A stretch of DNA of 64,000 nt from positions 1,550,001-1,614,000 of the forward strand of contig OZ037837.1 of the NCBI GenBank assembly GCA_964035575.1, read 5' to 3'. Positions within the stretch are counted from its first letter, which is position 1, and the number at the start of each line of letters is the position of its first letter. The stretch is from Rhynchopus sp. YZ270_cl-10. Lineage: Eukaryota. A program made the position numbers and the translations under genes. This document shows, in pieces, positions 1-64,000 of the stretch. Under the pieces are notes generated by a model that did not search any database, was not told where the DNA came from, and saw only the letters and a list, made by a program, of their open reading frames with translations.

Positions 1-353
1 GATTTGAGGAGAACAAGAAGATGAATTAAAAATAAAACGACAACAAAAAATGGAAAATGGAAGGAGCAAACACGGAATTCAAGAAAAGTTTAAAAAAAAC
101 AGACACCCCACATTCTCCCCCAACATCTTCACCTTCCTTATCCGTATCACATATTGTGGGAAAGAGTCCCCAGCCTTTGGCAGCTTCGGTAATGTTGTAT
201 TTTTTGGCTGCACAATCAATACATGGGGATTCCCTCGAATTGGGTTTCCTGAAGGATTTCATTTTATTAATTCTTCTCCTTCTTCCCACAACACAGCAGG
301 GACAACACACCAACCTCTGTGAACAAACACAACACACACTTTCTTTCAGGAAG

Positions 354-3300
354 ATGGGATCCGGAGCGTCGAAGCCTGAAAAGGACGAGATTGCAAAGGG
401 AATTACTGGGAAGGAGAGGCCCGTGGACGCAGTGGACAGCGCGGACGGGAGGACAATGCTGCACAGTGCCGTGCTTGCGGGGGACGTGGAGGCAGTGCGG
501 TTTCTTGTGGAGAACGGGGCAGGGAATGTGCGTGACAGGGACGGGAAGGTGCCGCTGTGGTACGCACTGCAGCACAGAGACGCGGATGTGCGGGGCCGAC
601 TTGAGGCGGAGCTGGGGGCGCATGCAGCAGAGATCCTTGGTGAGGTGGAAGATGCTGTGCAGGTGTACCTCACTGACGGTGTTGTGACAACAACAATAGC
701 AGATGTGGACGTGGAACGGAGCAGTGGAGATGCAACGACAGCACCTCTTGCTCACCCTCACATGGACATGGCGAAAGACACGAACACCTCGACTGGAGAC
801 AGACACCTGGGAGAGGACGATCTTGACGGGGACACGGGTGCACTGTGGCACACAGACGGACGGAAGGTGGAGTGGCTGCGGAAAACAGACGACAGCAACA
901 ACAAGAACAAGAACAGCAATGGAGGTGAAGACCTGCTGTGCTGGCTGCGTGGTCTGCCAAAGGTGGATCCGCCGTTGGGCTACACAGACGAACACGTGCG
1001 GCACATGGAGGCGGGGTTCCGTGTGGTGTGCAAGCGTCTGCTGGAGGACATGAGAGGACGGAGGGAGGCTGCGGGGACACATGGTGGACACGTGGAGGTG
1101 GAGGACTGGATGGCGGCACGCGACCCGTTTGAGCTGCTGCTGTCGGGGTTCCTGTTCACGTCTGACTGCGTGGAGTATGTGCTGGACAGCGGCGGGGATG
1201 TTGTGTGCGACGAAAAGGGCACACCGCAGATTGCGAAAGGGCTTGACGGGAAGCTGCGGTACATCAAACTGACGGAGCGGGCTGTGCTGGACAACCACGG
1301 GAGTGCTGCTGATGTGAAATCACAGTCGCTTGCGCTGTACATGACGATGAACACTGCGATGCGTGCTGTGGGGCAGCTGGCTGCGGTGAAGGAGTGGAAG
1401 GGGACACCTGAGAAGACAGCACCGAACGTGTTTGAGCTGTCGCCCGCACCCCCGCAGCTGCATGTGATTGCGACCTTTGCGCCGCTGATCCGTGGTCTGG
1501 ACCGGCTGATTGGGAGCCGACGGAAGCAGCTGCGGACTGTGTTCCGCGGGATCAATGTGAACGTGTCTGCGAAGTACGCGCTGAATACACACATTGTGTG
1601 GAACTGCTTCACGTCGACAACACTGAAGCGGGATGTGGCTCGGAGCTTCATGTACGGGAAGGGTGGCACGTTCTTTGTGGTGGTGGCGAAGGAGGGTGCT
1701 GCAGACGTGAAGTTCTCGTCTGTGTATGCTTCGGAGGACGAGCTGCTGTACACAGCGAACATTGAGTACCGTGTGCAGTGGAAGCTTTCGCCGACGCTGC
1801 TGCGGATGATGGGGCTGCGCTTTGACGTGATTGTGATGCAGGAGGTGTGTTCTGGTGTGGGTAAGGGTGTGGGGGACACGAGTGCGGCTGAGCAGGTGGG
1901 TGCGCTGCAGGAGGTGATGGGACACACAGTCGCGTTCTTCAAGGACTACCTTGCGCAGTACGTGGAGGGGCGTGTGGGGGACGACACACGTGTGGGTGAG
2001 TCGGAGACACGTCCGCTGATGGAGGAGGTGCGGAGGTGGCTTCGTGCACGTGGAGGTGGAGGTGGAGGTGGGAAGCAGATGTCTTCCGTGTGCACACAGG
2101 CAGCAGCGGGCACACACACAGAGCGCAAGCCTGATGTGGATGCGAGAGAAGAAAGACAAGGGACGTGTGGTGTGCTGTGTGTGATCGGAGAAGGAGGGAG
2201 CGGGAAGACGTCTGCTTCGATTGCAATTCTGAGCGACCTTGCAACGTCTGCGAGGAAGAGCGAAAGCACCAGCAACGAAGACTCAAACAGGAACAGAAAC
2301 AGAAGCAGATACAGTGTTGTGAGTGATGTGACTGCGGATGCGGATGGAGATGCGAAGCCGTACTTCCCTGTGTTTGTGGCGCTACCGACTGTGAAGCAGC
2401 ACCTGCTTGACAAGGGAGGGTTGGACAGGTTTGTGCTGGAGTCGTTTGCGCTGCGGGAGGCGGACCGTGCGTTCCTTGCGGAGACATACGAGGTGGTGCT
2501 GGTGCTGGACTCGCTGGACGAGGTGGGGCTGACGCAGAAGGATGTACGTGCTGTGGTGGCTGAGGGTGGCCTTCTGTGCCGGCACCCGTGGGTGGAGGCA
2601 CACTGCAGCGTTGTTGTGACTGTGCGTGGTGAGTACCTGAAGGGTGTGGACACGTCTCCGTCTGGTGTGTGTGGGGCTGGTGTGCGTGCTCTGTACATGC
2701 AGCCGTTCACAGAGGTGGATGCGAGAACGTACATCAAGCGTGCAAACACAGCCTGGGAGAAGGAACACAAAGAGGGGAAGTCAGCCCACAAGGAGGAGCG
2801 CACAGTCTTCGTGCGTGAGGAGGACGTTGAGGGACTTGTGCAGCTGCGGAACCCGTTTGTGCTGCACATGGCGTGTCACGCGCAGTGCAGCGGGAAGGCT
2901 TCTGAGGAGGTGATCTACGAGACCTACCTGAAGACGTGGACGAAGAAGGAGATGGCGTCTGGGGGAGTTGCTGTTTCTGTTGCTGTTTCGGATGTGTCTT
3001 TGGAGGATGTGGTGCGTGCAGGGGAGCTTGTTGCATGCAGGATGCTGGAGACAAACGAGTGGCAGGGGACTGTGGGTGTGGCGTCGGAGGTTCTTGATTC
3101 GCAGCACGGTGTGTGTGAGGCTGTGCGGGGTGCGTGCTTCCGCTGCCTGCCGTTCCGGATTGAGGACTTTGGGGAGGAGCGGAGTGCGTTCACGTTCCGG
3201 CACAAGTCGCTTGGGGAGCACCTTGCAGCACGGCGGCTTGCACGTGATGCAGCAGGGACACTGGGGACGCTGGTGCAGCGGAGCTTCAGCAAGGACTCGC

Positions 3301-5579
3301 AGCGTGTGCTTGGGTTCTTTGCGGCGCTGGTGTGTGGAGACAGTGGTCTGTACGAACGTGCCTGCACAGAGCTGCTTGCGGCTGTGAAGGCGACACGCGG
3401 CAGTGCAAGTGTTGGTGGGGAGGGTGCTGTGACAGCAGGGTCGAATGCAGCAGCACTGCTGGCACGTGCACGCATCCCTGTGAGTGGAGAGGACCTGAGC
3501 GGGATCCGTGTGTCGAACTGCGACCTGCGCGGGTCTCTGTTTGTGGAGACTGCGCTGACGGGTGCTTCCTTCTCGAACTGCTGGCTGGAGCACACCGAGT
3601 TCCACACCTGCGACATGGGTGGCACGATGCTGCCCGACTGCTCCCTTGGCACACCACTTCCTGTACTGCAGCATCTTGCGCATGATGTAACAGTGACACC
3701 TGATGGTCAAATGCTAACAGCTGGGCATGACGGCGGTGTACATGTGTGGAGCATGTCTTCTGGGGAAGAAGTGATGGTCTTGGAAGGCCATTCGCACTCG
3801 ATCAATGGAGTGGCAGTAACACCTGACGGAACCCGCGTGGTTTCGTGCTCCAATGACGAAACTGTGCGTGTGTGGGATATGCACACTGGGGAGGCAGTGT
3901 TCGTCTTGGAAGGCCACAAAGCTAGGGTGGACGAGGTGGCCGTCACTCCCGACAGTTCTAAAGTTGTTTCAACTTCTCCTGGAGACGGTGTCCGTGTGTG
4001 GGATCTCTCGACGGGGATGGAAGTGCTGGCAATACAGTCGCCTGGCATTCGCAGCATGGTCATTACTAAGGATGGAAGTCAAATAGTGACATGCTCCAAG
4101 GAGGTGTTGTGCGTATGGGATCTGGCCACGGGCAACCAAGAGATGCAGTGGCCGTGCTGTGTGAAGTATTCGCATGTGTTCGCTTCGCATGCACTGGCAG
4201 TCACTCCCGATGGATGCCATGTTGTTTCGTGCTCTGATAATGGCGCACTTCTTTGGAACCTCTCCACTGGGGCAGAGGTGATGGTGTTCCATGCCGACGC
4301 TAAGTTGCTTACAGTGGCAGTCACTCCCGATGGATGTCACGTGGTTGCTGGCTCCGAGAGCGGAAATGTGCACGTTTGGAGCATTTCGACTGGGAAGGAG
4401 GTGACGGTGTTGCAAGGGCATGCTCGTAAGGTGATTGCACTGACAGTATCACCAGATGGATGCCACGTGGTTTCATGCTCCTACTTCGAACGTACTGTTC
4501 GAGTATGGAATATCACGACCGGGAAGGAGACACCAGGTTTCAATAGAGTCTCAGGCCGGTCTGCAGTTGCCCCTGATGGATCTATCATTACGTACGGTGG
4601 CAAGAGGAGCTCCATCTGGAACGCATCCACCGGCAGGCAGACACAAGTAGTTGAAGCAGGGATACATAAACCTGGTGATGCTGCTGCCGTGGACCCAGAT
4701 GGCTCTCACGTAGTTTTTTTTTCTTGCGACGACGCTGGCGAAAGGAGAGCGTGTGTGTGGGACGTTGCGACGGGGAAAGTGCAGCCTTTGTGCACAGATT
4801 CCAGTGAGTTTGCGGCGTTCTTGAAACAGTGTGGACCACGGCTTTCCTTAGCAGTGTCTCCCGATGCATCTCACGTGGTGACCGGTTCAGAGTCTTCACG
4901 GGATAAATTCACTTGCTGTACGTATGTGTGGAGCATGCCGACTGGGAAGAAGGTGTCAGAATATGCAGGAACTACTTGCTTTTCCCACGGAGTGGTAGTG
5001 ACTCCTGATGGGGTGCATGTGGTTTCGTCCCATGAGGATCACACCGTACACATGTGGAAACTTCACACAGGAGAACAGACAATGGTGTTCAAAGGACATA
5101 CTCAAGATGTCTGCGGCGTTGGCGTCACTCGCGATGGATCTCGTCTTGTTTCATGCTCTGAGGACAACACTGTGCGTGTGTGGGATGTTGCCAGTGGGAA
5201 GGAGGTCTTCACCTTTGTGCGTGCTGGTTACGTGTACGGAGTGGCACTGACACCTGATGAAGCTCACGTGGTGTCGTGCGCGGACAGTGTGAGTGTGTGG
5301 AGCATGAACACTGGTGAGAAAGTGGCGGGGGTCAGGGCACATTGCGATTTGTACAGCCTTGCTGTGAGCCCTGATGGACGCGAAGTGATCTGTGCTTGCG
5401 AGGACAAGACTGTGCGTGTGTGGACCATCTGCACTGGGGAAGACGGCACGATTGATGGGTTGCGGCTGAAGAGAGTGATCGGTGTCCCTCCAACAGTTCC
5501 TCGTGCAGTTGGCTGTCGCAATGCTGATGCTGTGGAACCTGAACTTGCGAGACGGATTCTTTGCGAAGTCGAGGAGTGA
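354..5579 (+). CDS. NLR/NWD-like protein: N-myristoylation motif, ankyrin repeats, ADP-ribosyltransferase domain, NACHT NTPase, pentapeptide repeats, 14 WD40 repeats
   Basis: The ORF is open from 57. The likely start is ATG 354 (MGSGASK), just after a ctttcAG acceptor-like tract. Motifs in order: ankyrin GRTMLHSAVLAGDVEAVRFLVENGA; ART R-S-E motifs TVFRG / FTSTT / SEDELL; Walker A GEGGSGKT; NACHT Walker B VLVLDSLDEV; LRNPFVL; FRHKSLGEHLAA (winged helix); pentapeptide-like SGEDLSGIRVSNCDLRGSLF; 14 (V/A)xxPDG-type WD40 blades. Confidence 0.9.
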   Translation: MGSGASKPEKDEIAKGITGKERPVDAVDSADGRTMLHSAVLAGDVEAVRFLVENGAGNVRDRDGKVPLWYALQHRDADVRGRLEAELGAHAAEILGEVEDAVQVYLTDGVVTTTIADVDVERSSGDATTAPLAHPHMDMAKDTNTSTGDRHLGEDDLDGDTGALWHTDGRKVEWLRKTDDSNNKNKNSNGGEDLLCWLRGLPKVDPPLGYTDEHVRHMEAGFRVVCKRLLEDMRGRREAAGTHGGHVEVEDWMAARDPFELLLSGFLFTSDCVEYVLDSGGDVVCDEKGTPQIAKGLDGKLRYIKLTERAVLDNHGSAADVKSQSLALYMTMNTAMRAVGQLAAVKEWKGTPEKTAPNVFELSPAPPQLHVIATFAPLIRGLDRLIGSRRKQLRTVFRGINVNVSAKYALNTHIVWNCFTSTTLKRDVARSFMYGKGGTFFVVVAKEGAADVKFSSVYASEDELLYTANIEYRVQWKLSPTLLRMMGLRFDVIVMQEVCSGVGKGVGDTSAAEQVGALQEVMGHTVAFFKDYLAQYVEGRVGDDTRVGESETRPLMEEVRRWLRARGGGGGGGKQMSSVCTQAAAGTHTERKPDVDAREERQGTCGVLCVIGEGGSGKTSASIAILSDLATSARKSESTSNEDSNRNRNRSRYSVVSDVTADADGDAKPYFPVFVALPTVKQHLLDKGGLDRFVLESFALREADRAFLAETYEVVLVLDSLDEVGLTQKDVRAVVAEGGLLCRHPWVEAHCSVVVTVRGEYLKGVDTSPSGVCGAGVRALYMQPFTEVDARTYIKRANTAWEKEHKEGKSAHKEERTVFVREEDVEGLVQLRNPFVLHMACHAQCSGKASEEVIYETYLKTWTKKEMASGGVAVSVAVSDVSLEDVVRAGELVACRMLETNEWQGTVGVASEVLDSQHGVCEAVRGACFRCLPFRIEDFGEERSAFTFRHKSLGEHLAARRLARDAAGTLGTLVQRSFSKDSQRVLGFFAALVCGDSGLYERACTELLAAVKATRGSASVGGEGAVTAGSNAAALLARARIPVSGEDLSGIRVSNCDLRGSLFVETALTGASFSNCWLEHTEFHTCDMGGTMLPDCSLGTPLPVLQHLAHDVTVTPDGQMLTAGHDGGVHVWSMSSGEEVMVLEGHSHSINGVAVTPDGTRVVSCSNDETVRVWDMHTGEAVFVLEGHKARVDEVAVTPDSSKVVSTSPGDGVRVWDLSTGMEVLAIQSPGIRSMVITKDGSQIVTCSKEVLCVWDLATGNQEMQWPCCVKYSHVFASHALAVTPDGCHVVSCSDNGALLWNLSTGAEVMVFHADAKLLTVAVTPDGCHVVAGSESGNVHVWSISTGKEVTVLQGHARKVIALTVSPDGCHVVSCSYFERTVRVWNITTGKETPGFNRVSGRSAVAPDGSIITYGGKRSSIWNASTGRQTQVVEAGIHKPGDAAAVDPDGSHVVFFSCDDAGERRACVWDVATGKVQPLCTDSSEFAAFLKQCGPRLSLAVSPDASHVVTGSESSRDKFTCCTYVWSMPTGKKVSEYAGTTCFSHGVVVTPDGVHVVSSHEDHTVHMWKLHTGEQTMVFKGHTQDVCGVGVTRDGSRLVSCSEDNTVRVWDVASGKEVFTFVRAGYVYGVALTPDEAHVVSCADSVSVWSMNTGEKVAGVRAHCDLYSLAVSPDGREVICACEDKTVRVWTICTGEDGTIDGLRLKRVIGVPPTVPRAVGCRNADAVEPELARRILCEVEE

Positions 5580-6327
5580 AAACGCACTGTTCGTACTTGC
5601 TCTTTGTGTTTGCCTCTTTTCCAAGACGAATGCAGTCTGAGTGACGAGGACGAATGGTGTTGACACTGCCTCGTGCGGTGGTGCCCTCATGCCACTGCGG
5701 CGTTGTGCGAGGACAGAAGAGCGGCATATTCACACATCTTTTCCAAGACGGGTTGCGATTACACATATGCTTTGACCACTTGGTTTTTGGAGTGTCACAC
5801 ACTGCCACTTCCACATCTGTACACTATTCATTTCTGACTTTGCTTTTCCCTGGAGTTTGGGGCTCTTGCTGTTTCGTTTTACCAACGTGGAGCGTTGAGG
5901 AATTCCACACACCTTCCATATTTTTGTGTTGAATGATTGAGAGTTTCAGTGTTGCGATGTGTTCTGCTTCGATGACTGGCATGAGGGCTGTGTGCGTGTT
6001 AAGACCTTGGACGAGTACACCTGCCTCGTGGCTGCTTGTCGCCTGCCCTACTCCGTGTACACGGGATTGGGTGAGTCCAGCGGTCCAGCACCCCAGTACC
6101 AGAAATGAGTTCATATTTTGTGCTTTCAAACAAATACCAAATGTGAGAAAGTGTCCCCACAAACCCCCCAACAAATAACTTGTTCAGCCACACTGGTATC
6201 GTGCTGGTGTGTGATTTCGTCCTGGGTTTTGTCTTATTTGTGCATTTTGCTCCCCTTTACACTAGTGTGAGCAAAACTTTTCAGTTTCGTTCACCACAGA
6301 TTGGCAACCCCACCCCCTTTTTTGTTG

Positions 6328-6495
6328 AACAAGATAAAACAAAAAAGCTTGCGTTTCTTTTATCGAACAGATTTTATTCTCCGCCCCGTACCCAAAACGT
6401 AAACACCACTTTGAATCAGAAAAAATATTTTCTTTTCTTTTTTCTTCCACACGCGCTTGGTTTTTGTGTTTCATTAACTTTTATCAAAAAGCTTT
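6328..6495. repeat. Interspersed repeat family A
   Basis: AACAAGATAAAACAAAAAAGCTTGCGTTTCTTTTATCGAACAG... also occurs near 15129, 22970 and 23770. Confidence 0.85.
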
Positions 6496-6964
6496 CTCAC
6501 CACAATCTGCAGGGTGCTTACTGCTCTGCTGGTGTGCCCTCTGGGACTTGCTTCAGGGAGTGGGTGGAAACGCTTGCCGGCAGGGGTGTCTTATGGCCCT
6601 TAAGTTATGCGACGGCAACAGGCGGCTGGCCAGGGTGTGCACAAAAATGGCGGAAACCATGTTTTGTGTTTCTTTGCGTTTCTGCCTCTCGCCTCGCTTC
6701 TTTGTTGTGCATCAGTAGTAATATTAGGTGGCTCTCACCCTCCGTCGACACTCCACGCTCGTGATAGCTGGGTGTCCATTCGGGGACGTGGGCCATTGTG
6801 CGGTCGGATGGCGTACTGATGTTGCTTTTAATTTATTGTAATGCTGTGCGAACGAGTGGTGCACATTGGCAACCTATATTACACCGTTATGCCTATTCTT
6901 TACTCGGCAACTAATACAGCTTACAGCACACAGGGGTACGTGTCTCTATGACATTGTATATTGT

Positions 6965-7120
6965 AAACGTTTCCTCATGTATTGCACGGGAAACAATATA
7001 TAATATTATGACAAACAGGTGCAGGGTGGTTCCGTGCATATCATAGAACCTGGCACCTTGTGTGTCTTCCAAAAACCAAAAGCGTTGTGTGTGAAGTTTT
7101 GAAGGAAGGAAAATAAAACT
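6965..7120. repeat. Interspersed repeat family B (hairpin-forming core)
   Basis: GACAAACAGGTGCAGGGTGGTTCCGTGC...GAACCTGGCACCTTGTGTGTC also occurs near 20257 and 23191. Confidence 0.85.
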
Positions 7121-7188
7121 TTCCTTACTCTATGTCCTTCGGCCTTTGTGCTCTTGATAGTACGAGGTTAAGTACGGGATCGAGAGGG

Positions 7189-7283
7189 AATAAGCTACAG
7201 TTGTGTTGAATTGAATTGGAGTAGGGGATGCGTTCAATGAAATCATTTATGTAGAAAAGTTTCGAGGATGTCGGTTTTATTAT
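7189..7283. repeat. Interspersed repeat family C (GGGGATGCGTYCAA core)
   Basis: The core recurs near 7224, 12434, 22212, 42942 and 49899. Confidence 0.75.
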
Positions 7284-7413
7284 TTTCAACACTCTGTCAA
7301 CAAGCCTACAACGACCACCCCACCCACCCTGTTTTGTTCACTGCTTACACCCCTCATCAATAAGTCACACCCAACCCCTTCCAGACACCCCTGCACCCTC
7401 CCACCTCCATAAA

Positions 7414-9249
7414 ATGAAGCGTTCCTCCGTGAGTGAGTCCCCCACCACAAAGAAGGCCCGGGTGGACGGCCCTGCACCCTCCCACCTCTCCGAAACACAC
7501 AACATGGTGTCTGACACGCAGCCCACCGCACCACAGATGCCGAGCTGTGAGAACTGTGGCGTGCCTGCACAGCTGCAGTGCGGGATCTGCAAGGAGCTGT
7601 TTTTCTGCGACAAGCCTGCGTGCTTCGAAGTGTTCCACTCATCCATGCGGCCACGTGACCGTGAGGCACATCACGCTTCTGTGGCTCCTTGCGGGACGTC
7701 GTCGAAGTGTGCACAGCACCCAGGACAAGAGCTGTCCCTCGTCTGTGAAGACCCTGCGTGTGGAGACGCGTTGATCTGCATACACTGTGCTTACTTCGAA
7801 CATACGGGACACAAGACAGTTGACATCACGGACTACATGAAACGCCAGCGTGACACCCTCTGCTCACACGTGACAGACCTGACAACACAGCGGACTGCTG
7901 CAGAGGAGAAGTGCCGTGTGCTTGAGGCACTCCCACCCACGGAGGACAGGTACAAAGACCTTCTCCTTCAGACACGCGTCGGGCACCTCGTGATGCGTGA
8001 GGATGTGTCGCGCAGCGAAGTCGTGTGTGAGGAGGAGGTGGCACGGAGCTTCCTCACACAGGCACTCAGTCGTGAAGGGGAGGTGTGTGCGCTGAAGACG
8101 TTTGTTGCGAAGGCAGGACACATGATTGCTGAGTGTGAGGCGGTGTGCCAGCTTGGGGACGACCAGGTGCTGCGTGCGGTCACAGAGTCGCAGGCCGTTG
8201 TGCGGAGCATCAACAGCATGGCAGCGAGTGGAGACCGCCACTGCCTTGTGGGTGCTGCAGACCCACACGCAACGTTTTCCCTGAAGCTGCCTGTTTCGAA
8301 CGTGCACGACGCCCTTGCCCAGATGTCTGCGCTTGTTGTGCCTGTCCTTGTGCAGGGGTTGGATGGAGTGGAACATGAGATTGAGGTGAGTGTGGATGAC
8401 ACGGGCAGGGACTTGTTTCGGAAGGTGGCGTCTGCAGTGGGGTTGCGTGAAGGCTGCTTCGACATGACTTTCAGAGATGAACTGATTGCATCAGGAGAGG
8501 ACGTGGTGCAACTGAGGGGTCACAGGGTTGTTGTAACGCAGGTCAACACAGAGAGGAGGAAGCAGGATGCCATTGCAGCACTTCGTGCGTTGGGTGAGAC
8601 GACACTGACATCACAAAGGTTGGAGCAGGTGAGTGATGAAGGCAGTGATCCGAAGGTGGCTTGCTTGCTCCTGCAGGCACAAGTTGCGACTGCGATTCCG
8701 GATAGCTTCTTCTCGACAGCTGCAGTGACGTGCATTGATCTCAGTCATGCGTCTGCTGTGACTGTGATTGGGGAAGAGTTCCTGTTCGGGTGCGCATCAT
8801 TGACCAATGTTGATCTGAGTGGATTACAATCTGTCACCTCGATTGATATCTCGTTCCTCGGCGAGTGCACTTCATTATCGACTGTTGATCTGAGTGCATT
8901 GCGAGGTGTCACCTCAATTGGGCACTTATTCCTCTACGGGTGCACATCGCTGTCGACAGTAGATCTGAGTGGATTACAAGCCGTCAGGTCGATTGAGGAG
9001 TACTTCCTCTACGGGTGTACTTCGTTGTCGACAGTTGATTTGAGTGGATTGCAAGCCGTCACCTCGATTGGGCAGTGGTTCCTCTCCAACTGCCCTTCAT
9101 TGTCGACAGTTAATCTGAGTGGACTGCAAGCTGTCACCTCGATTGATAAAGACTTCATCTCCGGGTGCAAAGCTTTGAAGACCTTGCACGGAAAGGACAA
9201 ATGCAGCAATACTGTCCTAGGCAGTCTGCCTAAACACTTACGCTGTTGA
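7414..9249 (+). CDS. B-box1/B-box2/coiled-coil - ubiquitin-like - LRR protein, copy 1 (6 LRRs, NLS-like N-terminus)
   Basis: Zinc fingers CENC..C..C...C....C...H and CAQH...C....C....C..C....HTGH, followed by a helical segment, Ubl-like VQGLDGVEHEIEVSVDDTGRDL and 25-aa BspA-like LRRs (STVDLSGLQAVTSIGxxFLxxCxSL). Confidence 0.85.
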   Translation: MKRSSVSESPTTKKARVDGPAPSHLSETHNMVSDTQPTAPQMPSCENCGVPAQLQCGICKELFFCDKPACFEVFHSSMRPRDREAHHASVAPCGTSSKCAQHPGQELSLVCEDPACGDALICIHCAYFEHTGHKTVDITDYMKRQRDTLCSHVTDLTTQRTAAEEKCRVLEALPPTEDRYKDLLLQTRVGHLVMREDVSRSEVVCEEEVARSFLTQALSREGEVCALKTFVAKAGHMIAECEAVCQLGDDQVLRAVTESQAVVRSINSMAASGDRHCLVGAADPHATFSLKLPVSNVHDALAQMSALVVPVLVQGLDGVEHEIEVSVDDTGRDLFRKVASAVGLREGCFDMTFRDELIASGEDVVQLRGHRVVVTQVNTERRKQDAIAALRALGETTLTSQRLEQVSDEGSDPKVACLLLQAQVATAIPDSFFSTAAVTCIDLSHASAVTVIGEEFLFGCASLTNVDLSGLQSVTSIDISFLGECTSLSTVDLSALRGVTSIGHLFLYGCTSLSTVDLSGLQAVRSIEEYFLYGCTSLSTVDLSGLQAVTSIGQWFLSNCPSLSTVNLSGLQAVTSIDKDFISGCKALKTLHGKDKCSNTVLGSLPKHLRC

Positions 9250-9783
9250 CAAGCAAGAACGTGTACAGCATCTTCTCCCTGTGGCAAAATATTCATTAAA
9301 GCTTTTTTACCCCATATTACATGACCACTTTTCTTTTATTCTTTTATCCGCCCATATTAGCGACTCAGGGTTTGTGCTCCTGTATACAGTATAGCCCCTC
9401 CCACACTGCGAAACGGGCAGAGGACCCGAACCGGACCCTACATCGCACAGGATTCATGACCCTGTCTGCAATGATCTCCCGTTCATCTGGCTCATGAGTT
9501 GAAGCGGGCGTAGCGCATATCAGATGAAACCACGATATGGATGTAGGACTGCATGGTTGGGTGTCCACCCCGGTACAGCCGGTCATGTACCAAGGTACAC
9601 TGTCACGAGAGGGCTTTGTATTTCAACTCTACTTTTTATTTTGTACGAGTCCCTCTGGAAATGAAAACTGCGTTACAGTCATGTTGTGTAATAAAGGATA
9701 TTCTTACGCATGTACAAGTCAGTATGTGGGTAGCGTACCAACTAAGCATAAGATGAACGGGGTTGTTATTATTTGACATTTAA

Positions 9784-10482
9784 TACGAGGTGTGTAGTGA
9801 CTCACTTTCAGGAAGGGTTTGAAGTACGGACGAGGATGGATGCAATAATTGAAGGGTTGTGTCGAGGGTACTGGGTTGGGTGGGGAGGGCACAAAAAAAA
9901 AGGGTGAGCAAAAAGAGACAAGAGTGCAGCAGTCTTGGGATATGTGCGTAACGACACCTCCCTTGCGAGCACAGACGTAAAGGTTTGAAAACGGTCAAAG
10001 GGTGAGAACACTGCACGTGAGGCTTAGGTTCACTTGGTTTCATAAAAAAATGTGCTGAACAAAAAAATGGAAAAACGAAATGTGTATGCGTTACCTTTTA
10101 GTACGAGGTGTGTAGTGACTCACTTTCAGGAAGGGTTTGAAGTACGGACGAGGATGGATGCAATAATTGAAGGGTTGTGTCGAGGGTACTGGGTTGGGTG
10201 GGGAGGGCACAAAAAAAAAGGGTGAGCAAAAAGAGACAAGAGTGCAGCAGTCTTGGGATATGTGCGTAACGACACCTCCCTTGCGAGCACAGACGTAAAG
10301 GTTTGAAAACGGTCAAAGGGTGAGAACACTGCACGTGAGGCTTAGGTTCACTTGGTTTCATAAAAAAATGTGCTGAACAAAAAAATGGAAAAACGAAATG
10401 TGTATGCGTTACCTTTTAGTACGAGGTGTGTAGTGACTCACTTTCAGGAAGGGTTTGAAGTACGGACGAGGATGGATGCAAT
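9784..10482. repeat. Tandem repeat, 318-bp unit, about 2.2 copies
   Basis: Identical units start at 9784, 10102 and 10420. The ORF track shows identical spurious ORFs 318 bp apart. Confidence 0.95.
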
Positions 10483-11002
10483 CAAGAGAGGGGGTGGCCA
10501 TTGTGGCAACCTCTTTATCAAAAGTTTGACAGCCTTTTTGGGTGGGATTTCTTCCACTTCGAATGTTGTCTCTTTACTAGATAGCTCTCAACGCTCTACG
10601 CCAATAATGCAAGAAAACACAAAAATACAAAAAAATGCATCCCAACCTTCATTGCTTTGACAAACCCCCTACCCCCACACCCACACCCACATTCCAAAAT
10701 ATCCACTTAATGATTTGCCCGACCCCATTGAAATTCACTATTGTGCGGTTTTTTATCAAAAAGTAACTCACAATGAAGTACCAGCTTGGAGCTGTTACGA
10801 AAATAGTGGGATGTCAGAAAACACCATCAGTGTTTGTTGGTTTCTGTTAGGAGACCCTAGGATTTTTGATAAAGAACGTATTCCGTATGCACCATACATC
10901 TGTGCTGGGTAGGGTTGGCAGTCTCCATCCTCATTCCTTCCTGATCAACAGCACAACCCACATGCACACTTCACTTCAGGAAAATATATGTTTTGTTAAG
11001 AA

Positions 11003-11851
11003 ATGCTTTTCCGTCTATGGCTTCTCGCTGTTCTTGTGCAGGTTGCTTTGGGTGCCGTCAGCTCATCTTATAAGTGCTTGGGGAGTGCTGACTGTCGCGC
11101 GTTCGAGGACACACTTGGAACGTGCATCGATGGTGCCTGCTTGTGCAGCGACAAGACGGATTCCTCAGACTACTGCAGCGGGAACACCCCATGGGCATCA
11201 CCGGATGGGCTCATGAAGGTTCTATATGTGATGAGTTTCAGATTGAACTGCAGCTTGGTAGATTTACCTGTGTTGATCGTCGAGGCCGCGCGCGACAAGG
11301 CGTACAGCCTCGGATTCACCCCTCGGACAAACTTTATCTGTAGTTCGACCGTCCCGTACATGATTCTGAGGGGGACTGTTCCCCTCAGCGACATTGCAGC
11401 CATCTCTGACAAGCTCTCGGACGCTGTCGACGAGGTCCTTGTTGAGGGCATCCGCATCAACACCACCACCTCGCTGAAGGAGGGGACTGGCTCCTCGTGC
11501 CCTGCTGTCTCCCCTGTTGCAGAGAGCACCTCAATTGGGTTTTCTTGTGTTGCTCTCTCCTGCGTTTCTGGATACAGATACACCATGCATTCCAACCACA
11601 CGATAGAGTGCGTCGAGAACGACAGTGACGAGCGCCCCCTTTATGTCAAGGTGGCAATAGGGTTTTTAGGGGCTATGGCTGTCTGTGTTTTGCTCATTAT
11701 TTGTATTGGTAGCGGGGGTGGCGGGAGTTCAGGATCAGGATCAGGATCCAGTTCAGGATCAGGTGCAGGCTGGTTCAGAAGAACACGGTATGAAACAAAA
11801 ATGAAACAGTGGGAGGACGGCGGCCGCGATGGCACTGAGCCGCAATTGTAA
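11003..11851 (+). CDS. Type I membrane protein with signal peptide, Cys-rich (EGF-like) ectodomain segments, one TM helix and Gly/Ser-rich tail
   Basis: Signal MLFRLWLLAVLVQVALG; C-x4-C...C-x4-C-x-C cluster; TM VAIGFLGAMAVCVLLIICIG; GSGGGGSSGSGSG tail. Confidence 0.75.
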   Translation: MLFRLWLLAVLVQVALGAVSSSYKCLGSADCRAFEDTLGTCIDGACLCSDKTDSSDYCSGNTPWASPDGLMKVLYVMSFRLNCSLVDLPVLIVEAARDKAYSLGFTPRTNFICSSTVPYMILRGTVPLSDIAAISDKLSDAVDEVLVEGIRINTTTSLKEGTGSSCPAVSPVAESTSIGFSCVALSCVSGYRYTMHSNHTIECVENDSDERPLYVKVAIGFLGAMAVCVLLIICIGSGGGGSSGSGSGSSSGSGAGWFRRTRYETKMKQWEDGGRDGTEPQL

Positions 11852-12900
11852 GGTGCTGGCAGCTTGCTCGCGTTTTGCAAACCCGTAAACCCGCAAACTT
11901 CTTCTTGGATTTTTGTGAATTTATGTGAATATTTTGGGGTGTCCTAGGGGTACCAGACACTAACACCCACTTTCACATACTTTCACCCCATTTCACCGCA
12001 TTGCACACCATTACAACACTTTGGTGTTTTAGTCTTTACTAAAGTAAACGGAAAGTAGATAATTGGCGTTATTGTTGTTTTGTTTAAGGAGTACACCTAC
12101 GCACTGTTCTCTTCGTCTTTTGTTACTGTTTATACAAGTTGGGCCTAATGCTCGCGCACTGTGTTATGCTCGTATTGTCTGCACATTGTATCCTAGGGCC
12201 GGTTTTTCGCACAGTACCGTCAAGAGAAGTACTGTTGGCAACTAACCTACACCATTACACCTCTTGTTTAGGATACAGCTTTCATACAGCTCACAGTCGC
12301 AGCTTTTAAAGCACATTTTTTATGCGTGTGGCGATTCGTCCTCACTCTTTGTCATCCAACTCAACAGCCTTGGCGTGGGTTGTTTCACGAAATTTGAGGG
12401 AGAAACAGCTACAGTTTTGTTGAATTGGAGTAGGGGATGCGTCCAATGAATCACGTCGTATAGAAGAGTTCAAGAATGTAGGTTTTATTATTATACCTAC
12501 ATGCAATGCTAAAAGGAAATTGAACACCGTACCCCTACTCCCATCCTTTTTCCATTTTTCTAATCCGGGGCGGTTGGAGTAGAGCCACATTTCACCGACA
12601 GGTCGAGGTGTGTGCGTTTCACCACAACCTCTCCCTTTTATCTTTATTGTTTTTATTGATTTATTGTTTGCGGGGGTGGGGAACCAACATAGAAAAGAAA
12701 AGTAGGAGTGTGGTTTCAATTTTTTGAGACCAGCATGAACTGCAGTGCTGCAGACTGCGATGGCATACTCGCTTGTTTCTTGTTCTTCTGCCACAGACTT
12801 GCCCTGACCTTTTATACCTTTACCTGTTTACCGCGGGGTTTTTGCGCTACTTCATCTTTTGTGTATGATTCCACGCAATGCTAAAAGGAAATTGAACACT

Positions 12901-13078
12901 GTTGGTGCTATCCGGGCGGGGGGGGGTTTCACAACTTTTCAGAAATTTTCACTTTCACAACCCTACCCACACACGTTGTTTTCTAAAACCCCTTCCCCGG
13001 ATAGCACTATTGCTTTTATCTATTCAAAAAAAAAATATTTATTTATCAAAAATCCCCCGGGATACGGATAGCACTAAC
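12901..13078. mobile_element. MITE-like insertion with 14-bp TIRs
   Basis: GTTGGTGCTATCCG ... CGGATAGCACTAAC (one mismatch). It is absent from the paralogous segment near 12504-12725 (ttgaacac|cgtacccc empty site). Confidence 0.75.
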
Positions 13079-13583
13079 CGTACCCCTACTCCCTTCCTTT
13101 TTCTATTCTGGGGAGGTTGGAGTAGATTCACATTTCACCGACAGGTCGAGGTGTGTGCGTTTCACCACAACCTCTCCCTTTTGTCTTTATTGTTTTTATT
13201 GCTTCATTGTTTGCGGGGGTGGGGGAACAACATAGAAAAGAAAAGTAGGAGTGCGGTTTCATTTTTTTTCTTTTTGACACCTTCTTTTGGTTTTTCCCTA
13301 CATATGATTTTCCCTACGTGAAAATCATGCGAATATTTCCCCGAGAGCCGTAGGCACCGTCCAGGACTGCAACTTAATTTTTTTCTCCGCCATTTTTCAT
13401 TTTTTTTCTCTGCAACAAATGGTTTGCGGAGTGACTCTGATGTAAAGAAGCACTACATTGCCTTGGCACAACCCCCTACCCCCACACACCCACATTCCAG
13501 AACACACATCCCCACCCCCTCACCCCCTCCTCCTCCCCTCCTCCCCTCCTCCCCTCCTCCTCCCCTCCTCCTCCCCCTCTTCA

Positions 13584-14006
13584 ATGGAGCGCAGGGCACA
13601 GCCTGCTCGGGTGTCTTCTGTTCGTGAGATGTTCAAGGAAGAGAGGCAGATGCGTAGGGAGCAAGTGTGCGAGGAGAACGCAGATGAGTGCACACGTCTG
13701 CAGGAGGCCTTAGAAGGGGGAGGTGACGGGCGGGCAGCAGAGGTGGCCGCGAAAAGGCGCCGGACGAAGCCCGCACACCAGCAGGCCTTTCTGCGGGCGT
13801 GGAGCTCTAAGGCACCTTGCTCGCTGGACGACACCCCCGCAGGGTCAGTTCACGCTGCTTCCTTCGCCCCGGCTCCAACATCAGCACCCCCACAGCTGTG
13901 CTGTGTCTGCAGCTGTCTTGCTCCCTACGCCTGCCCGAGGTGCACCCGGCACTACTGCTGTATCAAATGTCGCGACAAACACGAAACAGTCATCTGCCTT
14001 ATGTAG
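13584..14006 (+). CDS. zf-HIT zinc finger protein, Vps71/Swc6/ZNHIT1-like (SWR1 complex subunit)
   Basis: C-terminal APPQLCCVCSCLAPYACPRCTRHYCCIKCRDKHETVICL and upstream RLQEALE. The ATG follows a long polypyrimidine tract. Confidence 0.75.
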   Translation: MERRAQPARVSSVREMFKEERQMRREQVCEENADECTRLQEALEGGGDGRAAEVAAKRRRTKPAHQQAFLRAWSSKAPCSLDDTPAGSVHAASFAPAPTSAPPQLCCVCSCLAPYACPRCTRHYCCIKCRDKHETVICLM

Positions 14007-15522
14007 ACACAATACAGTATCGAAGAAACGTTGCCACAGAAGCTCAGTGAAATGCATCTCTTCTGTGGGTCAGGGTTGGTTGCAGGCGACGCTTGCTCAC
14101 ACATCCCGCCAACATAACCATACCATGGAAACGGTGCTCAAAGCGGTGTGAGGTGGGTTGCATCTCAGCAGGGAGGTGGAGGAGGAGGAGTCCCTTAGGG
14201 AGTGCTGTGGGTTGTGTTGTATGTACATCAGAGGCGCGTGATCATGTTGCAATTAACTAACAGAGCTGGGAGAAGAGAAGTAAGCAGGTGAGCATTAATT
14301 CGTTTACTACAACGTATGCACAGCATCAGGGGGTAGAGTCGGGCAACAACAGAACACCGAACGATGCAATAAAGTAGTACAGGTCTGCACCCCTTCGGGT
14401 GATTGCGTGAAGAGCTCGTAAGAGAAGCAGTACTGAGGCAGTCAAGATTCAGGTGAAATGGTTTTGCATTATTTTCTGTGAACCTCAAGATGCGTAATGA
14501 AGCAGATCTTTTTGAAGTCGTCGCAGCTGTAGCCGCTTTGGGTGGAAGAGAAGACATTTGTGCCAACTGGAGTTGCTGTCGAAGTCTCCGCATGGGGGTC
14601 TAACATTGCAGGATGGGGTGGGGTGCTCCAGGCAGAGCAGTCGGTAGCATCGGTGGTTGGCACCCCAGTGTACCTGGAAGGGTGGGTGCACTGCTTCTGT
14701 AGGAGGCTTTGGTGTTGTACGATTTGATGCATCGGTGAGAGGTGTATGGGGTGTGGGGTGGGTGTGGTTGGCAAAGAGCAATAACTTAGCATGTGTGGGG
14801 AGTTGTTTTTGGGATTAATCAGCGTGGTGATGACTGCGCTTTGTTCAGGTGAAGCATGCGAGACGTCTTGGTTGTCTTTGGATAGGATTTGGTGCAAGGT
14901 TAGGTGCACCCGGTGCACGTCGTGTAAAGGTACACTGTCAGAGAGGGCTTTGTATTTCAAGTGAACTTTGAATTTTAAGGTGTTGTTCAGGTGTGGGGTG
15001 TGGTGTGTGTACTTTCAACTTCTCTTTTCAATGTGATGATTCTACGTTTCGCACTGTTGTTGCGTTCATCGCCCTTTCTGTTATGTCTCCTTTTCCTAGC
15101 AGCATTCCTCCCCATCTCTATCGCAACTGAACAAGATAAAACAAAAAGCTCGCGTTTCTTTTATCGAACAGATTTTGTCCTCCGCCCCGTACCCAAAACG
15201 TAAACACCACTTTGAATCAGAAAAAATATTTTCCTCTCCTTTTTTTCTTCCACACGCGCTGCTTGTGTTCGCTTAGTTTTATCAAAAAGCTTTCCCTGCC
15301 ATCACGATGTTTCGTGTTTGCCACAGACGACGCTTTTGTCGTTACAAAGAGGCTAAAGGCTTCTGCCAACATTGCACACACCCTGGTTACTCACGAAGGT
15401 GCTGAGGAGATTGGAACACAGTTAAGTGTAAATGCTGTCACCACTCTGTTTCCATCCCATAAACACACACCCAACCCCTTCCAGACACCCCTGCACCCTC
15501 CCACCTCTTCGAAACACACAAC

Positions 15523-17205
15523 ATGGTGTCTGACACGCAGCCCACCGCACCACAGATGCCGAGCTGTGAGAACTGTGGCGTGCCTGCACAGCTGCAGTGC
15601 GGGAACTGCACGGAGTTGTTCTTCTGCGACACACCTGCATGCTTCGAAGTGTTCCACCCAAGGGCGCGTGACCGTGAGGCACATCGCGCTTCTGTGACTG
15701 CGTACGGGACATCGTCGAAGTGTGCACAGCACCCAGGCCAAGAGCTGTCCCTCGTCTGTGAAGACCCTGCGTGTGGAGACGCGTTGATCTGCATACACTG
15801 TGCTTACTTCGGACATACGGGACACAAGACAGTTGACATCACGGACTACATGAAACGCCAGCGCAACACCCTCTGCTCACACGTGGCAGACCTGACAACA
15901 CAGCGGACTGCTGCAGAGGAGAAGTGCCGTGTGCTTGAGGCACTCCCACCCACGGAGGACAGGTACAAAGACCTTCTCCTTCAGACACACGTCGGGCACT
16001 TCGTGATGCGTGAGGATGTGTCGCGCAGCGAAGTCGTGTGTGAGGAGGAGGTGGCACGGAGCTTCCTCACACAGGCACTCAGTCGTGAAGGGGAGGTGTG
16101 TGCGCTGAAGACGTTTGTTGCGAAGGCAGGACACATGATTGCTGAGTGCGAGGCGGTGTGCCAGCTTGGGGACGACCAGGTGCTGCGTGTGGTCACAGAG
16201 TCGCAGGCCGTTGTGCGGAGCATCAACAGCATGGCAGCGAGTGGAGACCGCCACCGCCTTGTGGGTGCTGCAGACCCACACACAACGTTTTCCCTGAAGC
16301 TGCCTGTTTCGAACGTGCACGACGCCCTTGTCCAGATGTCTGCGCTTTTTGTGCCTGTCTTTGTGCAGGGGTTGGATGGAGTGGAACACGAGATTGAGGT
16401 GAGTGTGGATGACACGGGCAGGGACTTGTTTCGGAAGGTGGCGTCTGCAGTGGGGTTGCGTGAAGGCTGCTTCGACATGACTTTCAGAGATGAAGTGATT
16501 GCAGAAGCAGAGGACGTGGTGCAGCTGAGGGGTCACAGGGTTGTTGTAACGCAGACCAAGACACAGAGGACGAAGCAGGATGCTATTGCAGCACTTCATG
16601 CGTTGGGTGATACAACACTTACATCACAAAGGTTGGAGCAGGTGACTGATCAAGGAAGTGATCCGAAGGTAGCTTGCTTGCTCCTGCAGGCAGGGGTTGT
16701 GACTGCGATTCCGAACAACTTCTTCTCGCGTACTGCAGTGACGTGCATTGATCTCAGTCATGCGTCTGCTGTGACTGCGATTGGGGAGGAATTTCTTAGT
16801 AGCTGCACAGCTTTGACCAAGGTTGATCTGAGTGGATTGCAAGCTGTCACCGTGATTGGGGACTCGTTCCTCCTCGGGTGCACATCATTGTCGACAGTTG
16901 ACCTAAGTGGATTTCAAGCTGTCACCTCGATTGGGAATGAGTTCGTCTCCGAGTGCCGCTCTTTGTTGACAGTTGATCTCAGCACATTCCAAAGTGTCAC
17001 TTCGATTGGCAAGTGGTTCCTCTCCGACTGCGATTCATTGTCTACCGTTGACCTGAATGGATTGCGAGCTGTCAACCACATATGCAACGATGATCCCTTT
17101 GACCTTTGCGGTTTCCTGGTTAATTGCCCAGCGTTGAAGACCTTGCATGGAAAGGACAGGTGCAGCAAAGTTGTCCTACGCGAGGTACAGAAATTAGGCC
17201 TTTGA
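15523..17205 (+). CDS. B-box/coiled-coil - Ubl - LRR protein, copy 2 (5 LRRs)
   Basis: Near-identical N-terminal half to 7414..9249 with divergent LRR variable positions. Lacks the MKRSS...KKAR extension. Confidence 0.85.
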   Translation: MVSDTQPTAPQMPSCENCGVPAQLQCGNCTELFFCDTPACFEVFHPRARDREAHRASVTAYGTSSKCAQHPGQELSLVCEDPACGDALICIHCAYFGHTGHKTVDITDYMKRQRNTLCSHVADLTTQRTAAEEKCRVLEALPPTEDRYKDLLLQTHVGHFVMREDVSRSEVVCEEEVARSFLTQALSREGEVCALKTFVAKAGHMIAECEAVCQLGDDQVLRVVTESQAVVRSINSMAASGDRHRLVGAADPHTTFSLKLPVSNVHDALVQMSALFVPVFVQGLDGVEHEIEVSVDDTGRDLFRKVASAVGLREGCFDMTFRDEVIAEAEDVVQLRGHRVVVTQTKTQRTKQDAIAALHALGDTTLTSQRLEQVTDQGSDPKVACLLLQAGVVTAIPNNFFSRTAVTCIDLSHASAVTAIGEEFLSSCTALTKVDLSGLQAVTVIGDSFLLGCTSLSTVDLSGFQAVTSIGNEFVSECRSLLTVDLSTFQSVTSIGKWFLSDCDSLSTVDLNGLRAVNHICNDDPFDLCGFLVNCPALKTLHGKDRCSKVVLREVQKLGL

Positions 17206-18376
17206 CAAGCAAGAAAAAGTTCACTGCACAGGGGTTGTTGTGAGTCTTCTCGCCTCGCACGTGTGAGCTGCTGCACCGTAACGACACTGGCGATAATGGG
17301 TGGGAAGGGACAAAAATAAGGAGGGTTCACAAAAATGGGTTTGGCGTTTTGGGGTGGGTTTGGGTGAGACAAGGTCAGGGTGATTGGTAGGATGTGAAGT
17401 GTGTGCACTGCATTGGTTTTCATTAGTGCATTGTGAGGTGTGATCTGGTTCATGGAATCGTTAGGCGATGCAAAAGAATGGTACAGTCAAGGTTTTGTTA
17501 CGTGTATTACACTTGACGAACGTTTTCTCTTTTCTTCTTCTGGGATATGACTCTTGTGTTCATATCTTCGGAAATCTTTTACTTTTTCGCCAAGACGACT
17601 CTCATGTGCTCCTCACCACCACACCTACGTCAACAACAGGTAAGACCTATTGGTGTGGGAGGGTTTGGGGTTTCTTCTTTCTCTCAGTGAAGTCTTGAAC
17701 AAGTTTGAGATGAGTTTTACATATTTTTCAGACCAGAGAAGTAGTGAGATAAGCTAGCCACTTGTTTTACGTTATGTAAAAATTTATGTTTGCGTTATGT
17801 ACTAATCATCAGATACACTCCATCCACTCCTATGTGCGGGGGTGTTTGTCGAGGAGGAATAATTAAGCATGTTTGGGGAGTTGTTTTTGGGATTAATCAG
17901 CGTGGTGATGACTGTGCTTTGTTCAGGTGAAGCATGCGAGACGTCTTGGTTGTCTTTGCATTTGGTGCAAGGTTAGGTGCACCTGGTGCACGTCATGTAG
18001 AGTTACACTGTCAGAGAGGGCTTTGTATTTCAAGTGAACTTTCAATTTGAAGGTGTTGTTCAGGTGTGGGGTGTGGTGTGTGTACTTTCAACTTCTCTTT
18101 TCAATGTGATGATTCTACGTTTCGCACTGTTGTTGCGTTCATCACCCTTTCTGTTATGTCTCCTTTTCCTAGCAGCATCCCTCCCATCCCTATCGCAACG
18201 AAGAAACAAAAAAGCAAAACAGGCTTCTGCCAACATTTCACACACCCTGGTTACTCACGAAGGTGCTGAGGAGATTGTGAACACAGTTAAGTATAAATGC
18301 TGTCACCACTCTGTTTCTATCCCATAAACACACACCCAACCCCTTCCAGACACCCCTGCACCCTCACCTCCATAAA

Positions 18377-20065
18377 ATGAAGCGTTCCTCCGTGACTGAG
18401 TCCCCCACCACAAAGAAGGCCCGGGTGGACGGCCCTGCACCCTCCCACCTCTCCGAAACACACAATGTGGGTGCCACGCAGCCCACCGCACCACAGATGC
18501 CGAGCTGTGAGAACTGTGGCGTGCCTGCACAGCTGCAGTGCGGGATCTGCAAGGAGCTGTTCTTCTGCGACACACCTGCGTGCTTCGAAGTGTTCCACTC
18601 ATCCATGCGGCCACGTGACCGTGAGGCACATCGCGCTTCTGTGACTCCGTACGGGACGTCGTCGAAGTGTGCACATCACCCAGGACAAGAGCTGTCACTC
18701 GTCTGTGAAGACCCTGCATGTGGAGACACGTTGATCTGCTTGCGTTGTGCGTACGTCGGACATACGGGACACAAGACAGTTGACATCACGGACTACATGA
18801 AACGCCAGCGTGACACCCTCTGCTCACACGCGACAGACCTGACAGCACAGCGGACTGCTGCAGAGGAGAAGTGCCGTGTGCTTGAGGCACTCCCACCCAC
18901 AGAGGACAGGTACAAAGACCTTCTCCTGCAGACACACGTCGGGCACTTCGTGATGCGTGAGGATGTGTCGCGCAGCGAAGTCGTGTGTGAGGAGGAGGTG
19001 GCACGGAGCTTCCTCACACAGGCACTCAGTCGTGAAGGGGAGGTGTGTGCGCTGAAGACGTTTGTTGCGAAGGCAGGACACATGATTGCTGAGTGCGAGG
19101 CGGTGTGCCAGCTTGGGGACGACCAGGTGCTGCGTGTGGTCACAGAGTCGCAGGCCGTTGTGCGGAGCATCAACAGCATGGCAGCGAGTGGAGACCGCCA
19201 CCGCCTTGTGGGTGCTGCACACCCACACGCAACGTTTTCCCTGAAGCTGCCTGTTTCGAACGTGCACGACGCCCTTGTCCAGATGTCTGCGCTTTTTGTG
19301 CCTGTCCTTGTGCAGGGGTTGGATGGAGCAGAACACGAGATTGAGGTGAGTGTGGATGACACGGGCAGGGACTTGCGTCGGAAGGTGGCGTCTGCAGTGG
19401 GGTTGCGTGAAGGCTGCTTCGACATGACTTTCAGAGATGAAGTGATTGCAGAAGGAGAGGACGTGGTGCAGCTGAGGGGTCACAGGGTTGTTGTAACGCA
19501 GACCAACACAGAGAAGAGGAAGCAAGATGCCATTGCAGCACTTCGTGCGTTGGGTGAGAGAAGACTTACATCAGAAAGGTTTTGGCAGGTGCGTGATCCG
19601 AAGGTGGCTTGCTTGTTCCTGCAGGCACAAGTTGTGACTGCGATTCCAGACAACTTCTTCTCGAGAACTAGAGTGACGTGCATTGATCTCAGTCATGCGT
19701 CTGCTGTGACTGCGATTAGGGGCGAGTTTCTTAGTCACTGCACAGCTTTGACTGATGTTGATCTGAGTGGATTACAATCTGTCACCTGGATTGGGGATTA
19801 TTTTCTCTCCGGGTGCACATCATTGTTGACAGTTGACCTCAGCGCATTCCAAAGTGTCACCACTCTTGGGGATTTTTTCCTCTGCGGGTGCACTTCATTG
19901 TCGACAGTTGATCTGAGTGGATTGCGAGCTGTCACCGAGATATGGATCGAGGATCCCTCGGACCCTTTAGACTTCATGTCCAAGTGCCCAGCGTTGAAGA
20001 CCCTGCATGGAAAGGACAGGTGCAGCAATGTTGTCCTACGCGAGGTACAGAAATTAGGCCTTTGA
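18377..20065 (+). CDS. B-box/coiled-coil - Ubl - LRR protein, copy 3 (4 LRRs, NLS-like N-terminus)
   Basis: Paralog. The 5' end resembles copy 1, while the C-terminus (LREVQKLGL) and 3' flank resemble copy 2. Confidence 0.85.
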   Translation: MKRSSVTESPTTKKARVDGPAPSHLSETHNVGATQPTAPQMPSCENCGVPAQLQCGICKELFFCDTPACFEVFHSSMRPRDREAHRASVTPYGTSSKCAHHPGQELSLVCEDPACGDTLICLRCAYVGHTGHKTVDITDYMKRQRDTLCSHATDLTAQRTAAEEKCRVLEALPPTEDRYKDLLLQTHVGHFVMREDVSRSEVVCEEEVARSFLTQALSREGEVCALKTFVAKAGHMIAECEAVCQLGDDQVLRVVTESQAVVRSINSMAASGDRHRLVGAAHPHATFSLKLPVSNVHDALVQMSALFVPVLVQGLDGAEHEIEVSVDDTGRDLRRKVASAVGLREGCFDMTFRDEVIAEGEDVVQLRGHRVVVTQTNTEKRKQDAIAALRALGERRLTSERFWQVRDPKVACLFLQAQVVTAIPDNFFSRTRVTCIDLSHASAVTAIRGEFLSHCTALTDVDLSGLQSVTWIGDYFLSGCTSLLTVDLSAFQSVTTLGDFFLCGCTSLSTVDLSGLRAVTEIWIEDPSDPLDFMSKCPALKTLHGKDRCSNVVLREVQKLGL

Positions 20066-20572
20066 CAAGCAAGAAAAAGTTCACTGCACAGGAGTTGTTG
20101 TGAGTCTTCTCGCCTCGCACGTGTGAGCTGCTGCACCGTAACGACACTGGCGATAATGGGTGGGAAGGGACAAAAATAAGGAGGGGCTTTGTCAAAAAGC
20201 TTTCCTAGTTTCGAGTGCGAAAACGTTTCTCCATGTATTGCACAGGGAACAACATGACAAACAGGTGCAGGGTGGTTCCGTGCATATCATAGAACCTGGC
20301 ACCTTGTGTGTCTCCCAAAAACCAAAAAGCGTTGTGTGTGAAGTTTTGAAAGAAGGGAAAATAAAATAGGAAGATTAATGAGGGCAGCCCTTACAGCGTG
20401 CCGAAGTGCCAGAGGTGTGAGTGACGGTCACACTTGGTTGTGGGGTTTATTACTGTTTATTTTACCTGAAGGATGAGGATGGATGCGATTATCAAATACT
20501 TTGCGGGGGGTAATTATTATAACGTCTGAGACTTTTTAGAGTCGGTTTTGCACTATCAACTTTTGTTTTTTA

Positions 20573-20841
20573 CCGACCCTCCCCCGTGAAATTGTCCCCC
20601 CCTCCGACCCCCTTGAAATTGTCCCCCCTGGGGGAAAAAGTGAGGGGGGGACAATATCACGTACGGCAAAAAGGGGGGACAATTTCTCGTACTGTAGGGG
20701 GGTGGCCGTTTTGGTGTGAAGAAGGGAGAGCAAAGGTTGTCCCCGCGACTCCCTTGAAATTGTCCCCCCCTGCCTTGAAATTGTCCGTCGGGGCAAAATA
20801 CCGGTTTTTTTGGGGGGGGCAATTTCACGGGGGAGGGTCGG
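20573..20841. mobile_element. Tc1/mariner-type MITE (TA target duplication)
   Basis: TA|CCGACCCTCCCCCGTGAAATTG ... CAATTTCACGGGGGAGGGTCGG|TA, with internal repeats of GAAATTGTCCCCC. Confidence 0.85.
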
Positions 20842-21139
20842 TATTCGGACAAAATACTTTGCACATAACGTGGGTAGCGCACCAACTAAACAAAAGACGA
20901 AAGCCTTTAGAAGAGTTTTTTTATCCTTTCCGGATCAACAAACAACAAACAACGAATAAATAAAGAAGGGGGTATTTCATTATTTCCCCCCCCCCCTTCC
21001 CCTGGTGTACACTCACCTTCCAACATTTCTACACGACCACATGCACTCACCCCCCCGCCCGCCACCAATTTTCACCACAACTCCCCCTGAGTAGTACCCC
21101 CCTCCCAAACACCCCCACAGCCCACACCACACACCTACC

Positions 21140-22162
21140 ATGTTGCAACCCTTCCTTCTCGCCTTCATAGGCACGACCGCTGCATACAATGTGACGCTGT
21201 ACGACATGAGCAGCGAGCCCGTCATCAGCATCGCCAACACCAAGGGCAACGGCTACTCCCCCTGCACCTATACATTCAATCCTTCCTACGTCGCTGCCGC
21301 CGAAGGTGTCGAGGAGGGTGTGCTGCTCCGCACCGCCAAATGCCCTGACGCTTGGGGAGGCGAAACCGACCACATCATGTGGGCACCGTGCGACCGCCTC
21401 ACAGGAAAATGCAAGGATCTTATCAACGACATTGTCGTGCCTGAGGCCAGCCAAGACCCACGCATCGTTTATGACAACAAAACGAAGACCTACTATAATT
21501 TCTATTGGGCGAACAACGTGAACACAACGGGACACAGCACTGTGGAGTATGCGGTCAACACTGCGGGGCGGCCCTACGACAAAGACGCATGGGTGGTCAA
21601 GAAAACACTGCCGTGGATTAGGAATGGGTGTACCATCCTGAGGGACACACCACCACATTATGTAGTGTACGGCGAGGCTCCTGCTCTGTCTGGCGTCGGT
21701 CTTGCCACCACCTATGACATGGAAACGTTCACCACTATCAACGAAACTCTCTTCGTCGTCGATGAATCGCAAGGCGAAGTGGTAATCGAAGCAGGGTCAC
21801 CTCCAATCCGATTGGCATCTGGGGACTACTTTCATTTGTATGCTGCAGGTACAACAGGTTGGGTGGCAAATGGAAACTACACCAGTGGGTACGTCATTCT
21901 GGATGGAGCAGATCCCAACGTCATTGTCCAAAAGTCGACCGAACATCTGCTCATCTCGCAGTACCCATACCAGAACGGTCTGGACCCAACCTCGCCGTAC
22001 CCTGTGCAGCGCAAGAGAACGCTGTTTGCGTGCACAGCAACGCTTCTCCCGCAAGGCTGGGGGCCGGATAGTGCGGAATACGTGAGGGTGTGGTTCGGTG
22101 CGGCCGATGCTTCTGTGGGTACAGCAGTCATCCGGATCGAGCAAAAAACGGGGAAATTTTGA
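21140..22162 (+). CDS. Secreted five-bladed beta-propeller glycoside hydrolase/phosphorylase, GH130-like
   Basis: Signal peptide plus motifs FNPS, QDPRIV, EAGSPPI and WFGAADASVGTA, typical of the GH130/GH43-62-32-68 clan. Confidence 0.75.
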   Translation: MLQPFLLAFIGTTAAYNVTLYDMSSEPVISIANTKGNGYSPCTYTFNPSYVAAAEGVEEGVLLRTAKCPDAWGGETDHIMWAPCDRLTGKCKDLINDIVVPEASQDPRIVYDNKTKTYYNFYWANNVNTTGHSTVEYAVNTAGRPYDKDAWVVKKTLPWIRNGCTILRDTPPHYVVYGEAPALSGVGLATTYDMETFTTINETLFVVDESQGEVVIEAGSPPIRLASGDYFHLYAAGTTGWVANGNYTSGYVILDGADPNVIVQKSTEHLLISQYPYQNGLDPTSPYPVQRKRTLFACTATLLPQGWGPDSAEYVRVWFGAADASVGTAVIRIEQKTGKF

Positions 22163-24056
22163 TTGAAAATTGTGTGTTTTTTTGTAATGTGTGCAAAGTG
22201 TTACTGAGTGTGGGGATGCGTTCAAGAATTAAACTCTTCCCCCCAAACCCCCTGTTTTTCTTGCTTACTTGTGTGCTACAGACAAACATGACAACGCTAA
22301 CCACGACTGCCACGGCAGAGCGGGGTCCCAAACGGTTCACTGGGGGGGATCCACATAGATACAGAAAACAAAAAATACGAAAGCAAGGAAGAAAACCAGT
22401 AAAAAAAAAAAAAAAAAAAAAAAAAACCCCTGTTTTCTTTATTCAAACGTCAAGTGGATAATAATTTTAAACCGGATTCGTCTTTTTGTTTAGTTTTCTG
22501 AGTGGTGCGCTCTATGGTTGGCTGATGACTACGTTTGCAGCGAAAAAAAAAAATATATAGTGGAGCTCATCTTCGGGTGTCTGCGCTAATACAAAAACCA
22601 AGTTTTCAAAAATAAATCTGATTTTAATCAAGCAGAGAATTTGTAGTGAGCCCCGTTTTCACTTTGCGGCGTCTTCTTTTCCTGCATGCAGTATTTTATG
22701 TGTGCGCGGAAGACTATCTGCTTTGACATCAACTAAACAAAAAGACGAACGTAGTTTTATTATTATTTAGGATACACTGTTACGAGAGGGTTGTTGTATT
22801 TTAGGCCAAGATATTGTTGTGGCTGCAAAGTGATTGACTGCGTACCACACGTTGTGAGTGATATGGGGGGGTGAGGAAGATTTTAACGGACTCCAACCCT
22901 CCCCGATTTGGTTGCAATTATTATCATGCTTTCTGTTCGTCTGAAAGTTTTTTGAATCAATTTTTCTTGAACAAGATAAAACAAAAAGCTTGCGTTTCTT
23001 TTATCGAACAGATTTTATTCTCCGCCCCGTACCCAAAACATAAACACCACTGTGAATCAGAAAAAATATTTTCCCTTTTCTTTTTTCTTCCACACACGCT
23101 TGTTTTTGTGCTTCGTCATTTTTTATTAAAAAAGCTTTCCCTTGTTTCGAGTGCGAAACGTTTCTCCATGTATTGCACGGGAAACAACATGACAAACAGG
23201 TGCAGGGTGGTTCCGTGCTTACCATAGAACCTGGCACCTTGTGTGTCTCCCAAAAACCAAAAAAGCGTTGTGTGTGAAGTTTTGAAGGAAGGAAAAATAA
23301 AATCTTCTTTTTGCTTTTCTGGAACATCTGAGGTTTTTAATCTCTATTTTCTTTGGAGTAGTGGGGCTGAAGTAGCACGACGAGTAATAGTAGTGCAACA
23401 TACCCACATGCTCCTTGCGACTTCGGGTTCCACACTGTGACCCGGCAAGGGGGACAGTTTCCCTTTTTCTCTTGGGGGCACAGCCTCCCAAGGTCTGGCA
23501 GAGCCTCGTGACTCTGGACAAAAATGGGGCGAGTTCCCTTTTTCTCTCTATTTTTGTTTGTTTCTTCTTTGTGACTGCACCTAGTAAGACTCGTCCGCGT
23601 GTGTACAAAATTCTAATATGTGTATGCCATTTTCCACGTAGCCGGTGGGTCTTCAAAGGTGGCTGTCATCTTACCAACGTTACCCTTCCCTAATTGACCC
23701 CTCCCCCCCCTTTTTGTTTGACAATAGTGGACTAAAGTTCATAAATATTTTCCGATTTTGGTTTTTGTGAACAAGATAAAACAAATACGCTTGCGTTTCT
23801 TTTATCAAACACATTTTTATTCTCCCCCCACACCCAAAGCGGCAACACTTTTGTTCTAGAAAATAAATATCTTCCCTTTCTTTCTCTTCCGCACGCGCTG
23901 GTTTTTGTGTGGAAACCTTTCTTATTCTCCATCTCGCCAAGCTCCCCAACCCCTCTCGCAGTGTTGCTAACATCGAGTCAGCCATGTGCACTCTTTGTGT
24001 CAGTCACTACGCTTTCTTGACACCAAAACACTTGCACAGAACAGAGACACAAAATC

Positions 24057-25139
24057 ATGGAAATATGTGTGGAGAGCTTTGACGGAGAGAAGTACACAGT
24101 CGAGGTGGGTGTGGATGATACAACTGCGGACATACGGCGGAAGGTGGCGTCTGCAGCAGAGTTGTGCGAAGACGGCTTTGACATAAGCTTTGGCGGGAAG
24201 GTGATGGCCGAAGGAGACGACACGACGCAGCTGAGTGCTGGGGACACGATTGTTCTGACGAAGACGCTGTCGCAGAAGGACGACGCCATTGCAGCTCTTC
24301 GTGACTTGGGTGAGACCAACCTGACGACAGAACGGTTCGAAGGTCTGGAAGATCCCAAGCTGATTCATTTGTTTCTACAGGCAGAAGTTGTTACTGAGAT
24401 ACCGAACACATTCTTGCAAGGGAGTACGTTTGAAGAACTTGATCTCAGTGGTGTGTCGGGTGTCACTGCAATAGGCGCCAACGTCCTCTCCCACTGCAGG
24501 TCACTGCACACAGCTGATTTATCTGGGTGGAACAATGTGACGCACATCTCCCACTACGTCCTCGAGGGCGGTGAAATGACTGCCTTAACCAGTGTTGACT
24601 TGTCGGGGTGGAGCAATGTGACGCACATAGGGTACTGCTTCCTGCAAAAGTGCGTCAAATTGAGGAAACTTGACTTCTCTGGGTGGAACAATGTGACGCA
24701 TATTAAGGACTACTTCTTGTCTGGCTGCACCGCGGTATCCACACTTGACTTGTCTGAGTGGAGGAATGTGATACAGATCGACAGGTACTTCCTGAGTTAC
24801 TGCAGCGCATTGACCACACTAGACTTATCTGGGTGGAGGAATGTGACGCATATTGATAAGTGCTTCATGCGGGCCTGCACCGCGTTGACCACAGTTGACT
24901 TATCTGGGTGGGGCAGGCTGACGCAGATAGAGGAAGGCTTCCTCTCAGGATGCATTGCATTGAGAAGGCTTGACGTGTCTGGGTGGAGGAGTGTGACGAT
25001 GATCGGGCCAGGCTTCCTCGAAGGATGCAACATGCATCCAAGAAGCATCAACATCACCGGATCGAGCAGTGTTGTGTCAGACTGTGTGCATGGACGTAAC
25101 ATCATGGACAATACCAAGTGTCAATGTGTGTGCACGTGA
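24057..25139 (+). CDS. Ubl - LRR - CaaX protein, copy 1 (8 LRRs)
   Basis: N-terminal Ubl MEICVESFDGEKYTVEVGVDDTTADIRRKV; 25-aa LRRs TTLDLSGWRNVTHIxxxFLxxCxAL; C-terminus KCQCVCT. Confidence 0.88.
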   Translation: MEICVESFDGEKYTVEVGVDDTTADIRRKVASAAELCEDGFDISFGGKVMAEGDDTTQLSAGDTIVLTKTLSQKDDAIAALRDLGETNLTTERFEGLEDPKLIHLFLQAEVVTEIPNTFLQGSTFEELDLSGVSGVTAIGANVLSHCRSLHTADLSGWNNVTHISHYVLEGGEMTALTSVDLSGWSNVTHIGYCFLQKCVKLRKLDFSGWNNVTHIKDYFLSGCTAVSTLDLSEWRNVIQIDRYFLSYCSALTTLDLSGWRNVTHIDKCFMRACTALTTVDLSGWGRLTQIEEGFLSGCIALRRLDVSGWRSVTMIGPGFLEGCNMHPRSINITGSSSVVSDCVHGRNIMDNTKCQCVCT

Positions 25140-25652
25140 GGACGTGCATCTTTCGAGAGGCTCGCTACTCGTTAGCCTGTTCAAACAACCACTTTTTGAT
25201 TTTGCAGTACGTTCCAAAAGGAAGCGCACCATTTTCTGCATGTTTTTTTTTTTTTGATGTAGTTGTTTCCCAGTGACTTAAAGGGGGGTGGGGGATAAAA
25301 CAATTATCCCCCGTTTTTTCTCCCCCATTTTATTTTATTTTTAGTAAACACGTAGTATTTGACAAAATGCTCGAGACCCTCGTGAAAAGTCGCGCGTTCG
25401 GCGTATCCACCTCCCCGCTTGCTTTCCCCCTCTGTGGAAGCGAACAACAAACAACCAAAATTTTTCCTCTTCCCGTTTTTATCCTTTGAGCAACAAGCAA
25501 AGAGTAACGAGTCTCTCGAGCATTTTATCCCCCACTACAGTTATCCCCCACTTCCCACACCGCGTTTTTGGTGTGGATTTTCCTTGGGGATGGGGATATT
25601 CAGATGGGAAAAAAGAGAGATTTTTTTTTTTATCCCCCACTACAACTATCCC

Positions 25653-26446
25653 CAGGGGTCCTAAGAGTGGTAACTTTTACCACTTCTGAGGTGACCTTTT
25701 TTATTTTTTTTGAAATCCGAAGGTCACTTCGAAGTGACCTTCGAAAAGTGCCCTAAAAAGTGACCTTCCCTTTTTATTTTTGAAATCCGGTGTCACGAAG
25801 TGACCTCGGATGCTTAACATACACCGGGAACACGTTGGAGGGTACGGTATTTTTTTTCTTTTTTGCCAAGATCAGTGGTCTGCAGTGCTGCAGGTTGCCA
25901 CAATGTACAATTTTCAGCGCAATTTTTTTTGGCAAAGTTGCGTACCGTGGCTTCGCCAGAAACTTTCGTTTTGGCAAAATACGTAAGTAAAATTTGCGGA
26001 AACTGACGATAATTACCAACGACAGTGCCATTTTATGGCAAATTTTTTAGAAATGTTGCGTACCGTGGCTTCGCCAGGAACTTTTGGGTGACATGACCGC
26101 CGTTTCTTTTATAAATGTACTCATGTTACTGATAAGAAGGCTGACACCCACTCAACATCGGCCAAAACATCTGCCTATGGCTGTGTTGTGTTGTTCGTGG
26201 TAGCATAATGGTGGCACCAGACTGCGAGACCGCGAAATTGCCTCAAAAAAAATCGTCTCTAGTGCCCTGTCCCTATTATACGGCGATAACCAACGTCCAG
26301 TGTATGTCCGAGGAATTTGCACCTTTTCAACTTCACTTTTGTTGTTCCTCTGAGGGGGAAAGGTTTTTTTTTTCCTCCCCAAAAAACGAGAAGTGACCTT
26401 GAAGTTACCATTTTTATTTTTTTTGAGAACAGCGTTAGGACCCCTG
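25653..26446. mobile_element. Non-autonomous hAT-type element nested in the previous element
   Basis: Perfect 12-bp TIR CAGGGGTCCTAA/TTAGGACCCCTG, 8-bp TSD ACTATCCC (25645-25652 and 26447-26454), and subterminal AAGTGACCT repeats. Confidence 0.9.
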
Positions 26447-26489
26447 ACTATCCCCCATTTTTTGAGAAGAAACAACTGGCGATATTTTT

Positions 26490-27110
26490 TATTTTATCCC
26501 CGCTTGAGACCATGAATTTCACGCCCCTTCACAAAATCGTGAAGGAGGTGCGTGAATTTATTTTCCGGTATTTCACGCTCAAAAAATAAATTCACGCTCA
26601 GAAAAATAAATTCACGCTCAGAAAAATAAATTCACGCTCAGAAAATCGTAGAACTGAACTCTCGAAAATTTTTTTGGAGGCCTTTGGAGGCCCAATTTTG
26701 CAATTAAAGCCAGAAAAGAGGCATTTTGAGCCATTCTAGGGGTCTCAAACGCATTTTTCAGTTAATTTTCTGTAGCACACAAACCAAGGATACACACCGT
26801 TTTTTTTTCCCAATATTCTTCCAAAATCCCAAATGACACCTCAAAAACGTACGAGGGCACCTGTGGAGAGTGAGTCCGACACGAACACAAGTGACTCATC
26901 GTCATCGTCTTCCTCATCTTCATCAGAAGTACAGCCGCTTAAGCGCCACAAACCCGCTGCACCAGTTCTGGCTCAAGGCGCTGTCCAGCGCTAAGAGTTC
27001 CACATAAAAAAACTGAATCAAAAATCATCATAAAAATAACCATCCCACCCTCTTCTCTTTGTACGTGAAAACGGGTTGTGAAATTCATGGTCTCATTTGG
27101 AGATAAAATA
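26490..27110. mobile_element. Inverted-repeat element with internal 20-bp tandem repeat
   Basis: TGAGACCATGAATTTCAC near 26505 is mirrored by GTGAAATTCATGGTCTCA near 27078. (AAAAATAAATTCACGCTCAG)x3 lies at about 26582-26641. Confidence 0.6.
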
Positions 27111-27118
27111 ATATATTT

Positions 27119-27263
27119 TCGTGAATTTATACCAGTATTTCACTTACAGGTGGAAACAGCCCTCGGGGAAGCATTTTTCCCCTCGGGCTTCGCCCTCGGG
27201 AAAAAATGCTTCCCCTCGGGCTGTTTCCACCTGTGCGTGAAATACTGGAAAATAAATTCACGA
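27119..27263 (-). repeat. Long hairpin with GCGAAGC loop and CGAG/CGAG internal motifs (minus strand)
   Basis: Arms cgtgaatttat..ccagtatttcac..acaggtggaaacagccc..gggaagcattttt are mirrored on the right. The centre is gcttcgc at 27187-27193. Confidence 0.9.
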
Positions 27264-27876
27264 TAATAATATATATTATCCGCCATTCTACAGTTATCCC
27301 CCACTACAATTATCCCTCCCCCCCTTTATCATTGACAGCGCAAACGTCACAACAGCAGGTCTTATGTTTTGTTAAGGTACACTATCACGAGAGTGCTTTG
27401 TATTTGTGTTTGTATTTCACGTCAAGTTTGTTTTGCAGTAACTTCTGTAGTAACGATGTGTGGAAGAGATGCCCATTCATCTACCACGTGTTTTTGTTTC
27501 ACTTTTGTGTGTTGTGAGAGAAATGTAAAAGGTTGTTGGAACCTGTTGTCATGATAAAAGCCATGACGCCATTGAGCGACTCATAGGCGCGTCAGTATCG
27601 GTTGTTTGCGCTTCATATCGCAGAGGATAGAGAAACTGAAACGTCATTAAAAATTACAAAACTGATGAGCACTGATCAGAGCAGCCACTCTGCCTCGGTT
27701 CAAATCGGGCACATGTCTGCACATCTCTTCAGTGAACTGAACACTGGAGAACTATTTTTACAAACAAACCACACACCCCAGCCTTTCTTCTTTGCACCTT
27801 GCCAATCCCCTTCTCCTTGTGTCACTACGCTTTCTTGCCACACCAAAACACTTGCACAGAACAGAGACACAAAACC

Positions 27877-28878
27877 ATGGAAATATGTGTGGAGAGCTTT
27901 GACGGAGAGAAGTACACAGTCGAGGTGGGTGTGGATGATACAACTGCGGACATACGGCGGAAGGTGGCGTCTGCAGCAGAGTTGTGCGAAGACGGATTTG
28001 ACATAAGCTTTGGCGGGAAGGTGATGGCAGAAGGAGACGACACGATGCAGCTGAGTGCTGGGGACACGATTGTTCTGACGAAGACGCTGTCGCAGAAGGA
28101 CGACGCCATTGCAGCTCTTCGTGACGTGGGTGAGACCAACCTGACGACAGAGAGGTTCAAAGGTCTCAAAGATCCCAAGCTGATTCATTTGTTTCTGCGG
28201 GCAGAAGTTGTTACTGAGATACCGAACACATTCTTGCAAGGGAGTACGTTTGAAGAACTTGATCTCAGTGGTGTGTCAGGTGTCACTGCAATAGGCGCCA
28301 ACTTCCTCTGCGAATGCAGGTCATTGCACACAGCTGATTTATCTGGGTGGAGCAATGTGACGCACATCGACAGTAGCTTTCTCGAGGCCTGCAGCACATT
28401 GAAGGCACTTCACTTGACTGGGTGGAGCAATGTCACGCAGGTTGGATCCTCGTTCCTCGGCTGCTGCAGCACATTGACGACGGTTGACTTGTCTAGATGG
28501 AGCAATGTGACGCACATCGACAGGTACTTCCTCGAGGGCTGCAGCGCGTTGACCACACTTGACTTATCTGGGTGGAGGAATGTGACGCATATTGAGTACG
28601 GCTTCTTGTCGGACTGCACCGCGTTGACCACAGTTGACTTATCTGGGTGGGACAGGCTGAAGCGGATTAAGCATGGCTTCCTCTCAGGATGCATTGCATT
28701 GAGAAGGCTTGACTTGTCTGGGTGGAGGAGTGTGACGGAGATCGGGACAGGCTTCCTCGAAGGATGCAGCATACATCCAAGAAGCATCAACATCACCGGA
28801 TCGAGCTGTGTTGTGTCAGACTGTGTGCATGGACGTAACATCATGGACAATACCAAGTGTCACTGTGTGTGCACGTGA
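27877..28878 (+). CDS. Ubl - LRR - CaaX protein, copy 2 (7 LRRs)
   Basis: Paralog of 24057..25139. ATG in the aaaaccATGgaa context; ends KCHCVCT. Confidence 0.88.
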   Translation: MEICVESFDGEKYTVEVGVDDTTADIRRKVASAAELCEDGFDISFGGKVMAEGDDTMQLSAGDTIVLTKTLSQKDDAIAALRDVGETNLTTERFKGLKDPKLIHLFLRAEVVTEIPNTFLQGSTFEELDLSGVSGVTAIGANFLCECRSLHTADLSGWSNVTHIDSSFLEACSTLKALHLTGWSNVTQVGSSFLGCCSTLTTVDLSRWSNVTHIDRYFLEGCSALTTLDLSGWRNVTHIEYGFLSDCTALTTVDLSGWDRLKRIKHGFLSGCIALRRLDLSGWRSVTEIGTGFLEGCSIHPRSINITGSSCVVSDCVHGRNIMDNTKCHCVCT

Positions 28879-29462
28879 GGACGGGCATCTTTCGAGAGGC
28901 TCGCTACTCGTTAGCCTGTTCAAACAACCACTTTTTGATTTTGCAGTACTTTCCAAAAGGAAGTGCACGATTTTCTGCATGATTTTTTTTGGACTTACTT
29001 GTTTTTCTGGTGACTTATCATTGACAGCGCAAACGTCACAACAGCAGGCCTTATGTTTTGTTAAGGTAGGCCAGCACACGCTAGACAACCCAGTGCACTT
29101 GTTGTGCTCCCGAATTCGCCCGAACTGTATTTCGGTGGGTCCAAGTATGTCCCACGAAGCACGAGAGCGAGACGCGGAAAATAATTTATTTTTTCTTTTG
29201 TTTTCTTTCCATTATTTGCCATATCCCGAAGTCAGATTCTATATTCATTTCTCTCTTTTGCTTTCCTTGAGAAGAGCCCTTTGCGTCCCCTCTCTCTGCT
29301 ATCTCTGCTATGTGTCTTTTTCTTCGCAAATTGAGAACTATTTTTTCGAACAAACCACACACCCCAGCCTTTCTTCTTTGCACCTTGCCAATCCCCTTCT
29401 CCTTGTGTCACTACGCTTTCTTGCCACACCAAAACACTTGCACAGAACAGAGACACAAAACC

Positions 29463-31240
29463 ATGGAAATATGTGTGGAGAGCTTTGACGGAGAGAAGTA
29501 CACAGTCGAGGTGGGTGTGGATGATACAACTGCGGACATACGGCGGAAGGTGGCGTCTGCAGCAGAGTTGTGCGAAGACGGCTTTGACATAAGCTTTGGC
29601 GGGAAGGTGATGGCAGAAGGAGACGACACGACGCAGCTGAGTGCTGGGGACACAATTGTTCTGACGAAGACGCTGTCGCAGAAGGACGACGCCATTGCAG
29701 CTCTTCGTGACTTGGGTGAGACCAACCTGACGACAGAGAGGTTCAAAGGTCTGGAAGATCCCAAGCTGGTTCATTTGTTTCTGCAGGCGGAAGTTGTTAC
29801 TGAGATCCCCTTTGCATACTTGAGCTGTTTTACGTTCGAAGAACTTGATCTCAGTGGTGTGTCAGGTGTCACTGCAATAAACAGCGAATTCCTGTGCTAC
29901 TGCAGGTCATTGCACACACTTGAGGGGACAAAGACGTGAGGTGGCAGCCCCCCGGCATTTTTGCCCTGGCGTCCCCGGATATAATCTCTTTTTTGAGTGA
30001 ACGAAGGCCACGCGTGGGATGGTTGCATTGCACTTTTGCAAACCCGGGCACATGATACTGGAGGGTCCAAAGCAACTGGAGGAGGTGTATGCTGGGCTTT
30101 TTGTGCCCTCAGGGATTTAAGCGAACCTGCACCTACTTTACGACCATGCAGAGCTTTTGCTTTTCTTTTCTTTGCTTTTCTTTGCTTTTTGTAGGTGCTG
30201 ACCTGCGGCAGTGGTTTGCATCAGTTGGGTGTTCCACTCACCGCAGTTTAGAGAATTAGGAGATGCCAGTCATTCGTTCCTCCCATTGGAATGACTGGTG
30301 GTTTTATTGTTGTTTATTTCTTTTGACGCTGCCAGAGTGCGGACCTTGACCTGGCTTATATACTAACCTAGGCCACCAGCGGTGGTATACGGCCCCTGTT
30401 CACTTAGGTGTCGCTTCTTTGTTGGGTATAAGTCAGCAAATGGGATCAAGCCACTCTCTGGCACACCGTGGTGCCATCCTTCCCTTTTGCTGGTTTTTCT
30501 TTTTGCGGGGGTGGATCACGTTTTTCAAGTTTAATATGTCATTGCACACACTTGACCTTTCTGGGTGGAGCAATGTGACGCACATCGGTAACAAATTCCT
30601 GGATGGCTGCAGCGCATTGACCACACTTCACTTCTCGGGGTGGAGGAATGTGACGCACATCGCCAACTACTTCCTGAATGACTGCAAATCATTGGCCGCA
30701 CTGGACTTCTCTGGGTGGAGCAATGTGACGCACATCGGGAGCTACTTCCTGTATTGCAGCGCACTCACCGCAGTTGACTTATCTGGGTGGAGGAATGTGA
30801 CGCACATAGAGAACTGCTTCTTGTCTAGCACCGCGTTATCCACACTTGACTTGTCTGGGTGGAGCAACGTGACGCACATCGGGAACTACTTCCGGAATGA
30901 CTGCAGAGCGTTGACCACACTAGACTTATCTGGGTGGAAGAATGTGACGCTCATTGATGAGTACTTCTTGTCCTATTGCCCCGCGTTGACCACAGTTGAC
31001 TTATCTGGGTGGAGCAATACGACGCAGATACAGCCTGGCTTCCTCTCAGGATGCATTGCATTGAGAAGGCTTGACTTGTCTGGGTGGAGGAGTGTGACGG
31101 TGATCGGGCCAGGCTTCCTCGAAGGATGCAACATACGTACAAGAAGCATCAACATCACCGGATCGAGCAGTGTTGTGTCAGACTGTGTGCATGGACGTAA
31201 CATCATGGACAATACCAAGTGTTACTGTGTGTGCACGTGA
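29463..31240 (+). pseudogene. Ubl - LRR - CaaX copy 3 (9 LRRs), interrupted by a 614-bp insertion
   Basis: Joining 29463-29923 to 30556-31240 gives an intact 381-aa frame ending KCYCVCT. Confidence 0.85.
29924..30537. mobile_element. Retroposon-like (SINE/non-LTR) insertion with 18-bp target site duplication
   Basis: GTCATTGCACACACTTGA occurs at 29906-29923 and 30538-30555. No TIRs and no credible ORF. Confidence 0.8.
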
Positions 31241-31947
31241 AGACGTGCATCTTTCGAGAGACTCGCTACTCGTTAGCCTGTTCAAACAACCACTTTTGGA
31301 TTTTGCAGTACGTTCCAAAAGGAAGTGCACGATTTTCTGTATGTTTTTTTTTGATGTAGTTGTTTCCCAGTGACTTATCGTTGACAGCGCAAAAGTCACA
31401 ACAGCAGGCGTTATGTTTTGTTAAGGTACACTGTCACGAGAGTGCTTTGTATTTGTGTTTGTATTTCACGTCAAATTTGTTTTGCAGTAACTTCTGTAGT
31501 AACGATGTGTAGAAGAGATGCCCATTCATCTATCATTTTGTGTGTTTTCAGATTGTTGTGTTGTGAGAGAAATGTAAAAGGTTGTTGGAACCTGTAGCAT
31601 GATAAAAGCCATGACGCCATTGAGCGACTCATAGGCGCGTCAGTATCGGTCTGCGAATCACATTGAAAACGGCGTTGTTTGCGCTTCATATCGCAGAGGA
31701 TAGAGAAACTGAAAATTCATGAAAAATTACAAAACTGATGAGCACTGATCAGAGCAGCCACTCTGCCTCGGTTCAAATCGGGAAAATGTCTGCACATCTC
31801 TTCAGTGAACTTAACACTGGAGAACTATTTTTACAAACAAACCACACACCCCAGCCTTTCTTCTTTGCACCTTGCCAATCCCCTTCTCCTTGTGTCACTA
31901 CGCTTTCTTGCCACCAAAACACTTGCACAGAACAGAGACACAAAATC

Positions 31948-32874
31948 ATGGAAATATGTGTGGAGAGCTTTGACGGAGAGAAGTACACAGTCGAGGTGGG
32001 TGTGGATGATACAACTGCGGACATACGGCGGAAGGTGGCGTCTGCAGCAGAGTTGTGCGAAGACGGCTTTGACATAAGCTTTGGCGGGAAGGTGATGGCC
32101 GAAGGAGACGACACGACGCAGCTGAGTGCTGGGGACACGATTGTTCTGACGAAGACACTTTCGCAGAAGGACGACGCCATTGCAGCTCTTCGTGACTTGG
32201 GTGTGACCAACCTGACGACAGAGAGGTTCAAAGGTCTCAAAGATCCCAAGCTGATTCATTTGTTTCTGCAGGCAGAAGTTGTTACTGAGATACCCTTTGG
32301 ATTTTTGAGCGGTCGGAGGTTCGAAGAACTTGATCTCAGTGGTGTGTCGGGTGTCACTGTTACAGAAAGCCTCTTCCTAACATAATGTGTTGCATTACGC
32401 ACAGTTGACCTTTCTGGGTGGAGCAATGTGACGCACATCGGGAACAACTTCCTGGATACCTGCAGGGCGTTGACCACAGTTGACTTATCTGGGTGGAGGA
32501 ATGTGACCCATATTTGCCGCTACTTCCTGGATAACTGCAACGCATTGACCACACTAGACTTATCTGGGTGGAGGAATGTGACGCATATTGATAAGTGCTT
32601 CATGCGGGCCTGCACCGCGTTGACCACAGTTGACTTATCTGGGTGGGACAGGCTGACGCACATACAGCCTGGCTTCCTCTCAGGATGCATTGCACTGAGA
32701 AGGCTTGACTTGTCTGGGTGGAGGAGTGTGACGGTGATCGGGACAGGCTTCCTCCAAGGATGCAGCATGCATCCAAGAAGCATCAACATCACCGGAGCGA
32801 GCAGTGTTGTGTCAGACTGTGTGCATGGCCGTAACATCATGGACAATACCAAGTGTCACTGTGTGTGCACGTGA
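31948..32874 (+). pseudogene. Ubl - LRR - CaaX copy 4 (6 LRRs) with one in-frame TAA
   Basis: The frame continues through TAA at 32383-32385 (SLFLT*CVALRTVDL) to KCHCVCT. Confidence 0.85.
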
Positions 32875-33592
32875 GGACGTGCATCTTTCGAGCGGCTCGC
32901 TACTCGTTAGCTTGTTCAAACAACCACTTTTTGATTTTGCAGTACTTTCCAAAAGGAAGTGCACGCTTTTCTGCATGTTTTTTTTTTGGATTTATTTGTT
33001 TTTCTGGTGACTTATCGTTGACAGCGCAAAATGCACAACAGCAGGCGTTATGTTTTGTTAAGGTACACTGTCACGAGAGTGCTTTGTATTTCTGTGTGTT
33101 TGTATTTCACGTCAAATTTGTTTTGCAGTAACTTCTGTAGTAACGATGTGTGGAAGAGATGCCCATTCATCTATCACCTTGTGTGTTTTCAGATTGTTGT
33201 GTTGTGAGAGAAATGTAAAAGGTTGTTGGAACCTGTTGTCATGATAAAAGCATGATGCCATTGAGCGACTCATAGGCGCGTCAGTATCGGTCTGCGAATC
33301 ACCTTGAAAACGGCGTTGTTTGCGCTTTATATCGCAGAGGATAGAGAAACTGAAAAGTCATGAAAAATTACAAAACTGATGAGCACTGATCAGAGCAGCC
33401 ACTCTGCCTCGGTTCAAATCGGGCAAATGTCTGCACATCTCTTCAGTGTGAACTTAACACTGGAGAACTATTTTTACAAACAAACCACACACCCCAGCCT
33501 TTCTTCTTTGCACCTTGCCAATCCCCTTCTCCTTGTGTCACTACGCTTTCTTGCCACACCAAAACACTTGCACAGAACAGAGACACAAAATC

Positions 33593-34744
33593 ATGGAAAT
33601 ATGTGTGGAGAGCTTTGACGGAGAGACGTACACAGTCGAGGTGGGTGTGGATGATACAACTGCGGACATACGGCGGAAGGTGGCGTTTGCAGCAGAGTTG
33701 TGCGAAGACGGCTTTGAAATAAGATTCGGTGGGAAGGTGATGGCCGAAGGAGACGACACGACGCAGCTGAGTGCTGGGGACACAGTTGTGCTGACGAAGA
33801 CGCTGTCGCAGAAGGACGACGCCATTGCAGCTCTTCGTGACGTGGGTGAGACAAGGCTGACGACAGAGAGGTTCAAAGGTCTGGAAGATCCCAAGCTGAT
33901 TCATTTGTTTCTGCAGGCAGAAGTTGTTACTGAGATACCGAACAGATTCTTGCAAAGGAGTACGTTTGAAGAACTTGATCTCAGTGGTGTGTCAAGTGTC
34001 ACTGCAATAGGCGTCAGGTTCCTCGCCCAGTGCAGGTCATTGCACACAGTTGATTTATCTGGGTGGAGCAATGTTACACATGTTGAGAGCTACTTTCTCG
34101 GAGACTGCAGTGCATTGCGAACCCTTAACTTATCTGGGTGGAGCAATGTGACGCACATCTCCGACTACGTCTTCCGGGCCAGCGAAATGAGTGCATTAAC
34201 CAGTGTTGACTTGTCGGGGTGGAGCAATGTGACGCACATAGGTGCATTCTTCATGGAAAACTGCTTCAAATTGAAGAAACTTGACTTCTCTGGGTGGAAC
34301 AATGTGACGCATGTTAAGGCCTACTTCTTGTGCGACTGCAGCGCGCTCTCCACAGTTAACTTGTCTGATTGGACGAATGTGACGCAGATCGACTGCTACT
34401 TCCTGACTCGCTGCAGCGCGTTGACCACACTTGACTTATCTGGGTGGAGCAGTATGACGCATATTGAGGAGGGTTTCTTGGCCAAATGCACCGCGTTGAC
34501 CACAGTTGACTTATCTGGGTGGGACAGGCTGACGCAGATAAAGCAAGGCTGCCTCTCAGGATGCATTGCATTGAGAAGACTTGACTTGTCTGGGTGGAGG
34601 AATGTGACGGAGATCGGGCCAGGCTTCCTCTATGGCTGCAACATACGTACAAGAAGCATTAACATGACGGGATCGAGCAGTGTTGTGTATTTCCGGGTGC
34701 ATGACATGATGGACGATACTAAGTGTCAATGTGTGTGCACGTGA
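33593..34744 (+). CDS. Ubl - LRR - CaaX protein, copy 5 (9 LRRs)
   Basis: Intact 383-aa paralog with the alternative C-terminus VYFRVHDMMDDTKCQCVCT. Confidence 0.88.
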   Translation: MEICVESFDGETYTVEVGVDDTTADIRRKVAFAAELCEDGFEIRFGGKVMAEGDDTTQLSAGDTVVLTKTLSQKDDAIAALRDVGETRLTTERFKGLEDPKLIHLFLQAEVVTEIPNRFLQRSTFEELDLSGVSSVTAIGVRFLAQCRSLHTVDLSGWSNVTHVESYFLGDCSALRTLNLSGWSNVTHISDYVFRASEMSALTSVDLSGWSNVTHIGAFFMENCFKLKKLDFSGWNNVTHVKAYFLCDCSALSTVNLSDWTNVTQIDCYFLTRCSALTTLDLSGWSSMTHIEEGFLAKCTALTTVDLSGWDRLTQIKQGCLSGCIALRRLDLSGWRNVTEIGPGFLYGCNIRTRSINMTGSSSVVYFRVHDMMDDTKCQCVCT

Positions 34745-35518
34745 AGTATGCCTGGGCCAAATTACTTCCAAAACACAACAAGACCACGACAAGGAGAGTG
34801 AATTGTGCACTGGTTTTCTGGGGAACAAACAATATTTTCTTGTACCTCAAGCAGAGGACAGACTGTTCGGAAGCTTTCCAACGGTTGAGTTTCTTTGCGA
34901 TGTTATATGCTCCCTGGGTTAAATGATAATAGCAGTAACTGACTTCTGCGAAAAAGCCGGTCTGCGAAACCCAATTTTCATATTTTTTTTAAACGTGACT
35001 AAGCACGAGAGGCTTAGGATCATCTTATAACCTTTTCTTTTTTTATTGGTGCAATCCTGTAGGGGTATCTGGGTACAGCGTGTACAACCCAGTGTATACT
35101 GGGATTGTACATAAATTGTATAGATCTGACTCTTAAAAATGTTTGGATTGTATACCAAATAATCAGATCTATACATGTTCTATACACTGTGTGTCATTGT
35201 ATGTATCTGACTACAATGCTGCGTCTATGTGTATACATTTGACTTTCACCTTTCTTTCTGTTCACTTGCCATATCCCGAAGTCAGATTCTATAATATTAT
35301 TCATTTCTCTCTTTTGCTTTCCTTGAGAAGAGCCCTTTGCGTCCCCTCTCTCTGCTATCTCTGCTATGTGTCTTTTTCTTCGCAAATTGAGAACTATTTT
35401 TACAAACAAACCACACACCCCAGCCTTTCTTCTTTGCACCTTGCCAATCCCCTTCTCCTTGTGTCACTACGCTTTCTTGCCACACCAAAACACTTGCACA
35501 GAACAGAGACACAAAATC

Positions 35519-36670
35519 ATGGAAATATGTGTGGAGAGCTTTGACGGAGAGAAGTACACAGTCGAGGTGGGTGTGGATGATACAACTGCGGACATACGGC
35601 GGAAGGTGGCGTCTGCAGCAGAGTTGTGCGAAGACGGCTTTGACCTAAGATTCGGTGGGAAGGTGATGGCCGAAGGAGACGACACGACGCAGCTGAGTGC
35701 TGGGGACACGATTGTTCTGACGAAGACACTGTCGCAGAAGGACGACGCCATTGCAGCTCTTCGTGACTTGGGTGAGACCAACCTGACGACAGAGAGGTTC
35801 GAAGGTCTGACGGATCCCAAGCTGATTCATTTGTTTCTGCAGGCAGAAGTTGTTACTGAGATACCCAATCACTTCTTGAGATGTAGTACGTTCGAAGAAC
35901 TTGATCTCAGTGGTGTGTCAGGCGTCACTGCAATAGGCGTCAACTTCCTCGCCCAGTGCAGGTCACTGCACACAGCTGATTTATCTGGGTGGAGCAATGT
36001 TACACATGTTGGCAACTCCTGTCTCACCCAATGCAGTGCATTGCGAACCCTTAACTTATCTGGGTGGAGTAATGTGACGCACATCTCCCACTACGTCCTC
36101 CAGGGCGGTGAAATGACTGCCTTAACCAGTGTTGACTTGTCGGGGTGGAGCAATGTGACGCACATAGGGGGCTGCTTCCTGGATAACTGCGTCAAATTGA
36201 GGAAACTTGACTTCTCTGGGTGGAACAATGTGACGCATATTAAGGACTACTTCTTGTCTGGCTGCAGCGCGCTCTCCACAGTTGACTTGACTGAGTGGAG
36301 GAATGTGACGCACATCGACTGCTACTTCCTGAATCGCTGCAGCGCATTGACCACACTTGACTTCTCTGGGTGGAGCAGTGTGACGCATATTGAGAACGGC
36401 TTCTTGTACGGCTGCACCGAGTTGACCACAGTTGACTTATCTGGGTGGGACAGGCTGACGCAGATAGAGGAAGACTTCCTCTCAGGATGCATTGCATTGA
36501 GAAGGCTTGACTTGTCTGGGTGGAGGAGTGTGACGAAGATAGGGCCAGGCTTCCTCGAAGGATGCAACATACGTACAAGAAGCATCAACATGACGGGATC
36601 GAGCAGTGTTGTGTATTTCCGGGTGCATGTCATGATGGACGATACCAAGTGTCAATGTGTGTGCACGTGA
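35519..36670 (+). CDS. Ubl - LRR - CaaX protein, copy 6 (9 LRRs)
   Basis: Intact 383-aa paralog. Shares its C-terminus type and 3' flank with copy 5. Confidence 0.88.
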   Translation: MEICVESFDGEKYTVEVGVDDTTADIRRKVASAAELCEDGFDLRFGGKVMAEGDDTTQLSAGDTIVLTKTLSQKDDAIAALRDLGETNLTTERFEGLTDPKLIHLFLQAEVVTEIPNHFLRCSTFEELDLSGVSGVTAIGVNFLAQCRSLHTADLSGWSNVTHVGNSCLTQCSALRTLNLSGWSNVTHISHYVLQGGEMTALTSVDLSGWSNVTHIGGCFLDNCVKLRKLDFSGWNNVTHIKDYFLSGCSALSTVDLTEWRNVTHIDCYFLNRCSALTTLDFSGWSSVTHIENGFLYGCTELTTVDLSGWDRLTQIEEDFLSGCIALRRLDLSGWRSVTKIGPGFLEGCNIRTRSINMTGSSSVVYFRVHVMMDDTKCQCVCT

Positions 36671-36930
36671 AGTATGCCTGGGCCAAATTACTTCCAAAAC
36701 ACAACAAGACCACGACAAGGAGAGTGAATTGTGCACTGGTTTTCTGGGGAACAAACAATATTTTCTTGTACCTCAAGCAGAGGACAGACTGTTCGGAAGC
36801 TTTCCAACGGTTGAATTTCTTTGCGATGCTATATGCTCCCTGGGTTAAATGATAATAGCAGTAACTGACTTCTGCGAAAAAGCCGGTCTGCGAAACCCAA
36901 TTTTCATTTTTTTTATTTATGTTTATTTAT

Positions 36931-39192
36931 GTTTTTCACTTTTCTATTTTGTACTTTTATTTTATTTCTCTTTCTTGTGTGTTTGCTGAGGTTTTCTATC
37001 TGATACACAGACAGGATGTGTTGGTATTTGTTTGGATTGGTAGCAATTATTGCACGGAATACTTTACGTATACACGGCAGCCATCAAGACCAAGACTCTT
37101 TAGGTTACTCTTCCTCCTGGTGATCAGACATTACATCCAGTAAGGACAGAGAAAGGAATAAGAAAAAAGAAAAAAAAAACTTTTGTATTTTGTGTATTCC
37201 CGAAACAAAAAACTGAAGTAGAAGGTACCAAATGTTCACACGAACATCGGTTTCACGATATTCACCCACCATTTAAAGGGAAATCACTGAAGATGTCCAC
37301 CCTTTTGAATACAACTGTATGATTCTTAGGACTGAAACAGGGTTAATATCAGAAACCAATCTACTGAAGTTTCAACTTGTGCACGAAGCATTTTACTTTT
37401 CTTTTCTACGTTTTGCAAAACACACAACATAAAAAGAAAGATGGGACCATTTTTGTTGATCCCTCACCATATACTATCAATTTATTGATTGCATATGATG
37501 AAAATACTTTTTATTTACAAGTGCCTCCAGACATGCTGTGAAAAACTGAGCCTCGCTTAGAGTATGTTGCGGAATGGTCTCTAGTACATTAGCCCTAAAA
37601 AGCTAAACACATAGTGCAAACTAGTTTATATTTATAGATATATTCTACTGCTGCACTATGCTTTGTTTACTCATAATTACAAAGGAGTTAACAGAAAGTC
37701 GAAGCACACAATACAGCTGTCCTGTGAACTTCGCACTACACCCCACCCCCTCCCTACCTCTTTGAAACAGTCAAAAAAGAAATCAAAATTAAAAAAAAAA
37801 AAAAAAAAACAGCAGAAAAAGAGACCAAAAAAAAAATGATATAATAACAAGGGAGAGCAAGTAGGTTATTTAAAGTAGGTTGACGACACCGAAACCCCAA
37901 TAAAAAAAATGTGTCCGTTTATGGTGTCAACGTTAAAGACTACCAGAAGCAGCTCAGTGCATTCTGAAAAAAATAAGCGAGCGATTCTAGGCTATATATG
38001 TTCATGAAGCCAATGAATCTAGATAAAGGTCCTATTTCAAAGAATTCCCACAAACAAACACCACTTTTATTTTTACTTTTTTTCAACAAACCAAATAAAA
38101 AGAAAAAAAAACTCTTTTTCACCACTGGAAGGGACTAGACCTCGTACTTGACCCTTTCAGTGAGACGTCAGACCAATGTATTACATTGCCACACCCTGGG
38201 TAAGCTGTGCAGTCTGTAGGCCTACTACAAAAACCGCAAAACTTTGGAAAAAAAAAAAGAACGAAGATAATAGGTATATCGCAGTAGTAATTTGGTCGTG
38301 GTTTACCAATGGTAATGTCCACGACGCAGTTTATATGGTTGTACTCAACGCGTACTATGTCACTAGTGATGAGTATTTTTCTCGCAGGAGCGATTTGGTC
38401 TTGGTGGGCATCTTAGCTTTCCCATTTTTAAAGGGACAATAGCCTTGAGACTAAGACTCCAGGACACATATTAAATTGTTTGCAATGCACGTTTTGCTAT
38501 CTCTTTGTACTACTCTAGTCTTTGTGTAGGTGTTTCAATACAATGGACAATGGATGATTAAACTGGTTTTAATCATTGCTTGGACGGCGAACTACTAAGT
38601 CCAGAAAATTCAGTATGTTTTTCACTTTTCTATTTTGTACTTTTATTTTATTTCTCTTTCTTGTGTGTTTGCTGAGGTTTTCTATCTGATACACAGACAG
38701 GATGTGTTGGTATTTGTTTGGATTGGTAGCAATTATTGCACGGAATACTTTACGTATACACGGCAGCCATCAAGACCAAGACTCTTTAGGTTACTCTTCC
38801 TCCTGGTGATCAGACATTACATCCAGTAAGGACAGAGAAAGGAATAAGAAAAAAGAAAAAAAAAACTTTTGTATTTTGTGTATTCCCGAAACAAAAAACT
38901 GAAGTAGAAGGTACCAAATGTTCACACGAACATCGGTTTCACGATATTCACCCACCATTTAAAGGGAAATCACTGAAGATGTCCACCCTTTTGAATACAA
39001 CTGTATGATTCTTAGGACTGAAACAGGGTTAATATCAGAAACCAATCTACTGAAGTTTCAACTTGTGCACGAAGCATTTTACTTTTCTTTTCTACGTTTT
39101 GCAAAACACACAACATAAAAAGAAAGATGGGACCATTTTTGTTGATCCCTCACCATATACTATCAATTTATTGATTGCATATGATGAAAATA
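36931..39192. mobile_element. LTR-like non-coding element: about 576-bp direct terminal repeats around a 1.1-kb interior
   Basis: 36931-37506 is repeated at 38617-39192 and flanked by TTATTTAT on both sides. The element is absent from the paralogous spacer at about 34970-35060. Confidence 0.65.
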
Positions 39193-39634
39193 TTATTTAT
39201 TTTTTTTTGGTGCAATCCTGTAGGGGTATCTGGGTACAGCGTGTACAACCCAGTGTATACTGGGATTGTACATAAATTGTATAGATCTGACTCTTAAAAA
39301 TGTTTGGATTGTATGTCATTGTATGTATCTGACTACAATGCTGCGTCTATGTGTATACATTTGACTTTCACCTTTCTTTCTGTTCACTTGCCATATCCCG
39401 AAGTCAGATTCTATATTCATTTCTCTCTTTTGCTTTCCTTGAGAAGAGCCCTTTGCGTCCCCTCTCTCTGCTATCTCTGCTATGTGTCTTTTTCTTCGCA
39501 AATTGAGAACTATTTTTACAAACAAACCACACACCCCAGCCTTTCTTCTTTGCACCTTGCCAATCCCCTTCTCCTTGTGTCACTACGCTTTCTTGCCACA
39601 CCAAAACACTTGCACAGAACAGAGACACAAAATC

Positions 39635-40486
39635 ATGGAAATATGTGTGGAGAGCTTTGACGGAGAGAAGTACACAGTCGAGGTGGGTGTGGATGATACA
39701 ACTGCGGACATACGGCGGAAGGTGGCGTCTGCAGCAGAGTTGTGCGAAGACGGCTTTGACCTAAGATTCGGTGGGAAGGTGATGGCCGAAGGAGACGACA
39801 CGACGCAGCTGAGTGCTGGGGACACGATTGTTCTGACGAAGACACTGTCGCAGAAGGACGACGCCATTGCAGCTCTTCGTGACTTGGGTGAGACCAACCT
39901 GACGACAGAACGGTTCGAAGGTCTCAAAGATCCCAAGCTGATTCATTTGTTTCTGCAGGCGGAAGCTGTTACTGAGATACCCTTTGGATTCTTGAGAGGT
40001 TGTAAGTTCGAAGAACTTGATCTCTGCGATGTTTCGGGTGTCACTGCAATAGGCGCCAACTTCCTCTGCTACTGCAGGCCATTGCACACACTTGGCCTTT
40101 CTGGGTGGAGCAATGTGACGCAAATCGGGAGCTACTTCCTGAATGGCTGCGGAACGTTGACCAGAGTTGACTTCACTGGGTGGAACAAGGTGACTCACAT
40201 TGATAAGTACTTCTTGTCCTATTGCCCCGCCTTGACCACAGTTGACTTATCTGGGTGGGACAGGCTGACACACATACAGCCTGGCTTCCTCTCAGGATGT
40301 ATTGCATTGAGAAGGCTTGACTTGTCTGGGTGGAGGAGTGTGACGATGATCGGGCCACGTTTCCTCCAAGGATGCAGCATACATCCAAGAAGCATCAACG
40401 TCACCGGATCGAGCAGTATTGTGTCAGACTGTGTGCATGGCCGTAACATCATGGACAATACCAAGTGTCAATGTGTGTGCACGTGA
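39635..40486 (+). CDS. Ubl - LRR - CaaX protein, copy 7 (5 LRRs)
   Basis: Intact 283-aa paralog ending KCQCVCT. Confidence 0.88.
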   Translation: MEICVESFDGEKYTVEVGVDDTTADIRRKVASAAELCEDGFDLRFGGKVMAEGDDTTQLSAGDTIVLTKTLSQKDDAIAALRDLGETNLTTERFEGLKDPKLIHLFLQAEAVTEIPFGFLRGCKFEELDLCDVSGVTAIGANFLCYCRPLHTLGLSGWSNVTQIGSYFLNGCGTLTRVDFTGWNKVTHIDKYFLSYCPALTTVDLSGWDRLTHIQPGFLSGCIALRRLDLSGWRSVTMIGPRFLQGCSIHPRSINVTGSSSIVSDCVHGRNIMDNTKCQCVCT

Positions 40487-40602
40487 GGACGTGTATCTTT
40501 TGAGAGGCTCGCTACTCGTTACCTTGTTCAAACAACCACTTTTTGATTTTGCAGTACTTTCCAAAAGGAAGTGCACAATTTTCTGCATGTTTTTTTTGAT
40601 TT

Positions 40603-40771
40603 AAACACCCCCTCCGTATAGTATTTACATACGCATATTATTGGCATACGCGTATTATTTACAAACATACCCCCTGCCACGTGTATAAGTAACAAAAATG
40701 ACGTGTTTTCGACCAAAAATACGCCTATTATTAGCATAAATTTATGTAAATATTGTACCGGAGGGGGGTTT
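40603..40771. mobile_element. MITE-like insertion in the 3' flank of copy 7
   Basis: Imperfect TIR AAACACCCCCTCCGTATAGTATTTACATA / TATGTAAATATTGTACCGGAGGGGGGTTT. Absent from the paralogous flanks. Confidence 0.75.
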
Positions 40772-41205
40772 CTTAGTTTTCCCAGTGACTTATCGTTGAC
40801 AGCGCAAAAGTCACAACAGCAGGCGTTATGTTTTGTTAAGGTGCACTGTCACGAGAGTGCTTTGTATTTCTGTGTGTTTGTATTTCACGTCAAATTTGTT
40901 TTGCAGTAACTTCTGTAGTAACGATGTGTGGAAGAGATGCCCATTCATCTATCACTTGGTGTGTTTTCAGATTGTTGTGTTGTGAGAGAAATGTAAAAGG
41001 TTGTTGGAACCTGTTGTCATGATAAAAGCCATGACGCCATTGAGCGACTCATAGGCGCATGAGTGATAGACGTTGTCGCTGTGGTATCCCGCCTCGGCAG
41101 AGGAAGGTGTTTTTGACACAGCAACTCCGTGAGTCAGTATCGGTCTGCGAATCACATTGAAAACGGCATGTTTGCGCTTCATATCGCAGAGGATAGAGAA
41201 ACTGA

Positions 41206-41550
41206 AATGACTGCAGCGCATTGACCAGAATTGACTTTTCTGGGTGGAGGAATGTGATACATATTGATAAGTGCTTCATGCGGGGCTGCACCGCGTTGAC
41301 CACAGTTGACTTGTCTGGATGGGACAGGCTGACGCACGTAAATGAAGGCTTCCTCTCAGGATGCATTGCATTGAGAAGGCTTGACTTGTCTGGGTGGAGG
41401 AGTGTGACGATGATCGGGCCAGGCTTCCTCGATGGCTGCAACATACGTACAAGCAGCATCAACATCACCGGAGCGAGCAGTGTTGTGTCAGACTGTGTGC
41501 ATGGCCGTAACATCATGGACAATACCAAGTGTCAATGTGTGTGCACGTGA
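41206..41550 (+). pseudogene. 5'-truncated Ubl-LRR-CaaX copy 8 (last 3 LRRs and CaaX only)
   Basis: Intergenic gagaaactgaa is fused directly to LRR sequence NDCSALTRIDFSGW. No Ubl domain and no ATG at the start. Confidence 0.85.
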
Positions 41551-43145
41551 GGACGTGCATCTTTCGAGAGGCTCGCTACTCGTTAGCCTGTTCAAACAAC
41601 CACTTTTTGATTTTGCAGTACTTTCCAAAAGGAAGTGCACGCTTTTCTGGATGGTTTTTTTTTGGATTAATTTGTTTTTCTGGTGACTTATCGTTGACAG
41701 CGCAAACGTCACAACAGCAGGCGTTATGTTTTGTTAAGGTACACTGTCACGAGAGTGCTTTGTATTTGTGTTTGTATTTCACGTCAAGTTTGTTTTGCAG
41801 TAACTTCTGTAGTAACGATGTGTGGAAGAGATGCCCATTCATCTACCAAGTGTTTTTGTTTCACTTTGTGTGTTTTCAGATTGTTGTGTTGTGAGAGAAA
41901 TGTAAAAGGTTGTTGGAACCTGTCGTCATGATAACAGTCGCGACGCCATTGTGCGACGCTGTTGTATTTCAATTTGTTTGAATAATTGATAAGGTGTGGA
42001 CACCTCGCTTTTTTCTCGTGTGAACTCCACGCTGCCTTTCCTTCCCTATCTCTCGGTTCGTGGATACCGCTACTGCGTCCTACTCCCGCCTCCACTCGTC
42101 AGGTAACGAACGGGGATCATTGGATGCCCAGGGTAATTAGGCCCGGGTGAGATAGGTTTGGTCAGGCATTATCCCTGCGTCAGAGTGTGGTCAAGGCTAT
42201 AAGTGGAAAGCACAGGACCGTGCTCTCGTAAAACAGGGGTTGGATGCCCAGGGTACTTACCGCCCGGGTGAGATAGGTTTGGTCAGGCATTATTTTTTTG
42301 GGAAAGGGAGATGGGGCAGCCCATTATCGTCAAATTCGCAATTTTCTCAGATTTAGTTGATAAAAAAAAATTTTCCCCCCGGGAAAGGCAGGTCAAGTAC
42401 TGTTCAGGGTTGGTGGTTTCCATTCCTTTCTCCACTGCATAACTACTTTTCGCACGCGCTTGTATTCGTCAAACTTCGCGAACGCCACCCTGCGATTCTT
42501 TAGCCGTATGAAAAAAAATAAATGGCGTCGCAGGCGAAAAAAATGGGGTGCGGTGTGAAAATGCTGGTTTACACCACACAGTCACTCAACAAACCCTTTT
42601 TTGCGGAGCAAAAAAGGAAAATGGCGCCGCAGGCAAAAAAAATATGGGGTACGGTACGCAGCGAGCAGAAAAATTTTATGGTCCATCATTCCAGTCATCT
42701 GGGTCTGTCACCCAAAAATCCCCCCCCTTTTTTTTCCCCCCCTCCCAAAAAAATATTTAGTTGATTTCAACTAAATGCGAACCGCACGATAACCCCCTGA
42801 GATGGGGGAGGAGGAGAAAGAGAGAGACAGAGGGGAGAGAGAGGACAAATGTAGGTTAGGGGGATGATCGGATGCCCAGGGTAATTACCGCCCGGGTGAG
42901 ATAGGTTTGGTAAGGCTTTTTTTTTTAGTGTGACTGAGTGTGGGGATGCGTTCAAGAATTAAACTCTTCCCCTCCAAACCCCTCTTTTCGTCTCTGGTTT
43001 TCTTTTATCCAAACGAGATGCGTAATAATTTTTTCCCCCCTTTTGCATACGTTTACCCTGCCCCTTTTCTTATTACTTTCCTCCATAAACCCTGTACCGC
43101 CCTTCTTTCAGCCCCCCCTACCCTCCCCTCCCCACTCCCTCCTTT

Positions 43146-44198
43146 ATGTCACCGCATTTGCGCGGGGAGTTTGTTGAATATTACAATGGTTATGTGCGTG
43201 GTTATAGCAAGGCAGCCTTATTCTCCCGCACCCGCCACAACCGAGAGGAAATATACAAGGAGCTGGAGCTTGAGGCTGTGGACGTGGATGTGTTCCGTCC
43301 TGTGATCTTCTCGAAGCCGATCCCGACGTTGCGCGCAGTGTTTGGGGGGCAAATTATGGCGCAGGCTATTCTCGCTGCATATCGTACGGTACCGAAAGGG
43401 TATGTCCTGCATTCGGTACACACATACTTTCTGTTGGCAGGAGATCCAACACGCCTTGCAACGTACCATGTGGACCGCATCGCAGATGGCGCAAGCTTCG
43501 CTCGGCGTAGCGTTACCGCGAAGCAGGGAGGCCGTAAGTTTGTGATGCTCCTCGCTTCGTTTCATCGTGCCGAAGCGGCGCGTCTGTCACACCAGGTTGC
43601 AATGCCGTCGGTCCCTCCCCCAGAGAACTGCGCGACACGAGAAGAGTTTCTTGAATCGCAACTTCCAGAGGCAAGAGGCAATGCAGTTTACACAAAGCTG
43701 CTGGAAGATAATCTACAGATATGCAGAGAGCTGGCGTCGCCTATAGAAATGCGGTACCTTGACATAACGGACTGCCAATGGCATAAGTGGTGGAAGAAGG
43801 AGGCCGGGCCCGCGGTGTCACAATTTTGGTTTCGGTGCAAGAGGGCGCTGCCGGATCGCTTGGAGGTACATCAAGCGCTTGGGGCCTATCTCTCGGACAA
43901 TGGAATGGTAGTATGCTCTGGGAAGCCGTTGGCACATCCGCACACAGCCTTCTCTTTGGTGGGCTCGCTTGACCATACCGTATGGTTTCATGCTCCGTTC
44001 CGTGCGGATGAATGGCTCCTCTTCGACCTACGCACTGTACGCTCCTCAAGCAACCGTAACCTCAACAGGGCTCATATCTTCACAGAAGCAGGCGTGCTGG
44101 TCATGACCATGGCGCAAGAACTGATCATGCGTCTCGATGAGAAGCAAAACACTGCGAGAGGGCCAACAGATGTTCTCCTGCCTCAGCCAAAGCTGTGA
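43146..44198 (+). CDS. Acyl-CoA thioesterase II (TesB/ACOT8 family), probably peroxisomal
   Basis: VFGGQIMAQA, HSVHTYFLLAGD, DGASFARRSVTAKQ, AYLSD, SLDHTVWFH, AQE; C-terminal PKL (PTS1 variant). Confidence 0.93.
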   Translation: MSPHLRGEFVEYYNGYVRGYSKAALFSRTRHNREEIYKELELEAVDVDVFRPVIFSKPIPTLRAVFGGQIMAQAILAAYRTVPKGYVLHSVHTYFLLAGDPTRLATYHVDRIADGASFARRSVTAKQGGRKFVMLLASFHRAEAARLSHQVAMPSVPPPENCATREEFLESQLPEARGNAVYTKLLEDNLQICRELASPIEMRYLDITDCQWHKWWKKEAGPAVSQFWFRCKRALPDRLEVHQALGAYLSDNGMVVCSGKPLAHPHTAFSLVGSLDHTVWFHAPFRADEWLLFDLRTVRSSSNRNLNRAHIFTEAGVLVMTMAQELIMRLDEKQNTARGPTDVLLPQPKL

Positions 44199-45342
44199 GA
44201 ATGCTTTTATCAGGGAAAACGAAATGGATTTGTAGGCTGCGGGGCTACCCTCCGATGCCAGAGTCTTATGCACCAAAAGGTAGTGTTAAAGAGGTCTTGT
44301 GTGCAATGCTAACATTCTTTTGAAAATGTGTCAGTAGGGTAGGGGGGTGATAGCAAATATCTACTCCACTAATCGGGTCGAGAATAAATGTTGTGGATTC
44401 AGAGACGGGAGTAGAGCTACATTTCACTGATGGGTTGAGTTTTAGCCGGAATATGGCTATATGGGGGAGGGGGGAAAACGGGGATGGAAAAACAAGGCGT
44501 GAGAGAGAGGGGATTTCACGTCCCCCGCTCAAGACAGCCTTGTAGCTGATGCTGTTGCAAAAAAGCAGCGATCGCTGCTGAAGCTAGACCTTTGTGTTTG
44601 GCAATATGCATCATAGCGGAAGACCGTTTTTTTAGAATCAGCAGAGTGTGCACGTTTAACATTTTTTTGGAGATATTGTGCGTTGTGTACATTATCCATT
44701 ATCGAACACTCCAGAGTCCATACGGCTCAAAGAGATGCAAGCCTTTCGCGTATTGTGGCAACAATGGGGGAATTGGGCTGTGCCGTTCTGCGATGCCCTG
44801 TCCCACCACCAACCCACCCCTTGTCTTGTGAAACACTTCACAAGGTAGAATGTAACAGTTGTCTTGAGACGTTGTGTCTTATTCCCTCCCCCCAACCAGA
44901 ACCCAACAAATAGTCAACTGAGTGTGAGCCCTTTAGCATTTTTATTCTATTTTGTTCTTGTTTCTAGGTTTTTCACCACTAAAAAAAATCCCTCCCTGTG
45001 TGTGTGTGTTTGATAACTAATAGGGGGTAATTCTTGTGCAGAATATGGCCCCAAATGTGTGTCCGTGGGGATACAACGTTAATCCCTCTACCCCCTTTTT
45101 TGGCTGTCGGGATTGCGACGCTAAAATCAGCAGATACCTCCCCACTTTTTTTTTATTTTATTTTGATAAATTGTTGGAGTAGTGTAGTTGCCTCGGTTGT
45201 GTTGCCACAGTTGTGCAAATCTCCACTGTCTATTTTTTGAAAATACACACCTTATTTGGCTCCGCTCTCGGAACTACCCACATTCTTTTGCTTTCAAATA
45301 CACATCACCACCTCCACCGCAGGGTTCCTCCCAACATACACT

Positions 45343-48300
45343 ATGCGCACCATGGTTCTGTTACTGTTATATTCTGGTGTGCAGGCTGACTATGGAGGTT
45401 GCAAACTAGGTGCAGGGACGAAGAACGTGAGCATTGTGGGCACCACGCTGGACTTCATGGCCGAGCACGTCTGCACGGAGCTTCAGGCTCTGCAGCTGGA
45501 CCACCCGGAGATGGGGATCACAACGTTTGACAAAAAGGACATTCTTTTGATGGCAGCATCCTTTGGGAGAACGTTGCAGGCCGACATTGAGCTGGTCCAG
45601 CACGAAGCCTTTGAGACTGGCAACACACCGTACGATGTTTACTCCGTGGGAGGTGCCTGGTGGCAGATGTCGGTCGAACACTTTGCGCCTTTATCTGAAT
45701 CAGTCGACACTGTGCTGCCGGTATTCCAAAAGCGTAACGGAGATGCCGAGCACATTGGGGTACCGCATTTAGGTTCGAGGCTTGTAATGTACTACCGAAA
45801 GGATTTATTTGAGAAGCACGGTGCGGTGTGGCCTGAGACCATGGGAGAGTTTGACTCAACGGTGGCAGCAGTGATGGAAGCTGAGAGGGCGGAGGGGGCA
45901 GACGACTTTTGGGGTCTTCTCATCCCTTCCGAGGACTCCGGGAATGTGGTTCTCACACAGCTTACTTTGCTTCTCACTTCGGAGGTCGGCGCTGGTAGAG
46001 TAGTGGAAGACGATGGTCGGGTCAGTATCAACAACCCTTCAGCTGGGTCTGCACTCTCCCGCTGGCGTTCCTGGCTTACATCAATCGCACCGCCGAACTC
46101 ATTCTCGATGGATAAAGACGAGGCTCGCGATCTCTTCAATTCCGGCAACGCTCTTATCATAGTTGATTGGACATCCAAAATGGATAAATATGAGGTTCTT
46201 CTCAAGAAGAAGGGTTATGACGTAGCGATTGGACCGACCCCAGGGGCAGAAGGTGCCGGAGTGTTGGGGGGACAGAGTTCTTTTGCGCCAAAGAGCGCCC
46301 CGAGTAGGGCGATTGCTACTGAATACCTTGCTGCGTTTGCAGAGAATTTGCATGCATGGACGGTGCAAAAGCGAAACTCCGAACCTCTCGCAAGCAAAAC
46401 CCTGGAGGACCCTGAACTGCTCAAGGAATACTGTGATGTCAGCTCCCATCGTATTGTTTGCGAATCTCTTGAGCGCGACCCCGCCTTTTGGAAACGCATG
46501 GGGCATCGCCCGGACGCAGGTTGCCGTGCGCTATTCAGAGGTTGCATGGATGTGACCTACAAGCATGTTGGACCTTTTTTGTCTTCTCTTGCTCCGGTAT
46601 CGGAAATTCTAGGAGAATTTGAAAAGGATCTTCATGAATTGTTGGGGTATTCGCAGCCGGCAACGAGCCATTCGGAGAACAGCGATGGGTGGAGGAACGT
46701 TCTGGCTGTGGTCGCGACGGTGTCTGGATTGGTTTTAATCGTGCTCGGAGCCTTCGTTGCACGCCAAAACCGCAGAATGAGAAGAGAGGACGGAAGCTGC
46801 GGCATTCCAATCTCCGTTTGCTTGGGTCTTGTTGTGCTCATCTTCATTGGCACCCTCTCTGGGGCTCTTGTCGCGAAAAGCGATTCCGCGCTTCGCTCTG
46901 TGTCCCTCGATATGTCCCTTGAAGTCCGCATGCAAGCACTTTCCGTCATGAGCACAACCCTCGAACTCACCCTCCAAGGTATGGACCGTCCTGACCTCTC
47001 TTCAATGGGTGTCATCCAAGCCGCTCTCGTCGAAGTGCAAAACTCTTTCGCAAGACAACGAGTATTAGACGGATCGATCATAGTGGTCGTAGACAAAGAG
47101 GATGGGAGGGTGTTGGTGTCGTCCGATCGGCTGAGACAACCAGAACAAACTGTATACCCTAATGTCCACCCTTGGGTACGTGACGCATTGGGGCAACTTG
47201 AATTTGCAGTGCGTGCGGTCGATTCTACCCGAACCCTCGATGTCACCGATGACGAAGGCACCCCCGCCCTATGCAACCAAAGACAGGTCTCCGTTGGCTC
47301 AGAGTTCGGTCTCGGCCGTCGCCGTGAATGGGTATTAATGTACATCACCCCGGAGCACGTTATCCTCGGCAAAGCTACGGTAACCCGCGAGGACACCCTC
47401 TACATCGGACTCTCTCTTGCTCTCATTGCGTTGATCTGCGTTGTTCTCTGCTCCGTTATCGTGACAAACCCTTTAGTCCATTTGGCAGAAGATATGGAGC
47501 ATGTCCGCACCATGAATCTAGATATGGTAAGTGACACCAAATTTGCGGTTTTTACGGAGCTCCGTTCGCTGAGAGCAGGGTTCGATGCGATGAAGGAACT
47601 TCTGGTTTATTACAAAGCATTTATGCCGCAAAGTGTGTTGGTTGACACCACCGATGACGGGTCGGAATCTTCTCAGATTGACGCCACTTCGTATTCACGA
47701 CCAAGGTCTGGAGGTTCTTCGTCGCATAGAGATAGACACAACTCTTCAAGACTTAGCGCATCCGCGAGAAGCAGTGGTACCACCTATAAAGAGCAAGCTG
47801 CGTATGCAGTTTTATCTATGGGGTTAAGAAGACGGCGGGTTGCATTAATGTTAGTCAATCTCCGCGCATTTGATGGATTAAATGATGAAACCGCGATGAG
47901 AAGGTATGCGCGCTACCTAGAAGTATTGTTGATGCAGGCGAGACACTGTCGTGGTGTAGTCGACTGTGTCTCTGGAGACAAAGCGACCGTCTCTTTCAAC
48001 GCCGCCACCAGAGCCCCACAATGCGAAAAGAATGCAATCGACGCCTCAATCTCGCTCCTCCCCAACCTTCTGTCGGACACTCCTGGGAACGTTGCGGCAA
48101 TTTCTGGGACTGTGCGGTGCGGGAATATGGGGACCTCGATTATGAAAAACTTTGTTGTCGTCGGAGCCCTGGTCAAAACGCTCTGGAGATTGGAGAGGTG
48201 GGGGGCGCTCTGGGACGTTCCCTTTGTAATAGATGAGACGATGAGGCCGAGTGCAGGGCTGGTGGCGCATACTAGAAAGGTGCTGCGTGTAGGTGATAAA

Positions 48301-48582
48301 GCGACGATATGGACACTATATGAAGTGACGGAGATGCGGACCAATCTCGCAACAGACGAGTGGATGTACCAGCTGGACGAGATGGAGCGGAACGACCCTC
48401 ACGCAGCGGAGAATACAGTGTTCGACGCAGTATACCAAGGGGATCTGCGTACTGCAGTCGCAATGTACGAAGACCTGCCAATTCAGGAGCAGGAACGCCT
48501 CGCTGCACTCCTGGACCTCGCAAAGCAAAATAAATTGGAGCCGTTCAGCTTTCACGGACTTATCGGAAGGACTGATAAATAA
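45343..48582 (+). CDS. Receptor-type class III nucleotide cyclase-like protein: extracellular solute-binding domain, 3 TM helices, HAMP-like linker, degenerate cyclase domain
   Basis: Signal MRTMVLLLLYSGVQA; SBP family 1 motif MYYRKDLFEKHG..WPET; three hydrophobic helices; NPLVHLAEDM..ELRSL..GFDAM; cyclase-like VALMLVNLRAF / GVVDCVSGD / GNMG..NFVVVG. Confidence 0.8.
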   Translation: MRTMVLLLLYSGVQADYGGCKLGAGTKNVSIVGTTLDFMAEHVCTELQALQLDHPEMGITTFDKKDILLMAASFGRTLQADIELVQHEAFETGNTPYDVYSVGGAWWQMSVEHFAPLSESVDTVLPVFQKRNGDAEHIGVPHLGSRLVMYYRKDLFEKHGAVWPETMGEFDSTVAAVMEAERAEGADDFWGLLIPSEDSGNVVLTQLTLLLTSEVGAGRVVEDDGRVSINNPSAGSALSRWRSWLTSIAPPNSFSMDKDEARDLFNSGNALIIVDWTSKMDKYEVLLKKKGYDVAIGPTPGAEGAGVLGGQSSFAPKSAPSRAIATEYLAAFAENLHAWTVQKRNSEPLASKTLEDPELLKEYCDVSSHRIVCESLERDPAFWKRMGHRPDAGCRALFRGCMDVTYKHVGPFLSSLAPVSEILGEFEKDLHELLGYSQPATSHSENSDGWRNVLAVVATVSGLVLIVLGAFVARQNRRMRREDGSCGIPISVCLGLVVLIFIGTLSGALVAKSDSALRSVSLDMSLEVRMQALSVMSTTLELTLQGMDRPDLSSMGVIQAALVEVQNSFARQRVLDGSIIVVVDKEDGRVLVSSDRLRQPEQTVYPNVHPWVRDALGQLEFAVRAVDSTRTLDVTDDEGTPALCNQRQVSVGSEFGLGRRREWVLMYITPEHVILGKATVTREDTLYIGLSLALIALICVVLCSVIVTNPLVHLAEDMEHVRTMNLDMVSDTKFAVFTELRSLRAGFDAMKELLVYYKAFMPQSVLVDTTDDGSESSQIDATSYSRPRSGGSSSHRDRHNSSRLSASARSSGTTYKEQAAYAVLSMGLRRRRVALMLVNLRAFDGLNDETAMRRYARYLEVLLMQARHCRGVVDCVSGDKATVSFNAATRAPQCEKNAIDASISLLPNLLSDTPGNVAAISGTVRCGNMGTSIMKNFVVVGALVKTLWRLERWGALWDVPFVIDETMRPSAGLVAHTRKVLRVGDKATIWTLYEVTEMRTNLATDEWMYQLDEMERNDPHAAENTVFDAVYQGDLRTAVAMYEDLPIQEQERLAALLDLAKQNKLEPFSFHGLIGRTDK

Positions 48583-51500
48583 TTTTTTTTTTGTAAAAAA
48601 ACGAAAAAACAAAATGATGTCTTAGTGCGATCAGAACCAAACGGGAAAAAAAGAAGTACAGGGAATTCAGGTGTAGGAATTCTCTTGGTTCCTAGTCGAA
48701 GGGAATTTGGGTTCCGATCACACCATATGGGGGGTTTGAACAACAACAGGTGTCTACACTAATACAACCAAGTTTTCAACAACAAAAACAAGTTAAATTC
48801 ACTCCCCAGTAGTTGGGGAAAATGTGTCGCGGGACATATTTCATCTGTCAGCGCTTTCCCTTTTTTTTAGTTTTGCTGTGCTCACACCATCTTTCAACAG
48901 TAACCTCCCCTCCAACTGTGTTTGATACACACCCGCAAACCCCTTCCCTTCCCTCAAAAAAAAAAACTAGTAACTCCTTCGGGACAGATAGAATATATCC
49001 CGAACTTATGAAAACACCCCCCCTCCTTTGATTGATTTTCTTTTTTTCCAAACTTTTCCCCCCCCTGCGTTGTTAGTACAGATTACGTGTTGTGCACATA
49101 CGAGGTGATACCGTCATCTTATTTTTTTATACACAAGATGAAACCAAGCCAGGCTTGCGTTCATCTCAAATTTTTTGTACTTTTTTTATTTTTGTGCAAT
49201 GCTCCTAACCATGCATCTTTCAAACCTTTCCACCCAGTTTTATTTTTTTCTTGGAAGAAAGTTCAGATCACCCTCCGATGTTCTAGAATTTGTTAGTTTT
49301 AAAATAAATGTGAGCTAAGCACTGCTCACTTTGACACTAACTTTTTCTCTGAGCTTTTTCCCACCACATGCAGCCTATGTGCATACTGTGTGCCCACAAG
49401 AGAGGTTTTAAGAGATTTTTGGCGCTCCGAATATCTTTTGTTTTTTCGTTAGTCCCCACAAGAGAGGTTTTAACTTTGTTCGAAAAATGGTTTTGACCAT
49501 TATTTCCACTCTTTTTCTTCTTTTTGTGCTTTCATCAGGATGGCTGGCATCGTACGTGTGTCAGTTGGTTTTTGTTGCCTGCACCATTTTTTAAAAACCT
49601 TGCTTTTCTTGTATGGGTGTGCCGCAAACGTGTTGTTCTTATTGTTTACATCTTTCTTCATGTTAAAACATTTCATAAAAAGACCCCCAAAGCAGCGGCA
49701 GGCAGGTCTCATGTCTTTTACTCAAAGACAGATTTTTTTTTGATATTTTGATATTGTCTTCTTTTTCCCAATCATGCCTGCGTCTACACAAAACGTTTTG
49801 GCACAAAAAAAAAAAAGCTCAACTACAGTTGGACAATATTGGCGACCAAAAAAAGTCGCCAATTGTAAGAAAAACCCCAAAATCCGCCAATATTTTTTTG
49901 GGGATGCGTCCAATGAAAATCACGTTCAGTAGAAAAGTTCGAGAATGTAGGTTTTATTATTTGGTCGCCAAGTTTCTTGTCCAGCTGGACCTGTTTTGCA
50001 GATACCCTTCTATCCTTTTTTCATTTTTTTCATTTTTTTTTTTTCATTTTTTTCGTGTGTGACCTGAGGGTGGGGGAGCGTCATTATTTTCAACCTCTCC
50101 CCCATCTTTTCCCCATTTCGCGATTATTATTATTTTTTGCCTCCTCCTCCTCCCTCCTCCCGTCTTTGGAATCAACAGAGTGCGTACGTTAAGGTTCTTC
50201 CTGCATAGAATCTATTTGAAAACTTATTCAGCAAACTCAATAGCTAAGCCACACAAAATGCGTTATTTTTTTTTTTGCCGTTTTGTAACAGTTTTACCTT
50301 TTATGGGTAGTACAGTAGAATAGAAGGTATTTTGAAATACCATTTTTTATGTTTTTTTTTGGAATGTGGCTGTGCACGACGAGGCAGAGAAGCTTCTTTT
50401 TATGCATTGTTTGTGGGTTACCCTATTATTCTGTTCCTCTTTATCCTCCCCAAACACAAAAAAAGGCGAACGAAATGAAAAATATTTGAAAATCAGAAAC
50501 CAAAAAGAGTAGAATTCCAGTCGGAAAGAAAAGAAAAATTCCTCAAACTTTGCTGAAATGCAACTTTTGAGGGTGGATGCATAAAACAACAATAAAAAAA
50601 AAGCTTTTTGGTGTGGCCGAATGGGGAGACATTCAAGGGAGGGTGATTCGCACTTCTTGCGCACTTTTGGGCCTCAAAGAGGTTTCCTCTTCACGGTCAG
50701 GTAGGTGGGAACGTATTGCAGAGTAGTAAAAATATCACCACAGAATATTTTTACACACTTTACGCACAAACAAACCAACTCAGCCACACCATATTTCGTA
50801 GCGTTGAGGGGAGGTTCCCTTGTGTGTGTGCACGAGAGGCACACTCATCTTCCAAGTTTTCTTCCTTCACCGTTCTTTTTCTCCCTTTCTCAGCTCATAT
50901 CTGTTGTCTTTTCAACCCAACTTTTCTTTTTAAATAGATGACTAAAGCAGGAGATGTGTACGCTCATCTTACTTTTTGTTGTTGTACTTTTTTTTTAAAA
51001 ACCCAGCGTGCTCCAGCGCGAAAACGAAAGTGGTAACGATGTGTGTGCACGAGAGGTACATCCATCTTACAAGTGTTCAGTTTTTGTTTTTTTTTTTGTT
51101 TTTTGTTTTTTGCCATTTTGTTCTTCTTCCTCCCTCTGCGAAAGAAACATTCCCTTCTCCCCCAAAAGAAAATAAAGGGTGGTACAATGTGGAGGACATC
51201 CCTGTGGTGTCTACACTCGTCCAACCAATATTAAGACGCAAAAATAGTAAAAAGTGTCATTTTTGCGAACCACTATATTTCAACAACCTATTTTTCGAAA
51301 GAAAGTTAGCCCCCCCTCCCTCCCTCCCTCCCGTTTTGCTTTTTTTTTTATGTAAGAGAAAACTGAATTAGAGTGGGAACGTAGTGAGAGTGCAACGTGC
51401 TTGTTTTTCATAATGTTTTATTCTCTCCTCCTAAAACGAAAACAAGAAAATAAACAAACTCAACAAAGGACATATTTACAGTCTGCTGAGAAAGAGGATA

Positions 51501-52033
51501 CGTCTTTAATCTCATACAAAAGAAACGCACCCCCCTTCTTCCTCTCTGACTTCACGTCTACAAAACTACTATTCAAAAATAAACAGAGCACAACAAGAAG
51601 CACTTAAATTCACTTTAAAAAAAAGACAGTGGAGATTGCACAACTGTGACAACACAACCGAGGCAACTACACTACTCCAACTCCAAAACAACAAACATTT
51701 TCAAACACCCGACTAAACACAGTTCACACAACGCGTCCGTTGGTTGTGTTGTACTCAACTTACCTTTCCACATTTTGTTTCACGATTTTGAAAGATGTGT
51801 TCCCCTGAGGTACATCGTCATCTTTCCAAGCATTGCATCCCCATAACATCACGGGTGATGCATGACGGCCTACGCCCTGAACCTTATTTCGGGGCATGCC
51901 GTCGTTTTTATGGAAACCCCTTTTTAACCCCTTCTTCGTACATACAGCTAACATCGAACTAAAATACTTTTTTTCGGCTAAAAAAAAGACAAAAGCTAAA
52001 GCAATACAGAGAAGCAGCCATTTTTTGTTGGAG

Positions 52034-52168
52034 AAAATTCATATTGGAACCGAAACTTTGGGGAACCAGTCCTTTCGGAACCTGAGAACCTGGGAACCGG
52101 GGAACTGGTTCCCTGGAATAAAGGTTCCGAAATGACTGGTTCCCCAAAATTTTGGTTCCATGAATTTT
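52034..52168. repeat. Palindromic MITE-like element built of GGAACC motifs
   Basis: GGAACCGAAACTTTGGGGAACCAGTCCTTTCGGAACCT is mirrored by AGGTTCCGAAATGACTGGTTCCCCAAAATTTTGGTTCC. Confidence 0.75.
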
Positions 52169-54271
52169 TATTTTCCTTTTTTGGTTTTCAACACTTTTTT
52201 TTCATTAAACCCCTATGCAACCCTTCTCGGCATACTCACCAACGGTTGTGTTGTCTTCCTTCTTTGGTAAGGGTGGATGTATTGTGTGATTTTTTTTTTG
52301 TCTTCGACGCTAATGGCACCCTCGCGAAAACTGTAACAAAAAAGGCGAAGTTTTTTTCTTCTTCTCCAGCACCATTTTACATGTTCGGAGGCCTTTTAGC
52401 GTTAAAGCTTATTTTTTGTTGAAAACTGCATCCACATCCTCTCCATTAGGAAGGCTCGCTACGATTTATCCCCCCACAGGCTGGTCGCCAACTTTTCGGA
52501 AATTGCCCTCAGTCGTAATAACAAAAGAAAACTTCATAAAAACCCCCTTTCAAAAACTCCACCCACCACCCCTTTTACATCAAATATGCGTATTTCTTTT
52601 GATTGCAACGACGTGCACATGTGAGTGTTTTTATTTTTATTTTTTTATTTTCCCAACTTTTGAAAACAGGTGTGATTACCAGTAGACCAGCAGAGGCCCG
52701 TTCGCCTTGATGAAACAGAGGTGATATACGGTCATTGCTGGGTCTTACTACGTTGGAAAAACAAACAAAAAACCAACACCCCGTTAGGCGTGTGAGTACC
52801 TTGTCATGTGAGATTGTTTTTTGTATTTTTTTTTTTTCTATTTGCATTTATTTTTTTGTTCAAAAGGTGACAAAGTATAGCCTTAGGTTTCATCTTTTAA
52901 ACCTTTGTTTGTTTTTTGTTTTCTTTGTTGTATTCCATTTGCGTGCCTTGTGTTCCCCCTCTCTTCAGGTACCCACCCTGCTGTGGTATTAGTTTTATTT
53001 TATTTTGATTGCGCACGAGAGGCTCATTCGTCTTTCAAGTTTTTTCTTCTTCTTTTTTTCTTTTGTTTTCAGTTAGAAAGACGCAGTGTTTCGTTAGCAG
53101 AGGCCCGTTCGCCTTGATGAAACAGAGGTGATATACGGCCTATGCTTTGTGCACACGTGTCTTGCTTTTGCAACACCCCCTCACCCTCCATATTGTCATG
53201 TTGTTATGTTTGTTTTGCCAGCATGCGATCTCCGTGCACCACGTCAATAGAGACGGTGTTTTGCACACAAAGTACATTTTTATTATTATGCTGGGTGGGT
53301 TGCCTTACTTCACTGTCGTGCAACTCGTCGGCCTCGTCGGCCAACTCGTCGCGCTCATTTGAGGTTTTATTGTTTTATTTCTTTTGTTTTAAATGTTGGA
53401 TTAGTGTAACTACCCATATAGACGGTCTTTCACTGTTTTTTTTTTCAAGGTGAACTAAGCACACAAAGCTTACACTCATCTGTGTTACCAACATTTTTTT
53501 TTTTTGTGCATTGCCTGTTCCTGAAAGGGAAGGCGTTTTTGCAGAGTCAAAAGGCCCTCCCTCTTGGGTGTTTTTTTTTTTTTGTATTATTTCGTGCCTT
53601 GTTGTTCCTGTGAAAAAGAAAACCGACGCAGGAGTCTTTTATTGTAAACTGTTTTCTTCTCCGCCAACACACAAAAACACTTGACAGAAAAATCTTTTTC
53701 ACACAAACGCCTTTTTCTGTCTACTCTCTGTTTTTTGTTCATCTTTTTTCAAAAATAAGAGGGATGGCTGCTGTTGTTGAGCCTCACATGCTCACAGTTG
53801 AGGGTTTCTTTTTATTTTATCTTTGATTGCGCACGAGAGGCTCATTCGTCTTTCAAGTTGTTTTTTTTCCTCCTCTTTTTTCTTTTGTTTTCAGTTAGAA
53901 AGACGCAGTGTTTCGTTAGCAGAGGCCCGTTCGCCTTGATGAAACAGAGGTGATATACGGCCTATGCTTTGTGCACACGCGTCTTGCTTTTGCAACACCC
54001 TCCGCCCCTCCACCCCATGTTGGTATTTTCCTATGAGATCCTGTGCACAAAAAAAAGTTGCACATTGAACACAACCTTTGACTTTTATAGGATGTGATGA
54101 CGATTTTTGTTTTTTGCTTTTTTTTGCGTGCTTGAAAAATGATAGTAGCATGAAGCTCAATTCTGTGATGGGTGTGGGGGTGACGGAATTGCTATTTGTG
54201 ACTTCATCTTTTTGCAAAGGGGTTTTTTAAAAGGAAAGTTTTATGGTGTTTTGGAAGTGGGTCAAAGACCT

Positions 54272-54421
54272 GACGACAGAACCCAGTGACAAGTGACAAG
54301 TGAATGTAGGTAAACTTAAAAGTAGGTAAAATGACAAGTGAGTCACTTGTCGTTTCACTTGTAAACTTTGTCATACTTATTACATGTGGTTCACTTGTCA
54401 CTTGTCACTGGGTCCCGTCGT
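54272..54421. repeat. Palindromic MITE-like element built of GACAAGT motifs
   Basis: ACCCAGTGACAAGTGACAAGTGAA / TTCACTTGTCACTTGTCACTGGGT. Confidence 0.78.
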
Positions 54422-55840
54422 GCTGTCAGTATCGACCCCACAGAGCACCATTTTATGTTTCTTTTGTTTCATTGTAGGGTACGGTACACCATACTTGGAA
54501 CACCCCCGAATTTTTTTGGGGCATTTTCCTCAGGAATTTGCTAATCCCCGGAATTTTTCTGGTGTGTTCCAAGCATGCTGTACATCACCCTTACTTTCCC
54601 TTTTTTTATCTAAAAAATACAGCCAATTTATTGAAATGCTTTTGTGTCATATTCGACAAAAGATGTGCGTATTGGTTCCCTTTGACTCCCTATTCCCTAT
54701 ATTTCCTTTGTTTTTTTTTTGAAAAATTGAAAACGTGCAGACTCGCTTTTTTCTCGTGTGAGCTCCACGTTTTTGATGTGTGTACAAGAGAGGCACACTC
54801 ATATTTCAATTTTCCTTTTCTTGGCCAGCTTCGATTTTTTCCCCCCCAGTGTGGATGCATCAATGCAAAACAAGAACGATCACAAAGAAGGAGACACAAG
54901 GCATACTTTTCCCGAGAACAGAAAAGAAAAAGGTCTGGAAAAAGTCGTAACTTTTCATATTTCCGATAAGTCCACCAGGCTTCCCTATGGGGAATCATGC
55001 TGATCACTGCTTGTCTAAAACCTACAAAAATATATTTTCCTATTTTTTTTGTACCCCCCTCTTGCAGTAAGGTCTATTCAATACAACAGAAACAACACAG
55101 AAAAAAAAAGGCTTCGATGCCTATTTGTGATGTAGTGCATTTTGTATTGTGTCTTTGTCTGGCTTTCTCCCTCTTCTCCCTTCCTTCCCTACAGGACGGT
55201 GAAGTAAATGTCTTGTGGTTTTTCTTTGTGGTTTCGCCGTTGGCTTACAACAGTGAAACCACAAAGTGAAACTACAAGTCAGGTTATATACTTCACTGTT
55301 CGTTCTGTAGTAGTGGGTAGGGCAGGGCAGGGAGGGTCTCGTTAAAATTGACAACGAAAGAAAAAAGAATGTATACACGCCAACACACTGCATCTTCCCT
55401 GAGCCTCCCCAGCCACCCCCATCCCCTCCACACAAACAACTCTCCCCAGCCAAAGAAAAGAAGAAAAAAGAGGTGCTCCAAGGAACAACAAAAACTCTCT
55501 CCCCTCTTTTTCTCCTTTTTCCCCTCTTCCTTTCTTCAGGAAGAGAAATCCGCTTGTTCTCGTCATGCTGTTTTGCACTTTGCGTCGCTTTACTCCAGAA
55601 CTCTGTTCTGTATCTTATCGCTGCGACGTAGTATGTTCTTTGCGAAATGATGAGTGTCATGTGCAGGCTTATGCCTCAACTCTGTGTTACATTCATGGAA
55701 CGAAGAGTGTTGCCGCGCTACCGAAATGCTTTTTCCTGCTTGCTGTTCAGAACCACGTAAAAGACTTCTACCAACATTACACACACACCCAACCCCTTCC
55801 AGACACCCCTGCACCCCCCCACCTCTTCGAAACACACAAT

Positions 55841-57455
55841 ATGGGGTGTGACACGCAGCCCACCGCACCACAGATGCTCAGCTGTGAGAACTGCGACGAG
55901 CCTGCACAGCTGCAGTGTGGGATCTGCACGGAGCTGTTCTTCTGCGACAAGACTGCGTGCTACGATGCTTGCCACCCAAGGCCACGTGACCGTGAGACAC
56001 ATCGCGCTTCTGTGACTCCGTACGGGACGTCGTCGAAGTGTGCACAGCACCCAGGACAAGAGCTGTGCGTCGTCTGTGAAGACCCTGCGTGTGGAGACGC
56101 ATTGATCTGCATGCGCTGTGCGTACTTCGGACATACGGGACACAAGACAGTTGACATCACGGACTACATGAAACGCCATCGTGACACCCTCTGCTCACAC
56201 GTGGCAGACCTGACAGCACAGCGGACTGCTGCAGAGGAGAAGTGCCGTGTGCTTGAGGCACTCCCACCCACGGAGGACAGGTAAAGACCTTCTCCTGCAG
56301 ACACGCGTCGGGCACCTCGTGACGCGTGAGGATGTGTCGCGCAGCGAAGTCGTGTGTGAGGAGGAGGTGGCACGGAGCTTCCTCACACAGGCACTCAGTC
56401 GTGAAGGGGAGGTGTGTGCGCTGAAGACGTTTGTTGCGAAGGTAGGACACATGATTGCTGAGTGTGAGGCGGTGTGCCAGCTTGGGGACGACCAGGTGCT
56501 GCGTGCGGTCACAGAGTCGCAGGCCGTTGTGCGGAGCATCAACAGCATGGCAGCGAGTGGAGACCGCCACCGCCTTGTGGGTTCTGCAGACCCACACGCA
56601 ACGTTTTCCCTGAAGCTGCCTGTTGCTGTTTTGAACGTGCACGACGCCCTTGCCCAGATGTTTGCGCTTGTTGTGCCTGTCTTTGTGCAGGGTTTGGATG
56701 GAGTGGAACACGAGATTGAGGTGAGTGTGGATGACACGGGCAGGGACTTGCGTCGGAAGGTGGCGTCTGCAGTGGGGTTGCGTGAAGGCTGCTTCGACAT
56801 GACTTTCAGAGATGAAGTGATTGCAGAAGGAGAGGACGTGGTGCAGCTGAGGGGTCACAGGGTTGTTGTGACGCAGACCAACACACAGAGGAAGGAGGCT
56901 GCCATTGCAGCACTTCGTGCGTTGGGTGAGACAACACTTACATCACAAAGGTTGAAGCAGGTGACTGATCAACGCAGTGATCCGAAGGTGGCTTGCTTGC
57001 TGCTGCAGGCACAAGTTGCGACTGTGATTCCAGAAAACTTCTTCTCGACATCTGCAGTGACGTGCATTGATCTCAGTCATGCGTCTGCTGTGACTGTGAT
57101 TCGGGACAGATTTCTTTATGGCTGCACTTCATTAACGACAGTTGATCTGAGTGGGCTGGAAGCTGTCACCTCGATTGAGGACTGGTTTCTCTGCGGGTGC
57201 ACATCATTGTCGACAGTTGATTTGAGCGGACTGCAAGCCGTCACCTCCATTGGACACTCGTTCCTCGGCGACTGCACTTCGTTGTCGACGGTTAACCTAA
57301 GTGGATTGCGAGGTGTCACCACGATCGCCACTGCTGGCTTGTTTGATGATGGTGAAGACTTCATCTCCGGGTGCCCAGCGTTGAACACTTTGCATGGAAA
57401 GGACCAGTGCAGCAGTGTTGTATTCAGTAGTCTGCCCGAACATTTACGCCTTTGA
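55841..57455 (+). pseudogene. B-box/coiled-coil - Ubl - LRR copy 4 (4 LRRs) with a 2-bp frameshift
   Basis: gacaggtaaagac replaces gacaggtacaaagac of the intact copies and creates TAA at 56282-56284. The remainder is open in another frame. Confidence 0.85.
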
Positions 57456-57536
57456 CAAGCAAGAAGCCGTTCACTTGCAGTTGTTGTTGTGCATCTTTTT
57501 CCTTGCGGGGACGTGTCTCCTGTGTAGCTTTATGAA

Positions 57537-57740
57537 CACTTTACACTTTACACTTTACACTTTACACTTTACACTTTACACTTTACACTTTACACTTTAC
57601 ACTTTACACTTTACACTTTACACTTTACACTTTACACTTTACACTTTACACTTTACACTTTACACTTTACACTTTACACTTTACACTTTACACTTTACAC
57701 TTTACACTTTACACTTTACACTTTACACTTTACACTTTAC
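57537..57740. repeat. (TTTACAC)n heptamer microsatellite, about 29 copies
   Basis: Perfect tandem array read directly. Confidence 0.97.
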
Positions 57741-58374
57741 TTGTTTTTGTTCCGTTAGCCATCCATGTAAGCGAAATGTTTTGGAGCGAAAATATATTTC
57801 AAAAGAATGCGCATAAATAATTTGGCAGGTGCGAAGTAATTGTTTTTCTCTCCCTAGGCTAGCTGCAAGCGTAGGCCGCCCAGACCACCCAGAAGTAATG
57901 ACATGAAATGAAAATATTACGAAATGAGCAAATAATACCCAGATGCAAATAATAAGTGAGACTCTGCTTTAACAAAGAAAGAACGTTCTGTAACCTGCAA
58001 CTGGTAAATTGGTTGAAATCAATGAAATCTGCGAAGTATTTAAAAGTTGTTTTTAAGAGTTGCGGACGACCTGCGTTTGTACCTTTCTGCAGTACACAGG
58101 CTTCGACCCGACATTGAGTACAGATCCTGACCCAGCTGGTGTAAAGTCCCCTGAGCCTCCCCAGCCACCCCCATCCCCCACCCTCAACAACTCTCCCCAG
58201 CCAAAGAAAAGAAGAAAAAAGGTGCTCCAAGGAACAACAGAAACTCTCTCCCCTCTTTTTCTCCTTTTTCCCCTCTTCCTTTCTTCAGGAAGAGAAATCC
58301 GCTTGTTCTCCACGGCATCCATAAGCCCTGACTAAGGGATATGAGCTCCACCTCTTAATTTTTTAAGCCCTTAA

Positions 58375-64000: not shown

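Follow-up and report, generated by a model that had tools for sequence, protein, structure and literature searches.

The gene at positions 354-5579 of the window, the whole stretch of 64,000 nucleotides of Rhynchopus sp. YZ270_cl-10 DNA that was analysed, encodes within one chain an effector, an NBD and a repeat sensor, in that order. We think it fairly probable that it belongs to a family of NLR-like receptors of non-self that share a single output, a likely arginine-specific ADP-ribosyltransferase (ART). Judged from its sequences, this is likely a so-far undescribed family of immune receptors of single-celled eukaryotes. An earlier note on this DNA had taken the ART for the NACHT-linked effector of an NLR-like protein; the Pfam match, the modelled ARTC fold, the R-S-EXE motif and the order of the domains bear this out. 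A description of ART-effector NLRs or of diplonemid NACHT proteins was not found by full-text searches of the literature, a point on which subscription papers may bear. The ART-NACHT fusion is likewise not described in the available parts of PMC8195603, PMC7159879, PMC12881547, PMC10789625 and the TeTIR preprint (10.64898/2026.09.21.753143). In a general list of apoptotic effector domains, a passage of PMC8195603 does include ART.

The open-frame scan shows a single stop-free frame, intact and intronless-looking, of 1741 amino acids (354..5579, forward strand, as are all the features of the gene given below). A short pyrimidine tract followed by AG (339..349) sits directly before the ATG at 354 and is a likely trans-splice acceptor. 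Trans-splicing occurs in Euglenozoa. A second in-frame ATG, at 57, would lengthen the protein by 99 residues; the acceptor, if used, would likely exclude it. We take 354 as the start because the tract and its AG lie immediately 5′ of it, because the MG motif is residue 1 in 43 of 76 family proteins and lies within the first 140 residues in 69 of them, and because the N-terminal extensions of longer relatives mostly show no relation to one another. The opening residues, MGSGASK (354..374), fit the N-myristoylation consensus MGxxxS (Gly2, Ser6), as had been noticed for MGSGAS, and the motif is kept in the family; in some relatives Cys3 follows the MG start. Myristoylation of the product depends on 354 being the true start, since the ATG at 57 exists. 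The motif stands at the start in 3 of 52 distant ART-NACHT proteins among the matches listed, and by this distribution the myristoyl start is a trait of the subfamily. A second N-terminal type, MGSAVSK..QYDVAK, occurs on otherwise near-identical copies (P0004, P0005, P0008-P0010, P0029 and P0037). Hydropathy revealed no signal peptide or membrane helix in the protein starting at 354 (19-residue maximum 1.25), and the product is predicted to be cytosolic. An ecto-enzyme was considered and rejected, the 354-start protein being devoid of a signal peptide. A bacterial contaminant was also rejected, since the genes around it are eukaryotic, as is every close relative that carries a name.

The chain begins with an ankyrin repeat unit (residues 13-78, 390..587; Pfam Ank_2 E 1.8e-8, Ank_4 E 8.6e-10), which the earlier note had missed, then a low-complexity linker. 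The ART, with its helical N-subdomain, follows at residues ~188-501 (915..1856; Pfam, model and structure alignment). It thus lies N-terminal to NACHT, as had been proposed, but not at the extreme N-terminus, which belongs to the ankyrin unit and the linker; and it stands upstream of NACHT, but not directly so, as some 110 residues separate its end from Walker A. The segment first assigned to it, about 1300-1850, was too small, because the helical subdomain starts near residue 188. The NACHT NTPase and its helical region span residues ~603-1035 (2160..3458). The Pfam NACHT match is weak in this protein, which contains low-complexity insertions (16.7 bits against a cut-off of 26.7, E 0.0065), and it is found in the close relatives P0085 (41.4 bits) and P0070. 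The motifs are in place: Walker A, GEGGSGKT, at 2187, and the Walker B region LVLDSLDE at 2499, with DSLDE at 2508, which corresponds to the NACHT signature D[GAS]hDE given in a passage of 10.1101/2022.07.19.500537. Walker A and D[GAS]hDE are present together in all 78 family sequences. A conserved FRHKS motif lies at residue 948, in the part where the winged-helix domain that follows the NTPase in STAND proteins would be expected. Pentapeptide repeats come next (3459..3653; PF00805, E 3.2e-6, above cut-off), and then 14 WD40 blades, likely making two propellers with four hypervariable positions in each blade (3654..5453; Pfam and blade anchors, 13 anchors by pattern and one added by eye). NACHT, pentapeptide repeats and 14 blades had all been named in the earlier note. 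Language-model features, a lead only, place bacterial NACHT-pentapeptide proteins as the nearest Atlas clusters to the NACHT-pentapeptide part (0.83-0.86). PADLOC returned matches at the level of the repeats only.

The identification of the ART rests on several lines of evidence. The catalytic motifs (1545..1742) fall where they had been read by eye, near 1545, 1610 and 1731: R398 at 1545, FTSTT from 1608 with S421 at 1614 (S421-T-T423), and SEDEL from 1731 with E461 at 1734 and E463 at 1740. The triad R-S-E is therefore R398, S421 and E463, and the EXE motif E461-D-E463. Such motifs alone could be due to chance. We discount this because of the Pfam score (PF01129, 28.9 bits against a cut-off of 22.3, E 9e-7), of conservation, and of the modelled ARTC fold. 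The arginine, the serine and both glutamates are conserved at 90% or more in an alignment of 59 ART sequences spanning 20-94% identity. The model guided by this alignment has a pLDDT of 92 and a pTM of 0.89, in keeping with the ART fold that had been anticipated. In Foldseek its best matches are Vis (E 7.5e-9), HopU1 and ExoS, with E about 1e-8. VIA-align superposes residues 6-319 of the model on ART2.2 (Z 14.5, rmsd 2.9, 192 residues aligned) and the model on HopU1 (Z 14.5, rmsd 4.0, 209 aligned). Twenty chains reach a Z of at least 8 and all are ART-type, while unrelated ones score about 4. We thus predict that the domain has the ARTC fold. Three other results have no bearing on the fold: residues 183-532 folded without an alignment gave a pLDDT of 31, no ART turned up when solved structures were searched with the sequence of the ART region, and a profile search was swamped by WD40 repeats.

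Shared fold and motif do not by themselves establish ART activity. A pseudo-enzyme or decoy was nevertheless rejected, the catalytic motifs being kept. ART domains are said to have been surveyed by Aravind in 2015. According to passages of PMC3102197, R-S-EXE is the mark of arginine-specific ARTs, its first glutamate setting arginine as the acceptor; this agrees with what the earlier note had asserted of ExE, and it makes an arginine-specific enzyme the likely reading of the motif found here. The same receptor logic could also operate if the main activity of the ART were to hydrolyse NAD+ or to generate ADP-ribose rather than to modify a protein, in the manner of the TIR and sirtuin domains that NACHT proteins carry as effectors. 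Such domains, which target NAD+, are established in this role in parts of 10.1101/2022.07.19.500537, a passage of PMC10789625 has ARTC5 perhaps acting mainly as an NAD+ hydrolase, and a small-molecule substrate would fit an invariant ART domain. We regard this as unlikely, if the least so of the rival readings, in view of that first glutamate as determinant of the arginine acceptor and of how constantly EXE occurs: in all 62 close sequences, in 13 of 16 intermediate ones, and in 40 of the 48 distant proteins that could be scored among the matches listed.

Further support for a receptor comes from the close family of this protein. Searching with residues 180-700 gave 76 proteins, one of them the window's own; 59 are close relatives, 77-96% identical, and apparently paralogs. 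The longest-contig value of 1,539,504 bases is common to 27 of them and that of 798,917, the window protein's own, to 5, which suggests that family copies form arrays in one assembly. Within the 64-kb window there is no second copy. With two cluster members added to the window's protein and its 59 relatives, 62 close sequences could be compared, and R-S-T-E-D-E is found in each. The 16 more distant sequences from the same search keep R-S-E in 14 cases; P0066 and P0077 no longer have all residues of the catalytic motifs, and P0073 lacks the first glutamate.

Variability was followed in 54 full-length copies (60, minus 6 that are truncated or start-less). The mean pairwise difference is 0.038 in the ART, 0.066 in the NACHT-pentapeptide part and 0.114 at the N-terminus; it rises to 0.259 and 0.331 in the two halves of the WD40 region. 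In the ART 203 of 315 positions are invariant. Sites above 1.5 bits number none in residues 321-500, and 130 of 600 in WD40. Averaged over the blades, variability peaks at positions -6 (3.07 bits), -4 (2.85), +12 (2.66) and +14 (1.89) from the anchor; position -7 is also variable (2.31 bits). The 56 hypervariable blade sites have a mean of 2.58 bits against 0.44 at 112 control loop sites, where it should be kept in mind that the four positions were chosen and scored on the same protein alignment and that the copies are not independent. As many as 17 residues are met at one blade site, and 53 distinct fingerprints are found among the 54 copies. That a near-invariant ART goes together with a hypervariable propeller face makes the receptor reading stronger. 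The low divergence of the ART could reflect gene conversion in part; in a check for mosaicism, distances between regions correlated at 0.33-0.74. P0029 is a hybrid of the two N-terminal types, a hint of segment exchange.

Could such an expansion be neutral, or an artefact of assembly, with relaxed constraint on the WD40 repeats? The records come from long contigs, and copies may mix assemblies or haplotypes. Yet variation is restricted to fixed blade positions with near-invariant neighbours, catalytic residues are retained even where identity falls to about 20%, two public runs contain variant contigs of the gene by the thousand, and relatives are transcribed. We hold this explanation to be very improbable.

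The pattern of the variable positions has a precedent. In passages of PMC1805685, diversifying selection acts on codons 7, 9, 25 and 27 of the Podospora NWD repeats, which map to the top of the propeller. Their spacing in HET-E, 2/16/2, is that of the variable blade positions here, compared at the protein level. Shuffling of repeats of the HET-E type is not evident, because the blades within the protein are alike at only 26% on average (maximum 57%). Convergence with fungi on the same four blade positions suggests that WD40 sensors follow a general rule.

A constant enzyme with a diverse binding face would equally fit a propeller that selects substrates: the bound foreign or damaged protein would itself be ADP-ribosylated, NACHT acting as a licence switch, and the family would act as an assortment of targeted inactivators. 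In those STAND proteins that have been characterised, the ligand of the repeats is the trigger, not the substrate. The same role of trigger is given to it in the apoptosome passage of PMC7159879, and here the ART and the propeller stand about 600 residues apart. Parts of PMC3102197 describe vertebrate ARTCs as promiscuous, with a specificity that comes from access, which would help this proposal; we nevertheless find it improbable, slightly more so than an NAD+-consuming output.

In the reading we prefer, that of receptors with one ART output, known STAND and NLR proteins suggest the following sequence of events. The receptor would be autoinhibited at rest, and tethered to a membrane through its myristate. 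Binding of a ligand to the variable WD40 propeller would be the trigger; NACHT would then swap its nucleotide and oligomerise. The ARTs, clustered and released within the cell, would modify arginines of a host target near the membrane, and the invariance of the ART points to one such target shared by all copies. The outcome would be growth arrest or death of the infected cell. The variable propellers would cover many triggers, for which proteins from a virus, an intracellular bacterium or ingested prey are candidates.

How far does the family extend? Residues 293-532, searched against representatives at 50% identity, gave 165 matches, of which the best 150 were considered, 139 of them new; an ART query biases such matches towards sequences that keep the motif. 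Profiles built from the family place a NACHT behind the ART in 49 of these 139 among the matches listed. With three isoforms this makes 52 ART-NACHT proteins, 48 of which could be scored among the matches listed: R-S-E is kept in 46, and QXE is found in place of EXE in 6. The output is thus not uniform across the family, given these six and the losses in P0066, P0077 and P0073. Like P0066 and P0077, P0087 and P0178 have lost ART catalytic motif residues and kept NACHT; all four might be sensor-only partners. The gap between ART and NACHT is 56-84 residues in 45 of the 52 among the matches listed. In Pfam, run on 34 selected relatives, WD40 or LRR repeats lie behind and SAM, RCC1 or ankyrin domains in front; a PDZ domain is also present among distant members. 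In P0068-P0076 the ART is the best-kept region (53-65%). The closest named relatives, P0074-P0076, have ART, NACHT, pentapeptide repeats and WD40 in one chain; as they derive from transcript assemblies, the ART-NACHT fusion is expressed in relatives, with ART and NACHT on one mRNA as the earlier note had supposed for the gene of the window. These relatives also make a diplonemid the likely source of the DNA.

That note had also called for the architecture to be sought in eukaryotes, and the ART-NACHT fusion, with varied sensors, is indeed found in named diplonemids and free-living kinetoplastids. Of 30 relatives looked up, 14 have names: 11 belong to Lacrimia, Diplonema, Namystynia, Artemidia, Flectonema and the 'Hpha' set, which we take to be diplonemids (Hpha presumably standing for Hemistasia), two to Papus and Apiculatamorpha, which we take to be free-living kinetoplastids, and one to Pigoraptor. 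Cultures of the latter are fed kinetoplastid prey, so this match may be contamination. In a quick tree of about 125 residues, 68 of the 69 ART-NACHT sequences fall within a single clade of 75 leaves, which is weakly supported (0.71). Two word-limited searches for non-euglenozoan NACHT relatives gave four proteins each, none new by name. Searched at a sensitivity suited to close relatives, neither prokaryotes, taken as one genome per species, nor viral contigs yielded one for the ART. On these sequences, we would give even odds to an NLR immune system of Euglenozoa built once on an ART-NACHT fusion, with a toxin-type arginine-specific ART as executioner, and deployed in Rhynchopus as some 60 membrane-tethered receptors with a hypervariable, HET-E-like face.

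Another use of the same machinery would be to sense cues other than pathogens (prey, symbionts, kin or mates), ADP-ribosylation then being a reversible signal rather than a defence. The SAM, RCC1 and PDZ domains of distant members are modules of signalling type, and diversity of the HET-E type serves fungal allorecognition in passages of PMC1805685. A lineage-specific burst, with about 60 copies and up to 17 residues at a site, would rather be typical of arms races, and we are inclined to doubt this role, a shade more than we doubt substrate selection.

Other genes of the window deserve mention in their own right. Four paralogs combining a zinc finger/B-box, a ubiquitin-like part (FERM_N match) and BspA-type LRRs lie at 7414-9249, 15523-17205, 18377-20065 and 56451-57455 (all +; Pfam was run on one); their N-halves are near-identical and their LRR ends differ, which makes them a second candidate recognition family. 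An array at 24057-40486 (+) contains at least six ORFs with ubiquitin-like and BspA-LRR parts in varying repeat number. They share a C-terminal KC[QHY]CVCT ending, which we take to resemble a prenylation signal. The protein of 1079 residues encoded at 45343-48582 (+) is likely a membrane receptor: it carries a solute-binding domain of bacterial type (SBP_bac_1, E 2e-14) and hydrophobic segments, and its C-terminus, judged by eye, resembles a cyclase. Two identical minus-strand frames of 87 codons, 318 bases apart, mark a tandem duplication at 9780-10361. A GH130-like protein (21140-22162, +), recognised by a weak match below the cut-off, and an acyl-CoA thioesterase (43146-44198, +) are also present.

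Should the preferred reading, receptors with an ART output, hold true, protein ADP-ribosylation would join the TIR, sirtuin, pore-forming and protease outputs of NLRs, and free-living single-celled eukaryotes would be seen directly to have a diversified immune repertoire. It would be a case of cell-autonomous innate immunity in a unicellular eukaryote. Diplonema papillatum is genetically tractable. The idea is therefore testable, since this organism has a member of the family, P0083, annotated as a WD repeat protein only. The enzyme would also be an endogenous intracellular arginine ART, of a kind that the 2010 review, in the parts available (PMC3102197), could not name: no vertebrate intracellular arginine-specific ARTC had been characterised, and such enzymes seemed to be lacking in unicellular eukaryotes.

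Four known systems come close to this protein. The arginine-specific ARTCs (rat ART2.2, HopU1, ExoS, Vis, VIP2; passages of PMC3102197) share its fold (Z 11-14.5) and R-S-EXE, but they are ectoenzymes, secreted toxins or phage enzymes, whereas the ART described here is fused to a STAND protein and has no signal peptide. TIR-domain NLRs, including TeTIR-STAND in parts of 10.64898/2026.09.21.753143, also use an NAD+-consuming enzyme as STAND effector; theirs is a TIR NADase, ours a different enzyme fold with a transferase motif. The bacterial bNACHT proteins, NACHT-pentapeptide ones among them (portions of 10.1101/2022.07.19.500537), share D[GAS]hDE, pentapeptide and propeller sensors, and NAD+-using effectors, which are TIR and sirtuin domains there and an ART here; 'ADP-ribos' is absent from the main text of that preprint, and its Table S1 may bear on the matter. 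The fourth system is that of the NWD/HNWD proteins of Podospora anserina (HET-E, HET-D; passages of PMC1805685), with the same order of effector, NACHT and WD40, a family of paralogs, and four variable positions per blade at equal spacing. The effector there is a HET domain, for which Pfam gave no match in the N-terminal pieces of the Rhynchopus protein, and the latter adds pentapeptide repeats, an ankyrin unit and the MGxxxS start; it has about 60 copies, where the Podospora family has 10 members. In HET-E near-identical repeats are exchanged between blades; because the blades of the Rhynchopus protein are so much less alike, homogenisation would take place between paralogs rather than between blades. 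To judge from its sequence, this protein works like an NWD protein, and is not a member of that family.

What the first reader, a model, noticed from the sequence alone, without database searches (positions are those of the whole stretch)
7414..20065. TRIM-like architecture without RING: B-box1/B-box2/coiled-coil fused to Ubl and variable LRRs
Seen: two B-box-type Zn fingers and a helical segment, then the same Ubl-helix-LRR core as the CaaX family. Compare RKVASAVGLREGCFDMTF with RKVASAAELCEDGFDISF, and KQDAIAALRALGET with KDDAIAALRDLGET. LRR counts are 6, 5, 4 and 4, with the same hypervariable positions. Established: TRIM proteins use B-box/CC to oligomerise a variable C-terminal recognition domain. 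Inference: an independently assembled TRIM-like restriction factor in which a Ubl may route bound targets to the proteasome or p97.
Basis: partly seen in the sequence, partly recalled or inferred. Interest (0 to 1): 0.78.

Follow-up and report, generated by a model that had tools for sequence, protein, structure and literature searches.

The report
TRIM-like protist proteins with variable LRRs
A single-celled eukaryote, likely a diplonemid, carries dozens of related genes that join two TRIM-type zinc fingers and a predicted coiled-coil stalk to a ubiquitin-like domain and a leucine-rich-repeat tip varying at three positions per repeat, likely forming a repertoire of intracellular sensors of invaders, although no target and no degradation route is shown.

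Summary
The architecture is real. Three intact genes (611, 560, 562 aa) encode B-box1, B-box2, a TRIM-length helical stalk, a beta-grasp Ubl, a helical cap and 6, 5 and 4 BspA-type 25-residue LRRs. The family is large: 74 B-box/stalk paralogue clusters on 15 long contigs, plus 37 Ubl-LRR relatives, many with CaaX or NLS-like tails. All 16 zinc ligands are essentially invariant. Three sites per repeat are hypervariable (3.4-3.8 bits) and two of them aromatic-rich, with pN/pS about 1.5. The same stalk also carries SPRY or WD40 in other paralogues, so the scaffold is TRIM-related and swaps its tip. The proteasome/p97 idea is weak: the Ubl lacks the Ile44 and Arg42 equivalents, is acidic, and is lost or truncated in 14 of 68 members. 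This LRR class also occurs in another diplonemid, Holosporales bacteria and probable giant viruses. Best reading: a diversifying, likely dimeric intracellular receptor family in a host-symbiont/virus conflict (about 0.5). Oligomerisation, expression and targets are untested. Dictyostelium B-box+FNIP proteins are a partial precedent.

The parts
7414..9249 (+). Copy A, 611 aa: NLS-like extension, B-box1, B-box2, stalk, Ubl, helical cap, 6 LRRs plus cap
7389..7488 (+). 81-bp unit bounded by a direct repeat (copies at 7389 and 7470) that supplies the first ATG and a predicted bipartite-NLS-like KR...KKAR motif; also in copy C (18354/18433), absent from copy B
   Evidence: present in 12 of 61 B-box1-bearing members
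7546..7671 (+). B-box1-type zinc finger (C45 C48 C56 C59 C65 C70 H75 H86)
   Evidence: ligands invariant in 61-66 aligned members each; weak ANCHR-like_BBOX hits in 16 of 33; weak PML B1-box fold match
7708..7812 (+). B-box2 (C99 H102 C111 C116 C122 C125 H130 H133)
   Evidence: zf-B_box E 1e-4, just under the cut-off; profile hit to TRIM5/CypA B-box2-CC, E 1.2e-6; ligands invariant except H133, 73 of 74
7813..8328 (+). Helical stalk with TRIM-like order: long helix region, hairpin helix, extended linker, last helix
   Evidence: compared with TRIM20 in PMC4455283
8338..8541 (+). Ubiquitin-like beta-grasp domain without Ile44/Arg42 equivalents
8542..8691 (+). Helical N-cap of the LRR domain, shared with the CaaX and NLS-tailed families
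8692..9249 (+). 25-residue Cys-ladder BspA/TpLRR-type repeats, hypervariable at repeat positions 20, 21, 24, with C-cap
15523..17205 (+). Copy B, 560 aa, no NLS-like extension; B-box1 15565-15684, B-box2 15721-15825, stalk 15826-16341, Ubl 16351-16554, 5 LRRs from 16705
18377..20065 (+). Copy C, 562 aa, with NLS-like extension; B-box1 18506-18631, B-box2 18668-18772, stalk 18773-19288, Ubl 19298-19501, 4 LRRs from 19640
55841..57455 (+).
60884..61769 (+). Copy E, same frameshift (after about 61325), breaks off inside the Ubl
24057..41530 (+). Array of the sister family Ubl-helix-LRR-CaaX (intact ORFs with ATG at 24057, 27877, 33593, 35519, 39635, plus fragments); end coordinate approximate

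Best explanation
These genes encode RING-less TRIM-like proteins whose B-boxes and stalk likely form an antiparallel dimer that holds two LRR domains, and whose three hypervariable sites per repeat likely form a variable binding edge that recognises intracellular invaders or their proteins (likely endosymbiotic bacteria or giant viruses). Shown: domain order, invariant zinc ligands, beta-grasp fold in the model, a large paralogue family, sharply localised variability, and variation in repeat number. Inferred: dimerisation and B-box-driven higher-order assembly by analogy with TRIM5 and TRIM20; targeting to different compartments through CaaX, NLS-like tails or the optional N-terminal NLS-like insert; and a conflict-driven role. 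The Ubl is most likely an accessory adaptor using a surface other than the Ile44 patch (its most conserved residues lie on helix 1), and is dispensable in some members. Binding would neutralise targets by coating or clustering them, with degradation as an optional, unproven step.
For: 74 B-box/stalk clusters (90% identity) on 15 long ENA contigs and 37 Ubl-helix-LRR clusters without B-boxes among the best 120 of 136 hits. Sixteen zinc ligands invariant bar one substitution. Stalk: 111 residues from B-box2 to the hairpin turn in 48 of 61 members, against a 107-residue first helix in TRIM20 (PMC4455283). Top structural matches of the N-terminal model include TRIM5, TRIM72 and KAP1. Paralogue P0292 has B-box-B-box-stalk-SPRY, SPRY E 2e-8 above cut-off; P0066 ends in WD40. 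Entropy 3.4-3.8 bits at repeat positions 20, 21, 24, against at most 2.3 elsewhere (193 repeats); 265 distinct triplets in 310 repeats against 58 at strand positions 5/6/8; aromatic/His in 30% and 27% at positions 21 and 24, against at most 2% at positions 2, 5, 6, 8, 10. pN at these sites over whole-repeat pS is 1.53 (bootstrap 1.16-2.0; 10 repeats of the intact copies) and 1.56 (1.42-1.74; 40 CaaX repeats). No hydrophobic 19-mer above 1.52, so likely intracellular. The closest outside repeats come from Holosporales bacteria, the diplonemid Flectonema and probable giant viruses.
Against: The same positions vary in outside proteins of this LRR class, and the equivalent turn is the most variable site of viral and amoebal FGxxFN repeats (PMC9525666), so variability is partly a property of the fold. 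In the position-matched first repeat, synonymous change is also raised at the variable codons (pS 1.03 on 8.7 sites, against 0.12 elsewhere), which fits local conversion or mutation as well as selection. Among window copies the stalk, Ubl and cap show pN/pS near 1 on few changes. Coiled-coil periodicity is patchy: p 0.016 for 138-173, 0.78 for 178-215, 0.037 for 200-247, uncorrected. Five members have lost about half of the stalk, and 2 of 5 window copies are broken. The structural Z of 10.9 to TRIM5 is within the range that helical bundles reach by common arrangement.
Confidence: 0.5

Rival explanations
1. Degradation adaptors: the LRRs catch targets and the Ubl docks them on the proteasome or p97 without a RING, in the manner of shuttle factors or midnolin (recalled).
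For: True beta-grasp fold. Ubl kept whole in 54 of 68 members and across three subfamilies at about 40-50% identity. The Leu8 equivalent stays hydrophobic in nearly all of 71. One paralogue carries an extra ubiquitin-like domain ending in LRGG (P0029). Viral FGxxFN repeats are often fused to F-boxes (PMC9525666).
Against: The Ile44 equivalent is Ser/Thr/Cys in 58 of 71 and the Arg42 equivalent is Asp/Gly/Cys in 54 of 71; median net charge is -7. The Ile44 patch is the usual surface for proteasome receptors (established knowledge, recalled). The Ubl is absent in 11 and truncated in 3 of 68 members, through several different junctions, with LRRs kept.
Confidence: 0.17
2. A birth-and-death family in a repeat-rich region whose diversity reflects duplication, conversion and relaxed constraint at tolerant surface sites, with no recognition arms race.
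For: Broken copies are common. pN/pS is near 1 in stalk, Ubl and cap among window copies. In-frame losses of Ubl or half the stalk are tolerated. Synonymous sites are raised in the variable codons of the first repeat.
Against: Zinc ligands are invariant over 61-74 members. B-boxes show pN/pS 0.29-0.36 in intact copies. Variability sits at three sites, with pN above background pS and aromatic enrichment at two of them. Repeat numbers change in frame, up to about 12.
Confidence: 0.15
3. Variable binders for host-internal conflicts or regulation: for example suppressing selfish elements in the nucleus, self/non-self discrimination, or tuning autophagy like Dictyostelium AreA.
For: NLS-like motifs on 12 of 61 B-box members and on 23 of 42 non-B-box rows of the tree. 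The B-box+FNIP protein AreA binds the host protein Atg101 and dampens autophagy (PMC4554924).
Against: Membrane-anchored (CaaX) and untagged versions share the same variable sites, which fits surveillance of several compartments better than one nuclear target. No partner was found.
Confidence: 0.18

Closest known systems
RING-less TRIM proteins (TRIM16, TRIM20/pyrin; six human B-box/CC proteins in PMC2533329)
   Same: B-box(es) followed by a stalk of about 110 residues with hairpin, extended linker and last helix, then a C-terminal binding domain; a paralogue even carries SPRY.
   Different: Protist host. The C-terminal part is Ubl plus helical cap plus BspA-type LRRs, which I did not find described for TRIMs in the passages read. 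No RING or PYD. Dimerisation untested.
Dictyostelium B-box + FNIP-repeat proteins (AreA, DDB_G0279871)
   Same: Protist protein pairing a TRIM-like B-box with LRR-class repeats (PMC4554924); FNIP repeats vary most at the two residues of the GxxF turn (PMC9525666).
   Different: FNIP repeats are 22 residues, these are 25-residue Cys-ladder repeats; no Ubl is reported for AreA in the passages read; AreA has a host partner in autophagy.
BspA-like (TpLRR) expansions of Trichomonas vaginalis and Entamoeba histolytica
   Same: Large, variable BspA-type LRR families; several Entamoeba members end in CAAX (PMC2843621), like the sister family here.
   Different: Those are discussed as surface or lipid-anchored proteins; the Trichomonas paper has 0 occurrences of 'ubiquitin' in its main text. 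No B-box stalk.
finTRIM and TRIM5-type antiviral expansions
   Same: Tandem expansion with diversification in the C-terminal binding domain (PMC2657112, seen as search listing only).
   Different: Those have a RING and a B30.2 domain and are vertebrate; here there is no RING, and diversity is in repeat number and three sites per repeat.
Ubl shuttle factors and midnolin
   Same: A Ubl joined to a target-binding domain; midnolin's Ubl is among the fold matches.
   Different: No Ile44/Arg42 equivalents, acidic surface, Ubl dispensable in some paralogues; no UBA domain found by Pfam.

Membership tests
TRIM (RBCC) family, strict | N-terminal RING domain | tested here: not met
   No RING family in Pfam scans. 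A RING pattern matched 1 of 78 members, and that match lies across the two B-boxes.
TRIM (RBCC) family, strict | B-box2 with eight zinc ligands | tested here: met
   zf-B_box in 21 of 33 members at E up to 0.05, best 3e-5; 22.7 bits against a cut-off of 24.1 for copy A; TRIM5/CypA profile hit E 1.2e-6; ligands invariant except 1 of 74 at H133.
TRIM (RBCC) family, strict | B-box1 preceding B-box2 | tested here: met
   Eight invariant Cys/His; weak ANCHR-like_BBOX in 16 of 33; PML B1-box TM 0.60, rmsd 2.9 but E 0.47. The subtype (animal B-box1 or plant/ANCHR-like) is not resolved.
TRIM (RBCC) family, strict | Coiled-coil stalk with hairpin, L2 linker and last helix | tested here: inconclusive
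   Length and element order match TRIM20 and TRIM chains lead the fold lists, but the monomer model folds back, residues 187-204 have low confidence and periodicity is patchy.
TRIM (RBCC) family, strict | Antiparallel homodimer and higher-order assembly | not testable with these tools
   Needs a dimer model or biophysics.
TRIM (RBCC) family, strict | E3 ligase activity | not testable with these tools
   No RING; B-box E3 activity needs an assay.
RING-less TRIM-like (B-box/CC) proteins | B-box(es) plus stalk plus exchangeable C-terminal domain | tested here: met
   The same N-terminal module carries Ubl-LRR, SPRY (P0292) or Ubl plus WD40 (P0066).
Ubiquitin-like beta-grasp domain | Beta-grasp fold | tested here: met
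   TM about 0.78, rmsd 1.6-1.9 over 73-76 residues to ISG15 and ubiquitin; Pfam ubiquitin above cut-off in four CaaX-family ORFs and a fragment and in P0070.
Proteasome-binding UBL shuttle domain | Leu8-Ile44-Val70 hydrophobic patch with nearby Arg42 | tested here: not met
   Ile44 to Ser/Thr/Cys (58 of 71), Arg42 to Asp/Gly/Cys (54 of 71), inferred Val70 position Thr/Lys; Leu8 retained. The importance of the patch is recalled knowledge.
BspA/TpLRR-type LRR | LRR_5 profile and TpLRR fold | tested here: met
   LRR_5 above cut-off in all three copies; best fold match T. pallidum TpLRR, E 5e-6. The repeat is 25 residues with a Cys ladder.
Restriction factor / pattern-recognition receptor | Positive selection at the binding surface | tested here: inconclusive
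   pN/pS about 1.5 between repeats, but synonymous change is also raised in the position-matched test.
Restriction factor / pattern-recognition receptor | Binds and restricts a pathogen, or is induced by infection | not testable with these tools
   No functional data available.

The most novel reading that the evidence does not exclude
A diplonemid has built a compartment-patrolling innate immune repertoire of more than 100 receptors by taking an LRR class also used by its endosymbiotic bacteria and giant viruses, fusing it to a Ubl, and sending it to membranes (CaaX), the nucleus (NLS) or TRIM5-like lattices (B-box/stalk), where it cages invaders or their effectors without any RING ligase.
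Probability: 0.2. Interest if true: 0.85.

Novelty: new variant of a known kind. Interest (0 to 1): 0.58.

Why it matters
How free-living protists detect intracellular bacteria and giant viruses is largely open. This family offers a concrete, testable candidate: a TRIM-type scaffold outside animals that swaps its tip (SPRY, WD40, Ubl-LRR), a repeat domain with three programmable sites, and sister families with different predicted addresses. It also adds to the evidence that B-box/stalk modules with exchangeable binding domains are not confined to animals. The Ubl with a remodelled surface points to an unknown partner rather than the standard proteasome route.

Tried and rejected
No whole genome is held for this window, so copy number rests on protein clusters. 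Complex prediction of the stalk dimer was not available: no verdict. The wide VIA search and VIA on the full-length model were not obtained; only the second look on the N-terminal model ran. Sequencing runs: no RNA holder listed; X7 is a guessed RNA run with a small share and was not used as evidence. Summed contig depth was not used as copy number. No longer fused form of the B-box/stalk was found among 792 candidates of 1071-3055 aa (weak evidence). No relatives were found in JGI metagenome contigs (278 pattern matches, none confirmed) or viral contigs (60 matches, none confirmed). P0273 could not be placed in viral contigs, and P0244 gave only weak LRR hits among phages, so the giant-virus label rests on a recalled N-terminal KYLKYK motif. 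The representative search used a profile that included LRRs, so its top 150 were dominated by LRR proteins; 7 of 140 new representatives carried a non-LRR family domain, and distant B-box/stalk relatives may lie below the list. Atlas hits were all under 0.9: B-box clusters at 0.84-0.88, FNIP/BspA and ubiquitin+DUF285 clusters at 0.76-0.83; leads only. The 'LRR0-1 variable' and 'framework' rows were mis-indexed and are discarded; one search replaces them. The careful tree did not finish; the quick tree used 91 of 118 rows (27 without a full Ubl+helix dropped) and gives B-box members one side of a branch with support 75, neither shown nor rejected. [quoted passage not shown] A neighbour-gene search for lineage was mixed: diplonemid and dinoflagellate transcriptomes and a chytrid at about 39-41%. 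Three look-ups of earlier findings returned nothing.
Full report
Observation. Three intact single-exon ORFs lie in the stated range: 7414-9249, 15523-17205 and 18377-20065, 85-86% identical to the first. The quoted motifs are all present. LRR counts of 6, 5 and 4 hold. Contigs of runs X2, X3 and X4 match the LRR stretch of copy A with 0 differences (8810-9124 or longer), so the repeats are unlikely to be an assembly artefact, though one run may be the window's own source.

Host. All ORFs with Pfam families are on the + strand, and 21 of 22 long minus-strand ORFs overlap plus-strand ones. The window also holds a solute-binding-domain receptor gene. A protein of the diplonemid Flectonema neradi carries the same LRR class and ends in a CaaX-like motif. 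A neighbour gene gave mixed hits, among them the diplonemid Namystynia. I infer a euglenozoan, likely a diplonemid; this is not established.

Domains. B-box2 matches Pfam zf-B_box just under cut-off and the TRIM5/CypA B-box2-coiled-coil by profile at E 1.2e-6. B-box1 has only weak family hits and a weak PML B1-box match. However, all sixteen Cys/His ligands are invariant across 61-74 aligned members, bar one His-to-Tyr. The model of copy A (mean pLDDT 81, pTM 0.52) shows helices at 138-172 and 206-245 with an unsure gap, a hairpin helix at 249-274, an extended stretch, and a helix at 294-305. TRIM20 has the same order, with a 107-residue first helix (PMC4455283, passages read). Here the distance from B-box2 to the turn is 111 residues in 48 of 61 members. 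The N-terminal model (pLDDT 63) retrieves TRIM5, TRIM72, KAP1 and CONSTANS B-boxes at weak E-values, below three Toxoplasma coiled-coil chains. VIA gives Z 10.9, rmsd 3.3, 131 residues to a TRIM5 chimera, only 1.5 above unrelated helical proteins. Coiled-coil periodicity is present at both ends of the long helix but not in 178-215. The stalk is therefore TRIM-like by length, order and context, while dimer formation is untested. The middle domain superposes on ISG15 and ubiquitin (TM about 0.78, rmsd under 2). The repeats are BspA/TpLRR-type.

Family. Of 136 hits, the best 120 include 74 clusters with B-box and/or stalk on 15 long ENA contigs, and 37 with Ubl-helix-LRR only. That these come from one organism is likely but not shown, and the search was limited to 336-1070 residues. 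In a quick tree of 91 of 118 rows, the 49 B-box members form one side of a branch (support 75, not starred), beside clusters with CaaX tails (11) or basic NLS-like tails (23). This fits a single fusion but does not prove it. An 81-bp repeat-bounded unit adds an NLS-like N-terminus to copies A and C but not B, and to 12 of 61 members; the NLS reading is a recalled motif. The B-box/stalk module also carries SPRY (P0292, E 2e-8) or Ubl plus WD40 (P0066). So the scaffold is TRIM-related and exchanges its tip. Sardiello et al. held the tripartite motif to be animal-specific but noted B-boxes in protists and six RING-less human members (PMC2533329, passages). Marin later found subfamily A TRIMs in excavates and other groups (PMC3503706, passages).

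Variability. In 193 repeats of the closest subfamily, positions 20, 21 and 24 (the x's of IGxxFLx) reach 3.4-3.8 bits, against at most 2.3 elsewhere; the other two subfamilies show the same three peaks. Positions 21 and 24 are aromatic/His in 27-30% of repeats. In the first repeat and its lead-in, identity among 24 paralogues is 32% at the variable sites against 80-90% in every other domain. Between repeats in the window, pN at these sites exceeds whole-repeat pS by about 1.5 in both families. Against this: outside proteins of the class vary at the same sites; the equivalent turn is the most variable part of FGxxFN repeats (PMC9525666, first part and passages read); and in the position-matched first repeat of four copies synonymous change is also high at these codons. 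Selection is suggested, not proven.

The Ubl. Aligned to ubiquitin, the Ile44 position is Ser, Thr or Cys in 58 of 71, and Arg42 is Asp, Gly or Cys in 54 of 71; Leu8 stays hydrophobic and the median charge is -7. The near-invariant residues cluster around helix 1 (D329, T330, R336-A341, L344). Of 68 members with stalk and cap, 11 lack the Ubl and 3 keep part of it, through several distinct junctions, most with several LRRs intact. Five members also lost about half of the stalk in frame. The canonical proteasome-receptor route is thus unlikely, and the Ubl is not needed by every member.

Conflict context. Among 145 outside and representative proteins scored, 71 have four or more such 25-residue repeats. 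The best-scoring include a Holosporales protein (P0310), unnamed proteins with a KYLKYK start that I recall as typical of giant viruses, the Flectonema protein and, lower down, a Bodocaedibacter LRR protein. The top viral fold match is a Mimiviridae LRR protein. Diplonemid endosymbionts encode LRR proteins next to secretion effectors (10.1101/719211, passages). A 2026 preprint titled as finding no endosymbiotic gene transfer in diplonemids (listing only) cautions against assuming transfer; I did not test direction.

Mechanism. Most likely (0.5) these are intracellular receptors. The stalk would dimerise and present two LRR domains, B-boxes would cluster dimers on a repetitive or abundant target, and the stacked variable sites would set specificity, with CaaX and NLS-like signals spreading the repertoire over compartments. 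The Ubl would recruit an unknown partner. Rivals are degradation adaptors (0.17), host-internal regulators such as AreA (0.18; PMC4554924, passages) and relaxed birth-and-death (0.15).

Novelty. A search for B-box, LRR, ubiquitin-like domain, protist and expansion together found 0 papers; diplonemid with LRR expansion found 1 unrelated paper; none of the 15 listed for diplonemid/B-box/BspA/TRIM/LRR mentions diplonemids. The library lacks most subscription papers and I read no supplements, where domain tables of diplonemid genomes could list this architecture. It is not a strict TRIM (no RING), but it is a RING-less TRIM-like protein and likely works like one. Dictyostelium B-box+FNIP proteins and Entamoeba BspA-CAAX proteins are partial precedents. 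Verdict: a real, apparently undescribed architecture and a good candidate for protist innate immunity; new variant of a known kind; interest 0.58.

Noticed in passing
window 57-5579 (+): 1840-aa protein with WD40 propellers and, by eye, ankyrin-like, ADP-ribosyltransferase-like and NACHT-like (GEGGSGKT) segments plus pentapeptide-like repeats: an NLR-like candidate immune gene directly upstream of the LRR cluster.
   Followed up: no
window 24057-41530 (+): Tandem array of Ubl-helix-LRR genes ending in CaaX (CQCVCT), five intact and several broken, with the same three variable sites and pN/pS 1.56.
   Followed up: partly
P0292 (ENA contig of 1.01 Mb): B-box1-B-box2-stalk-SPRY protein: a RING-less TRIM-SPRY layout, likely in the same protist.
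   Followed up: partly
P0027, P0043, P0048, P0055, P0066: In-frame loss of about 50-60 residues from the middle of the stalk, giving natural short-hairpin forms resembling engineered mini-TRIMs; three also lack the Ubl.
   Followed up: partly
window 7813-8328 and paralogues: Synonymous divergence among intact copies is about 0.02 in the stalk against 0.13 in the B-boxes, suggesting gene conversion that homogenises the putative dimer surface.
   Followed up: no
P0286 (ENA contig of 664 kb): A divergent N-terminal Ubl-like segment (by eye) followed by 13 repeats of the same LRR class and a long unrelated tail; possibly a second Ubl-LRR lineage.
   Followed up: no
P0029: Family member with an extra N-terminal family Ubl and a more ubiquitin-like domain ending in LRGG in place of B-box1.
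   Followed up: no
window 45343-48582 (+): Receptor-like gene with a bacterial solute-binding domain, transmembrane segments and, by eye, a degenerate cyclase-like C-terminal part.
   Followed up: no
window 9779-10164 and 10097-10482: Near-perfect direct duplication (99.7% over 386 bases), next to a very high-copy short element at about 9527-9640.
   Followed up: no
window 21140-22162 (+): Secreted-looking glycoside hydrolase family 130-like gene (weak Pfam hit) between the two LRR arrays.
   Followed up: no
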